Shown here: one piece after another, positions 1 to 64,000 of the stretch
Layout of the letters: each line of letters opens with the position of its first letter
Numbering within the stretch: position 1 is the stretch's first letter
NCBI GenBank assembly: GCA_963775425.1
Contig: CAVZJB010000016.1
Span: forward strand, 864,001 to 928,000
Source: an uncultured delta proteobacterium
Lineage (GTDB): Bacteria; Myxococcota; UBA727; VGSZ01
DNA length: 64,000 nt
Reading direction: 5' to 3'
Notes under the pieces: generated by a model
What the model was told of the DNA's origin: nothing
Seen by the model: the letters and a program-made list of their open reading frames with translations, nothing else
Database searches by the model: none
Position numbers and translations under genes: made by a program

Positions 1-1134
1 GGGCACGATGCGCTTCAGGTTGTACGTGACGCCGACGCGCAGCCGCGTCGCCTCGCCCCGCCCCGCCCCGCGCGGCGCCGCGTGCTCCTGCCCCCGGGGC
101 AACGAGGAGCGGGCGGCCGCGCTGTCGACGACGGCGCCGAGCACGTCCTCGACGCGGGTCAGCCCCGCGAGCGCCGCCGACAGGTAGATGCCCGCGCCGG
201 GCTCGAGGCTCGGCAGCGCGTTCACCTCGAGGAAGTACAGGCGGCCGTCGTCGGTGAGGCGCCAGTCGATGCGGCCGAGGTCGCGCATGCCGAGCGCGCG
301 AAACGCCGCGGCGGACAGCTCCGTGATGCGGGCGCCGGCGGCGTCGTCGACGGGCGCGGGGCACTCGACGCTGACGGCGTCGGGCGAGACGCACTTCAGC
401 TCGTAGTCGTAGATGCTGTACTTGCGCGCGCCGGTGACGGCCTCGTCGAACTTGTACGAGACCGGCGCGAGCACGCCGCCCGTGGCCGGCGAGGCGCGCT
501 CGAGGAACGGCACCACGATGTCGCGGCCGACGATGAACTCCTCGACGAGGAGCCCCGAGGGGTACCTGGCGAGCATGTCGCGCACGCGCACCTCGAGCGC
601 CGCCGCGTCTTCGACGACGCTGTCGACGGTGACACCCTTGCTCGATCCCTCGTAGTTGGGCTTGACGATGACGGGGAACGTGAGCGCCGCGAGCGCAGCG
701 CGGGTCGCGGCGTCGAGCGCCTGGCGAGGCGCGGCCGCTCCGCCGCCGCCGGCGTCGACGAAGACCCAGCGCGGCGTCGGCACCCCGTGGTGGGCGACGA
801 GCATCTTGGTGAGCTGCTTGTCGAGCGTGAGCGCGCAGACGTAGGCGTCGCTGCCGGTGTACGGCAGGCCGAGCTCCTCGAAGAGGCCGGGGTAGAAGGC
901 TTCGCGGAACCTGCCGTGCGTGCCCTCCGCGGTGTTGAAGACGAGATCGGGTTGAAGCGTCTCGAGGCGCCGCACGAGCTCGCCGGCGGAGACGCCGCTC
1001 ACGTTGACGCGATCGACGTCGTGACCGAGGGCGCGCAGCGCGTCCGCGATGGCGGCCACCGTCTCTTCGCGGTCGAACTCCGCCTCGGCTTCGTCGTGGG
1101 AGGTCTGCAGGTTGTGGGTGAAGGCGATACGCAT
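1..1134 (-). CDS. D-alanine--D-alanine ligase-like ATP-grasp protein, apparently two tandem domains; runs off the left edge
   Basis: Own translation from ATG 1134: MRIAFTHNL...EAEFDREET...PDLVFNTAEG...FEELGLPYTGSD...LDKQLTK; a second N-terminal-like motif RLRVGVTYNLKRIVP starts at the window edge. Not in the ORF track because there is no stop in the window. Confidence 0.8.
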   Translation of the reverse strand, partial: MRIAFTHNLQTSHDEAEAEFDREETVAAIADALRALGHDVDRVNVSGVSAGELVRRLETLQPDLVFNTAEGTHGRFREAFYPGLFEELGLPYTGSDAYVCALTLDKQLTKMLVAHHGVPTPRWVFVDAGGGGAAAPRQALDAATRAALAALTFPVIVKPNYEGSSKGVTVDSVVEDAAALEVRVRDMLARYPSGLLVEEFIVGRDIVVPFLERASPATGGVLAPVSYKFDEAVTGARKYSIYDYELKCVSPDAVSVECPAPVDDAAGARITELSAAAFRALGMRDLGRIDWRLTDDGRLYFLEVNALPSLEPGAGIYLSAALAGLTRVEDVLGAVVDSAAARSSLPRGQEHAAPRGAGRGEATRLRVGVTYNLKRIVP

Positions 1135-1164
1135 TCGCCTCACGAATGCTAACTCCCGACGCCG

Positions 1165-2391
1165 ATGGCAAGACAGCACGGCGGCGCCCGGGGAAGATCA
1201 CGCGCGAGGCCACGGCAGGCGGCGGCGCCCGAGCGCGCCGACGTCTACCTCGGCGCGCCCGCGGTCGCCGACCTGCTCGCCGCCGAGCTCGCCGCCCTCG
1301 GGAAGAAGGGCGGCGTCGAGGTCGCCGCCGGCGCCGTCGCCGTCGCCGCCGGCGCGCTCGTCGACCCGTGCTTCGCGCGCACCGTGCTCCCCTCGGCCAC
1401 GCTCGTGTCCGCCCCGAACGCCAACGCCCTGGCCGCGGCCGCCCTCGACGCCGCCGCTCTCGATGCCGGGGCCCTCGATGCCGGGGCCCTCGACGCCGGG
1501 GCCCTCGACGCCGGGGCCCTCGGCGCCGGCGCCCTCGACGCCGGCGCCCTCGACGCCGCCACCCGCGACCCCGCAGCCCCCGTGCGCGGCGGCGAGGGCG
1601 CGCGGCCGCTCCCCGAGGACGCCGTCGTCGTGCTCCCCGACGTCGCGCGCCGCGGCAGCCGCGCGCTCGAGGAGCACCCGCTCACCGCGGCCCGGATCGA
1701 GCTGCAAGACGTCGTCGACAAGAAGCTCCTCGGCCGGCGCGACAAGCACGGCGCGCCCACCGCCCCCGGGCGCGCGCTCGACGTCCTCCTCGTCGACGCG
1801 TGGCGCGCGTGGGTCAGCGTCCACACGCGCGCCCCGGGGCCCGCGCTGCTCGCGTGGCCCGCGCGCTTCCCCGCGGGCCGCGCGCTCGCCGAGGATCCGC
1901 GCGACGCGCCGTCGTCGGCGCACAGGAAGCTCGACGAGGCGCTCGCCTGGCTCGAGATCGCCCCCGGCGAAGACGACGTCGTCTTGGACCTCGGCGCCGC
2001 GCCTGGCGGCTGGACCTGGACGTGCCTGCAGCGCGGCGCCCGCGTCGTCGCCGTCGACCGCGCCGACCTCGACCCGCAGATCGAGGCGCACCCGCGCGTG
2101 ACCCACGTGCGCGCCGACGCCTTCCGCTACACGCCCGAGCGCCGGCCCACCTGGCTCGTCTGCGACGTCATCGCCGAGCCGCAAAAGAACCTCGCGCTCG
2201 CCCAGGCGGCGCTGTCGTCGTCGGCGCTGCGCGCGCTCGTCGTCACCCTCAAGCTCAAGCGCCCCCTGGGCCTCGACGTCCTCGCGCAGGCCCGCGCCGT
2301 CGCCCGCCGCACCCCGGGGTTCTTCGGCCGCGTGAAGTGCCTGAGCGCCAACAAGCTCGAGGTCACCTTGATGATGAAGCGCGGCGCCTGA
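1165..2391 (+). CDS. RlmM/FtsJ-like rRNA 2'-O-methyltransferase
   Basis: PSSAHRKLDEAL, VLDLGAAPGGWT, VVAVDR, WLVCDV motifs. Confidence 0.75.
   Translation: MARQHGGARGRSRARPRQAAAPERADVYLGAPAVADLLAAELAALGKKGGVEVAAGAVAVAAGALVDPCFARTVLPSATLVSAPNANALAAAALDAAALDAGALDAGALDAGALDAGALGAGALDAGALDAATRDPAAPVRGGEGARPLPEDAVVVLPDVARRGSRALEEHPLTAARIELQDVVDKKLLGRRDKHGAPTAPGRALDVLLVDAWRAWVSVHTRAPGPALLAWPARFPAGRALAEDPRDAPSSAHRKLDEALAWLEIAPGEDDVVLDLGAAPGGWTWTCLQRGARVVAVDRADLDPQIEAHPRVTHVRADAFRYTPERRPTWLVCDVIAEPQKNLALAQAALSSSALRALVVTLKLKRPLGLDVLAQARAVARRTPGFFGRVKCLSANKLEVTLMMKRGA
1432..1560 (+). repeat. Coding 15-bp tandem repeat encoding (AGALD)n
   Basis: gccggggccctcgac-like units repeated in frame within the methyltransferase. 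Confidence 0.85.
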
Positions 2392-2401
2392 GGTCCCTTC
2401 G

Positions 2402-3739
2402 CTACGGGAGCCGGCGGCGGCGCACAGCGATGAGCCCCAAGAGCGCGAACGCGAGCGCCGTGCCGTCGACGCCCGCGCACGCGCAGGTGCCCGGCGGCGG
2501 AGGGCCCTCGCCCTCGCCTTCGCCGCCCACGTCGCCTTCGCCCTCGCCCTCGCCTTCGCCGCCGCCGCAGACGGCGTTGTCGCTGCAGTCGGGGTCATCG
2601 CAGTCGGTGAGGCCGTCGGCGTCGTTGTCCTCGTTGTCGTTGCAGGCGCTCTCGAGGAAGCGCGCGCACGCGGTGGCGCCGATGGTGCCGGTGGGGCACT
2701 TGCGGTAGCGGATGTCGTCCCAGCCCACCGTCGCCGTCCAGGTGGTGCCGTCCGTGCTTTCGGAGAACACGCCCGCCGACGTCAGCAGGTTCCTCCTGCC
2801 GCAGCCGACGAGCCCGGTGCCGTCGCGCCGGGAGAACAGGCAGTTGGTGGGCGTGTCGTCGGAGGTGGCGTCGACGAACGCGGCGTCGCCCGGGCCCATC
2901 TTGAAGTACGCGCCGCGCAACTGGGCGAGGGCGTAGCGCGTGTCGCCGAGGACGGCGACGTGCGTGACCGACGACGGCAGCGTGCCGAGAGCGACGGGGT
3001 TGTCGTACGGCGGCGCCGCCTGCAGCACGAAGCCGCCGCCGGACTGATCGAAGCCGCCGAAGAGCACGGCCTGGTCGTCGATGTCGAAGGTGGCGGCGAT
3101 GACCAGCGGGAAGTCCGCGTACGCCGCCGAGCAATCCTGCCAGGTGACGCCGCTGTCCTCGGAGGTGAACACCGCGGGCGCGGTGCTGGCGCCCACGTGG
3201 GTGCCCGAGATGACCATCCGCGTGCCGTCGACGCTGGCGGCGATGCGGGCGAAGGAGACGCCGTCCTGCTCGTCGAGGGCCGGCGACCACTGCTCGCCGC
3301 CGTCGATGCTGATCCACACGCCGTTGGCGCGCGAGAAGTCGGACGTGACGAGGAAGAGCGCGTCGTCCGACAGCGCCACCGCACCGATGCCGCGCGCCTC
3401 GAGCGGGCCCGACACCGCCTGGTACGAGCAGCCGAGATCCGACGACTCGAACAGGCCCGCGTGGCCCCCGATGAGCACCACGCCGTCGCTGCGCAACAGC
3501 GAGAAGGACGGCGGAAAGCCGGCGGGGTCGAAGGCCTCCTCGCACGCGCGCGCGTAGCCGCCACCGTCGGGCAGGAGCACGCCCGACGTCATGCCGCCGC
3601 CGACGAGCAGCCCGCTCTCGTTGATGTAGGGGACGAGCCCGCCCTCCTGCTCGCCCTCCGCCAGCGCGGGCAGCGCCGCCAGAGCCAGCGAGGCGAGCAG
3701 CGCGTATGCCCGGGGACCGGCCAGGAGAGCTCGGGTCAT
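2402..3739 (-). CDS. Exported BNR/beta-propeller-like protein with DxDxDGxxDCxDxDC motif, GE linker and MYXO-CTERM-like tail
   Basis: Signal peptide; SxDGG/SEDSGVTW BNR-like boxes; DNDADGLTDCDDPDC; C-terminus CACAG...hydrophobic...RRRR. Confidence 0.7.
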   Translation of the reverse strand: MTRALLAGPRAYALLASLALAALPALAEGEQEGGLVPYINESGLLVGGGMTSGVLLPDGGGYARACEEAFDPAGFPPSFSLLRSDGVVLIGGHAGLFESSDLGCSYQAVSGPLEARGIGAVALSDDALFLVTSDFSRANGVWISIDGGEQWSPALDEQDGVSFARIAASVDGTRMVISGTHVGASTAPAVFTSEDSGVTWQDCSAAYADFPLVIAATFDIDDQAVLFGGFDQSGGGFVLQAAPPYDNPVALGTLPSSVTHVAVLGDTRYALAQLRGAYFKMGPGDAAFVDATSDDTPTNCLFSRRDGTGLVGCGRRNLLTSAGVFSESTDGTTWTATVGWDDIRYRKCPTGTIGATACARFLESACNDNEDNDADGLTDCDDPDCSDNAVCGGGEGEGEGEGDVGGEGEGEGPPPPGTCACAGVDGTALAFALLGLIAVRRRRLP

Positions 3740-3786
3740 CGCCGGGAGCCTAACGCATGGGTCGCGCGACGCCATACGCTACCGGG

Positions 3787-4443
3787 ATGAGCGGAATGCC
3801 CCTGTGGTGGATGGCCGTCGCCATGGTCGTGCCGCTGTGCGGCCTGCTCCTCGCCGAGCTGCGAGGGGTGCGCGCCTGGGCCGTCGTGTGCAAGCCGGTG
3901 GCGTCTTTGGCCTTCGTGACGGCGGGGGTGCTCTTCCTCCCGCTGTCGTCGCGGGCGGCGGTGATGCTGCTCGTGGGCCTCGTGCTCTCGTTCGTCGGCG
4001 ACCTGCTGCTCATCCCCAAGGGCAGAAAGCTCACGTTCCTCCTCGGGCTCGGGAGCTTCCTCTGCGCGCACCTGGCCTACTCGCTCGCGTTCGTGCTGCG
4101 CGGGGTGAGCGCGCGCGGCGTGCTTTACGGCGCCGTCGCGCTCGTCGCCGCGGGCGTGCCGCTCGCGCGCTGGCTCTTTCCCCACGTCGACGGCGCCATG
4201 AAGCCCGCGGTGGCCGGCTACGTCGTCGCCATCACCGCCATGGTCGCCCTCGCGGCGGGCGCGGTCTATCCCACGGGCGCGCCGCTCACGCTGCTCGCCG
4301 GCGCCGCGCTCTTCTACGCGAGCGACCTCACCGTCGCCCGCGAGCGCTTCGTCCAGCGCTCGATGTGGAACGGCATCGTCGGCCTGCCGCTGTATTACGT
4401 GGCGCAGCTCCTGCTCGTCGACGGCCTCAGCCGCGCAGCATGA
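3787..4443 (+). CDS. Lysoplasmalogenase (YhhN/TMEM86 family) membrane protein
   Basis: KPVAS, GLVLSFVGDLLL, GLGSFLCAHLAY, GAALFYASD, LYYVAQ motifs; multiple TM segments. Confidence 0.85.
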   Translation: MSGMPLWWMAVAMVVPLCGLLLAELRGVRAWAVVCKPVASLAFVTAGVLFLPLSSRAAVMLLVGLVLSFVGDLLLIPKGRKLTFLLGLGSFLCAHLAYSLAFVLRGVSARGVLYGAVALVAAGVPLARWLFPHVDGAMKPAVAGYVVAITAMVALAAGAVYPTGAPLTLLAGAALFYASDLTVARERFVQRSMWNGIVGLPLYYVAQLLLVDGLSRAA

Positions 4444-4993
4444 AGAAGATGACGACGCCGGTGACGCTCACGTACAGCCAGATGGGGAACGCCACCCGCG
4501 CGACCTTCTTGTGCAGCCGGAACTTCTTCTTCGCCGCGAAGTAGACGACGACGGCGGCGAACAGGGGCACCAGCGTGGCGAGGATGGTGTGGGTGATGAG
4601 GATGCCGAGGTACAGCGGGCGGTACGCCCCCTGGTACGTGATGTGGCGCCCATCGAGGATGGCGAACGAGAGATAGCCGACGAGGAACAGCGACGAGGAC
4701 GTGAGCGCGGTGATCATCAGGTAGCGGTGGAGCACGCGCCGCCCGGTGCGCACCGCGATGAACCCCGCGAGGAGGAACGCGCCGGCGGCGCCGTTGAAGA
4801 ACGCGTCGTAGGGCCGGACGAACGACAAATCGACGTGGTCGCCGAGGGACGGCGCGCGGAAATAGACGAGGTAGAGCACGAACGCGGCGACGAGCGCCGC
4901 GGCGGCGACGGCGAAGGCGACGAAGCGGCGATCGGACGCGGCCGCTCCCTCCGGTCGACGAGCGGAGACCTCGGCGGCGCTCACGGCGCGCAC
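4427..4993 (-). CDS. DUF420 family membrane protein
   Basis: HRYLM...FLVGYL...ILITHTILA...HKKVARVAFPIWLYVSVTGV. Confidence 0.85.
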   Translation of the reverse strand: MRAVSAAEVSARRPEGAAASDRRFVAFAVAAAALVAAFVLYLVYFRAPSLGDHVDLSFVRPYDAFFNGAAGAFLLAGFIAVRTGRRVLHRYLMITALTSSSLFLVGYLSFAILDGRHITYQGAYRPLYLGILITHTILATLVPLFAAVVVYFAAKKKFRLHKKVARVAFPIWLYVSVTGVVIFFMLRG

Positions 4994-5376
4994 ACGTCGT
5001 TTTTGTGGCGGACGCGGCCGAGGGCGTCGCGCTCCCAGGCGTCACCGGCGAAGGCGCCGCGCCGGGCGACGACCTCGACGCGGTAGCCGGCGGGATCCGG
5101 GCTCACGCGGTAGGCGAAGCGCTGCTGTGCCAGGGGCGTGTCCATGGCGCGCAGGGCGGCTGTCATGCCGAAGCCGGCGTGGTCACGCTCCTCGCCGCAG
5201 CGGGCGCGCGCGGTGGCGTCGTGCGCGGCCAGGCCGAGGGCGCACAGCGCGGCGACGGCCACGGCGGCGACGCTGCCCGCCAGCGCCCGCAGCGCCCCCT
5301 CGACGACGGCGCTCCGCGCCACCTTGCGCTGGAGCCCCTCGACGAAGTGCAGCCCGATGCCGGCCGACGTCTGCAT
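4981..5376 (-). CDS. Hypothetical single-TM protein
   Basis: ORF fills the gap between neighbours; one hydrophobic stretch; start uncertain. Confidence 0.45.
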   Translation of the reverse strand: MQTSAGIGLHFVEGLQRKVARSAVVEGALRALAGSVAAVAVAALCALGLAAHDATARARCGEERDHAGFGMTAALRAMDTPLAQQRFAYRVSPDPAGYRVEVVARRGAFAGDAWERDALGRVRHKNDVCAP

Positions 5377-5414
5377 CCCGCGATCGTAGCGGCTCGTTCG
5401 GCCCGCGCCAGGGG

Positions 5415-5861
5415 TTACAGGAACCGCGACCGCATTTCCGGCGTCGGGACCATGCACGCGTCGCGCCGGCCGAAGACGCGGTAGCGGACGCGGGCGAAGA
5501 GGTTGTAGCCGAGGTCCCGCACGGGCCCCGGCACGATCCACAAAGGCGGCGCGAGCAAGCGATACAGGCCCTTGAGGCGCCACAGCACGCGCACCGCCGC
5601 CGCCGAGCGGACGAAGGCCTTGCCGTCCACGAGGAGGACCACGGTGTCGACGTCGAGCGAGAGCCCGTGCGCCGTCAACAGCGCGCGGCCGACGTCGGAC
5701 TGGAGCGAGGCGAACTTCATCTCGGGGGCGCGCTCGTGCTTGAGGACGATCTGCACCACGGCGTTACACACGTTGCACACGCCGTCGAAGAGCAACACCG
5801 GCCCCGCCGGCGCCTCGACGAGCGCGCGCGGCTCGGCCTCGGAGGCGCTGCGGGCGACCAC
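5415..5861 (-). CDS. DCC1-like thiol-disulfide oxidoreductase (DUF393)
   Basis: VLLFDGVCNVC, FASLQS, RDLGYNLFARVRYRVFG. Confidence 0.9.
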   Translation of the reverse strand: MVARSASEAEPRALVEAPAGPVLLFDGVCNVCNAVVQIVLKHERAPEMKFASLQSDVGRALLTAHGLSLDVDTVVLLVDGKAFVRSAAAVRVLWRLKGLYRLLAPPLWIVPGPVRDLGYNLFARVRYRVFGRRDACMVPTPEMRSRFL

Positions 5862-5862
5862 G

Positions 5863-8117
<2,255 letters not shown>

Positions 8118-8292
8118 CTCCCTGGCTCGACGACGACGGTGCCTGGCTGCGGAGGTGCACTGAACAGCCGTCCCCCGGGGCGACCAGCCCCGCGATCATT
8201 CGACGACCGACGAGCTGGTGACGACGACGGCGCCAAGAAGAGGACGCCCGTGAGCCGGCGCCGCGCTACCATGACCCGCTTTGAGGTCCCCC

Positions 8293-9909
8293 ATGCGCTC
8301 TTGCACGATTGCCCTGCCGCTCCTCCTGTGCACGCTGCTCCTCGGCGCGCTCTCCCTCGGCTGCCCGCCCAGCCCCGCGAGCGAGGGCGAAGGAGAAGGC
8401 GACGCCGGCGAAGGCGAGGGCGAGGGCGAAGGGGAAGGGGAAGGTGAGCCCGGCGAAGGTGAAGGCGAAGGTGAAGGAGAGGGTGAAGGAGAGGGAGAGG
8501 GCGAAGGAGAGGGAGAGGGCGAAGGAGAAGGAGAGGGCGAAGGAGAAGGAGAGCCCCCCTGCGTCGCCGACGGCGACTGCCACAACGGCCTGCGCTGCGA
8601 CGTCCCAAGCGGGGCCTGCGTCGTCTGCCTCGGCGACGCCGACTGCGATCAGCAGGCCGGCGAGAGCTGCGTCGACGGCGACTGCGTGCAGCAGTGCGCC
8701 CGCAGCGCCGACTGCGTCGCCGACCCCGCCCGCGCCGTCTGCGACACCACGCGCGGCCAGTGCGTGGGCTGCGTGACGTCCAACGACTGCGACTTCGGCT
8801 CCGTCTGCGTCGACGACGCCTGCGAGGCCGGCTGCACCGTCGACAACGACTGCGGCCCCGGCGCCGTCTGCGAAGGCGCCGCCGCCGGCGTCCTCGGCGA
8901 ATGCGTCGCCGCCTGCGCCGGCGACGCCGACTGCGCCCTCGGCACGCACTGCGACAACGGCACCACCTGCGTCCTCGGCTGCAACGGCGACGACACCCGC
9001 TGCGGACAAAACCAGGTCTGCGCCGGCGATCGCTGCGCCACGGCGTGCAGCGCCGCGCGCGACTGCCCCGCCGGCGAGCGCTGCGACGCCGCGGGCGGCG
9101 CCTGCATCGCCGGCTGCGCCACCAACGACGACTGCGCCGGCGCCATCTTCTCGACCACCCCGGTGTGCGACACCGGCACGGGCCAGTGCGTGGGCTGCCT
9201 CGCCGACGCCGACTGCACCGCCATCAACTCGAACCTCCAGTGCGACGAGCCCGCGCAGCAGTGCCGCAGGACTTGCGACCCTGCGCAGAACAACGGCACG
9301 TGCTTCGCCCAGTTCGGCGCCGGTACCTGCGACACCGACGGCCTCTGCGTCGAGTGCACCGTCGACGACGACTGCCGCGCCGGCGAGACCTGCACCAACC
9401 GGACGTGCACCGTGCCGCCGGCGGCGTCGCCGCTGTGTCAGGTGTGCAACAACAATCTCGACTGCGGCGGCAGCGGCAGCACGAACCAGTGCATCCGACA
9501 CCCCGAGAGCCCGAACGGCGCCAGCGAGACCGTCTGCGCCCAGGACTGCTCCGACGGCAGCGCCTGCCCGAGCGGCTTCTCCTGCGAGCTGGTCAGCGAC
9601 GTCGACGTGCGCGGCGGCGTCGTCACGGGCCAACAGTGCGTGCCGAGCAACAGCGCCGTCGCCTTCCCCACCTGCGACGCGCTCCGGGACACCCTCGACG
9701 CCGCGGCCTGCCTGGCCAACTTCGGCGCCGCCTGCGGCTTCGACGCGCCCGGGGCCGGCGACGGCGTCTGCCTGCCGCCCGACGCCAACAGCAACAGCGG
9801 GGTGTGTACCCTGCCCTGCGGGGCAGCCACCGACTGCCCCGACGGCTTCACGTGTGAATCCGTCGCGTTCCCGGATTTCCCGGTGGACGCCGCCTGCGTT
9901 CCTCTGTGA
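8293..9909 (+). CDS. Cys-rich repeat lipoprotein with long (GE)n linker
   Basis: Lipobox LSLGC; (GE)n at about 8382-8553; many CxxDxDC repeats. Confidence 0.8.
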   Translation: MRSCTIALPLLLCTLLLGALSLGCPPSPASEGEGEGDAGEGEGEGEGEGEGEPGEGEGEGEGEGEGEGEGEGEGEGEGEGEGEGEGEPPCVADGDCHNGLRCDVPSGACVVCLGDADCDQQAGESCVDGDCVQQCARSADCVADPARAVCDTTRGQCVGCVTSNDCDFGSVCVDDACEAGCTVDNDCGPGAVCEGAAAGVLGECVAACAGDADCALGTHCDNGTTCVLGCNGDDTRCGQNQVCAGDRCATACSAARDCPAGERCDAAGGACIAGCATNDDCAGAIFSTTPVCDTGTGQCVGCLADADCTAINSNLQCDEPAQQCRRTCDPAQNNGTCFAQFGAGTCDTDGLCVECTVDDDCRAGETCTNRTCTVPPAASPLCQVCNNNLDCGGSGSTNQCIRHPESPNGASETVCAQDCSDGSACPSGFSCELVSDVDVRGGVVTGQQCVPSNSAVAFPTCDALRDTLDAAACLANFGAACGFDAPGAGDGVCLPPDANSNSGVCTLPCGAATDCPDGFTCESVAFPDFPVDAACVPL

Positions 9910-9977
9910 AGTTCCTACCGTGAGAGGGTCACCGCGCCCCGTCGCAGACGCGGCCGCGGCAAGCACAGGAGACAGCG

Positions 9978-10589
9978 ATGTGGCGCTACGACGATGACGA
10001 CGACGATCACGACAACGACGGCAAGAAGAGCAAGAAGCCCGGTCGTATGGAGGACCGCCTCCTCGACGCGCGCACGCTGATCATCGCCGACGAGGTCAAC
10101 GACGCGCTCTATCGGCGGGTGGCCACCATGCTCACCCTCCTCGAGCGCAAGGATCGCAAGGCGCCCATCACGGCGTTCGTGAACTCGCCCGGCGGGTCCG
10201 CGGACTCGGGCTTCGCCATCTTCGACCTGTTCCGCTTCTCGCCCTGCCCCATCACCACCGTCGCCAACGGCGTGGTGGCGTCGGCGGCGGTGCTCATCTT
10301 CCTCGGCGCCCCCCAGGGCCGCCGGGTGAGCCTGCCCAACGCGCGCTTCCTCCTGCACCAGCCCTCGACGGCCACGCGCGGGCAGGCGAGCGACATCGAC
10401 ATCACCGCGCGCGAGATCTCCAAGCTGCGCCACCGCTACAACGAGGTCGTGAGCGAGGCCACCGGCAAGCCCATCGAGGTCGTCGAGAAGGACAGCGATC
10501 GCGACTTCTGGCTCACGGCGCAGGAGGCCGTGGACTACAAGCTCGCCAACCGCATCTTCACGTCGCGCGCGCAGCTCGAAGAGCTCTAG
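9978..10589 (+). CDS. clpP: ATP-dependent Clp protease proteolytic subunit
   Basis: VNSPGGS, VASAA (Ser), RFLLHQP (His), DRDFWLTAQEAVDY (Asp). Confidence 0.9.
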   Translation: MWRYDDDDDDHDNDGKKSKKPGRMEDRLLDARTLIIADEVNDALYRRVATMLTLLERKDRKAPITAFVNSPGGSADSGFAIFDLFRFSPCPITTVANGVVASAAVLIFLGAPQGRRVSLPNARFLLHQPSTATRGQASDIDITAREISKLRHRYNEVVSEATGKPIEVVEKDSDRDFWLTAQEAVDYKLANRIFTSRAQLEEL

Positions 10590-10668
10590 CGGACCGCTCG
10601 GAAGGCGCGAGCGCCCATCGGTGACTCGGGGCATTGCCCCGGGGCAGCGCCCTTGGGACCATCCGCGC

Positions 10669-12954
10669 ATGACGAGCATCCCCGGCTCCCGCACCAACAA
10701 GCACGTCCGCGGACACCAGCCCGCCGGCCTCGAGGGAGAGCGCCTCGACACCGCCGGACAGGTGGGCCCGGACAAGCCCGCGACGCTCGTGTCCGCCGAC
10801 CGCGTCGTGCACGGCGGCCGGCGCATCGGCGAGATGCCGGCGCGCATGTCCGCGGCGTCGGGGACGCGCGCTTCGAGCCTGCTCGCGGTGCGCACCACCG
10901 GGGCCGGCCGCAGCGGCGACGTCATCCACGAGATCGCCACGCGCAAGGACTTCGACGCGCTGTTCGCCAAGGGCGCGTCGGTGACGGCGGGCGCGCCGTC
11001 GGAGCTCAAGTTCCTCGTCGACAGGAAGACGCACGAGATCTACTTCCTGCCGCCGAAGTACCCCTTCCACTTCGACTTCTACAAAAACGTCCTCCATGGG
11101 CCCATGGACGTCTCCGACTTCGACGCCCACGCCTACAACCGGCCCGATCGCGACTTCATCGCCGGCACCGTCACCGCCTACGACAGCTACGTGGACCCGC
11201 ACAGCGGCGACAAGGGCCAGATCTGCTTCTCCTTGTGGCCGACGGATCGCTTCGACGCCAAGCTGCTCGCCGAGGCCCACGACGCCATCGAGGGCGGGCT
11301 CTCCTTCCTGCAAAACGGCGAGCACGTCGACTTCCGCCCGGGCGGGCCCATCCAGGACAAGCTCGTCGAGGACAACAAGCGCGGCATCGAGGCGGCGGGC
11401 ATCGAGGTCAAGTCCAACCTCGATATCTCCAAAGGCCTCAAGTACATGGCGCTGTCCGACGGCGACGCCGTCGGCCGCCTCGTCGTCATCGACAAGGGCG
11501 CGGCCATGCCGGCGCTCTCGCGCAAGGACGTGGCGCTCTTCCTCGGCGACGTCCCTCCCGACGCGCCGCCGGTCGCCGCCATCTTCACGACGACGGTGCA
11601 GACGTACAACTCGCACCTCGGCATCAAGTACCGCCAGGACGACACGCCCTACTTCTACAAGTCGTTCTCCGACCAGGAGCTCAAGGACCTCAAGGCGCTC
11701 GCCGGAAAGCCCGTCAGCGTCGCCTGCGACGGCAAAGACGCCACCGTCACCGCCGCCACCGACGCGCAGGCGGCGGCGTATTTGAAGAGCATCAAGCCCA
11801 CCGGCCACATCCGGCTCACGCCCAACCTCGGCGAGAACCGCGCGCGCACCTTCGACGAGCTGTCGAAGGCGCTCGTCGGGCGAAGCGGCCGCTGGGACCA
11901 CGACGCCCTGGCGGCCTACGGCCGAAAGACCGCCGGCGTCGTCGAGCTCGCCAAGCTGCACGAGTCCGGCGCGTTCGCCGGCGCGGGCGGCGCGGGCGCG
12001 CCGACGGTGGTGGCGCCCCTGAAGCCCATGGGCATCCCCGCCAACTGGTACACGCGCTTCATCAAGACCGCCAAGGGCGACGACGGCGTCACGTTCTCCG
12101 ACCGCATCAAGCAGATGACGGCGGACCCGCGCTTCAAGGAGGACGGCGACTGGAAGCTGCAGACGCTCGCCAAGCTCCGCCATGACATCGCGCACGCCGA
12201 CATGCCCGCCGAGCTCCTGAAAGACATCCGTGAGCAGGTGGCGGCGCCGTACATCGAGGACCACCCGGGCCTCAACCGCGCGCGCATGCGCTCGTCGTCA
12301 CCGGTGGTCGAGGACGGCGGCGCCGGCAAGCTGCCCAACATGGCCGGCGCTTTCGACTCCCACGGCGCGCACTGGAAGAAGGGCCGCACCAAGAAGGACA
12401 CCCTCGACCACGCCACCAAGGCGTTCGCCGAGGGGCTGCAGAAGGACTACGCCGCCGTCTTCAACGACCGCGCCGTCTCCGAGCTGCAGTGGCACAACGT
12501 CGACCTCGACGAGGAGTCGGTCACCATGGCCGTCCTCGTCATGCCCAACCAGGAAAACGAGAAGGCGAACGGCGTCATCCGGGTGAACCAGGACCTCGCC
12601 GGCTTCTTCTCCGTCACGGGCGAGACGCAGTTCGGCGAGAACCTCGTCACCAACCCCGAACAGGGCGCGTCTCCCGACACGTTCATCGACGGCAACTACG
12701 ACGTGTTGAACGGCGCTGCCAAGCAGGACATCGAGTACGAGCGCGTGAGCAACATCCAGTCGTCGGACCCGCAGCGCGCGCACGCGCTCACCGACGACGA
12801 GATCCACGCGGTGTACGACGCGATGCACATCGTCCGCGACCACTTCGCCGCCCTCGAGGGCAAGCGCCCCGAGGAGTACGTCGACGAGTCCGAGATCAAG
12901 GTCCTCGACGACGGAAACGTCATGTTCAAGCAAGAGCGCCCCTGGGTCGAGTAG
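10669..12954 (+). CDS. PEP/pyruvate-binding (PPDK_N-like ATP-grasp) protein with probable His-swivel segment and N-terminal extension
   Basis: YGRKTAGVVEL, RMRSSSPVVED, NMAGAFDS, MAVLVMP...ANGV; upstream NSHLGI resembles the phospho-His motif. Confidence 0.7.
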   Translation: MTSIPGSRTNKHVRGHQPAGLEGERLDTAGQVGPDKPATLVSADRVVHGGRRIGEMPARMSAASGTRASSLLAVRTTGAGRSGDVIHEIATRKDFDALFAKGASVTAGAPSELKFLVDRKTHEIYFLPPKYPFHFDFYKNVLHGPMDVSDFDAHAYNRPDRDFIAGTVTAYDSYVDPHSGDKGQICFSLWPTDRFDAKLLAEAHDAIEGGLSFLQNGEHVDFRPGGPIQDKLVEDNKRGIEAAGIEVKSNLDISKGLKYMALSDGDAVGRLVVIDKGAAMPALSRKDVALFLGDVPPDAPPVAAIFTTTVQTYNSHLGIKYRQDDTPYFYKSFSDQELKDLKALAGKPVSVACDGKDATVTAATDAQAAAYLKSIKPTGHIRLTPNLGENRARTFDELSKALVGRSGRWDHDALAAYGRKTAGVVELAKLHESGAFAGAGGAGAPTVVAPLKPMGIPANWYTRFIKTAKGDDGVTFSDRIKQMTADPRFKEDGDWKLQTLAKLRHDIAHADMPAELLKDIREQVAAPYIEDHPGLNRARMRSSSPVVEDGGAGKLPNMAGAFDSHGAHWKKGRTKKDTLDHATKAFAEGLQKDYAAVFNDRAVSELQWHNVDLDEESVTMAVLVMPNQENEKANGVIRVNQDLAGFFSVTGETQFGENLVTNPEQGASPDTFIDGNYDVLNGAAKQDIEYERVSNIQSSDPQRAHALTDDEIHAVYDAMHIVRDHFAALEGKRPEEYVDESEIKVLDDGNVMFKQERPWVE

Positions 12955-13005
12955 GGCGGGGGCGTGCCCCCCGCGTCGCAGGGCGGGGGCTCGCCCCCCG
13001 CGTCG
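12955..13005. repeat. Two tandem REP-like palindromes
   Basis: ggcgggggcgtgccccccgcgtcg and ggcgggggctcgccccccgcgtcg; same family as the 24501-24621 units. Confidence 0.75.
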
Positions 13006-13014
13006 GAGGAAACG

Positions 13015-14478
13015 ATGCCCGTGAACAACGTCGGAGACGTCCTCGCCACCGCGGTGATGCGCGAGCGCGCCGGTGAGCCCGAGACCAAGGCCGCGCAGGA
13101 CGCCATCGCCGACATCCTCGCCCACGGCGTGACGCGCGAAGAGCGCACCGAGGTCGCGCAGATGCTGCACAACCTCGAGGGCACGCCGCACGCGGGCCTC
13201 GCCCGCCGCATCTTCGACGGCGTCGCCCACGGCGCCGACGCGGGCCCGTTCGAGGAGCTCAAAGACAAGCTCACGGGCCCGGAGCCGGAGGGCGGGACGC
13301 CGTCGGTCACGTGGCGCGAGGAGGTCCCCACGGCCCCGCAGCAAAAGGCATGGAACGCGGTCATCACCCAGACCCAGCTCGAGCTGTCCGGGATCAACAA
13401 GACCGTCGGGCGCGGCTTTCACCAAAAGCAGATCTTCGGCGGCGCCGCCCGCATGAAGGTGAACCCGTCGCTGCCCAAGGAGGCGCAGATCCCGCCGTTT
13501 TGGGACGCCAACGCCGGCAAGCCGGTGGACCTGGCGGGGGTGGTGCGGATGTCCAACGGCCAGGGCTGCCCGTTCAAGGACGCCGGCCCCGACGTGCGCG
13601 GCCTCGCCGTGAAGCTCGTCGATCCGAACGGCAAGGGCTGGGACATCCTCTCCACCAACCGCCAGACCTTCGCCGAGGACGTCCCGCAGTTCATCGGCTT
13701 CACCAAGGCCAGCAAGGAGGCCAACCTGCGCGGCAACTCCGTCGTCGGCGAGCTCAAGCAGGCGGTGGTGCTCACCGAGGAGATCGGGCCCGTGCAGGCC
13801 ACGCGCATCTCCACGCAGCTCGCCAAGGACACCGTGCTCAAGCACGTCAACGGCCTCGCCACCGAGAGCTTCGACGGCGGCACGTTCAAGACGCCCGACG
13901 GACACCTCGCCAAGGTGTTGTTCACGCCGGTGCCCGGCGCCGTCGACTGCATGACGCGTCACGACGTCGAGAGGGACGAAAACGGGCTCACCACGGAGCT
14001 GTATCGCCACTTCGAGAGCGGTCCGGTGAAATTCCGCGTGCAGCTCAAGATCTTCTGCGGCAAGGGCGACGAGCTGAAGGCCAACGACCGCTGGGAGCCG
14101 TCCAGGATCATCGACGTCGGCGAGCTGTCCATCCCGCCGCCGGACAAGGCCGTCGATCAGAAGGTCCAGACCCTGGTGAACGGCATGCGCTTCAACCCGG
14201 GCACCGGCTTTCAGCCCGCCGGACAGATGACGCACGCGCGCGGGGCGCAGCCGGGCAAAAACGGCGACTACCTCGTCGACGGCATCTACAAAAAGAGCGC
14301 CGACAACCGCCTCGCCCTCGACGACACCCCCGCCGTGCTCTCCGTCGCCCGCGGCCTCGGCAACGGCGACGTCGACGCCGCCGTGTTTGGCGGCCTCGTC
14401 GCCGAGGTCGAAAAGCGCAACGCGCAGATGGCCGAGGAGGTCGAGGACGGCACCGTCGCCAAGCGGCTCGCGTCGTGA
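13015..14478 (+). CDS. Catalase-like haem protein (catalase-related peroxidase type) with N-terminal helical extension
   Basis: GGAGGA RBS; RGFHQK (distal His), VRMSNG...PDVRGLAVK, FNP, R...IYKKSADNR (probable proximal Tyr). Confidence 0.75.
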   Translation: MPVNNVGDVLATAVMRERAGEPETKAAQDAIADILAHGVTREERTEVAQMLHNLEGTPHAGLARRIFDGVAHGADAGPFEELKDKLTGPEPEGGTPSVTWREEVPTAPQQKAWNAVITQTQLELSGINKTVGRGFHQKQIFGGAARMKVNPSLPKEAQIPPFWDANAGKPVDLAGVVRMSNGQGCPFKDAGPDVRGLAVKLVDPNGKGWDILSTNRQTFAEDVPQFIGFTKASKEANLRGNSVVGELKQAVVLTEEIGPVQATRISTQLAKDTVLKHVNGLATESFDGGTFKTPDGHLAKVLFTPVPGAVDCMTRHDVERDENGLTTELYRHFESGPVKFRVQLKIFCGKGDELKANDRWEPSRIIDVGELSIPPPDKAVDQKVQTLVNGMRFNPGTGFQPAGQMTHARGAQPGKNGDYLVDGIYKKSADNRLALDDTPAVLSVARGLGNGDVDAAVFGGLVAEVEKRNAQMAEEVEDGTVAKRLAS

Positions 14479-14521
14479 CGGAGCTCTCCGCGTGGGCCGC
14501 GGCGCGCGCGGCGGCCTGCCG

Positions 14522-14929
14522 GTGAGCGGCGCCCTGTCCCCGCTCGCCGAGGCGCTCTTGCGGCCGCTCCTCGACGGGCGCGCGGAGCCCGCGCTCACCG
14601 ATGACGAGCTCATGTCGCTCGCGGAGCGCGCGCAGCACCTCGCCGGCAACCAGGAGCTCGCGCACGAGCTCCTCGCCGTCGCGCGAAAGCTCGACGCCGC
14701 CGGCGCCGGCGTCGCCCGCGACCAGGCCATCGTCGTCGCGGCCGTCGTCCTCGAGGACGTGGAGCTCAACGGCGCGCTGTGCCGGAGGCTCTACGCGGGC
14801 AAGCGCAGCCTCGACAACGTCACCGGCCACCCCGAGGTCCGCCACGGCCCCGCGGCGCCGCCCGACCCCGCCCGCTCGGCCCTGTCCGCGCGGCTCGCCG
14901 CCCTGGCCGGCGTCGACCGAAAGCCCTGA
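14522..14929 (+). CDS. Small helical hypothetical protein, paralogue of 18081-18365
   Basis: GTG start; shares L.D.E...R.Q...A..L...GAG.A...A...AAV.L.D.ELN with 18081-18365. Confidence 0.65.
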   Translation: MSGALSPLAEALLRPLLDGRAEPALTDDELMSLAERAQHLAGNQELAHELLAVARKLDAAGAGVARDQAIVVAAVVLEDVELNGALCRRLYAGKRSLDNVTGHPEVRHGPAAPPDPARSALSARLAALAGVDRKP

Positions 14930-14994
14930 GTGCGTGCGACGGTCACGCCCGCTGCGCCGCGGCCGGCGGTAGACTCCGGGTCCCGAGGTTCCCC

Positions 14995-17900
14995 ATGGCC
15001 ACCAGCATCAACAACAAGCAGGCCACCGCCCTCCCGCACATCAAAAAGCCGGACGTGTCGAGAGCCGGGCTCTCTAAAGTGGGGGCGCTCGTCGACAGCG
15101 GCGCCACCGACGAGGTGCGCGCCGAGAGCCGGATCGAGGGCACGGTCCCCCTGCAAAAGGCGCAGGCGTCGGCGCAGCTCCAGAAGGTCAGCGCCACGCG
15201 GATCCTGAAGCCGCCGCCGTTCGACCCCAAGCAGCCCGCGGACGCGCAGCTCATCGTCGCCGGCGCCGGCATCGGCGGCGGACCGATCTCGCGCCTCGCC
15301 GAGCAGGGCTTTCAGGTGAAGTTCCTCGAGGGCGGGCCCGCGCAGCGGGACTGGTTCGACGACGTGCCGCTGCTGCACGCCAAGGCATCGGACACCTCCT
15401 TCAACGTCGACGGCTATTCGCCGCCCATGGCGCTGCTCGCGTACTTCGTCGACCACTACGAAGCCCAACAGAAGAACCTCGACCTCAAGTTCCACGACGA
15501 GCTCGGCGGCATCCTCTACCCGCGCGGCCAGGGCCCCGGCGGCTCCGGCAACGTCAACGCCAACGTCGCCGTCGCGCCCGACAAGAAGTCGTGCGAAGGC
15601 CTCTTCGTCCAGTCGGGCAAGGACCCGCGCTTCTCGCCGGCCAGCCTGCAGAAGTACTTCGCGCGCGCGCAGGACACGGGGCCGCTGTTCTCGTTCCTCG
15701 AGACCGTCGGCCACGTCGCCAAGGCGCTGCAGGACAAGGGCCTCAAGCGCGAGGACTTCGCGCGCCTCACCGAGCCCGGCGGCTGGCAGCAGATCACCCA
15801 CGCCGTCGACCACCTGCGCCTGAAGGACCTCACCGGCGACCCGCAGCTCAGGGACATCACGCTGCACATCCTCGCGTACACGGCCAAGAAGCACAGCTTC
15901 GCCGACACGCTCATCCGCGTGATGACCCTGTTCGACTCCAACAACGAGCTGAACTTCGGGCGCGAGGGCTTCACCAACATGCCCATCTCCGTCGGCAAGG
16001 ACGGGCGGCGCTCGTCGGTGGTCGACCGCCTCAAGGCGGTGTTGCAGACGCGGCCGGACACCATGAGCCTCGAGTGCGAGACCAAGGTGCATAGCCTCAT
16101 CTTCAACAAGGAGGGCACCCGCGTCGAAGGCATGCGCGTGTTGAAGCCGGCCAAGGCGGTCCTCGAGCAACGGCAGCTCATCTACGCCCTGCAGGAGAAC
16201 CTGCCCAACATCCCGGCAGACAAGGTCGAGGACTACAACGCCCGCATCGGGCGCGAGATCGACAAGCTCAAGGAGCTCGAGGCCAACACGCCGCCGGAGA
16301 TGGAGATCAAACGCTCCACCAACGGCTACGTGCTCTCGGCGGGGACGTTCGAGGACCCCAACATCCTCATCCGCTCGGGCTACGGCCCCAAGGACGTCCT
16401 CGAGCGCCTCGGCATCCCGCCGGTGGGCGGCGCGTATCACGAGGCGGTGGGCAGGAACCTGAAGGACCGCCGCGAGATCACGGTGATGTACCACGCCAAG
16501 GACAAGTTCGCGCTCATCGACGGGCTCGGCCTCGGCAAGAACCCCCACAACGACGACGCCATGAAGGTCTGGGAGAAGTCCGGCCGCGGCCCCTACGCCA
16601 CCAACGGCGTCGTCTGCTCCTACCAGTTCAAGAGCGACCCTTCGCAGCCCGAGGCGGACATCTTCGCCTTCTTCGTGCCCGGTCCCTTCCGCGGCTACGA
16701 CACCGGCTACGCCGTCGACGCGACGAAGTATCCGCAGACGTTCACCGCGGTGCTTCTCGACAAGAACGGCAACCTCGTCTCCGACGACACCAAGCGGCTG
16801 ATGACGTCCGGCGAATTCGAGGAGCTGCGCGACAGGCTGGGCACCGTTCAGCCCGACCCCGAAGACCCCATGAAGTCTTCCATCAACTTCAACTACCAGC
16901 GGCCCAAGCCAGGCGAGAACCCGCCGCTGTACTCGGCCATGCTGCGCATGAAGGACCTGTTCAAGGGGCAGGACGTCCTCACCGAGCTGGTCCCCGGGGA
17001 CCCCTTCGACACGGCGCCCACCTCCAGCAAGGCGGACCTCATCCGCTTCGTCGAGAGCACCGACCTGTTCCCCAAGTACCCGGCCGACGATCTGCGCTCC
17101 GCCGAGGACTGGTTCCGCCAGATGGACGTGCCGCTGTTCGACAAGGACGGCAAAGAGCACAAGCTCACGCTGGTGCGCACGCCCCTGCCCGGCCAGGAGG
17201 GCGCGGAGAAGCCCGAGCTGTCCACGCGCGCCAAGCTCCTCGTCGACGGGAAGCCTGCGAGCGACAAGGCGCTCGCGGGGCTCTCGCTCGTCACGGGCAA
17301 GCCGCTGTCGGCGGCGGGGATGAAGGAGGCGCTGCAGCGCGGGTTCCTGATCGAATTCCAGGCTTCGCAGTCCTGGGGCCACCACGCCAACGGCACCTGC
17401 TCCATGGGGCCCGACGCGCAGAACAACGTCATCGGCTCGGACTTCCGCGTGCACGGCGTCGAGAACCTGTGGGTGGCGTCGGCGTCGTCGACGCCGGCGG
17501 CGGTGAATCCGGGCACCTTCATCCAGCTCTACGTCGCCGCGGCGGTGGGCGAAGCGGCCGGCGACGCCATCGGCGAACAGATGCGCGCCAACGAGAACCA
17601 CCTCGGGCGCATGTCGCCCCTGGCCACGCGCCTGCCGGCGGAGCAATCCAAGAAGAACACCCTCGGCGAGAACCTGCTCATCGCCATCGACCGGGCCCGC
17701 GGCCACGTCGGCGACTCCCAGGGCGTGCTCACGGGCGAAGCGGTGACGCAGCTCCTTGCCATGCAGAAGCAGCGCGGCTTCTCCAAGGACGACGTCGCCC
17801 TCGCGGAGAAGGTCTACGACCGCGCGGAGAAGCGCGAGGACAAAAACGCGCCCGTGTTGAAGGTGCTCGCCGGCGAGGTCCGCAAGATGAGGAAGGACCA

Positions 17901-18084
17901 GGGCTTCCTCCTCGACATCAAGGCGGCCCTGCGCCGCAACGGCGATCACCTCACGAGCGATCAGGTGCTGCGCGTCCTGCGCGAGGTCGGTCTTCGCGAA
18001 GACGAGATCGCGAAGACCACCGGCGCGCCGCCCGACGCCGGCGGCTCGGCCGACTGGGGTGCCGGCGGCGGGGTTGGATCATGA
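14995..18084 (+). CDS. GMC oxidoreductase with N-terminal extension, insertions and C-terminal helical extension
   Basis: VAGAGIGGG FAD motif, YPRGQGPGGSGNVNA, VLSAGTFEDPNILIRSGYGP, VGRNLKD, WGHHANGTCSMG, RVHGVENLWVASAS. Confidence 0.85.
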   Translation: MATSINNKQATALPHIKKPDVSRAGLSKVGALVDSGATDEVRAESRIEGTVPLQKAQASAQLQKVSATRILKPPPFDPKQPADAQLIVAGAGIGGGPISRLAEQGFQVKFLEGGPAQRDWFDDVPLLHAKASDTSFNVDGYSPPMALLAYFVDHYEAQQKNLDLKFHDELGGILYPRGQGPGGSGNVNANVAVAPDKKSCEGLFVQSGKDPRFSPASLQKYFARAQDTGPLFSFLETVGHVAKALQDKGLKREDFARLTEPGGWQQITHAVDHLRLKDLTGDPQLRDITLHILAYTAKKHSFADTLIRVMTLFDSNNELNFGREGFTNMPISVGKDGRRSSVVDRLKAVLQTRPDTMSLECETKVHSLIFNKEGTRVEGMRVLKPAKAVLEQRQLIYALQENLPNIPADKVEDYNARIGREIDKLKELEANTPPEMEIKRSTNGYVLSAGTFEDPNILIRSGYGPKDVLERLGIPPVGGAYHEAVGRNLKDRREITVMYHAKDKFALIDGLGLGKNPHNDDAMKVWEKSGRGPYATNGVVCSYQFKSDPSQPEADIFAFFVPGPFRGYDTGYAVDATKYPQTFTAVLLDKNGNLVSDDTKRLMTSGEFEELRDRLGTVQPDPEDPMKSSINFNYQRPKPGENPPLYSAMLRMKDLFKGQDVLTELVPGDPFDTAPTSSKADLIRFVESTDLFPKYPADDLRSAEDWFRQMDVPLFDKDGKEHKLTLVRTPLPGQEGAEKPELSTRAKLLVDGKPASDKALAGLSLVTGKPLSAAGMKEALQRGFLIEFQASQSWGHHANGTCSMGPDAQNNVIGSDFRVHGVENLWVASASSTPAAVNPGTFIQLYVAAAVGEAAGDAIGEQMRANENHLGRMSPLATRLPAEQSKKNTLGENLLIAIDRARGHVGDSQGVLTGEAVTQLLAMQKQRGFSKDDVALAEKVYDRAEKREDKNAPVLKVLAGEVRKMRKDQGFLLDIKAALRRNGDHLTSDQVLRVLREVGLREDEIAKTTGAPPDAGGSADWGAGGGVGS

Positions 18085-18365
18085 ACAGCGACGACGTCAA
18101 CGCCATCGCCACCGAGGTCCTCGAGCGCTGCGCCCTCGCCGACGGCAAGCTCACGCTCGCTGACGGCGAGTTCGCCGCGTTCGGCAAGCGCATCCAGCAA
18201 GCCGACGACAAGAAGGCCTGGGGCACCGCGATGATCGCGCTCGCCAACCGCCTGCGCGGCGTCCCCGGCGCGGGCCCCGCCGCCGAGCGCGCCCTCGCCC
18301 TCGCCGCCGTCGCCCTCGGCGACGCCGAGCTCAACCGCCTCGTCAGCCGCGAGAACGCTCCTTGA
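18081..18365 (+). CDS. Small helical hypothetical protein, paralogue of 14522-14929
   Basis: ATGA overlap with the GMC stop (translational coupling); similarity to 14522-14929. Confidence 0.7.
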   Translation: MNSDDVNAIATEVLERCALADGKLTLADGEFAAFGKRIQQADDKKAWGTAMIALANRLRGVPGAGPAAERALALAAVALGDAELNRLVSRENAP

Positions 18366-19192
18366 CCGTGCCGGCGCGGCGCTCTTTGGCCTCGCTTGAC
18401 GCCTACACGGTGGACTTCGCGCTCGACGGCCCCGGCAGCCTCGACCCCGGCGGCAGCGTGTCCACCCTCGATGGCCAGGCGTGCACCGGCTACGCGGCGC
18501 CCGATCCCTATCCCGCAGCAGGCGGCGAGGCCACGGTGCTCGCCGCGCTCGACGACGGCGTCGGCGCGGTGAGCGGCAGCGCGCAGATCGCGCTGCAGCC
18601 GACGTCGGGCGCCGCCGTGTGGAGCGGCACGCTCGAGGTGCACGAGGCGTGCACCATCACCACCATCGGCGAGAGCGGCCACCAGTGCGACGGCGCCTCC
18701 GTGCAGTGCGACCCGCGCGTCGACGAGGACGGCGTGAACGTGACCGTGGCGCTGCAGCTCGCGCGCGATGACGCGGGCACGTTCACCGCCACCGTCCAGA
18801 GCCTCGCCGAGGACCACCTCTTCGAGCTGACGTTCTGCGATCACCTCTTCTCGCACGAGGACGGGACCTCGACGGGCGTCGTCGACCAGGCCCTCGTCTC
18901 CGACGAAGGCGATGGGCTCGTGGTGACCATCTTCACCGAGGACGACATCCATACCGACGGCGGCGACGTCGACATCTGCACGCCGCGCAACCACACCGAC
19001 ACCAGCGCCCAACAGCAGCTCAGGCTCGCGCTCGTCGCCGACCCGCCGGGCGCGCCCGTGCCGACGCGCTTCGTGCTCGCCGATCCCCAGCCCGACATCG
19101 ACTCGTGCGTCGACGTGGACAACCCCAAGGACTCGGCTGTGGACACCTACGAGGGCGGCGTCACCCTCACCGGCGCGCTCACGCGCCCGTAG
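18362..19192 (+). CDS. Hypothetical acidic beta-rich protein
   Basis: TTG start overlapping the upstream stop; typical codon usage; no family recognised. Confidence 0.55.
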   Translation: MTVPARRSLASLDAYTVDFALDGPGSLDPGGSVSTLDGQACTGYAAPDPYPAAGGEATVLAALDDGVGAVSGSAQIALQPTSGAAVWSGTLEVHEACTITTIGESGHQCDGASVQCDPRVDEDGVNVTVALQLARDDAGTFTATVQSLAEDHLFELTFCDHLFSHEDGTSTGVVDQALVSDEGDGLVVTIFTEDDIHTDGGDVDICTPRNHTDTSAQQQLRLALVADPPGAPVPTRFVLADPQPDIDSCVDVDNPKDSAVDTYEGGVTLTGALTRP

Positions 19193-19196
19193 GTGC

Positions 19197-19751
19197 TCAC
19201 CCCAACCAGCCGCGGATCTCGCCGTGCGGCTGCGGGATGAGCTCGATGCCGACGACGCGGTCTTCGCGCGCGCCGTCCTTCACGGCGTCGAGGGCGGCGG
19301 CGACGTCGGCGAGCGCGCCGGCGAGCGTGAACCAGCCCTTGCCGCCGACGCCGACGGCGAGGTGCATGCGCAGCACGGCGACGTCGACGGCCTTGAGCGC
19401 GGTGTCGGCGGCGAGCACCGCCGCGGCAGCCGTGCTCATCTCCACGATCCCGACGGCGTCGCCGGGCGCGGGCGCCACGGCCTGATCGATCGCGGGCAGG
19501 AGCTGCGGGTGCGCGCCGGGGAGGAACAGCTCGTCGACGAGGTCGGAGCCGGCGACCTCGAGGGCGACGGCGTGCGACTCGCGCGTGGCCTCGACGTCAC
19601 CCCCGAAGATCACGAGGAGCTTCCCGGGCGTGACCGGCTTCGCGTGCTTCACCGTCACCGGCGCCTTCTTCACGAGCGCGTCGAGCATGACGAGGCCGCG
19701 GGCGATGGACCCGGTCTCGACGACGGCGACGGCTTCGAGCGAAGAGCGCAT
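19197..19751 (-). CDS. Microcompartment tandem-domain shell protein (BMC-T, PduT/Haliangium T1-like)
   Basis: VVETGSIARGLVMLDALVKKAPV...PGK...; IVEMSTAAAAVLAADTALK...LAVGVGGKGWF...G.LADV. Confidence 0.9.
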   Translation of the reverse strand: MRSSLEAVAVVETGSIARGLVMLDALVKKAPVTVKHAKPVTPGKLLVIFGGDVEATRESHAVALEVAGSDLVDELFLPGAHPQLLPAIDQAVAPAPGDAVGIVEMSTAAAAVLAADTALKAVDVAVLRMHLAVGVGGKGWFTLAGALADVAAALDAVKDGAREDRVVGIELIPQPHGEIRGWLG

Positions 19752-19808
19752 CGACCTTCCATGACGTCCGCGGGAGCGCCGATACACGGGCGCCCTACCC
19801 GTCGCCGG

Positions 19809-20360
19809 CTACACCTTCGGCGACGGCGCCTTCCTGGTGAACTTCTTTTCGTACGCGGCCAGGGAGCGCTCGACCACCTTCACGGCCTCGTCGAGCCCGA
19901 GCGGCGCGGCGACGCGCACGTCCTTCTCCTCGAGCGCCTTGTAGTCGCCGAAGAAGCGCATGACCTCGTTCATGCGGAAAGGCGCGAGGTCGTCGAGGGT
20001 GCGCACGCCGTCGAACATCGGGTCGCCGATCATCACGCCGATGATCTTGTCGTCGACGTCGCCCTGGTCGATCATCGGCATCACCCCGATGACGCGCGCG
20101 CTCAACAGCGCCCCCGGCTGCACGTCCTCCTGCGAGAGCACCAGGACGTCGAGGGCGTCGCCGTCGTCGTCGAGGGTCTGCGGGATGAAGCCGTAGTTGG
20201 CGGGGTAGTGGATGGCCCCGTAGAGCACGCGGCTCGCCCGCAGGAGGCCGGAGTCCTTGTCGATCTCGTACTTGACGCGGCCCCCGCGCGGGATCTCGAC
20301 GAAGACGTCCACGACGCGCGGGACGCCGCTTCCGGGGCTCAGATCGTGCCAGGCATGCAT
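19809..20360 (-). CDS. ppa: Inorganic pyrophosphatase (family I)
   Basis: EIPRGGRVKYEIDK, YPANYGFIPQT, DGDALDVLV, DQGDVDDKI, FFGDYKALE. Confidence 0.95.
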   Translation of the reverse strand: MHAWHDLSPGSGVPRVVDVFVEIPRGGRVKYEIDKDSGLLRASRVLYGAIHYPANYGFIPQTLDDDGDALDVLVLSQEDVQPGALLSARVIGVMPMIDQGDVDDKIIGVMIGDPMFDGVRTLDDLAPFRMNEVMRFFGDYKALEEKDVRVAAPLGLDEAVKVVERSLAAYEKKFTRKAPSPKV

Positions 20361-20407
20361 GCGCGCGGTTGTAGACCGCCCGGGGTGCTCCCGTCGACGC
20401 CCCGTAC

Positions 20408-20431
20408 GGCGGGGGCTCGTCCCCCGCGTCG
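20408..20431. repeat. Single REP-like palindrome
   Basis: ggcgggggctcgtcccccgcgtcg, near-exact reverse complement of the 24-nt BMC repeat unit. Confidence 0.75.
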
Positions 20432-20491
20432 TCATGATCCGGCGCGGTCGACGTTGCCGGTGCCCTCCCACGCGCCCCACAAGGGCGCGCC

Positions 20492-21946
20492 CTACGGCCG
20501 CTCCTGGAGCGGCCCGACGACGACGGCGGGCGCGACCAGCGTCGCGGCGGCGGCGGTGAGGCCCTGCTGCGACGCGCTTCCGACGGCGCCCCAGCGAAGC
20601 GCCGCCTCGTCGGACGCGGTGGCGAGGTCGAGGGGCACGGAGAAGACCATGGCCAGGTCGGCGGGGCCGGTGTTGGTGAGGCTCCCCGCGCCCGGCCCGG
20701 CGCCGAAGTAGGTGTCAAGGATCGCGTCGGTGTCGTCGCTGTCGAAGGCGTCGGCGCCCTCGACGAAGGCGGCGGCGCACCCGGGAGCGCCGCAGATGCG
20801 CATGGCGCCGGTGCCGGCGTCGCGAAACGACGTGTTGTTGTCGAAGGAGGGCACGTCGACGTCGAAGAGCAGGCGCACCTCGGCCGGCGCGGTCGTCGCC
20901 GCACCGGAGATGAAGCTCACGCCCACGAAGCCGGGAACGGCGTCGTCGAGGGCGACGAGCTCGCGGATGACGAGGCCGTCGGGCCCGGCCGCGCTCTGGC
21001 CGACGACGGTGAAGCCGCCGTCGACGAATTTCCGCCGCGCGCCGCTCACCGGCGACAGCAGCGCGGGCGGCGCAGGGGGAGAGCCGCCGCAGGAGCTCGG
21101 CGCGAACGCCTTGTCGGCACCGTCGACGAGCCCGATGGCGCGCTCGAAGAAGAGGTCGTCCTGCGAGGAGAACATCTCGTTGCCGTGGAGCGTGAGCGGC
21201 GCGTCGCCGGAGTTGCCGCCGTTGCGGCCGAAGCGCATGGGCGCGCCCGCGCCGGCGTACATGGAGAGCAGCCAGAAGTCGTTGCGCCACGTCGGCGGCG
21301 GCGCGGCCGTGCCGTCGTCGAAGTACACGGTGAGCGGGTGGGGGCCGCTGCCGGCGGGGAGCCGCGCGAAGAGCCAGACGCGCCCGGCGCCGCGGTCGGC
21401 GAACGCGGGGACCAGCGCGCCGTCCTCGGCGTGCACGCGCAGCGACGGCGGGTCCGCGACCGCGCCGCTGTGTCCGGCGGCCGCGAGCAGGCCGTCGAGA
21501 TCGAGCGGCACGATCGCCGTCGCCGGCCCTGCCTCGTCGATCGCGACGTCGACGGCGAAGGCGAGCCCGGGCTCGAGCCACGGGTCGCCCTCTCCTTCGC
21601 CCTCGCCCTCCCCTTCTCCTTCGCCTTCGCCTTCCCCTTCGCCCTCTCCTTCGCCCTCTCCTTCGCCCTCTCCTTCGCCTTCGCCTTCTCCCTCGCCCTC
21701 TCCTTCGCCTTCGCCTTCGCCTTCTCCCTCGCCTTCGCCTTCGCCCTCCCCTTCACCGGACTCGCCCTCCCCTTCACCCTCGCCCTCGCCCTCGTCGCCG
21801 GCGAGCGCCACGATGCACGCCCCCGCCGCGCACGTGTAGCCCGAGACGCAGGCGTGGGTGTCGTCGCAGCTCTTGCCGCCGAGCGCGACGTCGTCGACGC
21901 AGGAGGAGACGGCGCAGGCGGTGATGAGCAGGAGTGCGAAGCGCAC
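20492..21946 (-). CDS. Lipoprotein: small Cys module + long (GE)n linker + unknown C-terminal domain
   Basis: GTG start, lipobox-like VSSC, CDDTHACVSGYTCAAGAC, (GE)n at about 21587-21795. Confidence 0.75.
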   Translation of the reverse strand: MRFALLLITACAVSSCVDDVALGGKSCDDTHACVSGYTCAAGACIVALAGDEGEGEGEGEGESGEGEGEGEGEGEGEGEGEGEGEGEGEGEGEGEGEGEGEGEGEGEGEGEGEGEGEGEGDPWLEPGLAFAVDVAIDEAGPATAIVPLDLDGLLAAAGHSGAVADPPSLRVHAEDGALVPAFADRGAGRVWLFARLPAGSGPHPLTVYFDDGTAAPPPTWRNDFWLLSMYAGAGAPMRFGRNGGNSGDAPLTLHGNEMFSSQDDLFFERAIGLVDGADKAFAPSSCGGSPPAPPALLSPVSGARRKFVDGGFTVVGQSAAGPDGLVIRELVALDDAVPGFVGVSFISGAATTAPAEVRLLFDVDVPSFDNNTSFRDAGTGAMRICGAPGCAAAFVEGADAFDSDDTDAILDTYFGAGPGAGSLTNTGPADLAMVFSVPLDLATASDEAALRWGAVGSASQQGLTAAAATLVAPAVVVGPLQERP

Positions 21947-21968
21947 GGCCCCAGAGTAGCACCCCCCG

Positions 21969-22666
21969 TCAGCGCCGGATCGTTCCGGGTCGGGGGTGCG
22001 GCGGGCTCCGGGGAGGGGGCTCGTCGCCGCTTCCGGTGGCGGCGGCGCGCACGCCGCGGTCCGCGTCATGGGCGAGGGCGTGCAGGACGTCGGCCGCGCC
22101 GTGGACGCCGCGCAGGGCACGGGCGACGGCGGCGCGCACGGCGGGGGCGGCGTCGGCGCGCAGGCCGAGGGTGACGCCGAGATCGCCCGGCCCCCGGCGC
22201 GCGGCGAGCGCGTCGACGGCGCGCGCGAGGAGCGCCGCGCGCCGTTCGCCGCCGCCCGCCCTCTCCCGCGCGATGACCGCGAGCGCGACCTCGCGCACCC
22301 GCGGCGCGCCCGGCGCCGCGGCGGCGCGCCGCGCGAGGCAGTCGAGCGCCTGCAGCTCGGTGCTCTGCGCCCCCGCCGACGGCGCCGGCGCCTGCGCGAC
22401 CGCCGCCCCCTCTGCGGCGAGGAGCCCCGGATACGCGGGCGTGTCGACATGGCGGCACATCGCGTCCGCGACGAACGCGCCGACGGAGCGCTCCACGCCC
22501 GCGTCGATCTCGAACACGAGCACGAGCGCGTCGTCGGCGAGGAGGGCGCGAAGCTGGACGCGAGCACGGCGAGCGCCTTGTCGTCGACGCGATCGGCCGG
22601 GTCGTTCACCGGGGGCGGCGCCGCAGCGAGGACCAACGCGAGGGCGAGCGCCGCCGGGCACCTCAC
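21969..22666 (-). CDS. Exported HEAT-repeat-like protein with an apparent 1-nt frameshift near 22560
   Basis: Signal peptide MRCPAALALALVLAAA in one frame; LRADAAPAVRAAVARAL...LAHDADRGVRAAA in another; GTG overlaps the restored ALDH stop. Confidence 0.55.
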
Positions 22667-24184
22667 ACGATGCGGAAGTAGTCCTTCAGCGTGCAGCGGC
22701 GCTCACGGGAAAACGAGAATCGCCGTCGTGAGGCCCTCACCCGTGGGCGAAGCGATGGTGAAGCTGGTGTAGCCCTCGCCGCCGAGGCCGAGGCCCGCGA
22801 ACGTGGGCGCGTTCTTCACGTAGATGGAGCAGTCGATGGCGCGGGCCATCTTGTGCAGCGTCTCGATGTTGGTGGAGTAGCACGTGGCCGTGTGCCCGAA
22901 GCCGTGCTCGCAGCGCACCGCGGCGGCGATGGCCTCGTCGACGTCCTTGACGCGCACCATGGGGAGCACCGGCATCAACAGCTCGGTCTGCACGAAGGGG
23001 TGGTCCTCGCCGTCCACCTCGCACAGCAGGACGCGCGTGGACTCGGGGACGGTCTTGCCGATGGCGCGGGCGATCTTGGCCGCGTCCTTGCCGACCCAGT
23101 CCTTGTGGGGGTGGGCGCCGTCGTCGGCGAGGACGAGCTTCTCGAGCTTGCTGATGTCCGCCCGCGACATCTCGGCGCCGCCGGCAGCGAGGATCTCGCG
23201 CTTGAGCATGTCCGCGATCTCACGGACCGCGAACACCTCCTTCTCCGCGATGCACACGATGTTGTTGTCGAGCGACGCGCCCGCGACGATGCCCTTGCCC
23301 GCGCGGCGCATGTCGGCGGTCTCGTCGACGACCACGGGCGGGTTGCCGGGGCCGCCGCAGATGGCGCGCTTGCCCGAGGTCATCGCCGCCTTGACCACGC
23401 CCGGCCCGCCGGTGACGACGACGAGGCGGATGCCCGGGTGGCGCATGAGCGCGTTGGCGCTCTCGATGGTGGGCTCGCCGATCATGGCGATGAGCGAGTC
23501 CGGCCCGCCGGCGGCGACGATGGCGTCGTTGAGTTGCTCGACCAGGAAGCGGCAGACCTTCTTGGCGCCCGGGTGGACGTTGAACACCACCGAGTTGCCC
23601 GCGGCGATCATGCCGATGGAGTTGCAGATGATGGTCTCGGTGGGGTTGGTGGTGGGCGTGATGGCGCCGATGACGCCGTAAGGGGCCCGCTCCATCAACA
23701 CGAGGCCGTCGTCGCCGGACTGCGCCCACGGCCGGAGGATCTCCGTGCCGGGCGTCTTGTCGGTGACGAGCTTGTTCTTGTTGATCTTGTCGTCGAACCT
23801 GCCGAGGCCCGTCTCGTCGACGGCCATCTGCGAGATCTGCTGCACGATCTGGTGGCAACGCGCGCGGATGGCGGCGATGACCCGGTCGCGGTCCGCCAGG
23901 TGCATCTCGTGGACGAGGATCTCGTGGGCGCCGCGGGCGGCCTTCACGGCGCTGTCGATGTCGTCGAACACGCCGCGCCTGGCGGAGCCGTGCACCGCGA
24001 ACGACCGGCGCCCGCCCCCGCCGCCGATGGACGCGCGCCACGCGGGCTCGGGGGGCGTGGGGGCGCACACCTCGCCGCGGGCGGGCGTGGGCACGGGAGG
24101 CGCGCGACGCTCGAGCGCGGGGGCGAGCCGCTCGACCACGCGGGCGACGATCTCTTCCACCTTGCGGTCGTCGAAGCTCGCCAT
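22663..24184 (-). CDS. BMC-associated acylating aldehyde dehydrogenase (EutE/PduP family) with N-terminal encapsulation peptide; 1-nt insertion near 22718
   Basis: PYGVIGAITPTTNP, VTGGPGVV, GPGNPP, DNNIVCIAEKE, TIASPTGEG; removing one base restores ISFSRERRCTLKDYFRIV* ending at 22663. Confidence 0.92.
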
Positions 24185-24187
24185 GGG

Positions 24188-24490
24188 TCAGCTCGCCGCT
24201 TCCGACTTCCGGTAGCGGGACTTCCCCTGCACCGTGATCTCGTCGACGATGGCCATGATGACGTGGTCGACGGGCTTGTTGCGCGTGACCTCGGTCTGCC
24301 GCGCGGACGAGCCCGCCGCGTAGAGCACGAGCTCGCCCACACCCGCGCCGACGGCGTCGGCGGCGACCACGACGGAGCTGGTGAGCTTGCCGTCGAGGTC
24401 CACGCCCCGCACGACGAGGAGCTTGATGCCCTCGATCTCCGGCTCTTTGCGCGTGGACACCACGGTGCCGACAATCTGCCCCATCAACAT
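24188..24490 (-). CDS. Microcompartment vertex pentamer (BMC-P, EutN/CcmL family)
   Basis: [43 protein letters not shown]. Confidence 0.95.
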
Positions 24491-24500
24491 GGCTCAACTC

Positions 24501-24621
24501 CGAAAGGCGGGGACGAGCCCCCGCACGAAGCGGGGGACGAGCCCCCGCACGAAGCGGGCGACGAGCCCCCGCACGAAGCAGGGGACGAGCCCCCGTTCGA
24601 AGCGGGGGACGAGCCCCCGCC
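24501..24621. repeat. Five tandem 24-nt palindromic units (CGAAGCGGGGGACGAGCCCCCGCA)
   Basis: Units start at 24501, 24526, 24550, 24574, 24598; consensus has a GCGGGGG/CCCCCGC stem and ACGAG loop; no spacers. Confidence 0.92.
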
Positions 24622-24924
24622 CTACTTCTTGGTGGCTCCGAGGGGAAGGACGTCGTCGATGTTGGCGTGCGGCCGCGGGATGACGTGCACGCTCACGAGC
24701 TCGCCGACGCGCTCGGCCGCGCGGGCGCCGGCCTCGGTGGCGGCCTTCACGGCCGCGACGTCGCCGCGGACGATGGCGGTGACGAACCCCCCGCCGTAGC
24801 CCTTCTCGTAGCCCACGAGGCTCACCTTGGCGGCCTTCACCATGGCGTCGCTGGCCTCGACCATGCCGACGAAGCCCTTGGTCTCGATGAGACCCAACGC
24901 CTGCCCAACCACGCTGTCTGCCAT
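24622..24924 (-). CDS. Microcompartment hexamer shell protein (BMC-H)
   Basis: [24 protein letters not shown]...[14 protein letters not shown]...HVIPRPH; GGAGG RBS. Confidence 0.97.
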
Positions 24925-24938
24925 CTCTGTCCTCCGAG

Positions 24939-25574
24939 CTATTTGTCCTTGGACGTCGCCGGAGCGACGCCGGTGATGCCTTCGAGCGCGGCCGTCGCCG
25001 CGGCCGCCGCGCTGTCGATCTCGCTCTCGCTGCCCGCCATGTACAAGCGCCCGAAGGCGCCGAACGGCAGGAAGTCCACGAGGCGCACGTTGGCCGCTTT
25101 CTCGGCCTCGTTGGCGGCCAACGCGATGTACGCCGCGGGCTCGCACTCCATGATGAGCAGCGACAGGCCCGGCTCGATCATCGCGCCGAAGCGGATCTTG
25201 TCGATGATCATCGCGTGCATCGGCTCGATGGCGCGGATGATGGTGTTGGACACCACGCGCGGCTTGATGCGGTCGTCGACCTTGTTGCCGAGCTGCTTGA
25301 GGATGGCGTCGCCCGCGGAGAGCACCTCGCCCTTGTCCTCGTGGTGCACCTCGAGCATACCGTAGGCGCGCTCGACGACGAGCGTGGCCGGCTGCGCGCG
25401 CGTGTTCTTGAGCGCGGAGTCGAGCAGGCGGTGGATGGCCATGCCCGGCGCGATCTCGACGAAGAGGGACGCGACGCCCGGCACCGGGAAGTAGCCGCGG
25501 CACGTCGTGCAGATGTGCGCCGCTACCTGCGGCTGCAGCGAGTCGAGGAAGGTGTAGCTGCGCAGAGTCGCCAT
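24939..25574 (-). CDS. Microcompartment permuted tandem shell protein (BMC-Tdp, CcmP/Haliangium T2-like)
   Basis: [49 protein letters not shown]. Confidence 0.93.
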
Positions 25575-25683
25575 GATGGCGCGCGGAGTAGCACTGCGGA
25601 GCGGTCGGTCGCAAGCGGTACGAGCCACTTCGGACGCCGCCGAGGCGGAGACGTCCGGCGGTGCGGCGCAGTAGCCTCGTGGC

Positions 25684-28077
25684 ATGTCGTCGCTGGTGGC
25701 CAAGGGACGCCGGATCGCCGGCCGGTACCGCCCCGTCCGCCGCCTCGGCGCGGGCGGCATGGGCGAGGTCTGGCAGGTCCACGACGAGTCCCTCGACGAG
25801 GACGTCGCGCTCAAGCTCATCACCCACCAGGCGGCCGCCAACGCCGGGGCGCGCTTTCGCCGCGAGGTGAAGCTGGCCCGGCGCGTGGTGCACCCGCGGT
25901 GCGCGCGCGTGTTCGACCTCGGCGAGGACGGCGGCGAGCTGTTTTTGACCATGGAGCTCGTGACGGGGACGTCCCTGTCGAAGCTCCTGCGCGGCTCGCC
26001 GCCGCCGGGCGCCCTGCTCGCCGTCCTCGCCGACGTGTGCGGCGCCCTGGCCGCCATCCACGAGGCCGGCATCGTCCACAGAGACCTCAAGCCCGGCAAC
26101 ATCCTCGTCGACCGCCGCGGCCACGGCGTGGTCATCGACTTCGGCCTCGCGCGCGATCTCGGGGAGCACGGCCCCGCCCTGACCCACGGCTTCATCGGCA
26201 CCCTCGACTACATGGCGCCCGAGCAGGTGGCGGGCGACCCCGTCACCTCCGCCACCGACGTCTACGCGCTCGGCACCGTGATCTTCGAGTGCATCGCGCA
26301 GCGCGTGCCGTTCACCGGCGAGGAGGCCCAGCGCCTGATGGCACGGGTGGAGCGCGACGCGCCCCGGCTCGGCGACGTCGCGCCCGCCGTGCTGCCGCCC
26401 GGCCTCACCGCCGTCGTCGACGCGTGCCTGGCGCGCGATCCGTCGGCGCGGCCCGGCGTGGCCGAGGTGCACCGGGCGCTCGAAGACGCCGAGCGGCTCC
26501 TGCGGGCCAGCAGCGACGGCGTCGGGGACGCGCCCATGGCGTCCCTCGCCGGCGACGAGGTCACGCAGGTCGACGGCGTCGCCGTCGGCTTCCAGCGCAT
26601 CGTGGTGCGGCCCTTCGCCGGGGGAGACATCGGCCCCCTGCTCGCCGAGGAGCTCGCCGACGCCCTCGCCCGCGGCGCGGGCATCGAGGTCGTCCCGCCG
26701 CACGCCGTGGGCCTCGAGCCGCACACGGACCCGGACGTCCACGCCCCCACCGCCGAGGAGCTGCCGCGCCCGCGCGCCCCCCGTGCCGCGCGCATCAAGC
26801 GCACCGAGCCCATCGAGGAGGAGGAGCGGGCGACGGCGGCCGCGTTCCACGCGCGCTGGGTGGTGAGCGGCACCGTCGAGGTCGTCGATGAGGGCCTGCG
26901 CGTCGACGCGCGCCTCGTCGACGACCGCGGCGAGGTGCTGTGGACGGACACATTCGTCGCCCGCACCGCGGAGCTCCTCGGCGCCGACGGCCTGCTCGCG
27001 CAGCGCATCGCCGAGGCGCTCCGCGTGGAGCTCGGCGCAGTGTCGGACCACGACGTCCCCGACGAGGCGGCGCTCCTGTATCTGCGCGCGCGACACGCGC
27101 TGCGCCGCTCGGCGGTGGTCGAGGTCGACGCCGTGCTCGGACAGCTCGATCGCTGCCTCGCGCTCGCGCCCGAGTACGCCCCCGCGCTCGCCGCGCGCGC
27201 CATCGCGTGCGCCCGAGCGCGCTTCGTCCCCACGTTCCACGGCAGCGCCATCGAGGCCGGCGACGCGGCGCAGGCCGTGGAGCGCGCGCTGCTGCTCGCG
27301 CCCGACGCCCCCGACACGCACTACGCGGCGGCGCTCCTCGCGGGGCAGGAGGGGAACACCGCCGCGTGCGTCGATCGGCTGCGCGACACGCTCTCGCTCG
27401 CCCCCGCCCACCCGCTCGCGCTGCAGTTCCTCGGGCGCATCGCCTGCGAGGTGGGCCGCGTCCGCGAAGGCGTAGCGAACATCCGGCGGGCCGTGCGCAT
27501 CGATCCCGGGTGCGGCGGCGCGCTGTCCTCGGCCGCGCGCGCGTACGCCCTGCGTGGGCACATCGACGTCGCCCGCGACCTCCTTCGCCGCGCGCGCACG
27601 CTCGCTGACGGCCCCGACTGCTGGGCCGTGGGCATCCGCATCGCCGAGTACTGCGGCGATACGGCCGGCCTCGACGATGTCCAAAAGGCCATCGGTGAGC
27701 CCAACGACGCCCTCGGCGTCTTTCTCGCCACGCACGCGCGCCTCGTCGCCACCGGCGAAGGCCTCGACGAGATCCGCCAGCTCCTCGCGCTCGCAGCACA
27801 GCTCCCGCTGTCGCCGCGGACGGGCTCGTATGTCTGCCAGCTCGGCGTCGAGGTCTTCGCGCGCCGCTCCCCCGAGGAGGCGCTGGCCCACCTCGAGCGC
27901 GGCGCCGGCATCGCCGTGATGGACGTCGACTGGCTCCGTCGTTGCCCGCTGCTCGACGGCCTCCGCACCGAGCGGCGCTTCACCGCCGCCGCCGCGTGCA
28001 TCGAGGAGCGGGCCCGGGCGGCGTGGCCGAGCGAGAAGCCGCGCCTCGAGCTGTCCTCCGACGCCCCGCTGAGCTGA
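25684..28077 (+). CDS. Hanks-type Ser/Thr protein kinase with TolB_N-like and TPR-like C-terminal region
   Basis: [38 protein letters not shown]. Confidence 0.92.
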
Positions 28078-28125
28078 GGCGCCGCACCCTTGTGGCGCTC
28101 GCGCGCGCCACGGTACACGGCGGGC

Positions 28126-28896
28126 ATGGCAAACGCGCTCTCCGGCCGCACCGCGGTCGTCACCGGGTCGTCCACGGGCATCGGCTTCGCCGTCGCCAAG
28201 GCGCTCGCCGCCGCCGGCGCGGACGTCGTCGTCAACGGGCGCGACGAGAGCTGGCTCGGCGCCGCCGTCAAGCTCCTCAAGCACGAGGTCCCGGGCGCCA
28301 CGGCGCGCAGCGTGGTGGCCGACCTCGGCACCGCCGAGGGCGTCCTGCTGTTGGTGGAGTCGGAGCCGCGCGCCGACATCCTCGTGAACAACCTCGGCGT
28401 GTTTTCGCCGGCGGGCTTCTTCGACATCGATGACGACGCGTGGGATCGCTACTGGCGCGTCAACGTCATGAGCGCCGTGCGGCTGTCGCGCCACTACACG
28501 CGCGGCATGGTCGAGCGCGGCTTCGGGCGCGTGCTGTTCAACGCCAGCGTCACCGGCGGCTTCCGCCCCGGCGAGATGGTGCACTACGGCACCACCAAGG
28601 CGGCGCTGCTCGGCTTGTCGCGCGGCCTCGCCGAGACGGTCGCCGGCAGCGGCGTGACCGTGAACGCGTTCATCCCCGGGCCCACGCGCACCGAGCGCGT
28701 CGGCACCGCGCTCGACGCCGACGCCGACGCCGCCGCGGACGCCCAGGCGCTGGTCGAGCGCGAGTCGTTGTTGAAGCGCTTCAACACGCCCGACGAGGTG
28801 GCGGCGCTCGTGGCGTTCCTGGCCTCGGAGGCGGCGTCGGGGATCACCGGATCGGCGCTGCGCGTCGACGGCGGGTTCGTGCGCTCGCTGCTGTGA
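28126..28896 (+). CDS. Short-chain dehydrogenase/reductase
   Basis: [33 protein letters not shown]. Confidence 0.93.
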
Positions 28897-28944
28897 ACGG
28901 GCGGAGGTTCGCTCCGCTGGCGAGGGCGGTGTAGGCTGACACCC

Positions 28945-29604
28945 GTGCCTCTCCTCCTGTGCCTCGCGTTGCTGGCACCCGCCGGGGGGAAAATGTACCT
29001 GTCCATCGGCAAGGACGGCACGCCGGTGGTCACCGACTACCCGCACAAGCACGCCGTCCGCTACGCGCCGGGCGACTTCGAAAAGATCGCGATGCACGAA
29101 CGGGGCATCCCCCACCGCGGCCTCGCGTTCGACGACGACGGCTTCGGCGGGCCTCCCGTGGTCATCACCCTGCGCGGCGCCCCTGCGCGCAGCACCAGCT
29201 TGGCGCCGCCGGCGATCGAGAGGCTCATCGCCAGGGCGAGCGCGAAGTACGGCGTGCCGCAGGCCCTCGTGCGCGCGGTCGTCGCCGTGGAGTCCGCGTT
29301 CAAGCCGGACGCGGTGTCGCACGCCGGCGCCCTCGGCCTCATGCAGCTCATGCCCGACACCGCGGCCGATCTCGGGGTGAAGGACCCGTTCGACCCCGAG
29401 CAGAACGTCATGGGTGGCACCCGCTACCTCGCGTTCCTCCTCAAGCACTTCGGCGACGAGGAGCTCGCCGTGGCCGCGTACAACGCCGGCCCCGCCCGGG
29501 TGGCGCGGGAGGGCGCGGTGCCGGACATTCCGGAGACCCGCGCCTACGTCCAATCCGTCCTTGGACTTCGCAGGGCGTATGGGGGCATTCTCTCCACGCG
29601 CTAG
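28945..29604 (+). CDS. Lytic transglycosylase (SLT domain)
   Basis: AVESAF...[31 protein letters not shown]. Confidence 0.93.
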
Positions 29605-29622
29605 CCGACCGGAGGACTGGGG

Positions 29623-31308
29623 ATGGCCGACACGGACAAGCCCGCACGCGACGAGGAGTTCTACTACCTCCTCACGGAGGGCTCGGAGCTGTTGCAGGCC
29701 GGGAAGGTCGACGACGCGCGCAAGCACTTCGAGCGCGCGCTGTCGATGAACCCGACCCACGAGCAGGCGCTCAACCTGCTCGGGCTCTCCTTGTTCCGCC
29801 TGAACCAGCTCGACCGCGCCCGCCAGATCTTCGCCGACCTCGTCCACAACAACCCCGTGGAGCCGTCGCTGCGGCTGAACCTGGCCATGGTCCACCTGAA
29901 GACCGGCCACCTCGACGACGCCAAGCTCGAGCTCGAGCGCGTCCTCGAGCTGTCGCCGGAGCACCCGCGCGCCACCAGCTATATGGGCCTCGTGCTCGAA
30001 CGCCAGGGCGACCTCGACCGCGCCGCGGAGTTCTACGAGCGCGCCGGCAACAAGAAGCGCGCGGACGAGATCCGCGCGTACCGCCCCACGGCCACGGGCA
30101 CGTTCCCGCTGCCGAACCTCCAGGCGATGATCGCCGCGGCCAAGTCCGAGCCGCCGAAGGAGGAGGCTTCTGCGAAGCCGAAGCCGGTCTCGTCCATCAC
30201 GCCGCTCAACGCGGTGACGGGACAGGCCGCGTCCACGCCGCCCACGTCGGGGGCGGCCACGTCGGGGGCGGCCACGTCGGGGGCGGCCACGTCGGGGGCG
30301 GCCACGTCGGGGGCGCCCACGTCGGGGGCGCAGGCGGCGGCGCTCACGGCGGCCACCGCGGCGCACCTGAACCGCGACGAGCCGCCGCCCGCGGCGGACG
30401 CGGTGCAGAGCGTACGCGGCGCGTCGCTCGGCTTCACGCTCGAGGTCGACGAGCGCAACAAGAAGGCGCCGTCCCCTTCCGCGTCCCCTTCCCCGTCGCT
30501 CGTCCCCACGCAGACGCCGTCGGCGGCCACGCCCGCGGCGCCGGCCGCGCCGTCGCCGACCGCGCCCTCGTCGACCGCGCCGTCGCCGACCGCGCCGTCG
30601 TCCACCGCGCCGTCGTCCACCGCGCCGTCGTCCACCGCGCCGTCGTCCACCGCGCCGTCGTCCACCGCGACCCCGCGTGGCGCGCGCCTCGCCGCGAGCA
30701 CGCTGCCCGAGATCATCGCCTCCGCCGTCACCGCGGAGGAGCCCACGCTCCGCGACGACGGCATCCTCGCGTTCCCGGTCCCCGACGTCGGCTACGTGCG
30801 CACCGACCTCCTGGTGGCGCTCGCGGGCCAGTTCGAGATCGAGCCGGTGAACCGCCGCTACCGGGGTAAGCGCACCGACAGCCTCTTCGGCGGCCCCGAG
30901 GCGGCCATCGTCGCCCTGCTCGGGCGGGGGCTCGCGCTGTTGTACCCGGACAAGCTCCACCCGCGCCTCGTGACGCTCAAGAGCGAGGAGCTCTACCTCG
31001 TCGAGGCCGCGCTGCTCGCGTTCACGCAGGGGCTCGTGTGGGAGAACGGCCGCCTCCCGTCGGAGAGCGACCGCGACCTCGACATCGTGCACCTGCGCGG
31101 CAGCGGCCGCCTGGTCCTCGGCACGCGGAGCCCGCTCATCTCGCTCCCGGTGCGCCAGGAGCACCCCGTCACCGTGCACGCCTCGCGGCTCGTCGGCTGG
31201 AACGGCCAGCTCGTGCCCTATCGCGCCCCGCTGCCCGGCCTCCCCGACGCCGCGCGCCGGATCCCCGTGGTGCGGTTCGAGGGGAACGGCGTCGTCCTCG
31301 CCATCTAG
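29623..31308 (+). CDS. TPR protein with Ser/Thr/Ala/Pro linker and AIM24-like C-terminal domain
   Basis: N-terminal TPR-like helices; 15-bp repeats (ATSGA, STAPS) at about 30241-30330 and 30546-30670; C-terminal LRGSGRLVL...RFEGNGVVL. Confidence 0.7.
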
Positions 31309-31388
31309 CGCCGCCGTCGTGGCGTTTTCGTGACGCGGCGGCGCGTCCGACGCTGGCGTCACGGCTGCGTTTCGCGCTACTAAGCGGC

Positions 31389-31892
31389 ATGCGCTTCGTC
31401 GCCATTGCCGCCCTGTGCTGTTCGTTCGCCGCGCCCGCCTTCGCGCAGGCCCCGCCCGCCGCGGCGCCGCCGCCACCGCCGACGCCGGCCGCGCCCGCGG
31501 CCGCCGCCACCGAGGACGTCGAAGAGCCGAGCGTCGAGGAGCGCCGCCTCGTGGCGTACGTCGCCACCGGCGTCTCCGTCGCGAGCCTCATCTCCGGCGT
31601 CACCTTCGGCGTGCTCGCGCAGACCGAGTTCGACTGCGCCAAGGACGTCATCAACTGCAACAAGGGCCTGCAGAACAAGATCGTCGGCACCGAGCTGTTC
31701 GACATCCGCTCGGAGATCGAGCAGAAGGCGCTCGCCGCCGACATGTCGTATCTGTTCGCCATCGCCTCCGGCGTCGTCGCCACCGCCGGCTACCTCGCGG
31801 GCTTCGTGTTCGTCGACGAGGCCGATGCCACCGCCGCCCTCCCGCCGCCGCCCGCGGTCAGGCCGCTGCGGCTCGCCGAGGTGACCCGATGA
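31389..31892 (+). CDS. Hypothetical exported protein with two hydrophobic segments
   Basis: Signal peptide, Pro-rich linker, GVTFGVLAQ and [18 protein letters not shown] segments. Confidence 0.65.
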
Positions 31893-32110
31893 GCCGCCTC
31901 GTCCGCGTCGCCGCCGTCGCCGCCGCCGTCATCGCCGCCGCCGGCGGCTGCACCCTCCTGCTGCCCACCGACGAGCTCATCACGCCCTGCACCGTGCAGC
32001 AGGACTGCGACGACGCCCTCGGCGCGGGCTTCGAATGCAAGGAGAACGCGTGCCTCCCCGTCGATCAGAACGACGGCGCCGAGGGCGAGGGCGAGGGCGA
32101 GGGCGAGTAG
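31889..32110 (+). CDS. Small lipoprotein: Cys module ending in (GE)n
   Basis: ATGA overlap with the upstream gene; lipobox AGGC; CTVQQDC...FECKENAC; ends EGEGEGEGE*. Confidence 0.7.
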   Translation: MSRLVRVAAVAAAVIAAAGGCTLLLPTDELITPCTVQQDCDDALGAGFECKENACLPVDQNDGAEGEGEGEGE

Positions 32111-32113
32111 CCC

Positions 32114-33154
32114 TCAGCCGCCGCTGAAGAGCGCGCGGGCCCCCTCCTCGTCGAGGATGCCGAGCTCCTCGCGCAACTGCTGCTCGCGCGCCCACGCATC
32201 GGGACACAAACCACGGGCGATGGCTGCGAGCTCCGGCGCCTCCACCCGGCGCATCCGCGACAGGGCGGCGTCCAGGACGTCGCGGGCGTGGGCGGCGGTG
32301 ACGACGTCGCCGATCTGTGGCTCCCTCCCTCCGAGGGCTCCGAGGTACGGGTCGAGCATCACCTGAAAGAGCTCCTGCACGCGCGCGTCGTCGCGGACGC
32401 TCGGCTCCTCCGGCGGCAGCATGCGCACGAGGCTCTCCACGATGGACCCGCGCCCGTCGGTGAGCGGGGCGCGCGGGAAGATGGGCGGCAGCACGGCGAG
32501 GGCGCCGTCCCAGGTCACGGCGAAGCTCTCCGGCCCCGCGTCGTGCTCGTGGGCGCGAGAGAGCCACCGCGCGATCCACGCGGCGATGTGCAGCGCGACC
32601 TCCGGCTCGAGCGCGCGCGCCCGCGCGCAGATCAGGCGCAGCGGCACCCCGTCGACGGGCTCGAGCACGCGCAAGGCGCCGTCGCGCGCGAGGACGGCGA
32701 GGCCGCGGCGCACGCGGCCGCCGGGGTCGAGGGTCAGGCACGGCCAACGCCCGGGGGCGCCGACGCCGGCGCAGTCGAACAGCAGGGTGCTCGGCGAGAC
32801 GCGCACCCTGCGCTCCAGCGGCCGCGCGTGTACGGGGTCGAAGCGCACCGTGACGCCGAGATCGGGCCAGCCCACGCGCGCCCCCGGGCGCAGCATGCGC
32901 CAGCCGGCGTTGTCGATCGGCTGGCCGTCGACGACGGCGCGGTCGCCGAAGGCGTTGGCGGCCCAGCCCTCGGCGCGCTGCACGAGGTCGACGCGGTGGG
33001 CGAGCCGCGCTTCGCGGGAGACGCGGACAAGGACGTCCCCGAGGCGCCCGATGCCGTTGCGTTCGCTGCTGAGCAGATCGACGGCCTGCCCGAGCGCCGG
33101 GGCCTCGACGAGGCCGCGCCTGTCCTCGATCAAGGTCACCGTCGCCCGCTGCAT
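32114..33154 (-). CDS. FHA-like domain fused to a degenerate kinase-like region
   Basis: IGRLGD...VVDGQPI...LRPGARV (FHA-like); LEPVDGVPL...ALHIA...AH...FAVTWDG (kinase-like, lacking HRD and DFG). Confidence 0.5.
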   Translation of the reverse strand: MQRATVTLIEDRRGLVEAPALGQAVDLLSSERNGIGRLGDVLVRVSREARLAHRVDLVQRAEGWAANAFGDRAVVDGQPIDNAGWRMLRPGARVGWPDLGVTVRFDPVHARPLERRVRVSPSTLLFDCAGVGAPGRWPCLTLDPGGRVRRGLAVLARDGALRVLEPVDGVPLRLICARARALEPEVALHIAAWIARWLSRAHEHDAGPESFAVTWDGALAVLPPIFPRAPLTDGRGSIVESLVRMLPPEEPSVRDDARVQELFQVMLDPYLGALGGREPQIGDVVTAAHARDVLDAALSRMRRVEAPELAAIARGLCPDAWAREQQLREELGILDEEGARALFSGG

Positions 33155-33172
33155 GCGTGAAACCTATCGTCG

Positions 33173-34111
33173 TCAGCCGAGGATCGAGCGGAGCGCCTCC
33201 GCCGACGTCAGCCGCGGCGCGCAGCCCGCCGCCGCCAGCTTTGTCGACGACAGCACGAAGGGGTGCATGAGGTACGGCAGCATGCTCGCCGGCGCGCGCA
33301 GGTGCGGCGGCAGCACGCGCGCGAGCGCGTCGAGCACGGGGGCGACGAAGCGCACGGGCACGTCCAGCACCCGTTTGCCCGCGATCTGCGCGACGTCCTC
33401 GAGCGCGAGCCAGTCCGCGCTCGCCACGTTGAACGCGCCCTCCACGGACGCGGTGGCGAGGAACGCGAGCGCGCGGGCGACGTCGTCGACGTGGACGAAC
33501 TGCAGTTGCGGCCGCCGCCCGTCGAGCGCCGGCAGCAACGGCGACGAGCGGATGATCTCCGTGAGGTAGTTGCGCGCGCCGCGGCCGTACACGATGGCCG
33601 GTCGCGCCACCGCGCGGGCGAGCCCGCCGCCCTCCGCGGCGAGCACGTCCTCCTGCGCGGCCTTGTCGACGGCGTAGGGGAAGTCGGCGTTGGGGCGCAC
33701 CGGCGTGGACTCGTCGAGGGGCACGCGGTTTTCGGGGCGCGCGCCGTAGACCACCGCCGACGACGCCAGGACGAAGCGCGGCACGCCCGCGGCGCGCGCG
33801 GCGCGCACCACGTTGCGGGTGCCGTCGACGTGGAGGCGGCGCATCGCGTCCCGCTCCCCGGGCGCCGGCGGATCCACGCGCGCGGCCAGGTGGACGACGG
33901 CGGCCGCGCCGCGAAACAACGGCGTGAGCTGTTCGACGGCCGCGGGCGTGGCGATGTCGACCAAGGGAGCGACGTCACGATCAGGCGCGGCCGCCGCCCC
34001 CGGTCGCCGATCGACGACGACGACCTCGCGACCGCCGGCTCGCAGCAGCTCGGCCACGGCCCGCCCGATGAACCCCGCGCCGCCCACCACGACGACCCGC
34101 ACGCGCTCCAT
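33173..34111 (-). CDS. NAD-dependent epimerase/dehydratase family protein
   Basis: VGGAGFIG, VVHLAA, SSAVVYG, YAVDK, FVHVDDVA. Confidence 0.9.
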   Translation of the reverse strand: MERVRVVVVGGAGFIGRAVAELLRAGGREVVVVDRRPGAAAAPDRDVAPLVDIATPAAVEQLTPLFRGAAAVVHLAARVDPPAPGERDAMRRLHVDGTRNVVRAARAAGVPRFVLASSAVVYGARPENRVPLDESTPVRPNADFPYAVDKAAQEDVLAAEGGGLARAVARPAIVYGRGARNYLTEIIRSSPLLPALDGRRPQLQFVHVDDVARALAFLATASVEGAFNVASADWLALEDVAQIAGKRVLDVPVRFVAPVLDALARVLPPHLRAPASMLPYLMHPFVLSSTKLAAAGCAPRLTSAEALRSILG

Positions 34112-34180
34112 GCTCGCGCGATTAGCACGTCGCCGCAGGGAGCGTCGCGTGGGCGGACCCGAGCGCCGCCACGCCCTCGC

Positions 34181-34819
34181 TCACATCTGAACCTCGCCCG
34201 AGGGGCCGTAGCGGCCCGGCGGCGGCGCCGCCGCCGCCGCCCACCGCACACACAGGTCGAAGCGCTCCTCGGAGAACGCGCGCATGGCGATGACGGCGCT
34301 GCGCCTCACTGATGCGAGCCCGGCCTCGGCCGCGCCGACGAGCCCGTCGCGAAACGCCAGATAGTCCTGCACCGCGAGCACGCAGAGCCCCGGGCCCTGC
34401 TCAATGATACGGATGCTCGCGCTCGACCCCGACATCCGCGCCGCCGTCGGCGCGACGCGCAGGAGCGTGCCGGGGCTCCTCATGGCGACGCCGAACAGGA
34501 CGCGCGACAGCGGCGACGACATCAGCGCAGGAATGCTCAGCCAGCCGGTGCGCCGGAGGGCCTCCCGGATCGGCGCGGTCGGATAAAGCGCGCGCGCGAC
34601 GTCGCGTGTCCCGCGCAGCGCCACCCGGAGAGACACGTCGTCACGAGGGTCGGGGACGCGACGGATGCCGGCGACGTCGCAGCCCTGCCGTCGCGCAAAG
34701 TCGACGAGGTAGTGGAGGAAGAAGCCCCGGATGCGGCGGTTCGCGGGGACCCGCGCGATGAGGGCGTCGGTATCGAGCGGCTCGGAGGTGTCGATCGGGG
34801 TGAAGCCGTCCACAAGCAA
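34181..34819 (-). CDS. DUF2378-like myxobacterial protein
   Basis: IRGFF...LYP...EALRRTG...LMSSPLSRVLF...LCVRW pattern. Confidence 0.6.
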   Translation of the reverse strand: MLVDGFTPIDTSEPLDTDALIARVPANRRIRGFFLHYLVDFARRQGCDVAGIRRVPDPRDDVSLRVALRGTRDVARALYPTAPIREALRRTGWLSIPALMSSPLSRVLFGVAMRSPGTLLRVAPTAARMSGSSASIRIIEQGPGLCVLAVQDYLAFRDGLVGAAEAGLASVRRSAVIAMRAFSEERFDLCVRWAAAAAPPPGRYGPSGEVQM

Positions 34820-34871
34820 CCCATCGGTCGAGCGACGCGAACCTGAAGCCCGAACGCCCTAGACTCGCCCC

Positions 34872-36179
34872 GTGACCATCCACTTTGCGCCCAAGGATCT
34901 GGCGGCGTCTCTGAAGGCGCTCGGCCTCGCCCCCTCGTCGCTCGAGAGCCCGCACGAGGCCGCGCGCGCCGCCCTCGACGCCGGCGGCGAAAAGAAGACC
35001 GCGCACATCCTGCGCGACCTCGACGACGCGTCGCTGGCGCACCTGCGTGTCCTCCTCGGCGACACGGGCGGCGTGAAGGGCGCGCCCGCCGGTCCGCCCC
35101 CGAAGCGACGAACGGGCGCCGGCCTCGACGAGGTCCACGCGCGGCTCAGCGACGCCACGCGGCCGGCGGAGGCCGAGCGCGCGCGCGCGCTGTACCGGCC
35201 GAGCAAGAAGACCCCCTCGCGCTCCTTCGAGCGCTTCCTGCTCCACGCCGGCCGCCTCCACGACGCCCTGAGCGGCCCGGGGCTCGAGGCCATGCTCCAC
35301 GATCCCAAGGCCGCCGAGGACGTGCGCAAGCACCTCTTCATGCTCGAGGGCCTCGTGCGCTTCTATGAGGACCGCGGGCCCAAGTCGAAGATGGAGAGCG
35401 CGCTCGCCGACATCAAGGCGCTCGAGGACGCCCTCGGCGCCTTCGGCTACGCCTGCGACATGAAGGCCGCCGGCGACCGCATAGACGATCTCGCGGACGC
35501 GGCGCGCGACGCGCTCGCCCATGGCGTGGCGCGTGCGCAAGAGCAGCTCACGCGCCTCGTCGACGACGGGTGGCGGCCCGACGGCGAAGGGCGGGTGCCG
35601 CGCGTCAACGATCTCGTCGACACGTTCGCGCGCATCGACTTCGGCGGCCCCAAGGAGGACCGCGCCTTCGTCCGCGAGCGCCTCGAAGACATGGCGGACA
35701 AGCTCGCGGGCAAGGCGCTCGACATGGGCGACCTCGAGGGCGGCATCCACGAGCTGCGGCGGCGGCTGCGCTGGATCCCCATCACGCTCATCGCGCTCGA
35801 CGGCCTGGTGGCCCTCGACGAAGACGCCGGTGGCCCGTTCGCCGCGCTCAAAGACGCGCCGGTGGCGCAGACGCCGTTCGCGCGGCTGCCGGCGCCGGCG
35901 GGCGTCGACCAGGAGCGCCTCACGCTCGCGTGGCCCATGTTCCTCGCGCTGTCCCAGGCCATCGGCGACCTCGGCAAGATCAAGGATCGCGGCCAGGTCA
36001 TCGAGGGCATCGCCGACGCGCTCGTCGACGCCGGCGTGCCCGAGGCGCAGGCCCGGGAGCGCGCCGAGGCGCACCTCGGCGATCCCGGCGGCATGGCCGC
36101 CGTCCACGAAGACGCGGCCCGCCTCTACCAGGACCTGAAGGACAGCGGCCTCTTCGACGCCCTCGCGCGCGCCTTCTGA
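34872..36179 (+). CDS. CHAD-like domain protein with N-terminal extension
   Basis: IKALEDALGAFG, GIHELRRRLRW, IGDLGKIKD. Confidence 0.6.
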   Translation: MTIHFAPKDLAASLKALGLAPSSLESPHEAARAALDAGGEKKTAHILRDLDDASLAHLRVLLGDTGGVKGAPAGPPPKRRTGAGLDEVHARLSDATRPAEAERARALYRPSKKTPSRSFERFLLHAGRLHDALSGPGLEAMLHDPKAAEDVRKHLFMLEGLVRFYEDRGPKSKMESALADIKALEDALGAFGYACDMKAAGDRIDDLADAARDALAHGVARAQEQLTRLVDDGWRPDGEGRVPRVNDLVDTFARIDFGGPKEDRAFVRERLEDMADKLAGKALDMGDLEGGIHELRRRLRWIPITLIALDGLVALDEDAGGPFAALKDAPVAQTPFARLPAPAGVDQERLTLAWPMFLALSQAIGDLGKIKDRGQVIEGIADALVDAGVPEAQARERAEAHLGDPGGMAAVHEDAARLYQDLKDSGLFDALARAF

Positions 36180-36236
36180 CGGCGCCCCCGCCCGACGGCC
36201 GTCCGGTCGGGGCGCGGACCGGTGTCAGGGGCGATA

Positions 36237-37328
36237 ATGCCCCCGGTGAACCGCAAGGCAGCGCTCCTCATCGCCGCCATCGTCGTCGTCGTGGGCGGCG
36301 CGACGGCGCTTGCGTGGCTGCGCCCGACGCTGCGTACCGCGGAGCGGGGGCGGCGCGAGCGCGAGCGCGCGGAGCGCGCGGCGGCGCACGTGTCGCCGCA
36401 GTGGCGCGCCGACGTCGACGCCGTGCTCGCCGACACCGCGCTGTGGGCGGTGCTGCTCCCGCAGGGCCCCGCGCGGGACGCCGCGCCGTACCTGGCGGAC
36501 CGGGTGTCGTGGGATCGCGCGCCCGCCGCGCACCCCCCGAAGATGCCCGCGGCCACCGCCGACGCCCTCGCGCGCGACAATCTGTTCATGCACGCCGACG
36601 AGGTGCCGCTTACGGGCCTCGACACGTCGTGGATGCGTCCGTTGCCGCGCTACACGGTCTGGGACCTGGACGCGTCGCCGCCGCGGACGGCGGCGCCCGA
36701 CGACTCGCTGCTCCTCGCGGCGCGCCCCGAGGTGCTGCCGCTGTTGCGCTGGGGGCGGGCGCGGCTCGTCCAGGGCCTGGTGCGGGGCGACGTCCAGGCG
36801 GCGTCGGACGAGGTGCGCGCGCTCGCGCGCTTGCTGTGGTCCACGGACCGCGCGCTCGACGACGCCGTCGCCGCCCGCCTCATCGCCGACGACGCCGCGG
36901 CGCGCGCTGCCGGGCGCCGCCTCGGCGACGCGCTGACGTCGCCGGAGATAGCGACGGCCGCCAAGCTGCAGAAGGTGACGGAGTCCGAGGGGCTGCTCTT
37001 TCAGGTCTACACACCGGCGAGCCTCACGCACTTCGAACAGACCGACGTCGTCTTCTGCGGCGCCCTCGCCGACGGCGCCGCCGCATTCCTCCTCGGCGGC
37101 CGCAGCTTCGCGCGCCACGCGGGCCGGCGCGCGTCGATCGGGCGTGCGCTGGCACAGAGCCCGTGCAGGCTCACGCGGATCCGGCGCCAATGGGCCACCG
37201 GCGGCGGCGCGCTCCCCACCACCGACGCGCGCTCGCTCGTCTCGTCGTGGCTCGAGGACGCGATCATCGCCGTCGTCGCCATGCCGCCCCGCGGCTACTT
37301 CGCCGACGCGCTCGAGGCTTCCCCCTGA
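36237..37328 (+). CDS. Hypothetical membrane-anchored protein
   Basis: N-terminal TM helix; typical codon usage. Confidence 0.6.
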   Translation: MPPVNRKAALLIAAIVVVVGGATALAWLRPTLRTAERGRRERERAERAAAHVSPQWRADVDAVLADTALWAVLLPQGPARDAAPYLADRVSWDRAPAAHPPKMPAATADALARDNLFMHADEVPLTGLDTSWMRPLPRYTVWDLDASPPRTAAPDDSLLLAARPEVLPLLRWGRARLVQGLVRGDVQAASDEVRALARLLWSTDRALDDAVAARLIADDAAARAAGRRLGDALTSPEIATAAKLQKVTESEGLLFQVYTPASLTHFEQTDVVFCGALADGAAAFLLGGRSFARHAGRRASIGRALAQSPCRLTRIRRQWATGGGALPTTDARSLVSSWLEDAIIAVVAMPPRGYFADALEASP

Positions 37329-37459
37329 GCGTCGACGGGAGCGTCGATCCGCGCGGGCCCCCGGCTCGGTCCTTGCGACGACGAGCGGCCACCGCGCACC
37401 AACGAGACACGGCGTCCTTCCGGTCGCGAGAGGCGCGAGCGGCGTGTACAAAAGACGTG

Positions 37460-38530
37460 ATGCGCCTCGTCCCCGCCCTGCTCGTGCCCCTCACGGCGGC
37501 GTGCGCGCCGGCGTTCGACGTCGACGGCGCGCGAGAGGTCGGGGCGATCCAGAGTGAGCACGTCGTGGGCCGCGACGGCGGCGCGAGCGTCCTCGTGGGC
37601 GACAGCGACGTCTGGATCTTCGGCGACAGCTTCGTCGACACCGCCGACGCCGACGGCAGGACGTTTCACTCGAGCTCCTCCGCGGTCACCGGCGACCTCC
37701 GCGCCCGCGACGGCCTCGACGACTTCGCCGCGCCCCTCGATGACGCGGGCTCCCCGCTGCGGTTCCTCGACGAGACCGCGGACGAGCACGCCTTCAACCT
37801 CGCGCACCTCGATCACGACGGCGCTTGCGACGAGGATCCCTGCGGCGCGCGCAACGTCACCTGGCCGGGAACGACGGTCCACGACGTCGTCGGCGACCGC
37901 TTCATCACGTTCTACCAGCGCATCCACGCGGAGCCCGGCGACTACAACTTCCACGGCACCGGCACGTCGCTGGCGTTCTGGTCGACGCTCGAGGAGCGCC
38001 CGCAGCGCGTGGAGCCGCCGCTGTTCGCCGAGGACGAGCCGGCGTTCGGGACCGCCGCGGCCGTCGGCGACGACGGCCTCCTGTACGCCTTCGCCTGCGA
38101 CAGCGAGGGCCTGTCCACGCCCTGCAAGCTCGCGCGCGTCGCGCCCGCCGACGCCGGCGACCGCGCGCAGTGGACCTTCTACGACGGCGGCGGCTACGTC
38201 GACGACCTCGCCCGCGCCGCCTCCGTGCTCGATGGAGCGCCAATCATGACGCTCGCGAAGAGCGCGCACCTCCACGCGTGGCTCGTCGTATACTCGGCGC
38301 CGCTGTCGAGTGACGTCGTCGCGCGGGTCGCCGACGCCATCGAGGGCCCCTGGTCCGCGCCGGTCAAGCTCTTCACCGCGGACCACGCCGACGATGGCAA
38401 CGTCTACGACGCCTACCTCCACCCCGAGCTCGCCGGCGGCGACGGCGCCCACCTCGTCGTCAGCTACTCGCGCGCCGACGGCACCTTCTTCGGCAGCGTG
38501 ACCGTCCTCGAGGACGTGGCCCTCCGCTGA
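37460..38530 (+). CDS. DUF4185-like beta-propeller lipoprotein
   Basis: Lipobox LTAAC; GRDGGAS...WIFGDSF, LARV...WTFYDG, IEGPWSAP, YDAYLHP. Confidence 0.7.
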   Translation: MRLVPALLVPLTAACAPAFDVDGAREVGAIQSEHVVGRDGGASVLVGDSDVWIFGDSFVDTADADGRTFHSSSSAVTGDLRARDGLDDFAAPLDDAGSPLRFLDETADEHAFNLAHLDHDGACDEDPCGARNVTWPGTTVHDVVGDRFITFYQRIHAEPGDYNFHGTGTSLAFWSTLEERPQRVEPPLFAEDEPAFGTAAAVGDDGLLYAFACDSEGLSTPCKLARVAPADAGDRAQWTFYDGGGYVDDLARAASVLDGAPIMTLAKSAHLHAWLVVYSAPLSSDVVARVADAIEGPWSAPVKLFTADHADDGNVYDAYLHPELAGGDGAHLVVSYSRADGTFFGSVTVLEDVALR

Positions 38531-38533
38531 CGC

Positions 38534-39541
38534 TCACCGGGCGAGCGCGGCCATCCACGCAAACAGCGCGAGCGGCTTCATCGCAGGCGCGCCGGTGAGC
38601 TCGCGGGCGACCGCCTCGACGTTGACGGCGATGCGCTCGGGCTCGCCCCACGACGCCCACGGCGCCTCGCGAAACGCGCGCGAGCCGAGGATGTCGCGGG
38701 CGGTGTCGAACGCGGAGGCGCCGGCGGCCAGGCGCGGTCTGGCCTCGGCCTCGACGAACGCCAGGTAGTCGCGCTGCGCGGCGATGGCGGCGTTGTCGGC
38801 GACCGGCCCGTGGCCGGGGACGACGACCGCCGCGTCGAGGGCGAGCAAGCAATCGCACGCGGCGACGAAGCGCGACACGGGGCCCGCCCAGACGATGGGC
38901 GTGCCGCGGTGAAACAGGAGGTCGCCCGTGAACAACACGCGCTTGTCCGGGAGCCAGACGGCGACGTCGCCGCGCGTGTGCGCCGGCCCGAGCTCGAAGA
39001 GGCGCGCCTCGACGCCGCCGACGGTGAGCGTGAGCGCGTCGTCGAACACCTCGGTGGGCGGCACCAAGCGCACACCGCCGAACTCGAACCGCTCGAAGCC
39101 GCGCAGCCAGTACGAGGCGAGCGCGTGCGCCGACGCCGGGCCCACCGGCACCGCCGACGTCACCGCGCGCGGGAGCGCGCGCAGCAGGCGCATCGCGCGG
39201 TTGGCCCACGCCATCACCGACGGCGGCACCTCGCGCATCTCGTCGCGCGCGCGCCGGGAGGACACGATGCGCACCCCGGGCCTTCGCTCGAGGACGGCGC
39301 CGTTTCCGTAGCAGTGGTCGCCGTTGGCGTGCGTGTTGACGACGACGTCGACGACGCCGAGCGAGCCGGCGGCGTCGAGCAAGGCGCGCGTGCGCCCGGC
39401 GTCATAGAGCGTGTCCACGAGCAGCGCCGAGCCGCCGTCGCCGACGACGCCGGCGTTCGACAAGCCCCACGAGCCGTCGGGCTGCAGATAGGCGGCGCAG
39501 CCGGGCGCTATCTCGACGAGGCCGCTGTCGCTGGACGACAC
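38534..39541 (-). CDS. MBL-fold metallo-hydrolase (cyclase-like)
   Basis: LLVDT, NTHANGDHCYGN, AHTRGD, LFTGDL, VVPGHG. Confidence 0.9.
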   Translation of the reverse strand: MSSSDSGLVEIAPGCAAYLQPDGSWGLSNAGVVGDGGSALLVDTLYDAGRTRALLDAAGSLGVVDVVVNTHANGDHCYGNGAVLERRPGVRIVSSRRARDEMREVPPSVMAWANRAMRLLRALPRAVTSAVPVGPASAHALASYWLRGFERFEFGGVRLVPPTEVFDDALTLTVGGVEARLFELGPAHTRGDVAVWLPDKRVLFTGDLLFHRGTPIVWAGPVSRFVAACDCLLALDAAVVVPGHGPVADNAAIAAQRDYLAFVEAEARPRLAAGASAFDTARDILGSRAFREAPWASWGEPERIAVNVEAVARELTGAPAMKPLALFAWMAALAR

Positions 39542-39802
39542 GGCGCTGTGCTATCGCCGCCGCCCCCGCCGCGAAAGGCCCGCACATCGTCGCCGACGCC
39601 CGCCGGGACGACGCCCGTCGACGACGCCCGCCGGGAACGACGCCCGCGGGGAACGACGCACGCCCCTCGGCCCGGCGGGGTGCCGGGCCGAAGGGCCGAG
39701 CGCGGCGGAGCGGGTGTGGGGTGCCTCGGGCGCACCCGCTCCGCGGATGGGTGAGCGACCGGAGCCGCGCGGATCAACTCCCAGAGAGAGCGGCCGCGCG
39801 GA

Positions 39803-41002
<1,200 letters not shown>

Positions 41003-41024
41003 GATTGTGCTCCTTGAAGGACCC

Positions 41025-41041
41025 CTGAACACTTGTTCAAG
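41025..41041. promoter_or_regulatory. Putative LexA (SOS) box upstream of recA
   Basis: CTGAACACTTGTTCAAG contains GAAC-N4-GTTC and differs at one position from the Myxococcus LexA consensus CTRHAMRYBYGTTCAGS; 22 bp upstream of the recA start. Confidence 0.8.
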
Positions 41042-41117
41042 GGTAACGGAAAGTGCCGCGTTCTTACAAGGACATCCGTGTGGCGATGCCGAATTTTGCG
41101 CTGATCCCGCCGGGGCC

Positions 41118-44099
41118 TCAGAAGCCGGTGAGCTTTTCCTTCTCGGCGAAGGGGTCGCCCTTGTTCGAGTAGACCGTCAGCACCTCGCGTTGGGCGAACT
41201 CGTCGTCCTCGCGCGCCACCACCGTGATGACGTTGACGCCGGGCTTGAGCTTGACCGTGTGGCGCAGGACCGCGTTGGTCGGCCCGCGGCTCTTGAGGCT
41301 CTCGAAGTAGACCTTCTGGTCGCCGACGAAGACGTACGCGTCCTTCACCGGGCCGTCGTCGTCGATGTGGGCCTCGACGTTGTAGGTGTCGCCGTCCACC
41401 GTGGCCACGGGGCCGCCGGTGAAGCTGATGCGCGGCGGGTCGCGCCCGTAGACGAAGGAGAGCCCCTGCGGCTCGCCGTCCGCGCCGAGCACGATCTTGC
41501 CGCGCGCCGGCGCCAGGCCGGCCGACGGCACGTAACCGAAGAACGGCCCGAGCTTCACGCGCACGAAGCCGTTCACCTCGGCCACCGCGTCGAAGCGGGT
41601 GCCCGGCGCCGCCTTGGCGATCACCGCGCTCGTCGACTCCGCCGCCGCCAGCACCGACGCGCCCGCGTTGGCCTCAACGACCCCGCGCTTGCGCTTGACG
41701 GTCTCCTTCACGCTCTTGATCGGGAACTGCAAGCGCTCCACGAGCACGTCGCCGGTGACGGCGTCGAACACCTGCAGCCGCAGGTCGACCTTGTCGGCCT
41801 TGGTGTCGTGGTTGGGCTGCACCTTGAACGCGAAGCGGGCGACGCCGGAGCTGTCGGGCTTGAGCGCGTCGAGCTTCTGGCGGCCGGTCTCGATGAACGT
41901 CTCCGCGCCGCCGAGGTTCTTCAACAGCGCCGTGGGCTCCTCGGACACGCCGGCGCCGGTGTTCTTGATGCTCACCACGAGGTCCACGCTCTCGCCGTCC
42001 TGCAGCAGGCCGTCGCCGTTTCCGCCGCGGGCGTCGTCGATGAAGAGCGCGTACGAGAAGCGCGGCCGCGGGATGCCGTTGATGGTGACCGGGATGTCGA
42101 GGGTGCCGAGGGACCGCTCGTCATCGGCGAAGCTCAGGCGCACGAGATCACGCCGGGCCTGCAGCTCCTTCGGCACCTTCATGTTCACGGTCCACTGGCG
42201 GGCCTCGCCGGGCGCGAGCTTGCCGTAGAGGAACTCGTGGTCGGAGAAGAGGCCCATGGTGGCCTCGGTGTTGGCGCGCACCCGGTACAGCGGAGCCGCG
42301 CCGGCGTTCTTGGCCTGCACCACGAGCTTCAGGGTACCTCCGGCGTCGACGGGCTCCGCCGACACCACGTTCATGGCCAGCTTGCCGTTCTGGTCGGGCC
42401 CGCGGGTCCAATCGACGCCGAGCTTCATGAGCGCGTCGTCGATCTTCTTCTCCTCTTCATTGGTGATGCTGTCGATGGCGGGCTTCACGCCGTCGAGCAT
42501 CTGATCGTGCGACGCCACCGGCGCCTGCGTGAGCAGGCGGCGGCAGAGCCGGATCTCGAAGTCCTCGTGGAACTTGGACGAGGCGTCGCGGCGCTCCTGC
42601 TCGTCGGCGCTCACCTCTTCGGCGAGGTAGGCGAGCTTGTAGCGCGAGACGTGCTTCTTGATGCGCGAGTCGTCGAGGTGGCGGTCGAGGTCCTCCTCGC
42701 GCGTGTGCTCGTCGGGCAGGATGTTCAGGTCGTCGACGTCGTGGGCGAGGATGGGCGTGATCTGCACGTCCGGGGTGATGCCGACGCTCTGGATGCTCTC
42801 GTCGCCCGGCGTCAGGTACTGGCCGATGGTGAGCTTCAAAGAGCTCTGGTCGGGGAAGTCATAGAGCTGCTGGACGGATCCTTTTCCGAAGGTCTGGTCG
42901 CCCACGATGATGGCGCGGCCGCGGTTCTTCATGGCGCCCGCCACGATCTCCGACGCCGACGCCGAGCCGCCGTTCACCAGCACCACGAGCGGCAGGTCGA
43001 TCTTGCCTTGCTTGTTCTGCGCGCGGATCTCGCGGCGCTCACCGCCGGTGCCGCCCTCCTGGGTGACGACGATGACGCCGTCGTGCAGGAAGAGGTTGCT
43101 CACCTCCACGGCCTGGTCGAGGAGGCCGCCGGGGTTGTTGCGCAGGTCGAGCACGAGCCCGGACAGGTGCGTCTTCGCCTCCTTCTCCATGTCTGCGACG
43201 GCGGCGGCGACGTCGTCGGCGGTGTGCCCCTGGAACTGCTTGATCTTCACGTAGCCGAGCTTGGGCCCGGGCGTGCCGTCCGCGTTCGCGGGAGAGTCGA
43301 GGAGCTGGTGGGTGACGCTGTCGACGCGGATGGTGTCGCGCACGATCTCGAAGCGCTGCGCCTCCTCCCAGCCCTTGCGCATGATCCAGATGATGACGCT
43401 GGTGCCGGGCTTTCCGCGCAGCCGCTCGACGGCCTCGTCGAGGCCCATGTTCACCGTGGACTCTTCGCCGATCTTCACGATCTTGTCCTGCGCCTTGACG
43501 CCGGCGCGGTCGGCGGGCGTGCCGTCGATGGGGGAGATGACGGTGAGGGCGCCGTCGCGGATGGAGATGACGATGCCGAGGCCGCCGAACTCGCCCTTGG
43601 TGTTGAGCTTCATCTCCTGGGAGAAGCGCGGCTCGAGCAACACCGAGTGCGGGTCGAGCTTGGAGAGCATTCCGTTGACGGCGGCGTACTCGACGTCGCG
43701 GCGATCGACCTCGGGCGAGATGCGCGTCTCGAGGAACCGGAACACGTCGCGGAGCTTGAACGACAGCTCCCACAGCGACGTGACGTCGTCGAGCGGGAAC
43801 GTGCGCGTCTCGCTCCCGACCGTGACCACCACCTCGTTCTTCTCGTCCTCGACGAGCACCTCGGGCACGCTCTTTTCGACGGCGTCGAGGGACGCCAGGA
43901 GCATCTCCTTCGGGCGGATGCGCTGCGGCTCGACGTACTGCTCCTTCACGAGCAGCACCACGCGGTTGAACACGCGCAGCGAGGACAGCCGGTAGTCGGG
44001 ATCGACGTCGTTGGCGTGCGCTTCCGTGGAAGCCGCAACGAACGCAATTCCGGTCGCGAGCGTGAGCGTCGAGACCGCGAGGAGGAGAGCCTTCCGCAT
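41118..44099 (-). CDS. Large exported S41 (CtpA-type) carboxy-terminal peptidase with PDZ and C-terminal beta domains
   Basis: [13 protein letters not shown] (PDZ), [33 protein letters not shown]; signal peptide. Confidence 0.92.
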
Positions 44100-44215
44100 G
44101 ACTGTGAACGTAAGGTCTCTCCCCGTGTTGCAGCAAGCCGACGACGGGCATCGACGTTCCGTCGGTGCGTACACACGGCACGCGCAGGCCGCCTGACACC
44201 TCCTGTGTGTTGCTG

Positions 44216-44371
44216 CCCGGCTCTTCCCGGGGATCGGCTCTTGCCGGGGATCGGCTCTTCCGGGGCGGATCGGGCTCGTCGCCGGGGGGCGGCCGGCTCT
44301 CCCGGGGGGGCGATCCTCTCGTCCCGCGGGGGATCGGCTTTGCCCGGGATCGGCTATTCCCGGGGGGATCG
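44216..44371. repeat. Degenerate ~17-22-nt tandem repeat (CCGGGGATCGGCTCTT-like)
   Basis: Several near-copies of ccggggatcggctctt interleaved with decayed units. Confidence 0.7.
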
Positions 44372-46155
44372 TTCTGTTCGGGCGCCGGCGGCGACGGCGC
44401 GCTCGGCTCCGACGTCTCCTCGGGCTCGGGGTGCGCGACGCCGTTGACGCCGTTGCCGTCGGGGTGCGCCGATGTAGGCGCGGGCTGCACGGCCGGATCG
44501 GGGGGCGCGGCCTCGGCAGGCGCGGCCTCGGGCGGCGCGGCGGGCGCGGCCTCGGGCGGCGCGGCGGGCGCGGCCTCGGCCGGAGCGGCCTCTTGCGGCG
44601 CGGCGGGCTCGGGCGGCGCGGCATCGGCGGGCGCGGCATCGGGGGGCGCGGCCTCGGCGGGCGCGGCCTCGGCGGGCGCGTCCTCAGGGGCGGCCGGCGG
44701 CGCGGCCTCAGGGGCCGCGGGCGGCGCCGCGTCTGCCGGAGCTGTCGAGACGGGCGCGTGATCCGCCGGCTGCGGCGGCTCGGTCACGGGCGGCGGCGCG
44801 GGCGGCGCCGGCGGCTCCTGCGTCTGCTGGTGCGCCTGCTCGTCTTCCGCGTTGGCGGCGGCGATGTCGGCGGCGGAGATCGGTTGGGTCGTGCGGCCCG
44901 CGTCGTCGATCACCTGCTGCGCCTGCACCTCTTGCGTGCCGTCCGGCGTCGCCGCCACCGGCACGAGGGACTCGATCTGCGCGATGGAGACCTCTTGCGT
45001 GTGCGCCGGCGCCTGGAAGTCGTGCGCCTCGGCCTCGATCTGCGCGATCGAGACCTCCTGCGTCACCCCGGGCGGCGGCGGTGGCGCGGCCGCGTCCGTC
45101 GGCGGCACCGGGCCCGACTGCTCGGGCACCGGCGGAGCCGTGTCGCTCTCGGGCGGCAGGTCCGCGAGGCTCATCACCTTGGTGATCGACTGGAGGCGCT
45201 GCTCCGGGACCTCTTCGCCGTCGAGGTACGCGGGCTTCGGGTTGCGCCCGCGGGTGAGCGCCGCCTCCATGGACGCCTGGAGCCACGCCTTCCAGCGCGC
45301 GCGCGACTCCTCGGCCTCGCCGTTTTTCACCTCGGCGAGCTGGCCGATCGCCTGCGTGAGGGTGCCGCGCTCCGGGCTGCCGGTGGTGAACGCCTCGCCG
45401 AGGCGGTTGGCCACGCCGACGATCCACGTCACCGCCGTCTGCGTCTTCTCGACGAAGCCGGCCTGATCGAAGTGGGGGCCGCGCGCCTCGTGATCGCTCA
45501 TCGAGAGAGACGGCGGCATCGCCCCCGCGGCGCCGCGCGCGTCGGCGAGGGGCCCGAGCTCGGCGGCGAGACCCTTGAGCCAGCGCCCGAGGGCGGCCTC
45601 TCCCGGGCCGCTGCCGTAGACGCGCTTGAGCGCGCGATCGACGTGCTGGAGCGCGCGCTTGTTGGCGTCGACGTCGGCGAGCTCCAGGACCGGCTTCCAT
45701 TCGTGCTCGAGGTGACCGGGCACCGCCGACTGCAGCCACAGCCGCGCCTGCGCCCGCTCCACCGCCGCGCGCTGCGGCCCCTGCAACGACGCCGTGAGCA
45801 CGCCGACCTTCTCCTCGAGCATCTCGTGCGACAGCACGCCGATCCCGAGGGCGAGCCGGGCGAGGGGCCCGACGGCCGCGTCGTCCGGCGACAGGAGCTG
45901 GATGATCACGTCGAGGTGCGGCTGGCCTGGCGTGGGCGCGAGCAGCTTCTGCCAGCGCGCGGCCTCGCCGCCGCGGGAGAAGAGCCTGCGCAGCCACGAC
46001 ATCCCGCGGCGCTCGTTCTCGGGGAGGCCCGCGAGGGCGGCGCCGAGGGCGACGAGAGCTGGACGACGTCCAATCGCCTCACCCGGCAGAGGGTGTAAAC
46101 CCTCCGCAAAGCGCAAGCGTCGCGCGAAAGCAAGATGGAGGAAGAGGTCCGCCAT
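44354..46155 (-). CDS. Hypothetical protein (possible zinc-dependent phospholipase C-like N-terminus) with acidic Pro/Ala tail; end inferred
   Basis: MADLFLH start, later SHEMLE; TQEV repeats and AAPPE repeats; as given the frame runs into the S41 gene, while adding one base in the G run at 44362-44367 brings TAG 44354-44356 in frame. Confidence 0.55.
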
Positions 46156-46271
46156 GCCCGTCGCGCCAATCTAGACCCGAATGGCGGCTGGCACCAAGCA
46201 CATGACGGAGGTGCGACACAAACCCATCGGAAGCTTGCGTGACCCGGGGGGCCTGGTAGCGTCCGCCCCCC

Positions 46272-47861
<1,590 letters not shown>

Positions 47862-47990
47862 CGACACAGATGTCGCGGTTGTCACCGGCGCTCGCGCGCA
47901 ACTCCCTGGAATTGCGTAGATGTGGTGGTTGGCGCGGCGGGTGCTGAAGGGCAGGCGTCGCCTTTCGAGGCCGTAATCGTAGATGGAATG

Positions 47991-48022
47991 AGCAAAAGAG
48001 GCCCTTGCGGCCTCTTTTGCTT
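47991..48022. terminator. Perfect 13-bp hairpin, likely intrinsic (possibly bidirectional) terminator between pepA and rho
   Basis: AGCAAAAGAGGCC-CTTGC-GGCCTCTTTTGCT followed by T-rich bases. Confidence 0.7.
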
Positions 48023-48162
48023 TGCTACACAAGCAGCGGCGGCGACGCCTTCTTCCGTTCGCCCCGACAGAGCCAGTCAACGGCGCCCTTCAACGGCCTC
48101 CCGTGCCCCCAAGCCGCACCCGCGCAAGACAGGGCACGTCGCGAGAAAACCCCCAGAGAACC

Positions 48163-49518
48163 ATGACGACCGACGAGACCCAACAGCACCGCCCCCGTCC
48201 CCAACAACAGCCGCCGCCGCGCCCGCAGGGCCCGCAGGCGCCCACGGTGAACCCGGACGTGGCGCCGGTCGATTTGTCGGCTTTGAAGCAGTCGAAGATC
48301 CCCGAGCTGCACGCCATGGCCTCGGAGAACGCCATCGAGCTGTCGTCGGGAAACCTGCGCAAGCAGGACGTCATCTTCGAGATCCTCCGGTGGCAGAGCG
48401 ACCAGTCGGGCGCCATCGTCGGCGCCGGCGTCCTCGAGACGACCAACGAGGGCTACGGCTTCCTGCGGGAGCCCGCCTACAACTACGAGCCCTCGCCGGA
48501 CGACATTTATGTCGCGCCTTCGATCATCCGCGGCCACGGCCTGCGGACGGGCGACACCCTGGTCGGGCTGGTGCGCCCGCCCACGGAGAAGGAGCGCTAC
48601 TACTCCCTCTACAAGGTCGAGAAGGTCAACGGGCTGCCGGCGGCGGACGCCAAGGCCAAGATCCCCTTCGAGAACCTCACGCCGCTGTTCCCCGAGGAGC
48701 GCTTCAAGCTCGAGACCAAGGCGGGGAACTTCTCCACGCGCATCATCGACCTGCTCTGCCCCATCGGCAAAGGCCAGCGCGCGCTCATCGTGTCGCCGCC
48801 CCGCGCCGGCAAGACGGTGCTGATGCAGGACGTCGCCAACGCCATCACCGCCAACCACCCGGAGGCCACCCTCATCGTGCTGCTCGTCGACGAGCGCCCC
48901 GAGGAGGTCACCGACATGCAGCGGAACATCAAGGGCGAGGTGATCTCCTCCACCTTCGACGAGCCGCCCACGCGCCACGTGCAGGTGGCCGAGATGGTGA
49001 TCGAGAAGGCCAAGCGCCTCGTGGAGCAGAAGAAGGACGTCGTCATCCTCCTCGACTCCATCACGCGCCTCGGCCGCGCCTACAACGCCGTGGTGCCCGC
49101 GTCCGGCAAGATCCTCTCCGGCGGCGTCGACAGCAACGCGCTTCAAAAGCCCAAGCGCTTCTTCGGCGCGGCGAGAAACGTCGAGGAGGGCGGCTCTTTG
49201 ACCATCATCGCCACCGCGCTCATCGACACGGGCTCGCGCATGGACGAGGTGATCTTCGAGGAGTTCAAGGGCACCGGCAACAGCGAGGTCGTCCTCGACC
49301 GGAAGCTCATGGAGAAGCGCATCTTCCCCTGCCTCGACATCAACAAGTCGGGCACGCGCAAGGAGGAGCTGCTCCTCGGCGAGGCCATCGTGAACCGCGT
49401 GTGGATCCTGCGCCAGCTCCTGCATCCGCTGAACGTCATCGACTCCATGGAGTTCCTGCTGTCCCGCATGAAGGGCACCAAGTCGAACCAGGAGTTCCTC
49501 GACTCGATGAGCGCCTGA
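48163..49518 (+). CDS. rho: Transcription termination factor Rho
   Basis: GYGFLR, DDIYV, PIGKGQR...[44 protein letters not shown]. Confidence 0.98.
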
Positions 49519-49581
49519 CGCGTCACGGGCCGGAGCGCGCGCGCCGCCCCCCGGCGAGCGCGCCGCGCCTCCGGGCGTCCG

Positions 49582-51675
<2,094 letters not shown>

Positions 51676-51797
51676 GCGAGCATAGCGCGCGCCCGTCGGA
51701 ATTCCCGATGTGCGCGCAATGCCTACGCGGCAGATCGACGTCGAGGACGTTAGAATTTGGCGTGTTTGCCTCGGTCCTGCCTCGTCGCCCGGAGCGC

Positions 51798-52490
51798 ATG
51801 GGCTTCGCCAGCTTGTGCGCTGTGATGGCGCTCGGCATCGCGACACCCGAGGCCCAGCCCGCCCCGGCCATCGACATCATCGCGCGCGGGGCGCACCCGG
51901 CCTCGGTGCACGCGGTGCGGAGCCTGTTGAGCGAGATGCGCATCGCCCCTCGCCTGCGCGACCGCCTGCGCGACGCGCGGCTCTCCATCATCATCGTGCC
52001 GCGCCGCGTGCCCCTCACCGACGTCCCCCAATTCGCCTCCCTGCGCGGCCACCGCACCTTCGACGGCCGGCTCTGGGATCGCGTGCGCGGCACGGGCGGC
52101 GTGCGGCTCGCGAACGGCCGCGTCGGCGTCGCCATCCCCGAGGAGAACCTGTTCGGGTTCGCCGACGACGCGTACCCGTCGCTGGCCATCGCCGTCCACG
52201 AGATCGCGCACGCCATCCACGATCGCGTCCTCACGGACGACGACCGCCGCGCCGTCGCCGCCGCCTACGGCGCGCGTCTTCGGAGCGGCGCCCCCTTCAC
52301 CGACGCCTACGCGCGGAGCAACGTGCGCGAATACTTCGCCGAGGGCGCCAACGCGTTCTTCGGCCGGTGGCCGAACCGCGCCTACCGCGACGCTTCGTGG
52401 CTCTACGCCCACGACCGCGCCCTGTACGCCATCATGGTCCACGTCTTCGGCCCGCCCCGGCGCGCCCCCGTCGGCGTCGGCAGCGCCTGA
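51798..52490 (+). CDS. Exported HExxH zinc metallopeptidase (lethal-factor/Mlc-titration-factor-like)
   Basis: Signal peptide; AVHEIAHAIH; YARSNVREYFAE. Confidence 0.75.
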   Translation: MGFASLCAVMALGIATPEAQPAPAIDIIARGAHPASVHAVRSLLSEMRIAPRLRDRLRDARLSIIIVPRRVPLTDVPQFASLRGHRTFDGRLWDRVRGTGGVRLANGRVGVAIPEENLFGFADDAYPSLAIAVHEIAHAIHDRVLTDDDRRAVAAAYGARLRSGAPFTDAYARSNVREYFAEGANAFFGRWPNRAYRDASWLYAHDRALYAIMVHVFGPPRRAPVGVGSA

Positions 52491-52513
52491 GCGGACCCGT
52501 CGGCGCGCGGCGA

Positions 52514-53788
52514 TCAAGCGCGCACCGTGAGGGCGAGCCCGACGCCTGACGCGCGCGACCACGTCGACAACAGCGCCATCTCCTCCGCCGTGGGCGCGCG
52601 ATTCGCCAAGCCCTTTACCTGCACGACGACGCGCTTGGGCAACGCCACCTCGATGGTGACGCCCGTGTCCCCGCCGTCGGGCGCGGCCGAAAAGATCGCG
52701 CACGTGCCGCGCGCCACGCGCTCGGCGTACATCGCCACGCAGTGCCGCATGCGCGCGCCCTCGTCTTGCAGCGCGATGCCGCTGTCGATCTCCCGCACCG
52801 CCCACGTGCGCCCGGTCTCGGCGAGGCCGAACACGCCGCCGGCGACGCCCGAAGGCGGAAACGGCCCGAGGTACCGGGAGGGCGTCATGAACCGCGGCAC
52901 CTCGCGGCGCGCGATCTCGACGACGCTCGCCGCGGTCCGCCCCGCGAACGAGAAGGCGACGTCGACGCGACGGCGGTGCGCGACGAACCGGCACACGTCG
53001 ACGAGCTCGGCGTACTCGAGGCGAACCCGCGCGAGAAACGTGAGGAAGCGCGTGATCAGCGCCTCCTCCGCCGCGTCACCGAACGTGTCCATGGCGAGGT
53101 GGCCCGCCGCGACGCCGGCGACCGCAGGGTCGATGCGCGCGGCCGCGGCCTGCGCCTGCCGCACGGCGATGCGCGGACCGGACGACGACGACGTCGCCAG
53201 CGCGTGCGCGACCGCGCGCGTGACGACGACCGGGAGGCCGGCGTCCACGTAGCTGTCGCCCTGGGCGACGTGTGGGTAGATGAACGGCGGCGGCGCGTCG
53301 GCGTCGCCGCGCGGCGCCATCGCCGACGGCGGATGGATCATCGTCGACGTCGTCCAACGAGGCACCGGGTAGTGCGCGAACAGGTGGTGAAGCCACTCGA
53401 AGAGCTGCTCGCGTCCGCTGCTCGCGCGCGGCGCGTACGAGTCCACCGACCGCACGAAGCGACCGTGATGGAACGCGGCGCGCGCGAGGACACACGCGCC
53501 AATCTCTCTTCGGTGCGTTCGGGTGGTGAGCGCGTCGGGGCTGACGACGGCGGCGTGTGCGAGGACGCGGCGGGCGGCGGCGACGACGTCGTCGGGCTGC
53601 CCGTTCATCCAGGCGCGGGCCGCGGCAAAGCCGCGCAGGCGCGACGGCAGCGTGTGCTCATCGAGCAGCGCGTCGACGAGCGCCGCCTTTCCTCGGGCGC
53701 GCGCGCCGCGGCGGCCGGTGAAGCGGGGATCGCGGGGGTGGGTGGGCGGACGCGCGTCGGCGCGCCGCGGGAGGTGACGGCGTGACAT
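52514..53788 (-). CDS. PcfJ-like domain protein
   Basis: HLFAHYPVPRW; LQDEGARMRHCVAMY; TIEV...QVKGLANRAP. Confidence 0.8.
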   Translation of the reverse strand: MSRRHLPRRADARPPTHPRDPRFTGRRGARARGKAALVDALLDEHTLPSRLRGFAAARAWMNGQPDDVVAAARRVLAHAAVVSPDALTTRTHRREIGACVLARAAFHHGRFVRSVDSYAPRASSGREQLFEWLHHLFAHYPVPRWTTSTMIHPPSAMAPRGDADAPPPFIYPHVAQGDSYVDAGLPVVVTRAVAHALATSSSSGPRIAVRQAQAAAARIDPAVAGVAAGHLAMDTFGDAAEEALITRFLTFLARVRLEYAELVDVCRFVAHRRRVDVAFSFAGRTAASVVEIARREVPRFMTPSRYLGPFPPSGVAGGVFGLAETGRTWAVREIDSGIALQDEGARMRHCVAMYAERVARGTCAIFSAAPDGGDTGVTIEVALPKRVVVQVKGLANRAPTAEEMALLSTWSRASGVGLALTVRA

Positions 53789-53841
53789 GGGGACCTCGTC
53801 GCTCTTGTGTGGAACGCAGCCGGTGTCGTCGTCGGAGACGA

Positions 53842-53883
53842 CTACCGGGAGGCGGGCAGCACGGCGAAGGCGAGGGAGCTCAT
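53842..53883 (-). promoter_or_regulatory. Possible leader peptide (MSSLAFAVLPASR) upstream of the PcfJ-like gene
   Basis: 13-codon uORF whose stop lies inside a CCGGT-GTCGTC...GACGAC-ACCGG hairpin, 53 nt upstream of the PcfJ-like start. Confidence 0.35.
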
Positions 53884-53927
53884 GGCGTCATGGGACGCGC
53901 CCCGCCCGCGACGCATTCAAGGGCGGG

Positions 53928-55254
53928 TCAGTCCGCGAGCCGCTCGATGGGCGGGGGGGACCACCGGCCGTCGAGGACCTCGTCGCGAGGCCAGTACATG
54001 CGCAGCACCACGTTGAACGGGCCCGCCGGCGCCGGCAGCCAATTCGCCTCGCGCGACGCGCCCGGTGAATCGTGCTGGAGCGCCAGGTCGAGCAATCCGT
54101 CTTCGTTCCGGACGAGGGCGTCGCGGTCGCCGAGGACGCAGCGCCCGGCGGCGTTGTCGACGAGGTACTGGCGCTCGTCGTACATCGTGAGCGACCAGAA
54201 CGCGCGCACCGGCGGGGTGCGCCCGGGCGCGAAGTGGACGACGTAGCGGTGGACGCCGTCGAGCGCCCGTCCGTCGGAGTCGACCGCCGCGCGCGCGTAG
54301 ACGGCGTCGGCCGGGAGGTTGGCGCCGAGGCCGAAGCAGGCGACGGCGGCGCGCTTGTCGTAGTCGGTGCCCCAGCGGCCGAGGTCCCTCGCGAGGGACC
54401 AGCCGTTGACCGTTGCGCCGAGCGCCTCCCGCCCGCGGTCGATCCGCTCGAGGGCCTCCGCCACGCCCTCGCCGAGCTCGCCGGCGATCCCCGCAGGCGG
54501 GGCGAAGGATCCCGCGCGCGAGCCCGAGGCGCGCGAAGCGGGCGAGGACGGGCGCGTCCGCCCGCGCCGGCGGGTTCGCGACGAGGAGCGCGGCCAGGCG
54601 CCGGAAGAACGCGAGCGGCTCCATCAGGGCGACCTGCTCGGGCGGCGGGCGCGTGACGTCGACGCCAGGGTCCACAGGCGGCATCTCGTCGCCGCGGCCG
54701 CGGCCGCGCCACGCCGACAGCGGCGCGAGCGCGAGGGCGTCCTGGAAGCGGTGGACGGCGTCGTAGTCGGCCTTGCCGTTGGTCTGCGTGCGGCCGATGA
54801 CCCAGGCCATCGCCGTCGGCGAGCGCAGCACCTCGTCGACGCCGGGCGGCACGGGCCCCGCGAAGTCCGGCGCCACGATCGCGAAGGTGCGCGCCGCCTC
54901 GCCGGTCGTTCGCGTCCCCGGGGACGCGAACACGTCCGTCCAGGCCGACAGGATGGGCATGAGGAAGTAGCGGCCGCGGCTCGGCGGGACGGCGAGGATC
55001 ACGGGCTCGGCCTGCACGTCGAGCCACGCCATCGAGTAGAGCGTGTCCGCGTTCGGGCTCACCACCGACGTGAACGACGCGCCCGGGAACGCTCGCATGT
55101 GGATGAAGCGGTTGGTGCGCGCGCCCCCGAACGGGCCCTCGAGGTTCTGCGTCACGTCGCGCGTGACGTCCATCAGCACGAGCGGGTAGCCGTAGATGAA
55201 GGCGTCGGCCACGAGCTCGACGGTGTCCACGGGGGTGTGCTCGCTCGCGCGCAT
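53928..55254 (-). CDS. DUF1254/DUF1214 protein with an apparent 1-nt frameshift near 54512
   Basis: AFIYGYPLV, PNADTLYS.AWLD (DUF1254) in one frame; GTDY..RA, PPVRAFWSLTMY, NWLPAP...LRMYWP (DUF1214) in another. Confidence 0.85.
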
Positions 55255-55312
55255 GGGACCTCCTCCGAGATCGATAGCGACCGCCGTGCCGGGATCGCGG
55301 CGAGCCGGTGAT

Positions 55313-56191
55313 CTACTTGCCCGACGGCTGCGCGAGCGAGACGAAGGGCGACGCGCGGTCGCCGGTGACCTGCGGCAGCCGCCCGTCCCACTTCTCGAGC
55401 GTCTTCTCCGTCAAGCGGTACCGCGCGAGCTCGGGGCTGATGGAGTGGGCGATGATGCCGTTGGCGTCCGCCTCGCCCTGCGCGCGCAGCTTCGTGGCCT
55501 CCGCCTCGCCCCGGGCCTCCTCGATCTTCTGCTGCGCCACCGCTTTGGTCTCGCGCAGCTTGTTCTCGGCGGCGATGGCCTGCTGCGTCGTGGCGATCTT
55601 CTCGTCGATGCGCTGCTTGATGCTCGCCGGCACGCGGATATCGTTGATGAGCGCGAACGTGTCGACGGTGAAGCCCTCGGGCTCGAGGCGGTCCTTGATG
55701 GCCTTGGCGGCCTCGTCCTCGAACCTGGCGCGGCCCTCGCCGACGATCTCGTCGACGGTCATGCTCGCCGACGCCCGGGCGAGCGAGTCGCGCACGATGT
55801 CGCGGATCACGCCGTCCTTCAGGGTCTCCATCTGCTGGCGGTACTTGGTGTACACGCGCGGCGCCTGCGACTCCTTCATGTGGAAGGCGAGGCTGGCGTC
55901 GGTGTTGAGGGACACGCCCTCACGCGTGTTGATGGTGAAGCTGTCGTCGTTGGGGGAGCCCTCGGTCGGCGACTTGGTCCACACCACGCGGACCACGCGC
56001 ACCGGGTAGACGACGATGGCGGTGGAGTACGGGTTGTACCAGACGCGTCCCACCTTCACGTCCGCCGACGTCACCTCACGATGGTCGCCGGTCTTGTCGA
56101 TGACGATGCCCACGTAGCCCGGCTCGATGAGCGTGCACGCGCACGACGACAAGGGAAGGACGGCGAGGACGGAAAAGAGCGCGGCGCGCAT
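55313..56191 (-). CDS. SPFH/band 7 (prohibitin-like) protein
   Basis: IEPGYVGIV, IEEARGEAEA...AQGEADAN, EKWDGRLP. Confidence 0.85.
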   Translation of the reverse strand: MRAALFSVLAVLPLSSCACTLIEPGYVGIVIDKTGDHREVTSADVKVGRVWYNPYSTAIVVYPVRVVRVVWTKSPTEGSPNDDSFTINTREGVSLNTDASLAFHMKESQAPRVYTKYRQQMETLKDGVIRDIVRDSLARASASMTVDEIVGEGRARFEDEAAKAIKDRLEPEGFTVDTFALINDIRVPASIKQRIDEKIATTQQAIAAENKLRETKAVAQQKIEEARGEAEATKLRAQGEADANGIIAHSISPELARYRLTEKTLEKWDGRLPQVTGDRASPFVSLAQPSGK

Positions 56192-56273
56192 GGTGACCTC
56201 CAGTTGGGATCACCGTACGCGCCGCCTCGTTCCAAAGCTGAGCGACGTTTGCACCCGCCGCCTGCCCGTGGCC

Positions 56274-58082
56274 TCAGTCGCGCGCGAGCGCGAGCCGCCC
56301 GATGACCGCCGCGAGCGCGCCGTTGGCGATGAGCCACGCGTGGTCGAGGAAGCCGTGGCCCGGGATGAAGCTCACGTCGACGCTGCCGAGCAGGCCGCGC
56401 ACCACGAGGAACCCGGCGACGCCGAACGCGAAGCCCGCGATGGCCGGCCGCGCCTTCTTCACGCCGAAGAAGAACGCGAGCGGCGCGAGGGCGAGCAGGA
56501 AGCTGTCGAGGAGCGGGAAGTCGAACGCCGCCGGCCCGAACAGCGCGCTCGGCCACTCGGCGATGGGCTCCGCGAGCACGGGCACGCCGAGGAACCGGAG
56601 GAAGAACAGGCCCGAAGCGCCCATGAGCATCGCGCCGGCGAAGCCGAGCGTGAGCCGGCGCGGCGACGGCAGCCCGCCGTCCTTCTTGCGCGCGGAGCGC
56701 ACGGCCAGGAGGCCGAAGAGCGCGGCGAGCGCGAGGCCGCCGAAGTCCTGGTCGCTCGTGGCCTTCTTGGCGGCCGCGGCGACGTCGAGGCCACCCGCGC
56801 CGTAGCGGATCTTGTCCTTCAGGTCGTGCGCGGACGCCTTCAGCACCTTCTCCACGCGATCGGGGTCGGTGACGCCGAGCCCGATGACGATGGCGGCGGC
56901 CGCGGCCACGTGCGGCGTGGCCATCGACGTGCCCTGGAACGGGAAGAAGCCGTGCTTGCTCGGGTCACCGCGGGCGATGGTGTCCTGCAGGACGCCGTCG
57001 GGGATGCCGTCCTTGTTGAGGTCGACGCGCGTGTCGCCGCCGGGGGCGGCGATGTCGAGCTCCTTGCCGTAGCTCGAGTAGAACGCGAGCTTCCCGTCGG
57101 GGCCGAGCGCGCTCACGGCGACGCTGCCTTCGTAGGCGGCGGGGTACTCGACCTTCTGCCGCGCGCCGTTGCCGGCGGCGCAGACCACGGTGACGCCCTT
57201 GTCGTGCGCGTACTTCACGGCGCGCGCGAGGGTGGAGCTGTACATGCCGCCGCCGAGCGACATGTTGATGACCTTGGCGCCGTGGTCGGCGGCCCAGCGG
57301 ATGCCGTTGGCGATGTCGGCGACGGAGCCGGAGCCGCCGTCGGACAGCACCTTCACGGGCATGATCTTGGCCTTGTAGGCGAGGCCGGCGACGCCGAAGC
57401 CGTTGTTGGTGGACTGGGCGATGGTGCCGGCGACGTGCGTGCCGTGGCCGTTTCCGTCCGAGGGATCGTTGGTCTTGTTGACGAAGTTCCACCCGTCGAC
57501 GATCTCGGTCTCCTTGAGGTCGGGGACGCGCTTGTACTTGGAGGCCTTGCCGTTGGCGAGCTTGCCCGGAGACACGCCGGTGTCGACGACGGCGACGATG
57601 ACGCCTTCGCCGTGACCGACGGCCCACGCGTCCTCGGCGTGGACCATGTCGAAGTGCCACTGGCTCTTGTACATCGGGTCGTTCGGCTTGCCCGGGCCAG
57701 GCTTGGCGGGCTCGAGGGCGGCGCCGCGCTCGAGGTCCTGATCGAACAGGCGGTACTCGTAGTTGGGCTCGACGCTCTCGACGTCGCTGCGCGCGGACAG
57801 GATCTCCCGGGCGCGCGCCATGTCGGCGGCGTCGCCGTGGAAGACCCACAGGTTGCCGTCGGCCACCTTGGTGGTGTCCTCGAGATCGAGCCCCGTCTGT
57901 TGCTCGATGGCCTCGATGTCGGCGTCGCTGAGGCCGTCGGCGAAGTCGACGACGAGGCCGTCGACGTCGCCGTCGTCCCCCCCGTCCTCGTCGAGGGCGC
58001 CGTCGTGGGGGCACGCGAGCGCGGCCGGGGCCGCGAGGGCAAACGGAAGCAGGGCGGCGGGGAGCGCGAACAGACGGGACAT
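56274..58082 (-). CDS. S8 subtilisin-like serine protease with C-terminal membrane segments
   Basis: VAVVDTG, HGTHVAGTI, CAAGN, FQGTSMATPHVA; signal peptide; several C-terminal TM helices. Confidence 0.93.
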   Translation of the reverse strand: MSRLFALPAALLPFALAAPAALACPHDGALDEDGGDDGDVDGLVVDFADGLSDADIEAIEQQTGLDLEDTTKVADGNLWVFHGDAADMARAREILSARSDVESVEPNYEYRLFDQDLERGAALEPAKPGPGKPNDPMYKSQWHFDMVHAEDAWAVGHGEGVIVAVVDTGVSPGKLANGKASKYKRVPDLKETEIVDGWNFVNKTNDPSDGNGHGTHVAGTIAQSTNNGFGVAGLAYKAKIMPVKVLSDGGSGSVADIANGIRWAADHGAKVINMSLGGGMYSSTLARAVKYAHDKGVTVVCAAGNGARQKVEYPAAYEGSVAVSALGPDGKLAFYSSYGKELDIAAPGGDTRVDLNKDGIPDGVLQDTIARGDPSKHGFFPFQGTSMATPHVAAAAAIVIGLGVTDPDRVEKVLKASAHDLKDKIRYGAGGLDVAAAAKKATSDQDFGGLALAALFGLLAVRSARKKDGGLPSPRRLTLGFAGAMLMGASGLFFLRFLGVPVLAEPIAEWPSALFGPAAFDFPLLDSFLLALAPLAFFFGVKKARPAIAGFAFGVAGFLVVRGLLGSVDVSFIPGHGFLDHAWLIANGALAAVIGRLALARD

Positions 58083-58346
58083 GTCGACCTCTGGGCCTGG
58101 ATGCGTCCAAGCGTAGACACATCCTAGCGAGGGACCATTCCCGCCGCCGCCGACACCGCTTTTCTTCACACAGGTGAGACAGGCGCACACACGCCGCCAC
58201 CCTGCCCCCGCCGGCACCCGGCGGCGCCCGCTGTCGCCGTGTCGCCGTGTCGCCGTCTCGCGTCGCGCCGTGGCGCGGCGGCTCGTCGCCACCGCGCCGC
58301 TTCGGGGCGATTGAGCCCAGGGGACAGCGCTGGTACGTCGACGGCC

Positions 58347-61025
58347 ATGACGTTCGGAAAGCCTGTCGCCGGCGCGGAGCTCCGCAGCCGGTTCTTGAAG
58401 TTCTTCGGGGGCAAGGGGCACCACGTGGCCCCGTCGAGCGCGCTCGTGCCGCAGGGCGACGCCACGCTCTTGTTCACCAACGCCGGCATGGTGCAGTTCA
58501 AGGACGTCTTCACCGGCAAGGAGACGCGGCCATACACGCGGGCCACGTCTTCGCAGAAGTGCGTGCGCGCCGGCGGCAAGCACAACGATCTCGAAAACGT
58601 CGGGCGCACCGCGCGGCACCACACGTTCTTCGAGATGCTCGGGAACTTCAGCTTCGGCGACTACTTCAAGGCCGACGCCATCGACTTCGCGTGGACGTTC
58701 CTCACCAAAGACCTCGGGATGCCCGTGGACCGCCTGTCGGTCACGGTGTTCGAGGGCGACAAGCAGACGCCGCCCGACGAAGAGGCCGAAGCGCTCTGGA
58801 AGAAGATCGGCGTCGCCCCGTCGAAGATCACGAGGCACGGCGCCAAGGACAACTTCTGGCAGATGGGCGACACCGGTCCCTGCGGGCCATGCACCGAGAT
58901 CCACTTCGACCGCGGCGAGGTGAAGGGCGCCTTCGGCGGCGACGACCCCGAGGGCGACCGCGTCGTCGAGGTGTGGAACCTCGTGTTCATGCAGTTCGAC
59001 CGCGCCGCCGACGGCTCGCTGTCGCCCCTGCCCCGCCCGAGCGTCGACACCGGCATGGGCCTCGAGCGCCTCGCCCTGGTGATGAACGGCGTGGCCTCCA
59101 ACTACGACACGGATCTCCTGCGACCGCTCGTCGCCTTCTGCGAGGAGCGCTCCGGCAAGAAGTACGGCTCCACGGACTCCCCCGACGACGTCGCCATGCG
59201 CGTCATCGCGGACCACGCGCGGGCCACCGCGTTCCTCGTCGCCGACGGCGTCCTGCCCGAGAACATCGGGCGCGGCTACGTGCTGCGCTCCATCATGCGC
59301 CGCGCCATCCGCTTCGGCGAGCACCTCGGCCTCAAGGACGTGTTCTTCCACGAGGCCGCCGGCAGCGTCGTCGACATGATGGGTGAGCACTACGGCGAGC
59401 TCGTGCGCGCCCGCTCCCTGATCGAGAAGGTCGCCTCGTCCGAGGAAGACGCGTTCCGGCGCACCCTCAAAAAGGGGCTCGAGCTCTACGCCGCCGCCAC
59501 GCAGACGCTGAAGAAGGGCGCCGTCATCCCCGGTGACGTCGTGTTCGACCTCAAGGCCACCCACGGGTTCCCGCAGGACATGACCGCGCAGATGGCGCGC
59601 GAGACGGGCCTCGACGTCGATTGGGCGGGGTTCGAGAGGGCCGAGGAGAAGCACGCCGAGGTGAGCGCCGTCGACGACGCGTTCAAGGCCGCCGGCGGGG
59701 CGGACGTCTTCAAGATCCTCCGAAACGAGCTCGGCGCCACGCAGTTCGTCGGCTACGACCGGCAGAAGCTCGACGACGCCAAGGTCGTCGCCGTCGTCAT
59801 GAACGGCAAGCGCGCGGACGCGCTGAAGGAGGGCGAGCAGGGCTTCGTGCTCCTCGACCGAACGCCGTTCTACGGCGAGAGCGGCGGCCAGGTCGGCGAT
59901 GCCGGCACGCTGACGTCGGCGAACGGGGCCGTGCAGGCCTCGGTGGACGACACCAAGAAGCAGGCCGAGCTCCACCTGCACGCCACCCACGTCGAGACGG
60001 GCACGCTCAAGGTGGGCGACGTCGTCAGCGCCGTCGTCAACACCGACATCCTCGAGCGCACGCGCAAGAACCACTCGGCCACGCACCTGCTGCACTACGC
60101 GCTCAGGACCGTGCTCGGGGATCACGTCACGCAGAAGGGCTCGCTCGTGGCGCCGGAGCGGCTGCGCTTCGACTTCTCGCACTTCGAGCCGCTCACCGCG
60201 CCGCAGCTCCAGCAGGTCGAGGACATCGTCAACGACCTCGTGCTGCAAAACGTCGAGGCCGGCGAGGAGGTGCTGCCCTTCGACGAGGCCAAGAAGCGCG
60301 GCGCCATGGCGCTGTTCGGCGAGAAGTACGGCGACACGGTGCGCGTGATGACCTTCGGCCCGTCCGTCGAGCTGTGCGGCGGCATCCACGTCCACCGCAC
60401 CGGCGACATCGGCCTGTTCCGCATCACCAGCGAGGGCCCGCTCGCCGCGGGCGTTCGCCGCATCGAGGCCGTCACCGGCAAGGGCGCGCTCGAGCACGTC
60501 CGGCGACAGGCCTCGTTGCTCCAGGAGGCCGCGCGCGCGCTCAAGTCGTCGGTCGACGAGGTCCCCACGCGCGTCGAGCGCCTGCAGGAGTCCCTCAAGA
60601 GCGCCGAGCGCGAGCTGCAGAAGGTGCGCGACAAGGCCCAGGCGGCGGCCGCCGGCGACGCCGCGGGCGGCGCCGTCGACGTCGGCGGCATCAAGCTGCT
60701 CTCGCAGCGGGTCACCGACGTGGATCCCAAGAACCTGCGCGACTACGCCGACAAGCTGCGCGCGCAGCTCAAAAGCGGCGTCGTCGTCCTCGGGGCGCCG
60801 GTCTCCGACGCCGAGGTCAAGGTGCTCGTCGCCCTCACCCCGGACCTCGTCGGGCGCCTCAACGCGGGCGCCATGCTCAAGGAGCTCATCGCCGTCGTCG
60901 GCGGCCGCGGCGGGGGCAAGGCGGACTTCGCGCAGGGGGGCGGATCGAACCCCGCCAAGCTCGACGACGCGCTGGCGCTCGCCCACGCCCTGGTCAAGAA
61001 GGCGGCGCCGGCGGCGACGGGGTAG
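58347..61025 (+). CDS. alaS: Alanine--tRNA ligase
   Basis: LLFTNAGMVQFK, HHTFFEMLGNFSFGDYFK, DTGMGLER, NHSATHLL, ELCGGIH, GGRGGGK..FAQGGG. Confidence 0.98.
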   Translation: MTFGKPVAGAELRSRFLKFFGGKGHHVAPSSALVPQGDATLLFTNAGMVQFKDVFTGKETRPYTRATSSQKCVRAGGKHNDLENVGRTARHHTFFEMLGNFSFGDYFKADAIDFAWTFLTKDLGMPVDRLSVTVFEGDKQTPPDEEAEALWKKIGVAPSKITRHGAKDNFWQMGDTGPCGPCTEIHFDRGEVKGAFGGDDPEGDRVVEVWNLVFMQFDRAADGSLSPLPRPSVDTGMGLERLALVMNGVASNYDTDLLRPLVAFCEERSGKKYGSTDSPDDVAMRVIADHARATAFLVADGVLPENIGRGYVLRSIMRRAIRFGEHLGLKDVFFHEAAGSVVDMMGEHYGELVRARSLIEKVASSEEDAFRRTLKKGLELYAAATQTLKKGAVIPGDVVFDLKATHGFPQDMTAQMARETGLDVDWAGFERAEEKHAEVSAVDDAFKAAGGADVFKILRNELGATQFVGYDRQKLDDAKVVAVVMNGKRADALKEGEQGFVLLDRTPFYGESGGQVGDAGTLTSANGAVQASVDDTKKQAELHLHATHVETGTLKVGDVVSAVVNTDILERTRKNHSATHLLHYALRTVLGDHVTQKGSLVAPERLRFDFSHFEPLTAPQLQQVEDIVNDLVLQNVEAGEEVLPFDEAKKRGAMALFGEKYGDTVRVMTFGPSVELCGGIHVHRTGDIGLFRITSEGPLAAGVRRIEAVTGKGALEHVRRQASLLQEAARALKSSVDEVPTRVERLQESLKSAERELQKVRDKAQAAAAGDAAGGAVDVGGIKLLSQRVTDVDPKNLRDYADKLRAQLKSGVVVLGAPVSDAEVKVLVALTPDLVGRLNAGAMLKELIAVVGGRGGGKADFAQGGGSNPAKLDDALALAHALVKKAAPAATG

Positions 61026-61160
61026 GACGGCGTCGCATCCGGCGGCGAGCGGACGGCGCTGTCCGGCAGGTGACACGGCGTGGCCGGCGGTGCGAGGGTC
61101 GTACCTCGGCGACGACAAGGTGGGTCGGCGGGCCCGCCGGGACGAGAGGGCGAGGGATCA

Positions 61161-63446
61161 GTGGCGGGCGCGTTCACCATCGCCACCCGTTTGGAGTTCG
61201 TCACCCTCGACGAGCTCGAGGCGGGCTTTGCCGATCGCATCGGCGGCGGCGCGCTCTTTCTCTCGCGCGGCCTCCTGGGCGCCGCCGATGAGCTCTACGT
61301 CGGCGCCTCCGTCCACGTCGAGATAGAGACCGCCCGCGGCGAGCGCGCCCTCACTGTGGACGGCGTCGTCGCCTGGGCGTACCCGGCGCACCCGCGGACG
61401 CCGCCGGGGCGGGAGGCGGGCGCCGGCATCGTCATCGATCGCCACGGCGACGACGAGAGCCGGCGGCGGCTCGAGCGCATGCTGCGCCGGCCGGGCGCCG
61501 GCGGCAGGGTGCGTCCGCCCGGCACGCGCCTGAAGCTCCCCGCCATGGCGCTGCGCGCGCCCACCCCCGCGCCGCGGACGCAGGTCGCGCGGCCGGTCAC
61601 CATCCCGCCGTCGCCGCCCGTCACCACGGACCCGGGGGCCACCGATCCCGCCGCGATCGTCCCGGCGCGCCCGGAGCCGCCTGATGTCGAGCCCGTGAGC
61701 GAGATCCGGGCCGCGCCGCCGCTGCCGGCGACGCTGCTCGAGCCGGGCGGGTTGCCGCCCGCGCCGCAGCCGCGCGTCATGGCGATGCGGATGTTCAACA
61801 TCGAGACCACGCCGCTGCCGGCGCCGGCGCCGCCGCCGCCCCAGGAGGCCGAGCCCCTGCCCTCGGCCCTCGAGGCGCCCGCGCTCTCGGACCTCCCGCC
61901 AGAGCTTCCCCCGGATCTCGCGTCGGACCTCAGGTCGGAGCTGACGTCGGAGCTCACGTCGGACCTCAGGTCGGACCTCAGGTCGGAGCTCGCGTCCGAG
62001 CTCGCGTCGGCGGCGGACGCAGGGCCTGAAGACGCGGGGCCTGAAGAGGCCGCGCCCTCCCGGGTGTCCACCGAGCTCCCCGAGCTCGCCGACGGGCGCC
62101 CCGACGGGCTCCCGGGGGAGCCTGAGGACGAGCTCCCGGCGGCGCACCCCGGCGCGCTCTCGGGCGCGATGCCCTTCGCCGGGCTCCTCGGGCTCGCCCC
62201 GCCGGCCGCCGCCGTGCCCGTCGTGCGCCCGGCCGTCGTCGACCCGCCGCCGCCCGTCGCCGGCCCTGGCGCCGACGACACCCGTGCCGGAGACGGCCCG
62301 CTCGACGCCCCCACCATGGACGGCGGGCCGCAGCTGTCGTCGCTCGACGGGCTGCCCGACGCCGGGGCGATGCCCGGGCCCCACGCACCCGGGGCCTTCG
62401 AGCAGCGGTCCACGGACGTGGACCTCTTGCAGTCCCTCGACGACGCCGACTTCTTCCCGGCCGAGCTCGAGGAGCAACGGGCCCGCCTCGCCCGCGCGTT
62501 GCCGCCGCCGCCGGAGCCGGTGGACAACCCCGCGCTCTCCGAGGAGACGGTGACGTCGTGGAGCCAGCTCGACGACCTCCCGTCCGCCGACGCCGACGTC
62601 GAGCTCATCGGCGACGACGACCCCGCGCCGCCCGTGCTCTCCCGCCCCGAGGGCGTCGACGAGGACACCGCTGTCCACGACACCACCGACGGGGCCAGCC
62701 TGCCGAGCCTCGACCCCCTCGACCTCCGCACCGCCGAGCACGCCGTCGTCGCCCTCAACGACCCGAGCACCGGCGTCGGCGTCGTCGACCACACCACGGC
62801 CGAGTCGGACGGCGTCGAGGGGTTCACCTCCCGCTCGTCGCCGCCGGAGGAGGCGCCGGCGCCGCGGGCGTTGCCCTCGCTCGAGCCGTATGCCCCCGCG
62901 GGCGAGCCCGCCGCCGGCAACATCGGCACCGCGTTCCTCTTCTCCTTCAAGCGCGGGGACGATCCCATCAACGCGGTGGAGGCCTTCGCGTGGCCCAAGC
63001 AGGGCACCAAGCGCTGGAGCGCCATCGACGTCGCCCGCGAGGACGGCAACGAGGCCGCGCTCGACGCCGCCATCGCGTCGAGCCCGTGGCTCGCGCGCGA
63101 CGCCTCCGCGGGATCCTTCGGCTCCTCTCACACGGACCCGGGCGTGCGCGTGCAGGACGTCGTCACCAAGGCGGTCGCCCTGGCCGCGGAGGAGGACGAC
63201 GGCGCCGTGTTCTCCGACACGCCGGTGCGCCCGGCCATGCAGGCGCCGCCGCTCGAGGATGACACGTCGGGGGAGACCACCGTCGACGAGACCTTCGCCG
63301 GCCGCGAGGACCCGCCGCGCGTCATCGACGACGAGGCCGAGACCGACCGCGACATGAAGCGTCCGCCCTCGAAGGCGTCGCCGGAGGCGCGGGCGCGCCT
63401 GAGCGTCCTGCAACGCTTCCTCGGCGGAAACGGCCGCCGCTCGTAG
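61161..63446 (+). CDS. PilZ-like N-terminal domain with a long acidic Pro-rich disordered region
   Basis: IGGGALF...VGASV...LTVDGVVAW...AGAGIV resembles myxobacterial PilZ-like domains; the rest is low complexity, with SDLR/SELT 12-bp repeats. Confidence 0.55.
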   Translation: MAGAFTIATRLEFVTLDELEAGFADRIGGGALFLSRGLLGAADELYVGASVHVEIETARGERALTVDGVVAWAYPAHPRTPPGREAGAGIVIDRHGDDESRRRLERMLRRPGAGGRVRPPGTRLKLPAMALRAPTPAPRTQVARPVTIPPSPPVTTDPGATDPAAIVPARPEPPDVEPVSEIRAAPPLPATLLEPGGLPPAPQPRVMAMRMFNIETTPLPAPAPPPPQEAEPLPSALEAPALSDLPPELPPDLASDLRSELTSELTSDLRSDLRSELASELASAADAGPEDAGPEEAAPSRVSTELPELADGRPDGLPGEPEDELPAAHPGALSGAMPFAGLLGLAPPAAAVPVVRPAVVDPPPPVAGPGADDTRAGDGPLDAPTMDGGPQLSSLDGLPDAGAMPGPHAPGAFEQRSTDVDLLQSLDDADFFPAELEEQRARLARALPPPPEPVDNPALSEETVTSWSQLDDLPSADADVELIGDDDPAPPVLSRPEGVDEDTAVHDTTDGASLPSLDPLDLRTAEHAVVALNDPSTGVGVVDHTTAESDGVEGFTSRSSPPEEAPAPRALPSLEPYAPAGEPAAGNIGTAFLFSFKRGDDPINAVEAFAWPKQGTKRWSAIDVAREDGNEAALDAAIASSPWLARDASAGSFGSSHTDPGVRVQDVVTKAVALAAEEDDGAVFSDTPVRPAMQAPPLEDDTSGETTVDETFAGREDPPRVIDDEAETDRDMKRPPSKASPEARARLSVLQRFLGGNGRRS

Positions 63447-63482
63447 GCGCCGGCGGCTCGGTGCCCGCCCTGCGGCTCGACG

Positions 63483-64000
63483 TCAGCCCTCGACCTGCAC
63501 CTTGGTGAAGTCCGCGACGTCGACGAACACGCGCTCGATGCGCGCGAGCAGGCCCAGGCGGGCGTCCCGCAGGGCGACGTCGTCGGTCATGACCATGACG
63601 TCGTCGAAGAACCGATCGACGCGCGGCTTCAAGCTGGCCGCCTCGGCGAGCATGGCGCGCCGCACCTCGAGGTTCAGCTCCCGGCTCTCCCACGGCGCTG
63701 CTCCACCCCTGACCCGGGCGACCTCGCGCGAGAGCTCGAATCTCAGCGGGCTCCGTGAGCGCGCCGTCGACCGTGGCCTGCCCGTCGACGGAGATGCCCT
63801 CGTTGCGCGCCTGCTTGAGGATGTTCCCCACGCGCTTGAAGGTCTTGCACAGCGACGTGAAAGCGTCGGGATCGCGGGCGCGCAGCTCGGCCAACGCGAT
63901 GGCGTTCTCCTCGACGTCGGGCAGGACCTCCACGCCCGCGCGCGACGCCATGGCGGCGTCGACGATGTCGGCGGCGCCGGCGAGCCCGCGCGCCTCGCAG
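63483..64000 (-). CDS. glyS: Glycine--tRNA ligase beta subunit, 3' end only; 1-nt insertion near 63739
   Basis: FKRVGNILK...EPAE and VDRFFDDVMVM.DD..LRDARLGLL..ADFTK; frames join on removing one base. Confidence 0.9.
   Translation of the reverse strand, partial: ARRAGSPAPPTSSTPPWRRARAWRSCPTSRRTPSRWPSCAPAIPTLSRRCARPSSAWGTSSSRRATRASPSTGRPRSTARSRSPLRFELSREVARVRGGAAPWESRELNLEVRRAMLAEAASLKPRVDRFFDDVMVMTDDVALRDARLGLLARIERVFVDVADFTKVQVEG

Follow-up and report, generated by a model that had tools for sequence, protein, structure and literature searches.

Paired occurrence of a helical domain and a small protein family with peroxide-linked enzymes in Myxococcota

Described systems and the locus in the window

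Secretion effectors are paired with cognate chaperones or adaptors, such as the type III class I chaperones, the type VI adaptors and the LXG-Lap targeting factors of type VIIb systems, and these partners are typically small, slightly acidic and encoded adjacent to the client. A type III class I chaperone has a mixed alpha/beta fold with a five-stranded sheet and binds within the first ~100 residues of its client. In toxin-immunity pairs, a small, coupled gene usually lies downstream of the toxin gene. Bacterial FAD-dependent GMC dehydrogenase complexes contain a small gamma subunit with a Tat signal for "hitch-hiker" export, while GMC oxidases of the type considered here release H2O2. Catalase-related haem proteins use a distal His and a proximal Tyr as haem residues, and in the lipoxygenase fusions of corals and cyanobacteria a catalase-related haem domain is joined to the enzyme that makes its peroxide substrate. 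Yeast peroxisomes pair alcohol oxidase with catalase.

The stretch of DNA analyzed here (the window; 64,000 nt of contig CAVZJB010000016.1 from an uncultured delta proteobacterium) contains two large enzyme genes, each followed by a gene for a small protein of a family here termed Y. A domain here termed X is carried by both enzymes. The features are as follows (coordinates within the window, strand, description, basis).

10621..12954, + strand, PPDK_N-like protein, start uncertain (Pfam PPDK_N, 29 bits)
13015..14478, + strand, catalase-related haem protein, 487 aa, N-terminal X (PDB 3e4w, identity to L022, GC3 frame)
13015..13374, + strand, divergent copy of domain X, profile positions about 31-142 (BLASTP, alignments; collinear with the X of L022)
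14522..14929, + strand, small partner Y_A, 135 aa, with a subfamily-specific C-terminal tail of ~45 aa (family search, alignment)
14995..18084, + strand, GMC flavoprotein oxidase-like enzyme, 1029 aa, C-terminal X (Pfam GMC_oxred_N/C)
17545..17997, + strand, domain X of the GMC enzyme (BLASTP, alignments, model)
18081..18365, + strand, small partner Y_B, 94 aa, its ATG overlapping the GMC stop codon as ATGA (family search, alignment, AF2)
18362..19192, + strand, acidic 276-aa ORF with no assigned family, last gene of the inserted block (GC3 frame)

Plus-strand coding of the four enzyme and Y genes (13015-14478, 14522-14929, 14995-18084 and 18081-18365) was supported by GC3 frame plots, which bore out the gene limits of an original prediction made from the sequence alone. 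The ATGA coupling of the GMC stop and the Y_B start that it had reported was present in the sequence, and reading of the N-termini agreed with its claim that neither enzyme has a Sec signal. The start of Y_A is uncertain (GTG at 14522 or at 14492). The N-terminal ~90 aa of the GMC protein are disordered, and two extra short helices follow its X, up to about position 18020. Promoter and terminator scans gave nothing above shuffled sequences.

The genes form an 8.6-kb insertion beside a bacterial microcompartment (BMC) locus and end 4 nt from a BMC-T shell gene; in a relative (G006), ClpP is followed ~1 kb on by the BMC-T gene, with no such block. The PPDK_N-like gene lies in the same inserted block, is absent from the syntenic site of G006 and has no counterpart beside X and Y at other loci. 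Similarly, the acidic ORF is not kept beside X and Y elsewhere, and no match to it was found in Pfam, NCBIfam or PADLOC.

As with the gamma subunit of GMC dehydrogenases, a dedicated small partner is encoded beside a GMC flavoenzyme. However, Y lies downstream rather than upstream and also accompanies haem enzymes, and neither Y_A nor Y_B had a Pfam match at E ≤ 0.01 or a twin-arginine leader (by reading). The locus resembles the lipoxygenase fusions in that an oxygen-using enzyme has a mini-catalase-type domain fused to it or encoded next to it (GMC-X-catalase), but the upstream enzyme is a flavin oxidase, and X with a separate Y is always present. The pairing of a GMC oxidase, expected to produce H2O2, with a catalase-type enzyme also recalls the yeast peroxisome, and the closest solved relatives of the window GMC enzyme are alcohol and formate oxidases. 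Unlike the yeast pair, the present one is bacterial, and its link consists of gene fusion or adjacency plus X-Y.

The enzymes that carry domain X

The protein encoded at 14995-18084 passed both Pfam models of the GMC family (GMC_oxred_C at 48.6 bits with a cut-off of 24.6, GMC_oxred_N at 27.7 bits with a cut-off of 23; both matches partial), in line with its earlier reading as a GMC gene, and a GxGxxG-type motif (GAGIGGG) was read in it. The source genome contains nine GMC_oxred_C matches, and X and Y were found only with the copy in the window.

The window catalase-related protein itself matched nothing in Pfam or NCBIfam. It had been called catalase-like, which was sustained by its similarity to the solved catalase-related protein 3e4w (E = 2.2e-10, residues 174-381) and by 34-38% identity to the orthologous C-terminal halves of the fusions L010 and L022, both of which pass the Pfam Catalase model (31.8 and 29.1 bits, respectively, with a cut-off of 25). 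Its identity to the X-plus-catalase part of L022 was 34% over 452 aa. On reading, the candidate haem motifs GRGFHQK and GIYKKSADNR recur in P0073 as well as in the fusions. On contig C5 of the same genome, an X-bearing protein without a Pfam match (P0007) was similar to PDB 9tm7 (E = 2.3e-4) and 9wa6 (E = 1e-3), with the "CP" of the Cys-Pro haem-ligand motif aligned; it is here called peroxygenase-like.

Two GMC-X-catalase fusion genes were found (L010 and L022), each followed by one Y, and in the window the GMC and catalase-related genes are direct neighbours. Judged by family membership, the GMC oxidase is expected to make H2O2, and the catalase-related and haem-thiolate peroxygenase-like proteins are expected to consume peroxide; fusion and adjacency would imply the hand-over of a peroxide. 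The original prediction had treated the enzymes as unrelated and as candidate effectors. They instead form a coherent set of putative H2O2-producing and H2O2-consuming enzymes, two kinds of which are joined by gene fusion, which favours a shared metabolic task over unrelated effectors. Literature searches returned no description of GMC-catalase fusions or of bacterial peroxygenases in myxobacteria.

Families X and Y and their pairing

Y_A and Y_B belong to one rare, unannotated family of small proteins (~95 aa). Their direct pairwise match was marginal (BLASTP, 34% identity over 74 aa, E = 0.055). When all 83,839 six-frame ORFs of the source genome were searched using phmmer, Y_A was recovered by the Y_B query (E = 4.4e-4), and contig C5 yielded a third paralogue that linked the two (1.7e-19 to Y_B and 9.9e-6 to Y_A), with the next matches at 0.48 and 0.06. 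This third copy lies directly behind the peroxygenase-like haem protein. The two small proteins are thus alike and the module is repeated, both of which had been proposed from the window by itself.

A C-terminal motif is invariant across the Y alignment (32 sequences). The AF2 model of Y is a compact helical fold (pLDDT 95.4, pTM 0.87) with five helices and one two-stranded hairpin. Of 10 copies, eight had a net charge between -4 and -1, one was neutral and one carried +1, and no signal peptide or membrane segment was seen by reading. No match to Y was found in Pfam, NCBIfam or PADLOC, nor at E ≤ 1e-3 when the model was compared with the PDB using Foldseek. Via a wide fold search, the best match was a helical-repeat segment (Z 7.7), a score in keeping with unrelated helical proteins, and the ESM Atlas offered nothing useful on either Y or X. 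Weak Y matches in three genomes of the same family (E 3.7e-4 to 2e-3) were dropped after failing 1e-5 with a larger profile. L011 was likewise dropped as a Y locus (tblastn 1e-4, no HMM match at 1e-3), and three long matches were set aside (P0051, P0058 and P0060), of which P0051 and P0060 were repeat proteins on inspection.

Each enzyme that precedes a Y carries X, a common unannotated helical domain of ~100 aa. Both "non-catalytic extensions" that had been noticed on the window enzymes are real and are copies of this one domain; the divergent copy on the catalase-related protein was recovered by BLASTP to the X region of a fusion (E = 4e-5). All 11 X matches fell in GMC (7), peroxygenase-like (2) or catalase-related (2) proteins, with no other kind of protein represented. 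X is C-terminal in six GMC proteins, internal in two fusions and N-terminal in two haem proteins. Its model was moderately good (pLDDT 67.8, core about 80-87) and returned nothing at E ≤ 1e-3 using Foldseek; as a separate region, X had no match in Pfam, NCBIfam or PADLOC. Comparison of the X and Y profiles using hhalign gave a probability of 0.2%. The two are therefore unrelated in profile comparison, and Y is not a stand-alone version of X.

The source genome contains exactly three X and three Y, in three adjacent pairs. Across a phylum sample of 401 Myxococcota genomes, Y was present in six and X in the same six, in equal copy numbers (3, 1, 1, 2, 1 and 1) and in adjacent places. Tabulation of upstream neighbours, a check suggested with the original prediction, placed an X-bearing enzyme immediately before Y in all 10 cases in which the preceding DNA was long enough to judge (L009, an eleventh Y gene with 125 nt of preceding sequence, was left out of this count). 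The enzyme stop and the Y start overlap as ATGA in 8 of these 10 pairs, and the remaining two are separated by 13-43 nt and 14 nt. Pairwise distances of X and Y were correlated (Mantel r = 0.82, reached by 0 of 10,000 permutations), and the most divergent X is paired with the most divergent Y. In their genomic behaviour, X and Y are as strictly tied as the members of an obligate complex. Plain co-inheritance of adjacent genes would also produce co-divergence and co-occurrence.

In two short predicted metagenomic proteins (P0046 and P0048, found only on contigs of 1108 and 1401 bp), residues 3-46 correspond to X profile positions about 76-119 and residues 54-144 to a whole Y, all in one frame. 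A directed search for a full-length enzyme-X-Y fusion gave none, which is weak evidence, and none was seen among 1.84 billion representatives. Complex prediction for the X of the window GMC enzyme with Y_B, run without controls, gave ipSAE values of 0.00 and 0.01, which weigh neither way on binding. Beyond the X-Y pair, no neighbours were conserved between unrelated loci. The two loci of genome G353 are an exception in having a common upstream gene (586/626 aa), the product of which was weakly similar to the catalase-related protein (BLASTP E = 0.014, no PDB match).

Possible roles of the X-Y unit

The explanation that we favour, and hold at a little under an even chance, is that Y is a dedicated partner or small non-catalytic subunit that binds X, and that X-Y is a portable accessory unit with assembly as its likeliest job. 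Physical binding of Y to X is probable; an assembly or channelling role is speculative. Three unrelated kinds of enzyme linked to peroxide (GMC oxidase, catalase-related and haem-thiolate peroxygenase-like) would each have acquired X, and the coupled genes would allow enzyme and Y to be made together. Y would then bind X to form a two-part accessory unit movable between enzymes, and X-Y may hold the enzymes in a defined oligomer or co-assembly, in which the oxidase could hand its peroxide on to the haem enzymes instead of releasing it. In most module-bearing genomes the GMC(X)+Y pair stands alone, with no haem enzyme that carries X, so bridging different enzymes cannot be what X-Y does everywhere.

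The original prediction had preferred a common export chaperone or adaptor to immunity. Its adaptor component was retained, given that the partner tracks a common domain and that this common element on the enzyme side is the non-catalytic X, which fits adaptor or docking. The export component fared less well. Y would in that case bind X and hand signal-less enzymes to a type III-like, Tad/Kil or type VI machine or to vesicles, and the oxidase would act outside, for example on prey. Several observations agree with this: reading showed a Sec-type N-terminus on no enzyme, the GMC proteins start with long disordered stretches enriched in Ser, Thr, Gln and Pro, two FHIPEP export-gate genes are present in the genome, and two of the enzyme types have extracellular relatives in fungi. 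As in effector-chaperone pairs, Y is small, mostly slightly acidic and encoded beside its client, and a single partner family is used by catalytically unrelated clients via a common non-catalytic region. However, no secretion genes were located near any of the nine loci examined, and the FHIPEP genes (C9 and C4) are on different contigs from the X-Y loci (C16 and C5). X has no fixed position in its client (N-terminal, C-terminal or internal), unlike the client site of type III class I chaperones, and the window catalase-related protein begins directly with X, with no disordered leader. Y, with its five helices and hairpin and with no sequence or fold match, also does not resemble a type III chaperone. 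We consider export unlikely. A transient role, in which Y holds X during cofactor loading or oligomerization of large redox enzymes and then leaves, is improbable. Coupling, adjacency and co-divergence fit it as well as they fit the favoured explanation, and Y is common to FAD and haem enzymes, which would place its action on X instead of at a cofactor site; but the in-frame proteins that join half of X to Y fit permanent better than transient association, and Pfam and fold searches brought up no known maturation factor resembling Y (an absence that is weak evidence). Least probable of all is that Y silences a harmful H2O2-producing oxidase in the producer cell. The downstream, translationally coupled small gene has the layout expected of immunity. 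However, one Y family accompanies three unrelated catalytic domains, which speaks against an immunity protein directed at a catalytic domain; it follows peroxide-consuming haem enzymes as well, tracks the non-catalytic X, and matched nothing in PADLOC or among toxin families.

Placement of the block 4 nt from a BMC-T gene raises a further alternative, in which X-Y or the extra terminal helices send the enzymes into the adjacent HO-type microcompartment as a peroxide-handling organelle. X-Y would here be an address or assembly tag that gathers the oxidase and haem enzymes in one particle, an analogue of the peroxisome. The function of HO microcompartments has been described as enigmatic (PMC8217296). 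BMC shell genes are present in 6/6 Y genomes, compared with 157/401 genomes of the sample and 66/172 of family f14 (tallies include the unpublished genome G195), although this co-occurrence is confounded by kinship (5 genera). An additional amphipathic helix follows X in the window GMC enzyme, and Y_A ends in a Pro-rich linker and a short helix; by eye only, both tails recall the N-terminal encapsulation-type helix of the aldehyde dehydrogenase. As with encapsulation peptides, X is a non-catalytic add-on at either terminus or between domains; unlike these helices of ~18 aa, X is folded, spans ~100 aa and has a separate partner. No candidate encapsulation helix was seen by eye on the ~800-aa GMC proteins. 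Shell genes adjoin X at only one of nine loci, with none nearby at the other eight, and in the five other genomes they lie on different contigs from X-Y. In addition, the window block is an insertion relative to G006, and in the family of the source genome shell genes were present in all 10 genomes and X or Y in none. No paper on oxidase/catalase microcompartments was found. Altogether, we give compartment targeting, and with it the peroxisome analogy, a very small chance.

X and Y, a domain and a small partner, are two unannotated protein families defined here, and bacterial GMC-catalase fusion enzymes and bacterial peroxygenase-like proteins have been brought to light with them. Docking of X and Y, if true, would matter for enzyme scaffolding and oxidase-peroxygenase cascades, in which in-place supply of H2O2 is a practical problem. 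If Y binds X, the two would constitute a natural transferable docking pair, moved by evolution between enzyme termini and between enzyme families.

Enzyme genes and the small-protein family

The window has a G+C content of approximately 70%, and its real frames were chosen by third-position GC. The run of + strand genes obtained by this approach is followed directly by convergent genes on the - strand:

9978-10589, +, ClpP
10621-12954, +, PPDK_N-like protein
13015-14478, +, "catalase-like" gene
14522-14929, +, small ORF A (Y_A)
14995-18084, +, GMC gene
18081-18365, +, small ORF B (Y_B)
18362-19192, +, acidic 276-aa ORF
19197-19787, -, tandem-BMC shell protein (BMC-T), first of the convergent genes
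19197-26201, -, microcompartment locus (tandem-BMC, pyrophosphatase, TrAA12-like, aldehyde dehydrogenase, BMC-P, BMC-domain ORF)

The original prediction treated the two small ORFs as alike. Compared pairwise they were marginal (34% identity over 74 aa, E=0.055), and they were instead united as one family, here termed Y, by a search of all 83,839 ORFs from the six-frame translation of the genome and by a third copy on contig C5 (Y_C). ORF B retrieved the C5 copy at 1.7e-19 and ORF A at 4.4e-4, ORF A retrieved the C5 copy at 9.9e-6, and no other ORF in this set scored near these values.

Y is a rare family: a profile search across 5.8 billion clustered proteins recovered 32 members, and exhaustive HMMER of 1.84 billion representatives returned 22 matches at E<=1e-3 (13 at E<=1e-10). 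The 32-sequence alignment displays subfamilies and an invariant C-terminal motif, and the AF2 model built on it is compact and confident (pLDDT 95.4, pTM 0.87), with a helix, a two-stranded hairpin and then four helices. Family libraries gave no name for Y, and no solved structure stood out in fold searches. Y_A-type proteins share a subfamily-specific tail (14804-14929 in Y_A) made of a Pro-rich linker and a short terminal helix.

Pairing of Y with a helical enzyme domain

Local alignments (E 1e-11 to 1e-20) identified approximately 100-130 residues, domain X, common to the C-terminal extension of the GMC protein, the C-terminal ends of related GMC proteins and the N-terminal part of a peroxygenase-like protein; the N-terminus of the window catalase-related protein is a divergent copy. 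X was modeled with moderate confidence as four helices (pLDDT 67.8 overall, core ~80-87), and had no Pfam match and no fold match. A relationship between X and Y was ruled out by comparison. Eleven longer proteins with X were found (7 GMC, 2 peroxygenase-like and 2 catalase-related). In the long window GMC, X is followed by an additional amphipathic helix (17998-18084), a subfamily-specific tail also present in protein P0071.

The enzyme-plus-small-partner arrangement of the original prediction was borne out by the Y profile search and a table of upstream neighbors. In the fetched loci, an X-bearing enzyme ORF lay immediately upstream of Y in all 10 genes with enough upstream DNA (locus L009, with just 125 nt upstream of Y, was left out), and the enzyme stop and Y start overlapped as ATGA in 8 of these 10 pairs. 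The window's own genome contains exactly three X and three Y, which form three adjacent pairs. Counting sampled genomes, related ones included, Y was present in 6 of 401 Myxococcota and X in the same six, in equal copy numbers and adjacent places; neither was detected in the remaining 395 at E<=1e-5. The distribution is patchy (5 of 172 genomes of family f14, 0 of 10 of the window's own family). Distances among X and among Y were strongly correlated over 10 pairs (Mantel r=0.82; 0 of 10,000 permutations as high). X and Y have hence diverged together from before the paralogue split onward; the correlation by itself does not prove contact. Two metagenomic proteins (P0046 and P0048, from short contigs of ~1.1 and 1.4 kb) carry the second half of X and then the whole of Y in the same frame.

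Client enzymes and their loci

The GMC assignment was supported by Pfam, and the closest solved relatives of the window protein are alcohol oxidases and formate oxidase. Nine GMC_oxred_C matches were found in the genome, of which one is accompanied by X and Y. The "catalase-like" protein had no match in Pfam or NCBIfam; among solved structures, it matched 3e4w, a catalase-related protein, with E=2.2e-10. The 437-aa protein of the third module (P0007) resembles unspecific peroxygenases (PDB 9tm7, E=2.3e-4; Cys-Pro motif aligned). Further modules, and one gene upstream of two of them, were located as follows:

L001:10082-11697 (own genome, contig C5, 70082-71697), peroxygenase-like haem-thiolate protein with N-terminal X, then Y_C, ATGA overlap
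L010:4045-7956 (metagenome) and L022:591-4253 (genome G314), GMC oxidase, X and catalase-related domain in one gene, 1220-1303 aa as called
L023:5668-7428 and L026:1825-3705, conserved 586/626-aa gene, the next gene upstream of each of the two GMC(X)-Y pairs of genome G353

One Y follows each fusion gene, and the L010 ORF has probably been called from too early a start. The 586/626-aa protein had no Pfam match and, by BLASTP, weakly resembled the distal-His region of the catalase-related protein (E=0.014); a highly divergent haem partner is one possible identity for it. The third module lies among genes for secreted-protease-like and Cys-rich repeat proteins. From family membership, a GMC oxidase is expected to make H2O2 and both haem proteins to use peroxides; peroxide handling appears common to all three enzyme kinds.

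Beyond the enzyme-Y pair, no gene was conserved among unrelated loci. A calpain-like peptidase and a rhomboid lie near X-Y in two related genomes, and other, varying neighbors include kinases, FAD oxidoreductases, CorA and PKD-domain proteins. Separately, the window's genome encodes two full-length FHIPEP (FlhA/SctV-type export gate) genes (C9:346101-348068 and C4:94448-96469).

The window X-Y genes adjoin a Haliangium ("HO")-like BMC locus, the type being read from its gene set, and PMC8217296 terms the function of HO microcompartments enigmatic. Besides the tandem-BMC protein, the - strand genes of the locus encode an inorganic pyrophosphatase, a TrAA12-like protein carrying a long Gly-Glu repeat, an aldehyde dehydrogenase whose N-terminus bears an amphipathic helix and a Pro-rich linker, a BMC-P (EutN) protein and a further BMC-domain ORF. 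This last ORF (420 aa, 24939-26201, -, C-terminal BMC domain) overlaps a Ser/Thr kinase gene (25684-28077, +), and the shell gene proper is probably far shorter, with its BMC match at ~24670-24900. Genome G006, which belongs to the window's own family, has a BMC-T gene ~1 kb after ClpP, and the six genes of 10621-19192 had no tblastn match in that 20-kb stretch of G006. Given this syntenic junction without the block, and the lower G+C of the enzyme genes (0.66-0.70 versus 0.72-0.73 in the flanks), 10621-19192 was interpreted as an 8.6-kb insertion, a six-gene block that was probably acquired and came to lie next to the microcompartment genes. Neither an integrase nor a repeat boundary was seen for this block.

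Possible roles of the X-Y module

A tie between X-Y enzymes and the microcompartment would be the boldest reading, with a low probability. Shell genes occur in all six X-Y carriers, versus 157 of 401 genomes overall and 66 of 172 in f14 (tallies include genome G195), and the extra terminal helices of the window GMC and Y_A recall, by eye, the encapsulation-type helix of the aldehyde dehydrogenase. However, the carriers are kin, the window block is itself a probable insertion, and shell genes adjoin X-Y in the window alone, the other eight loci being without them. Of the effector and chaperone, or toxin and immunity, roles of the original prediction, a secretion or effector role is possible, but nothing specific favors it and no secretion-system genes were found at any X-Y locus examined. 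It is unlikely that Y confers immunity to a catalytic domain.

The simplest account is that Y would be the cognate partner of X, the two forming a portable, non-catalytic module, with Y produced in step with its enzyme. A role in assembly that would hold peroxide chemistry together is favored, because the clients comprise one peroxide producer and two kinds of consumer, and because X joins the oxidase to the catalase-related domain within single genes of two lineages. This reading is weakest in that most carriers have GMC(X) and Y alone, so the universal role would be something that the oxidase itself needs, such as oligomerisation, stability, regulation or location.
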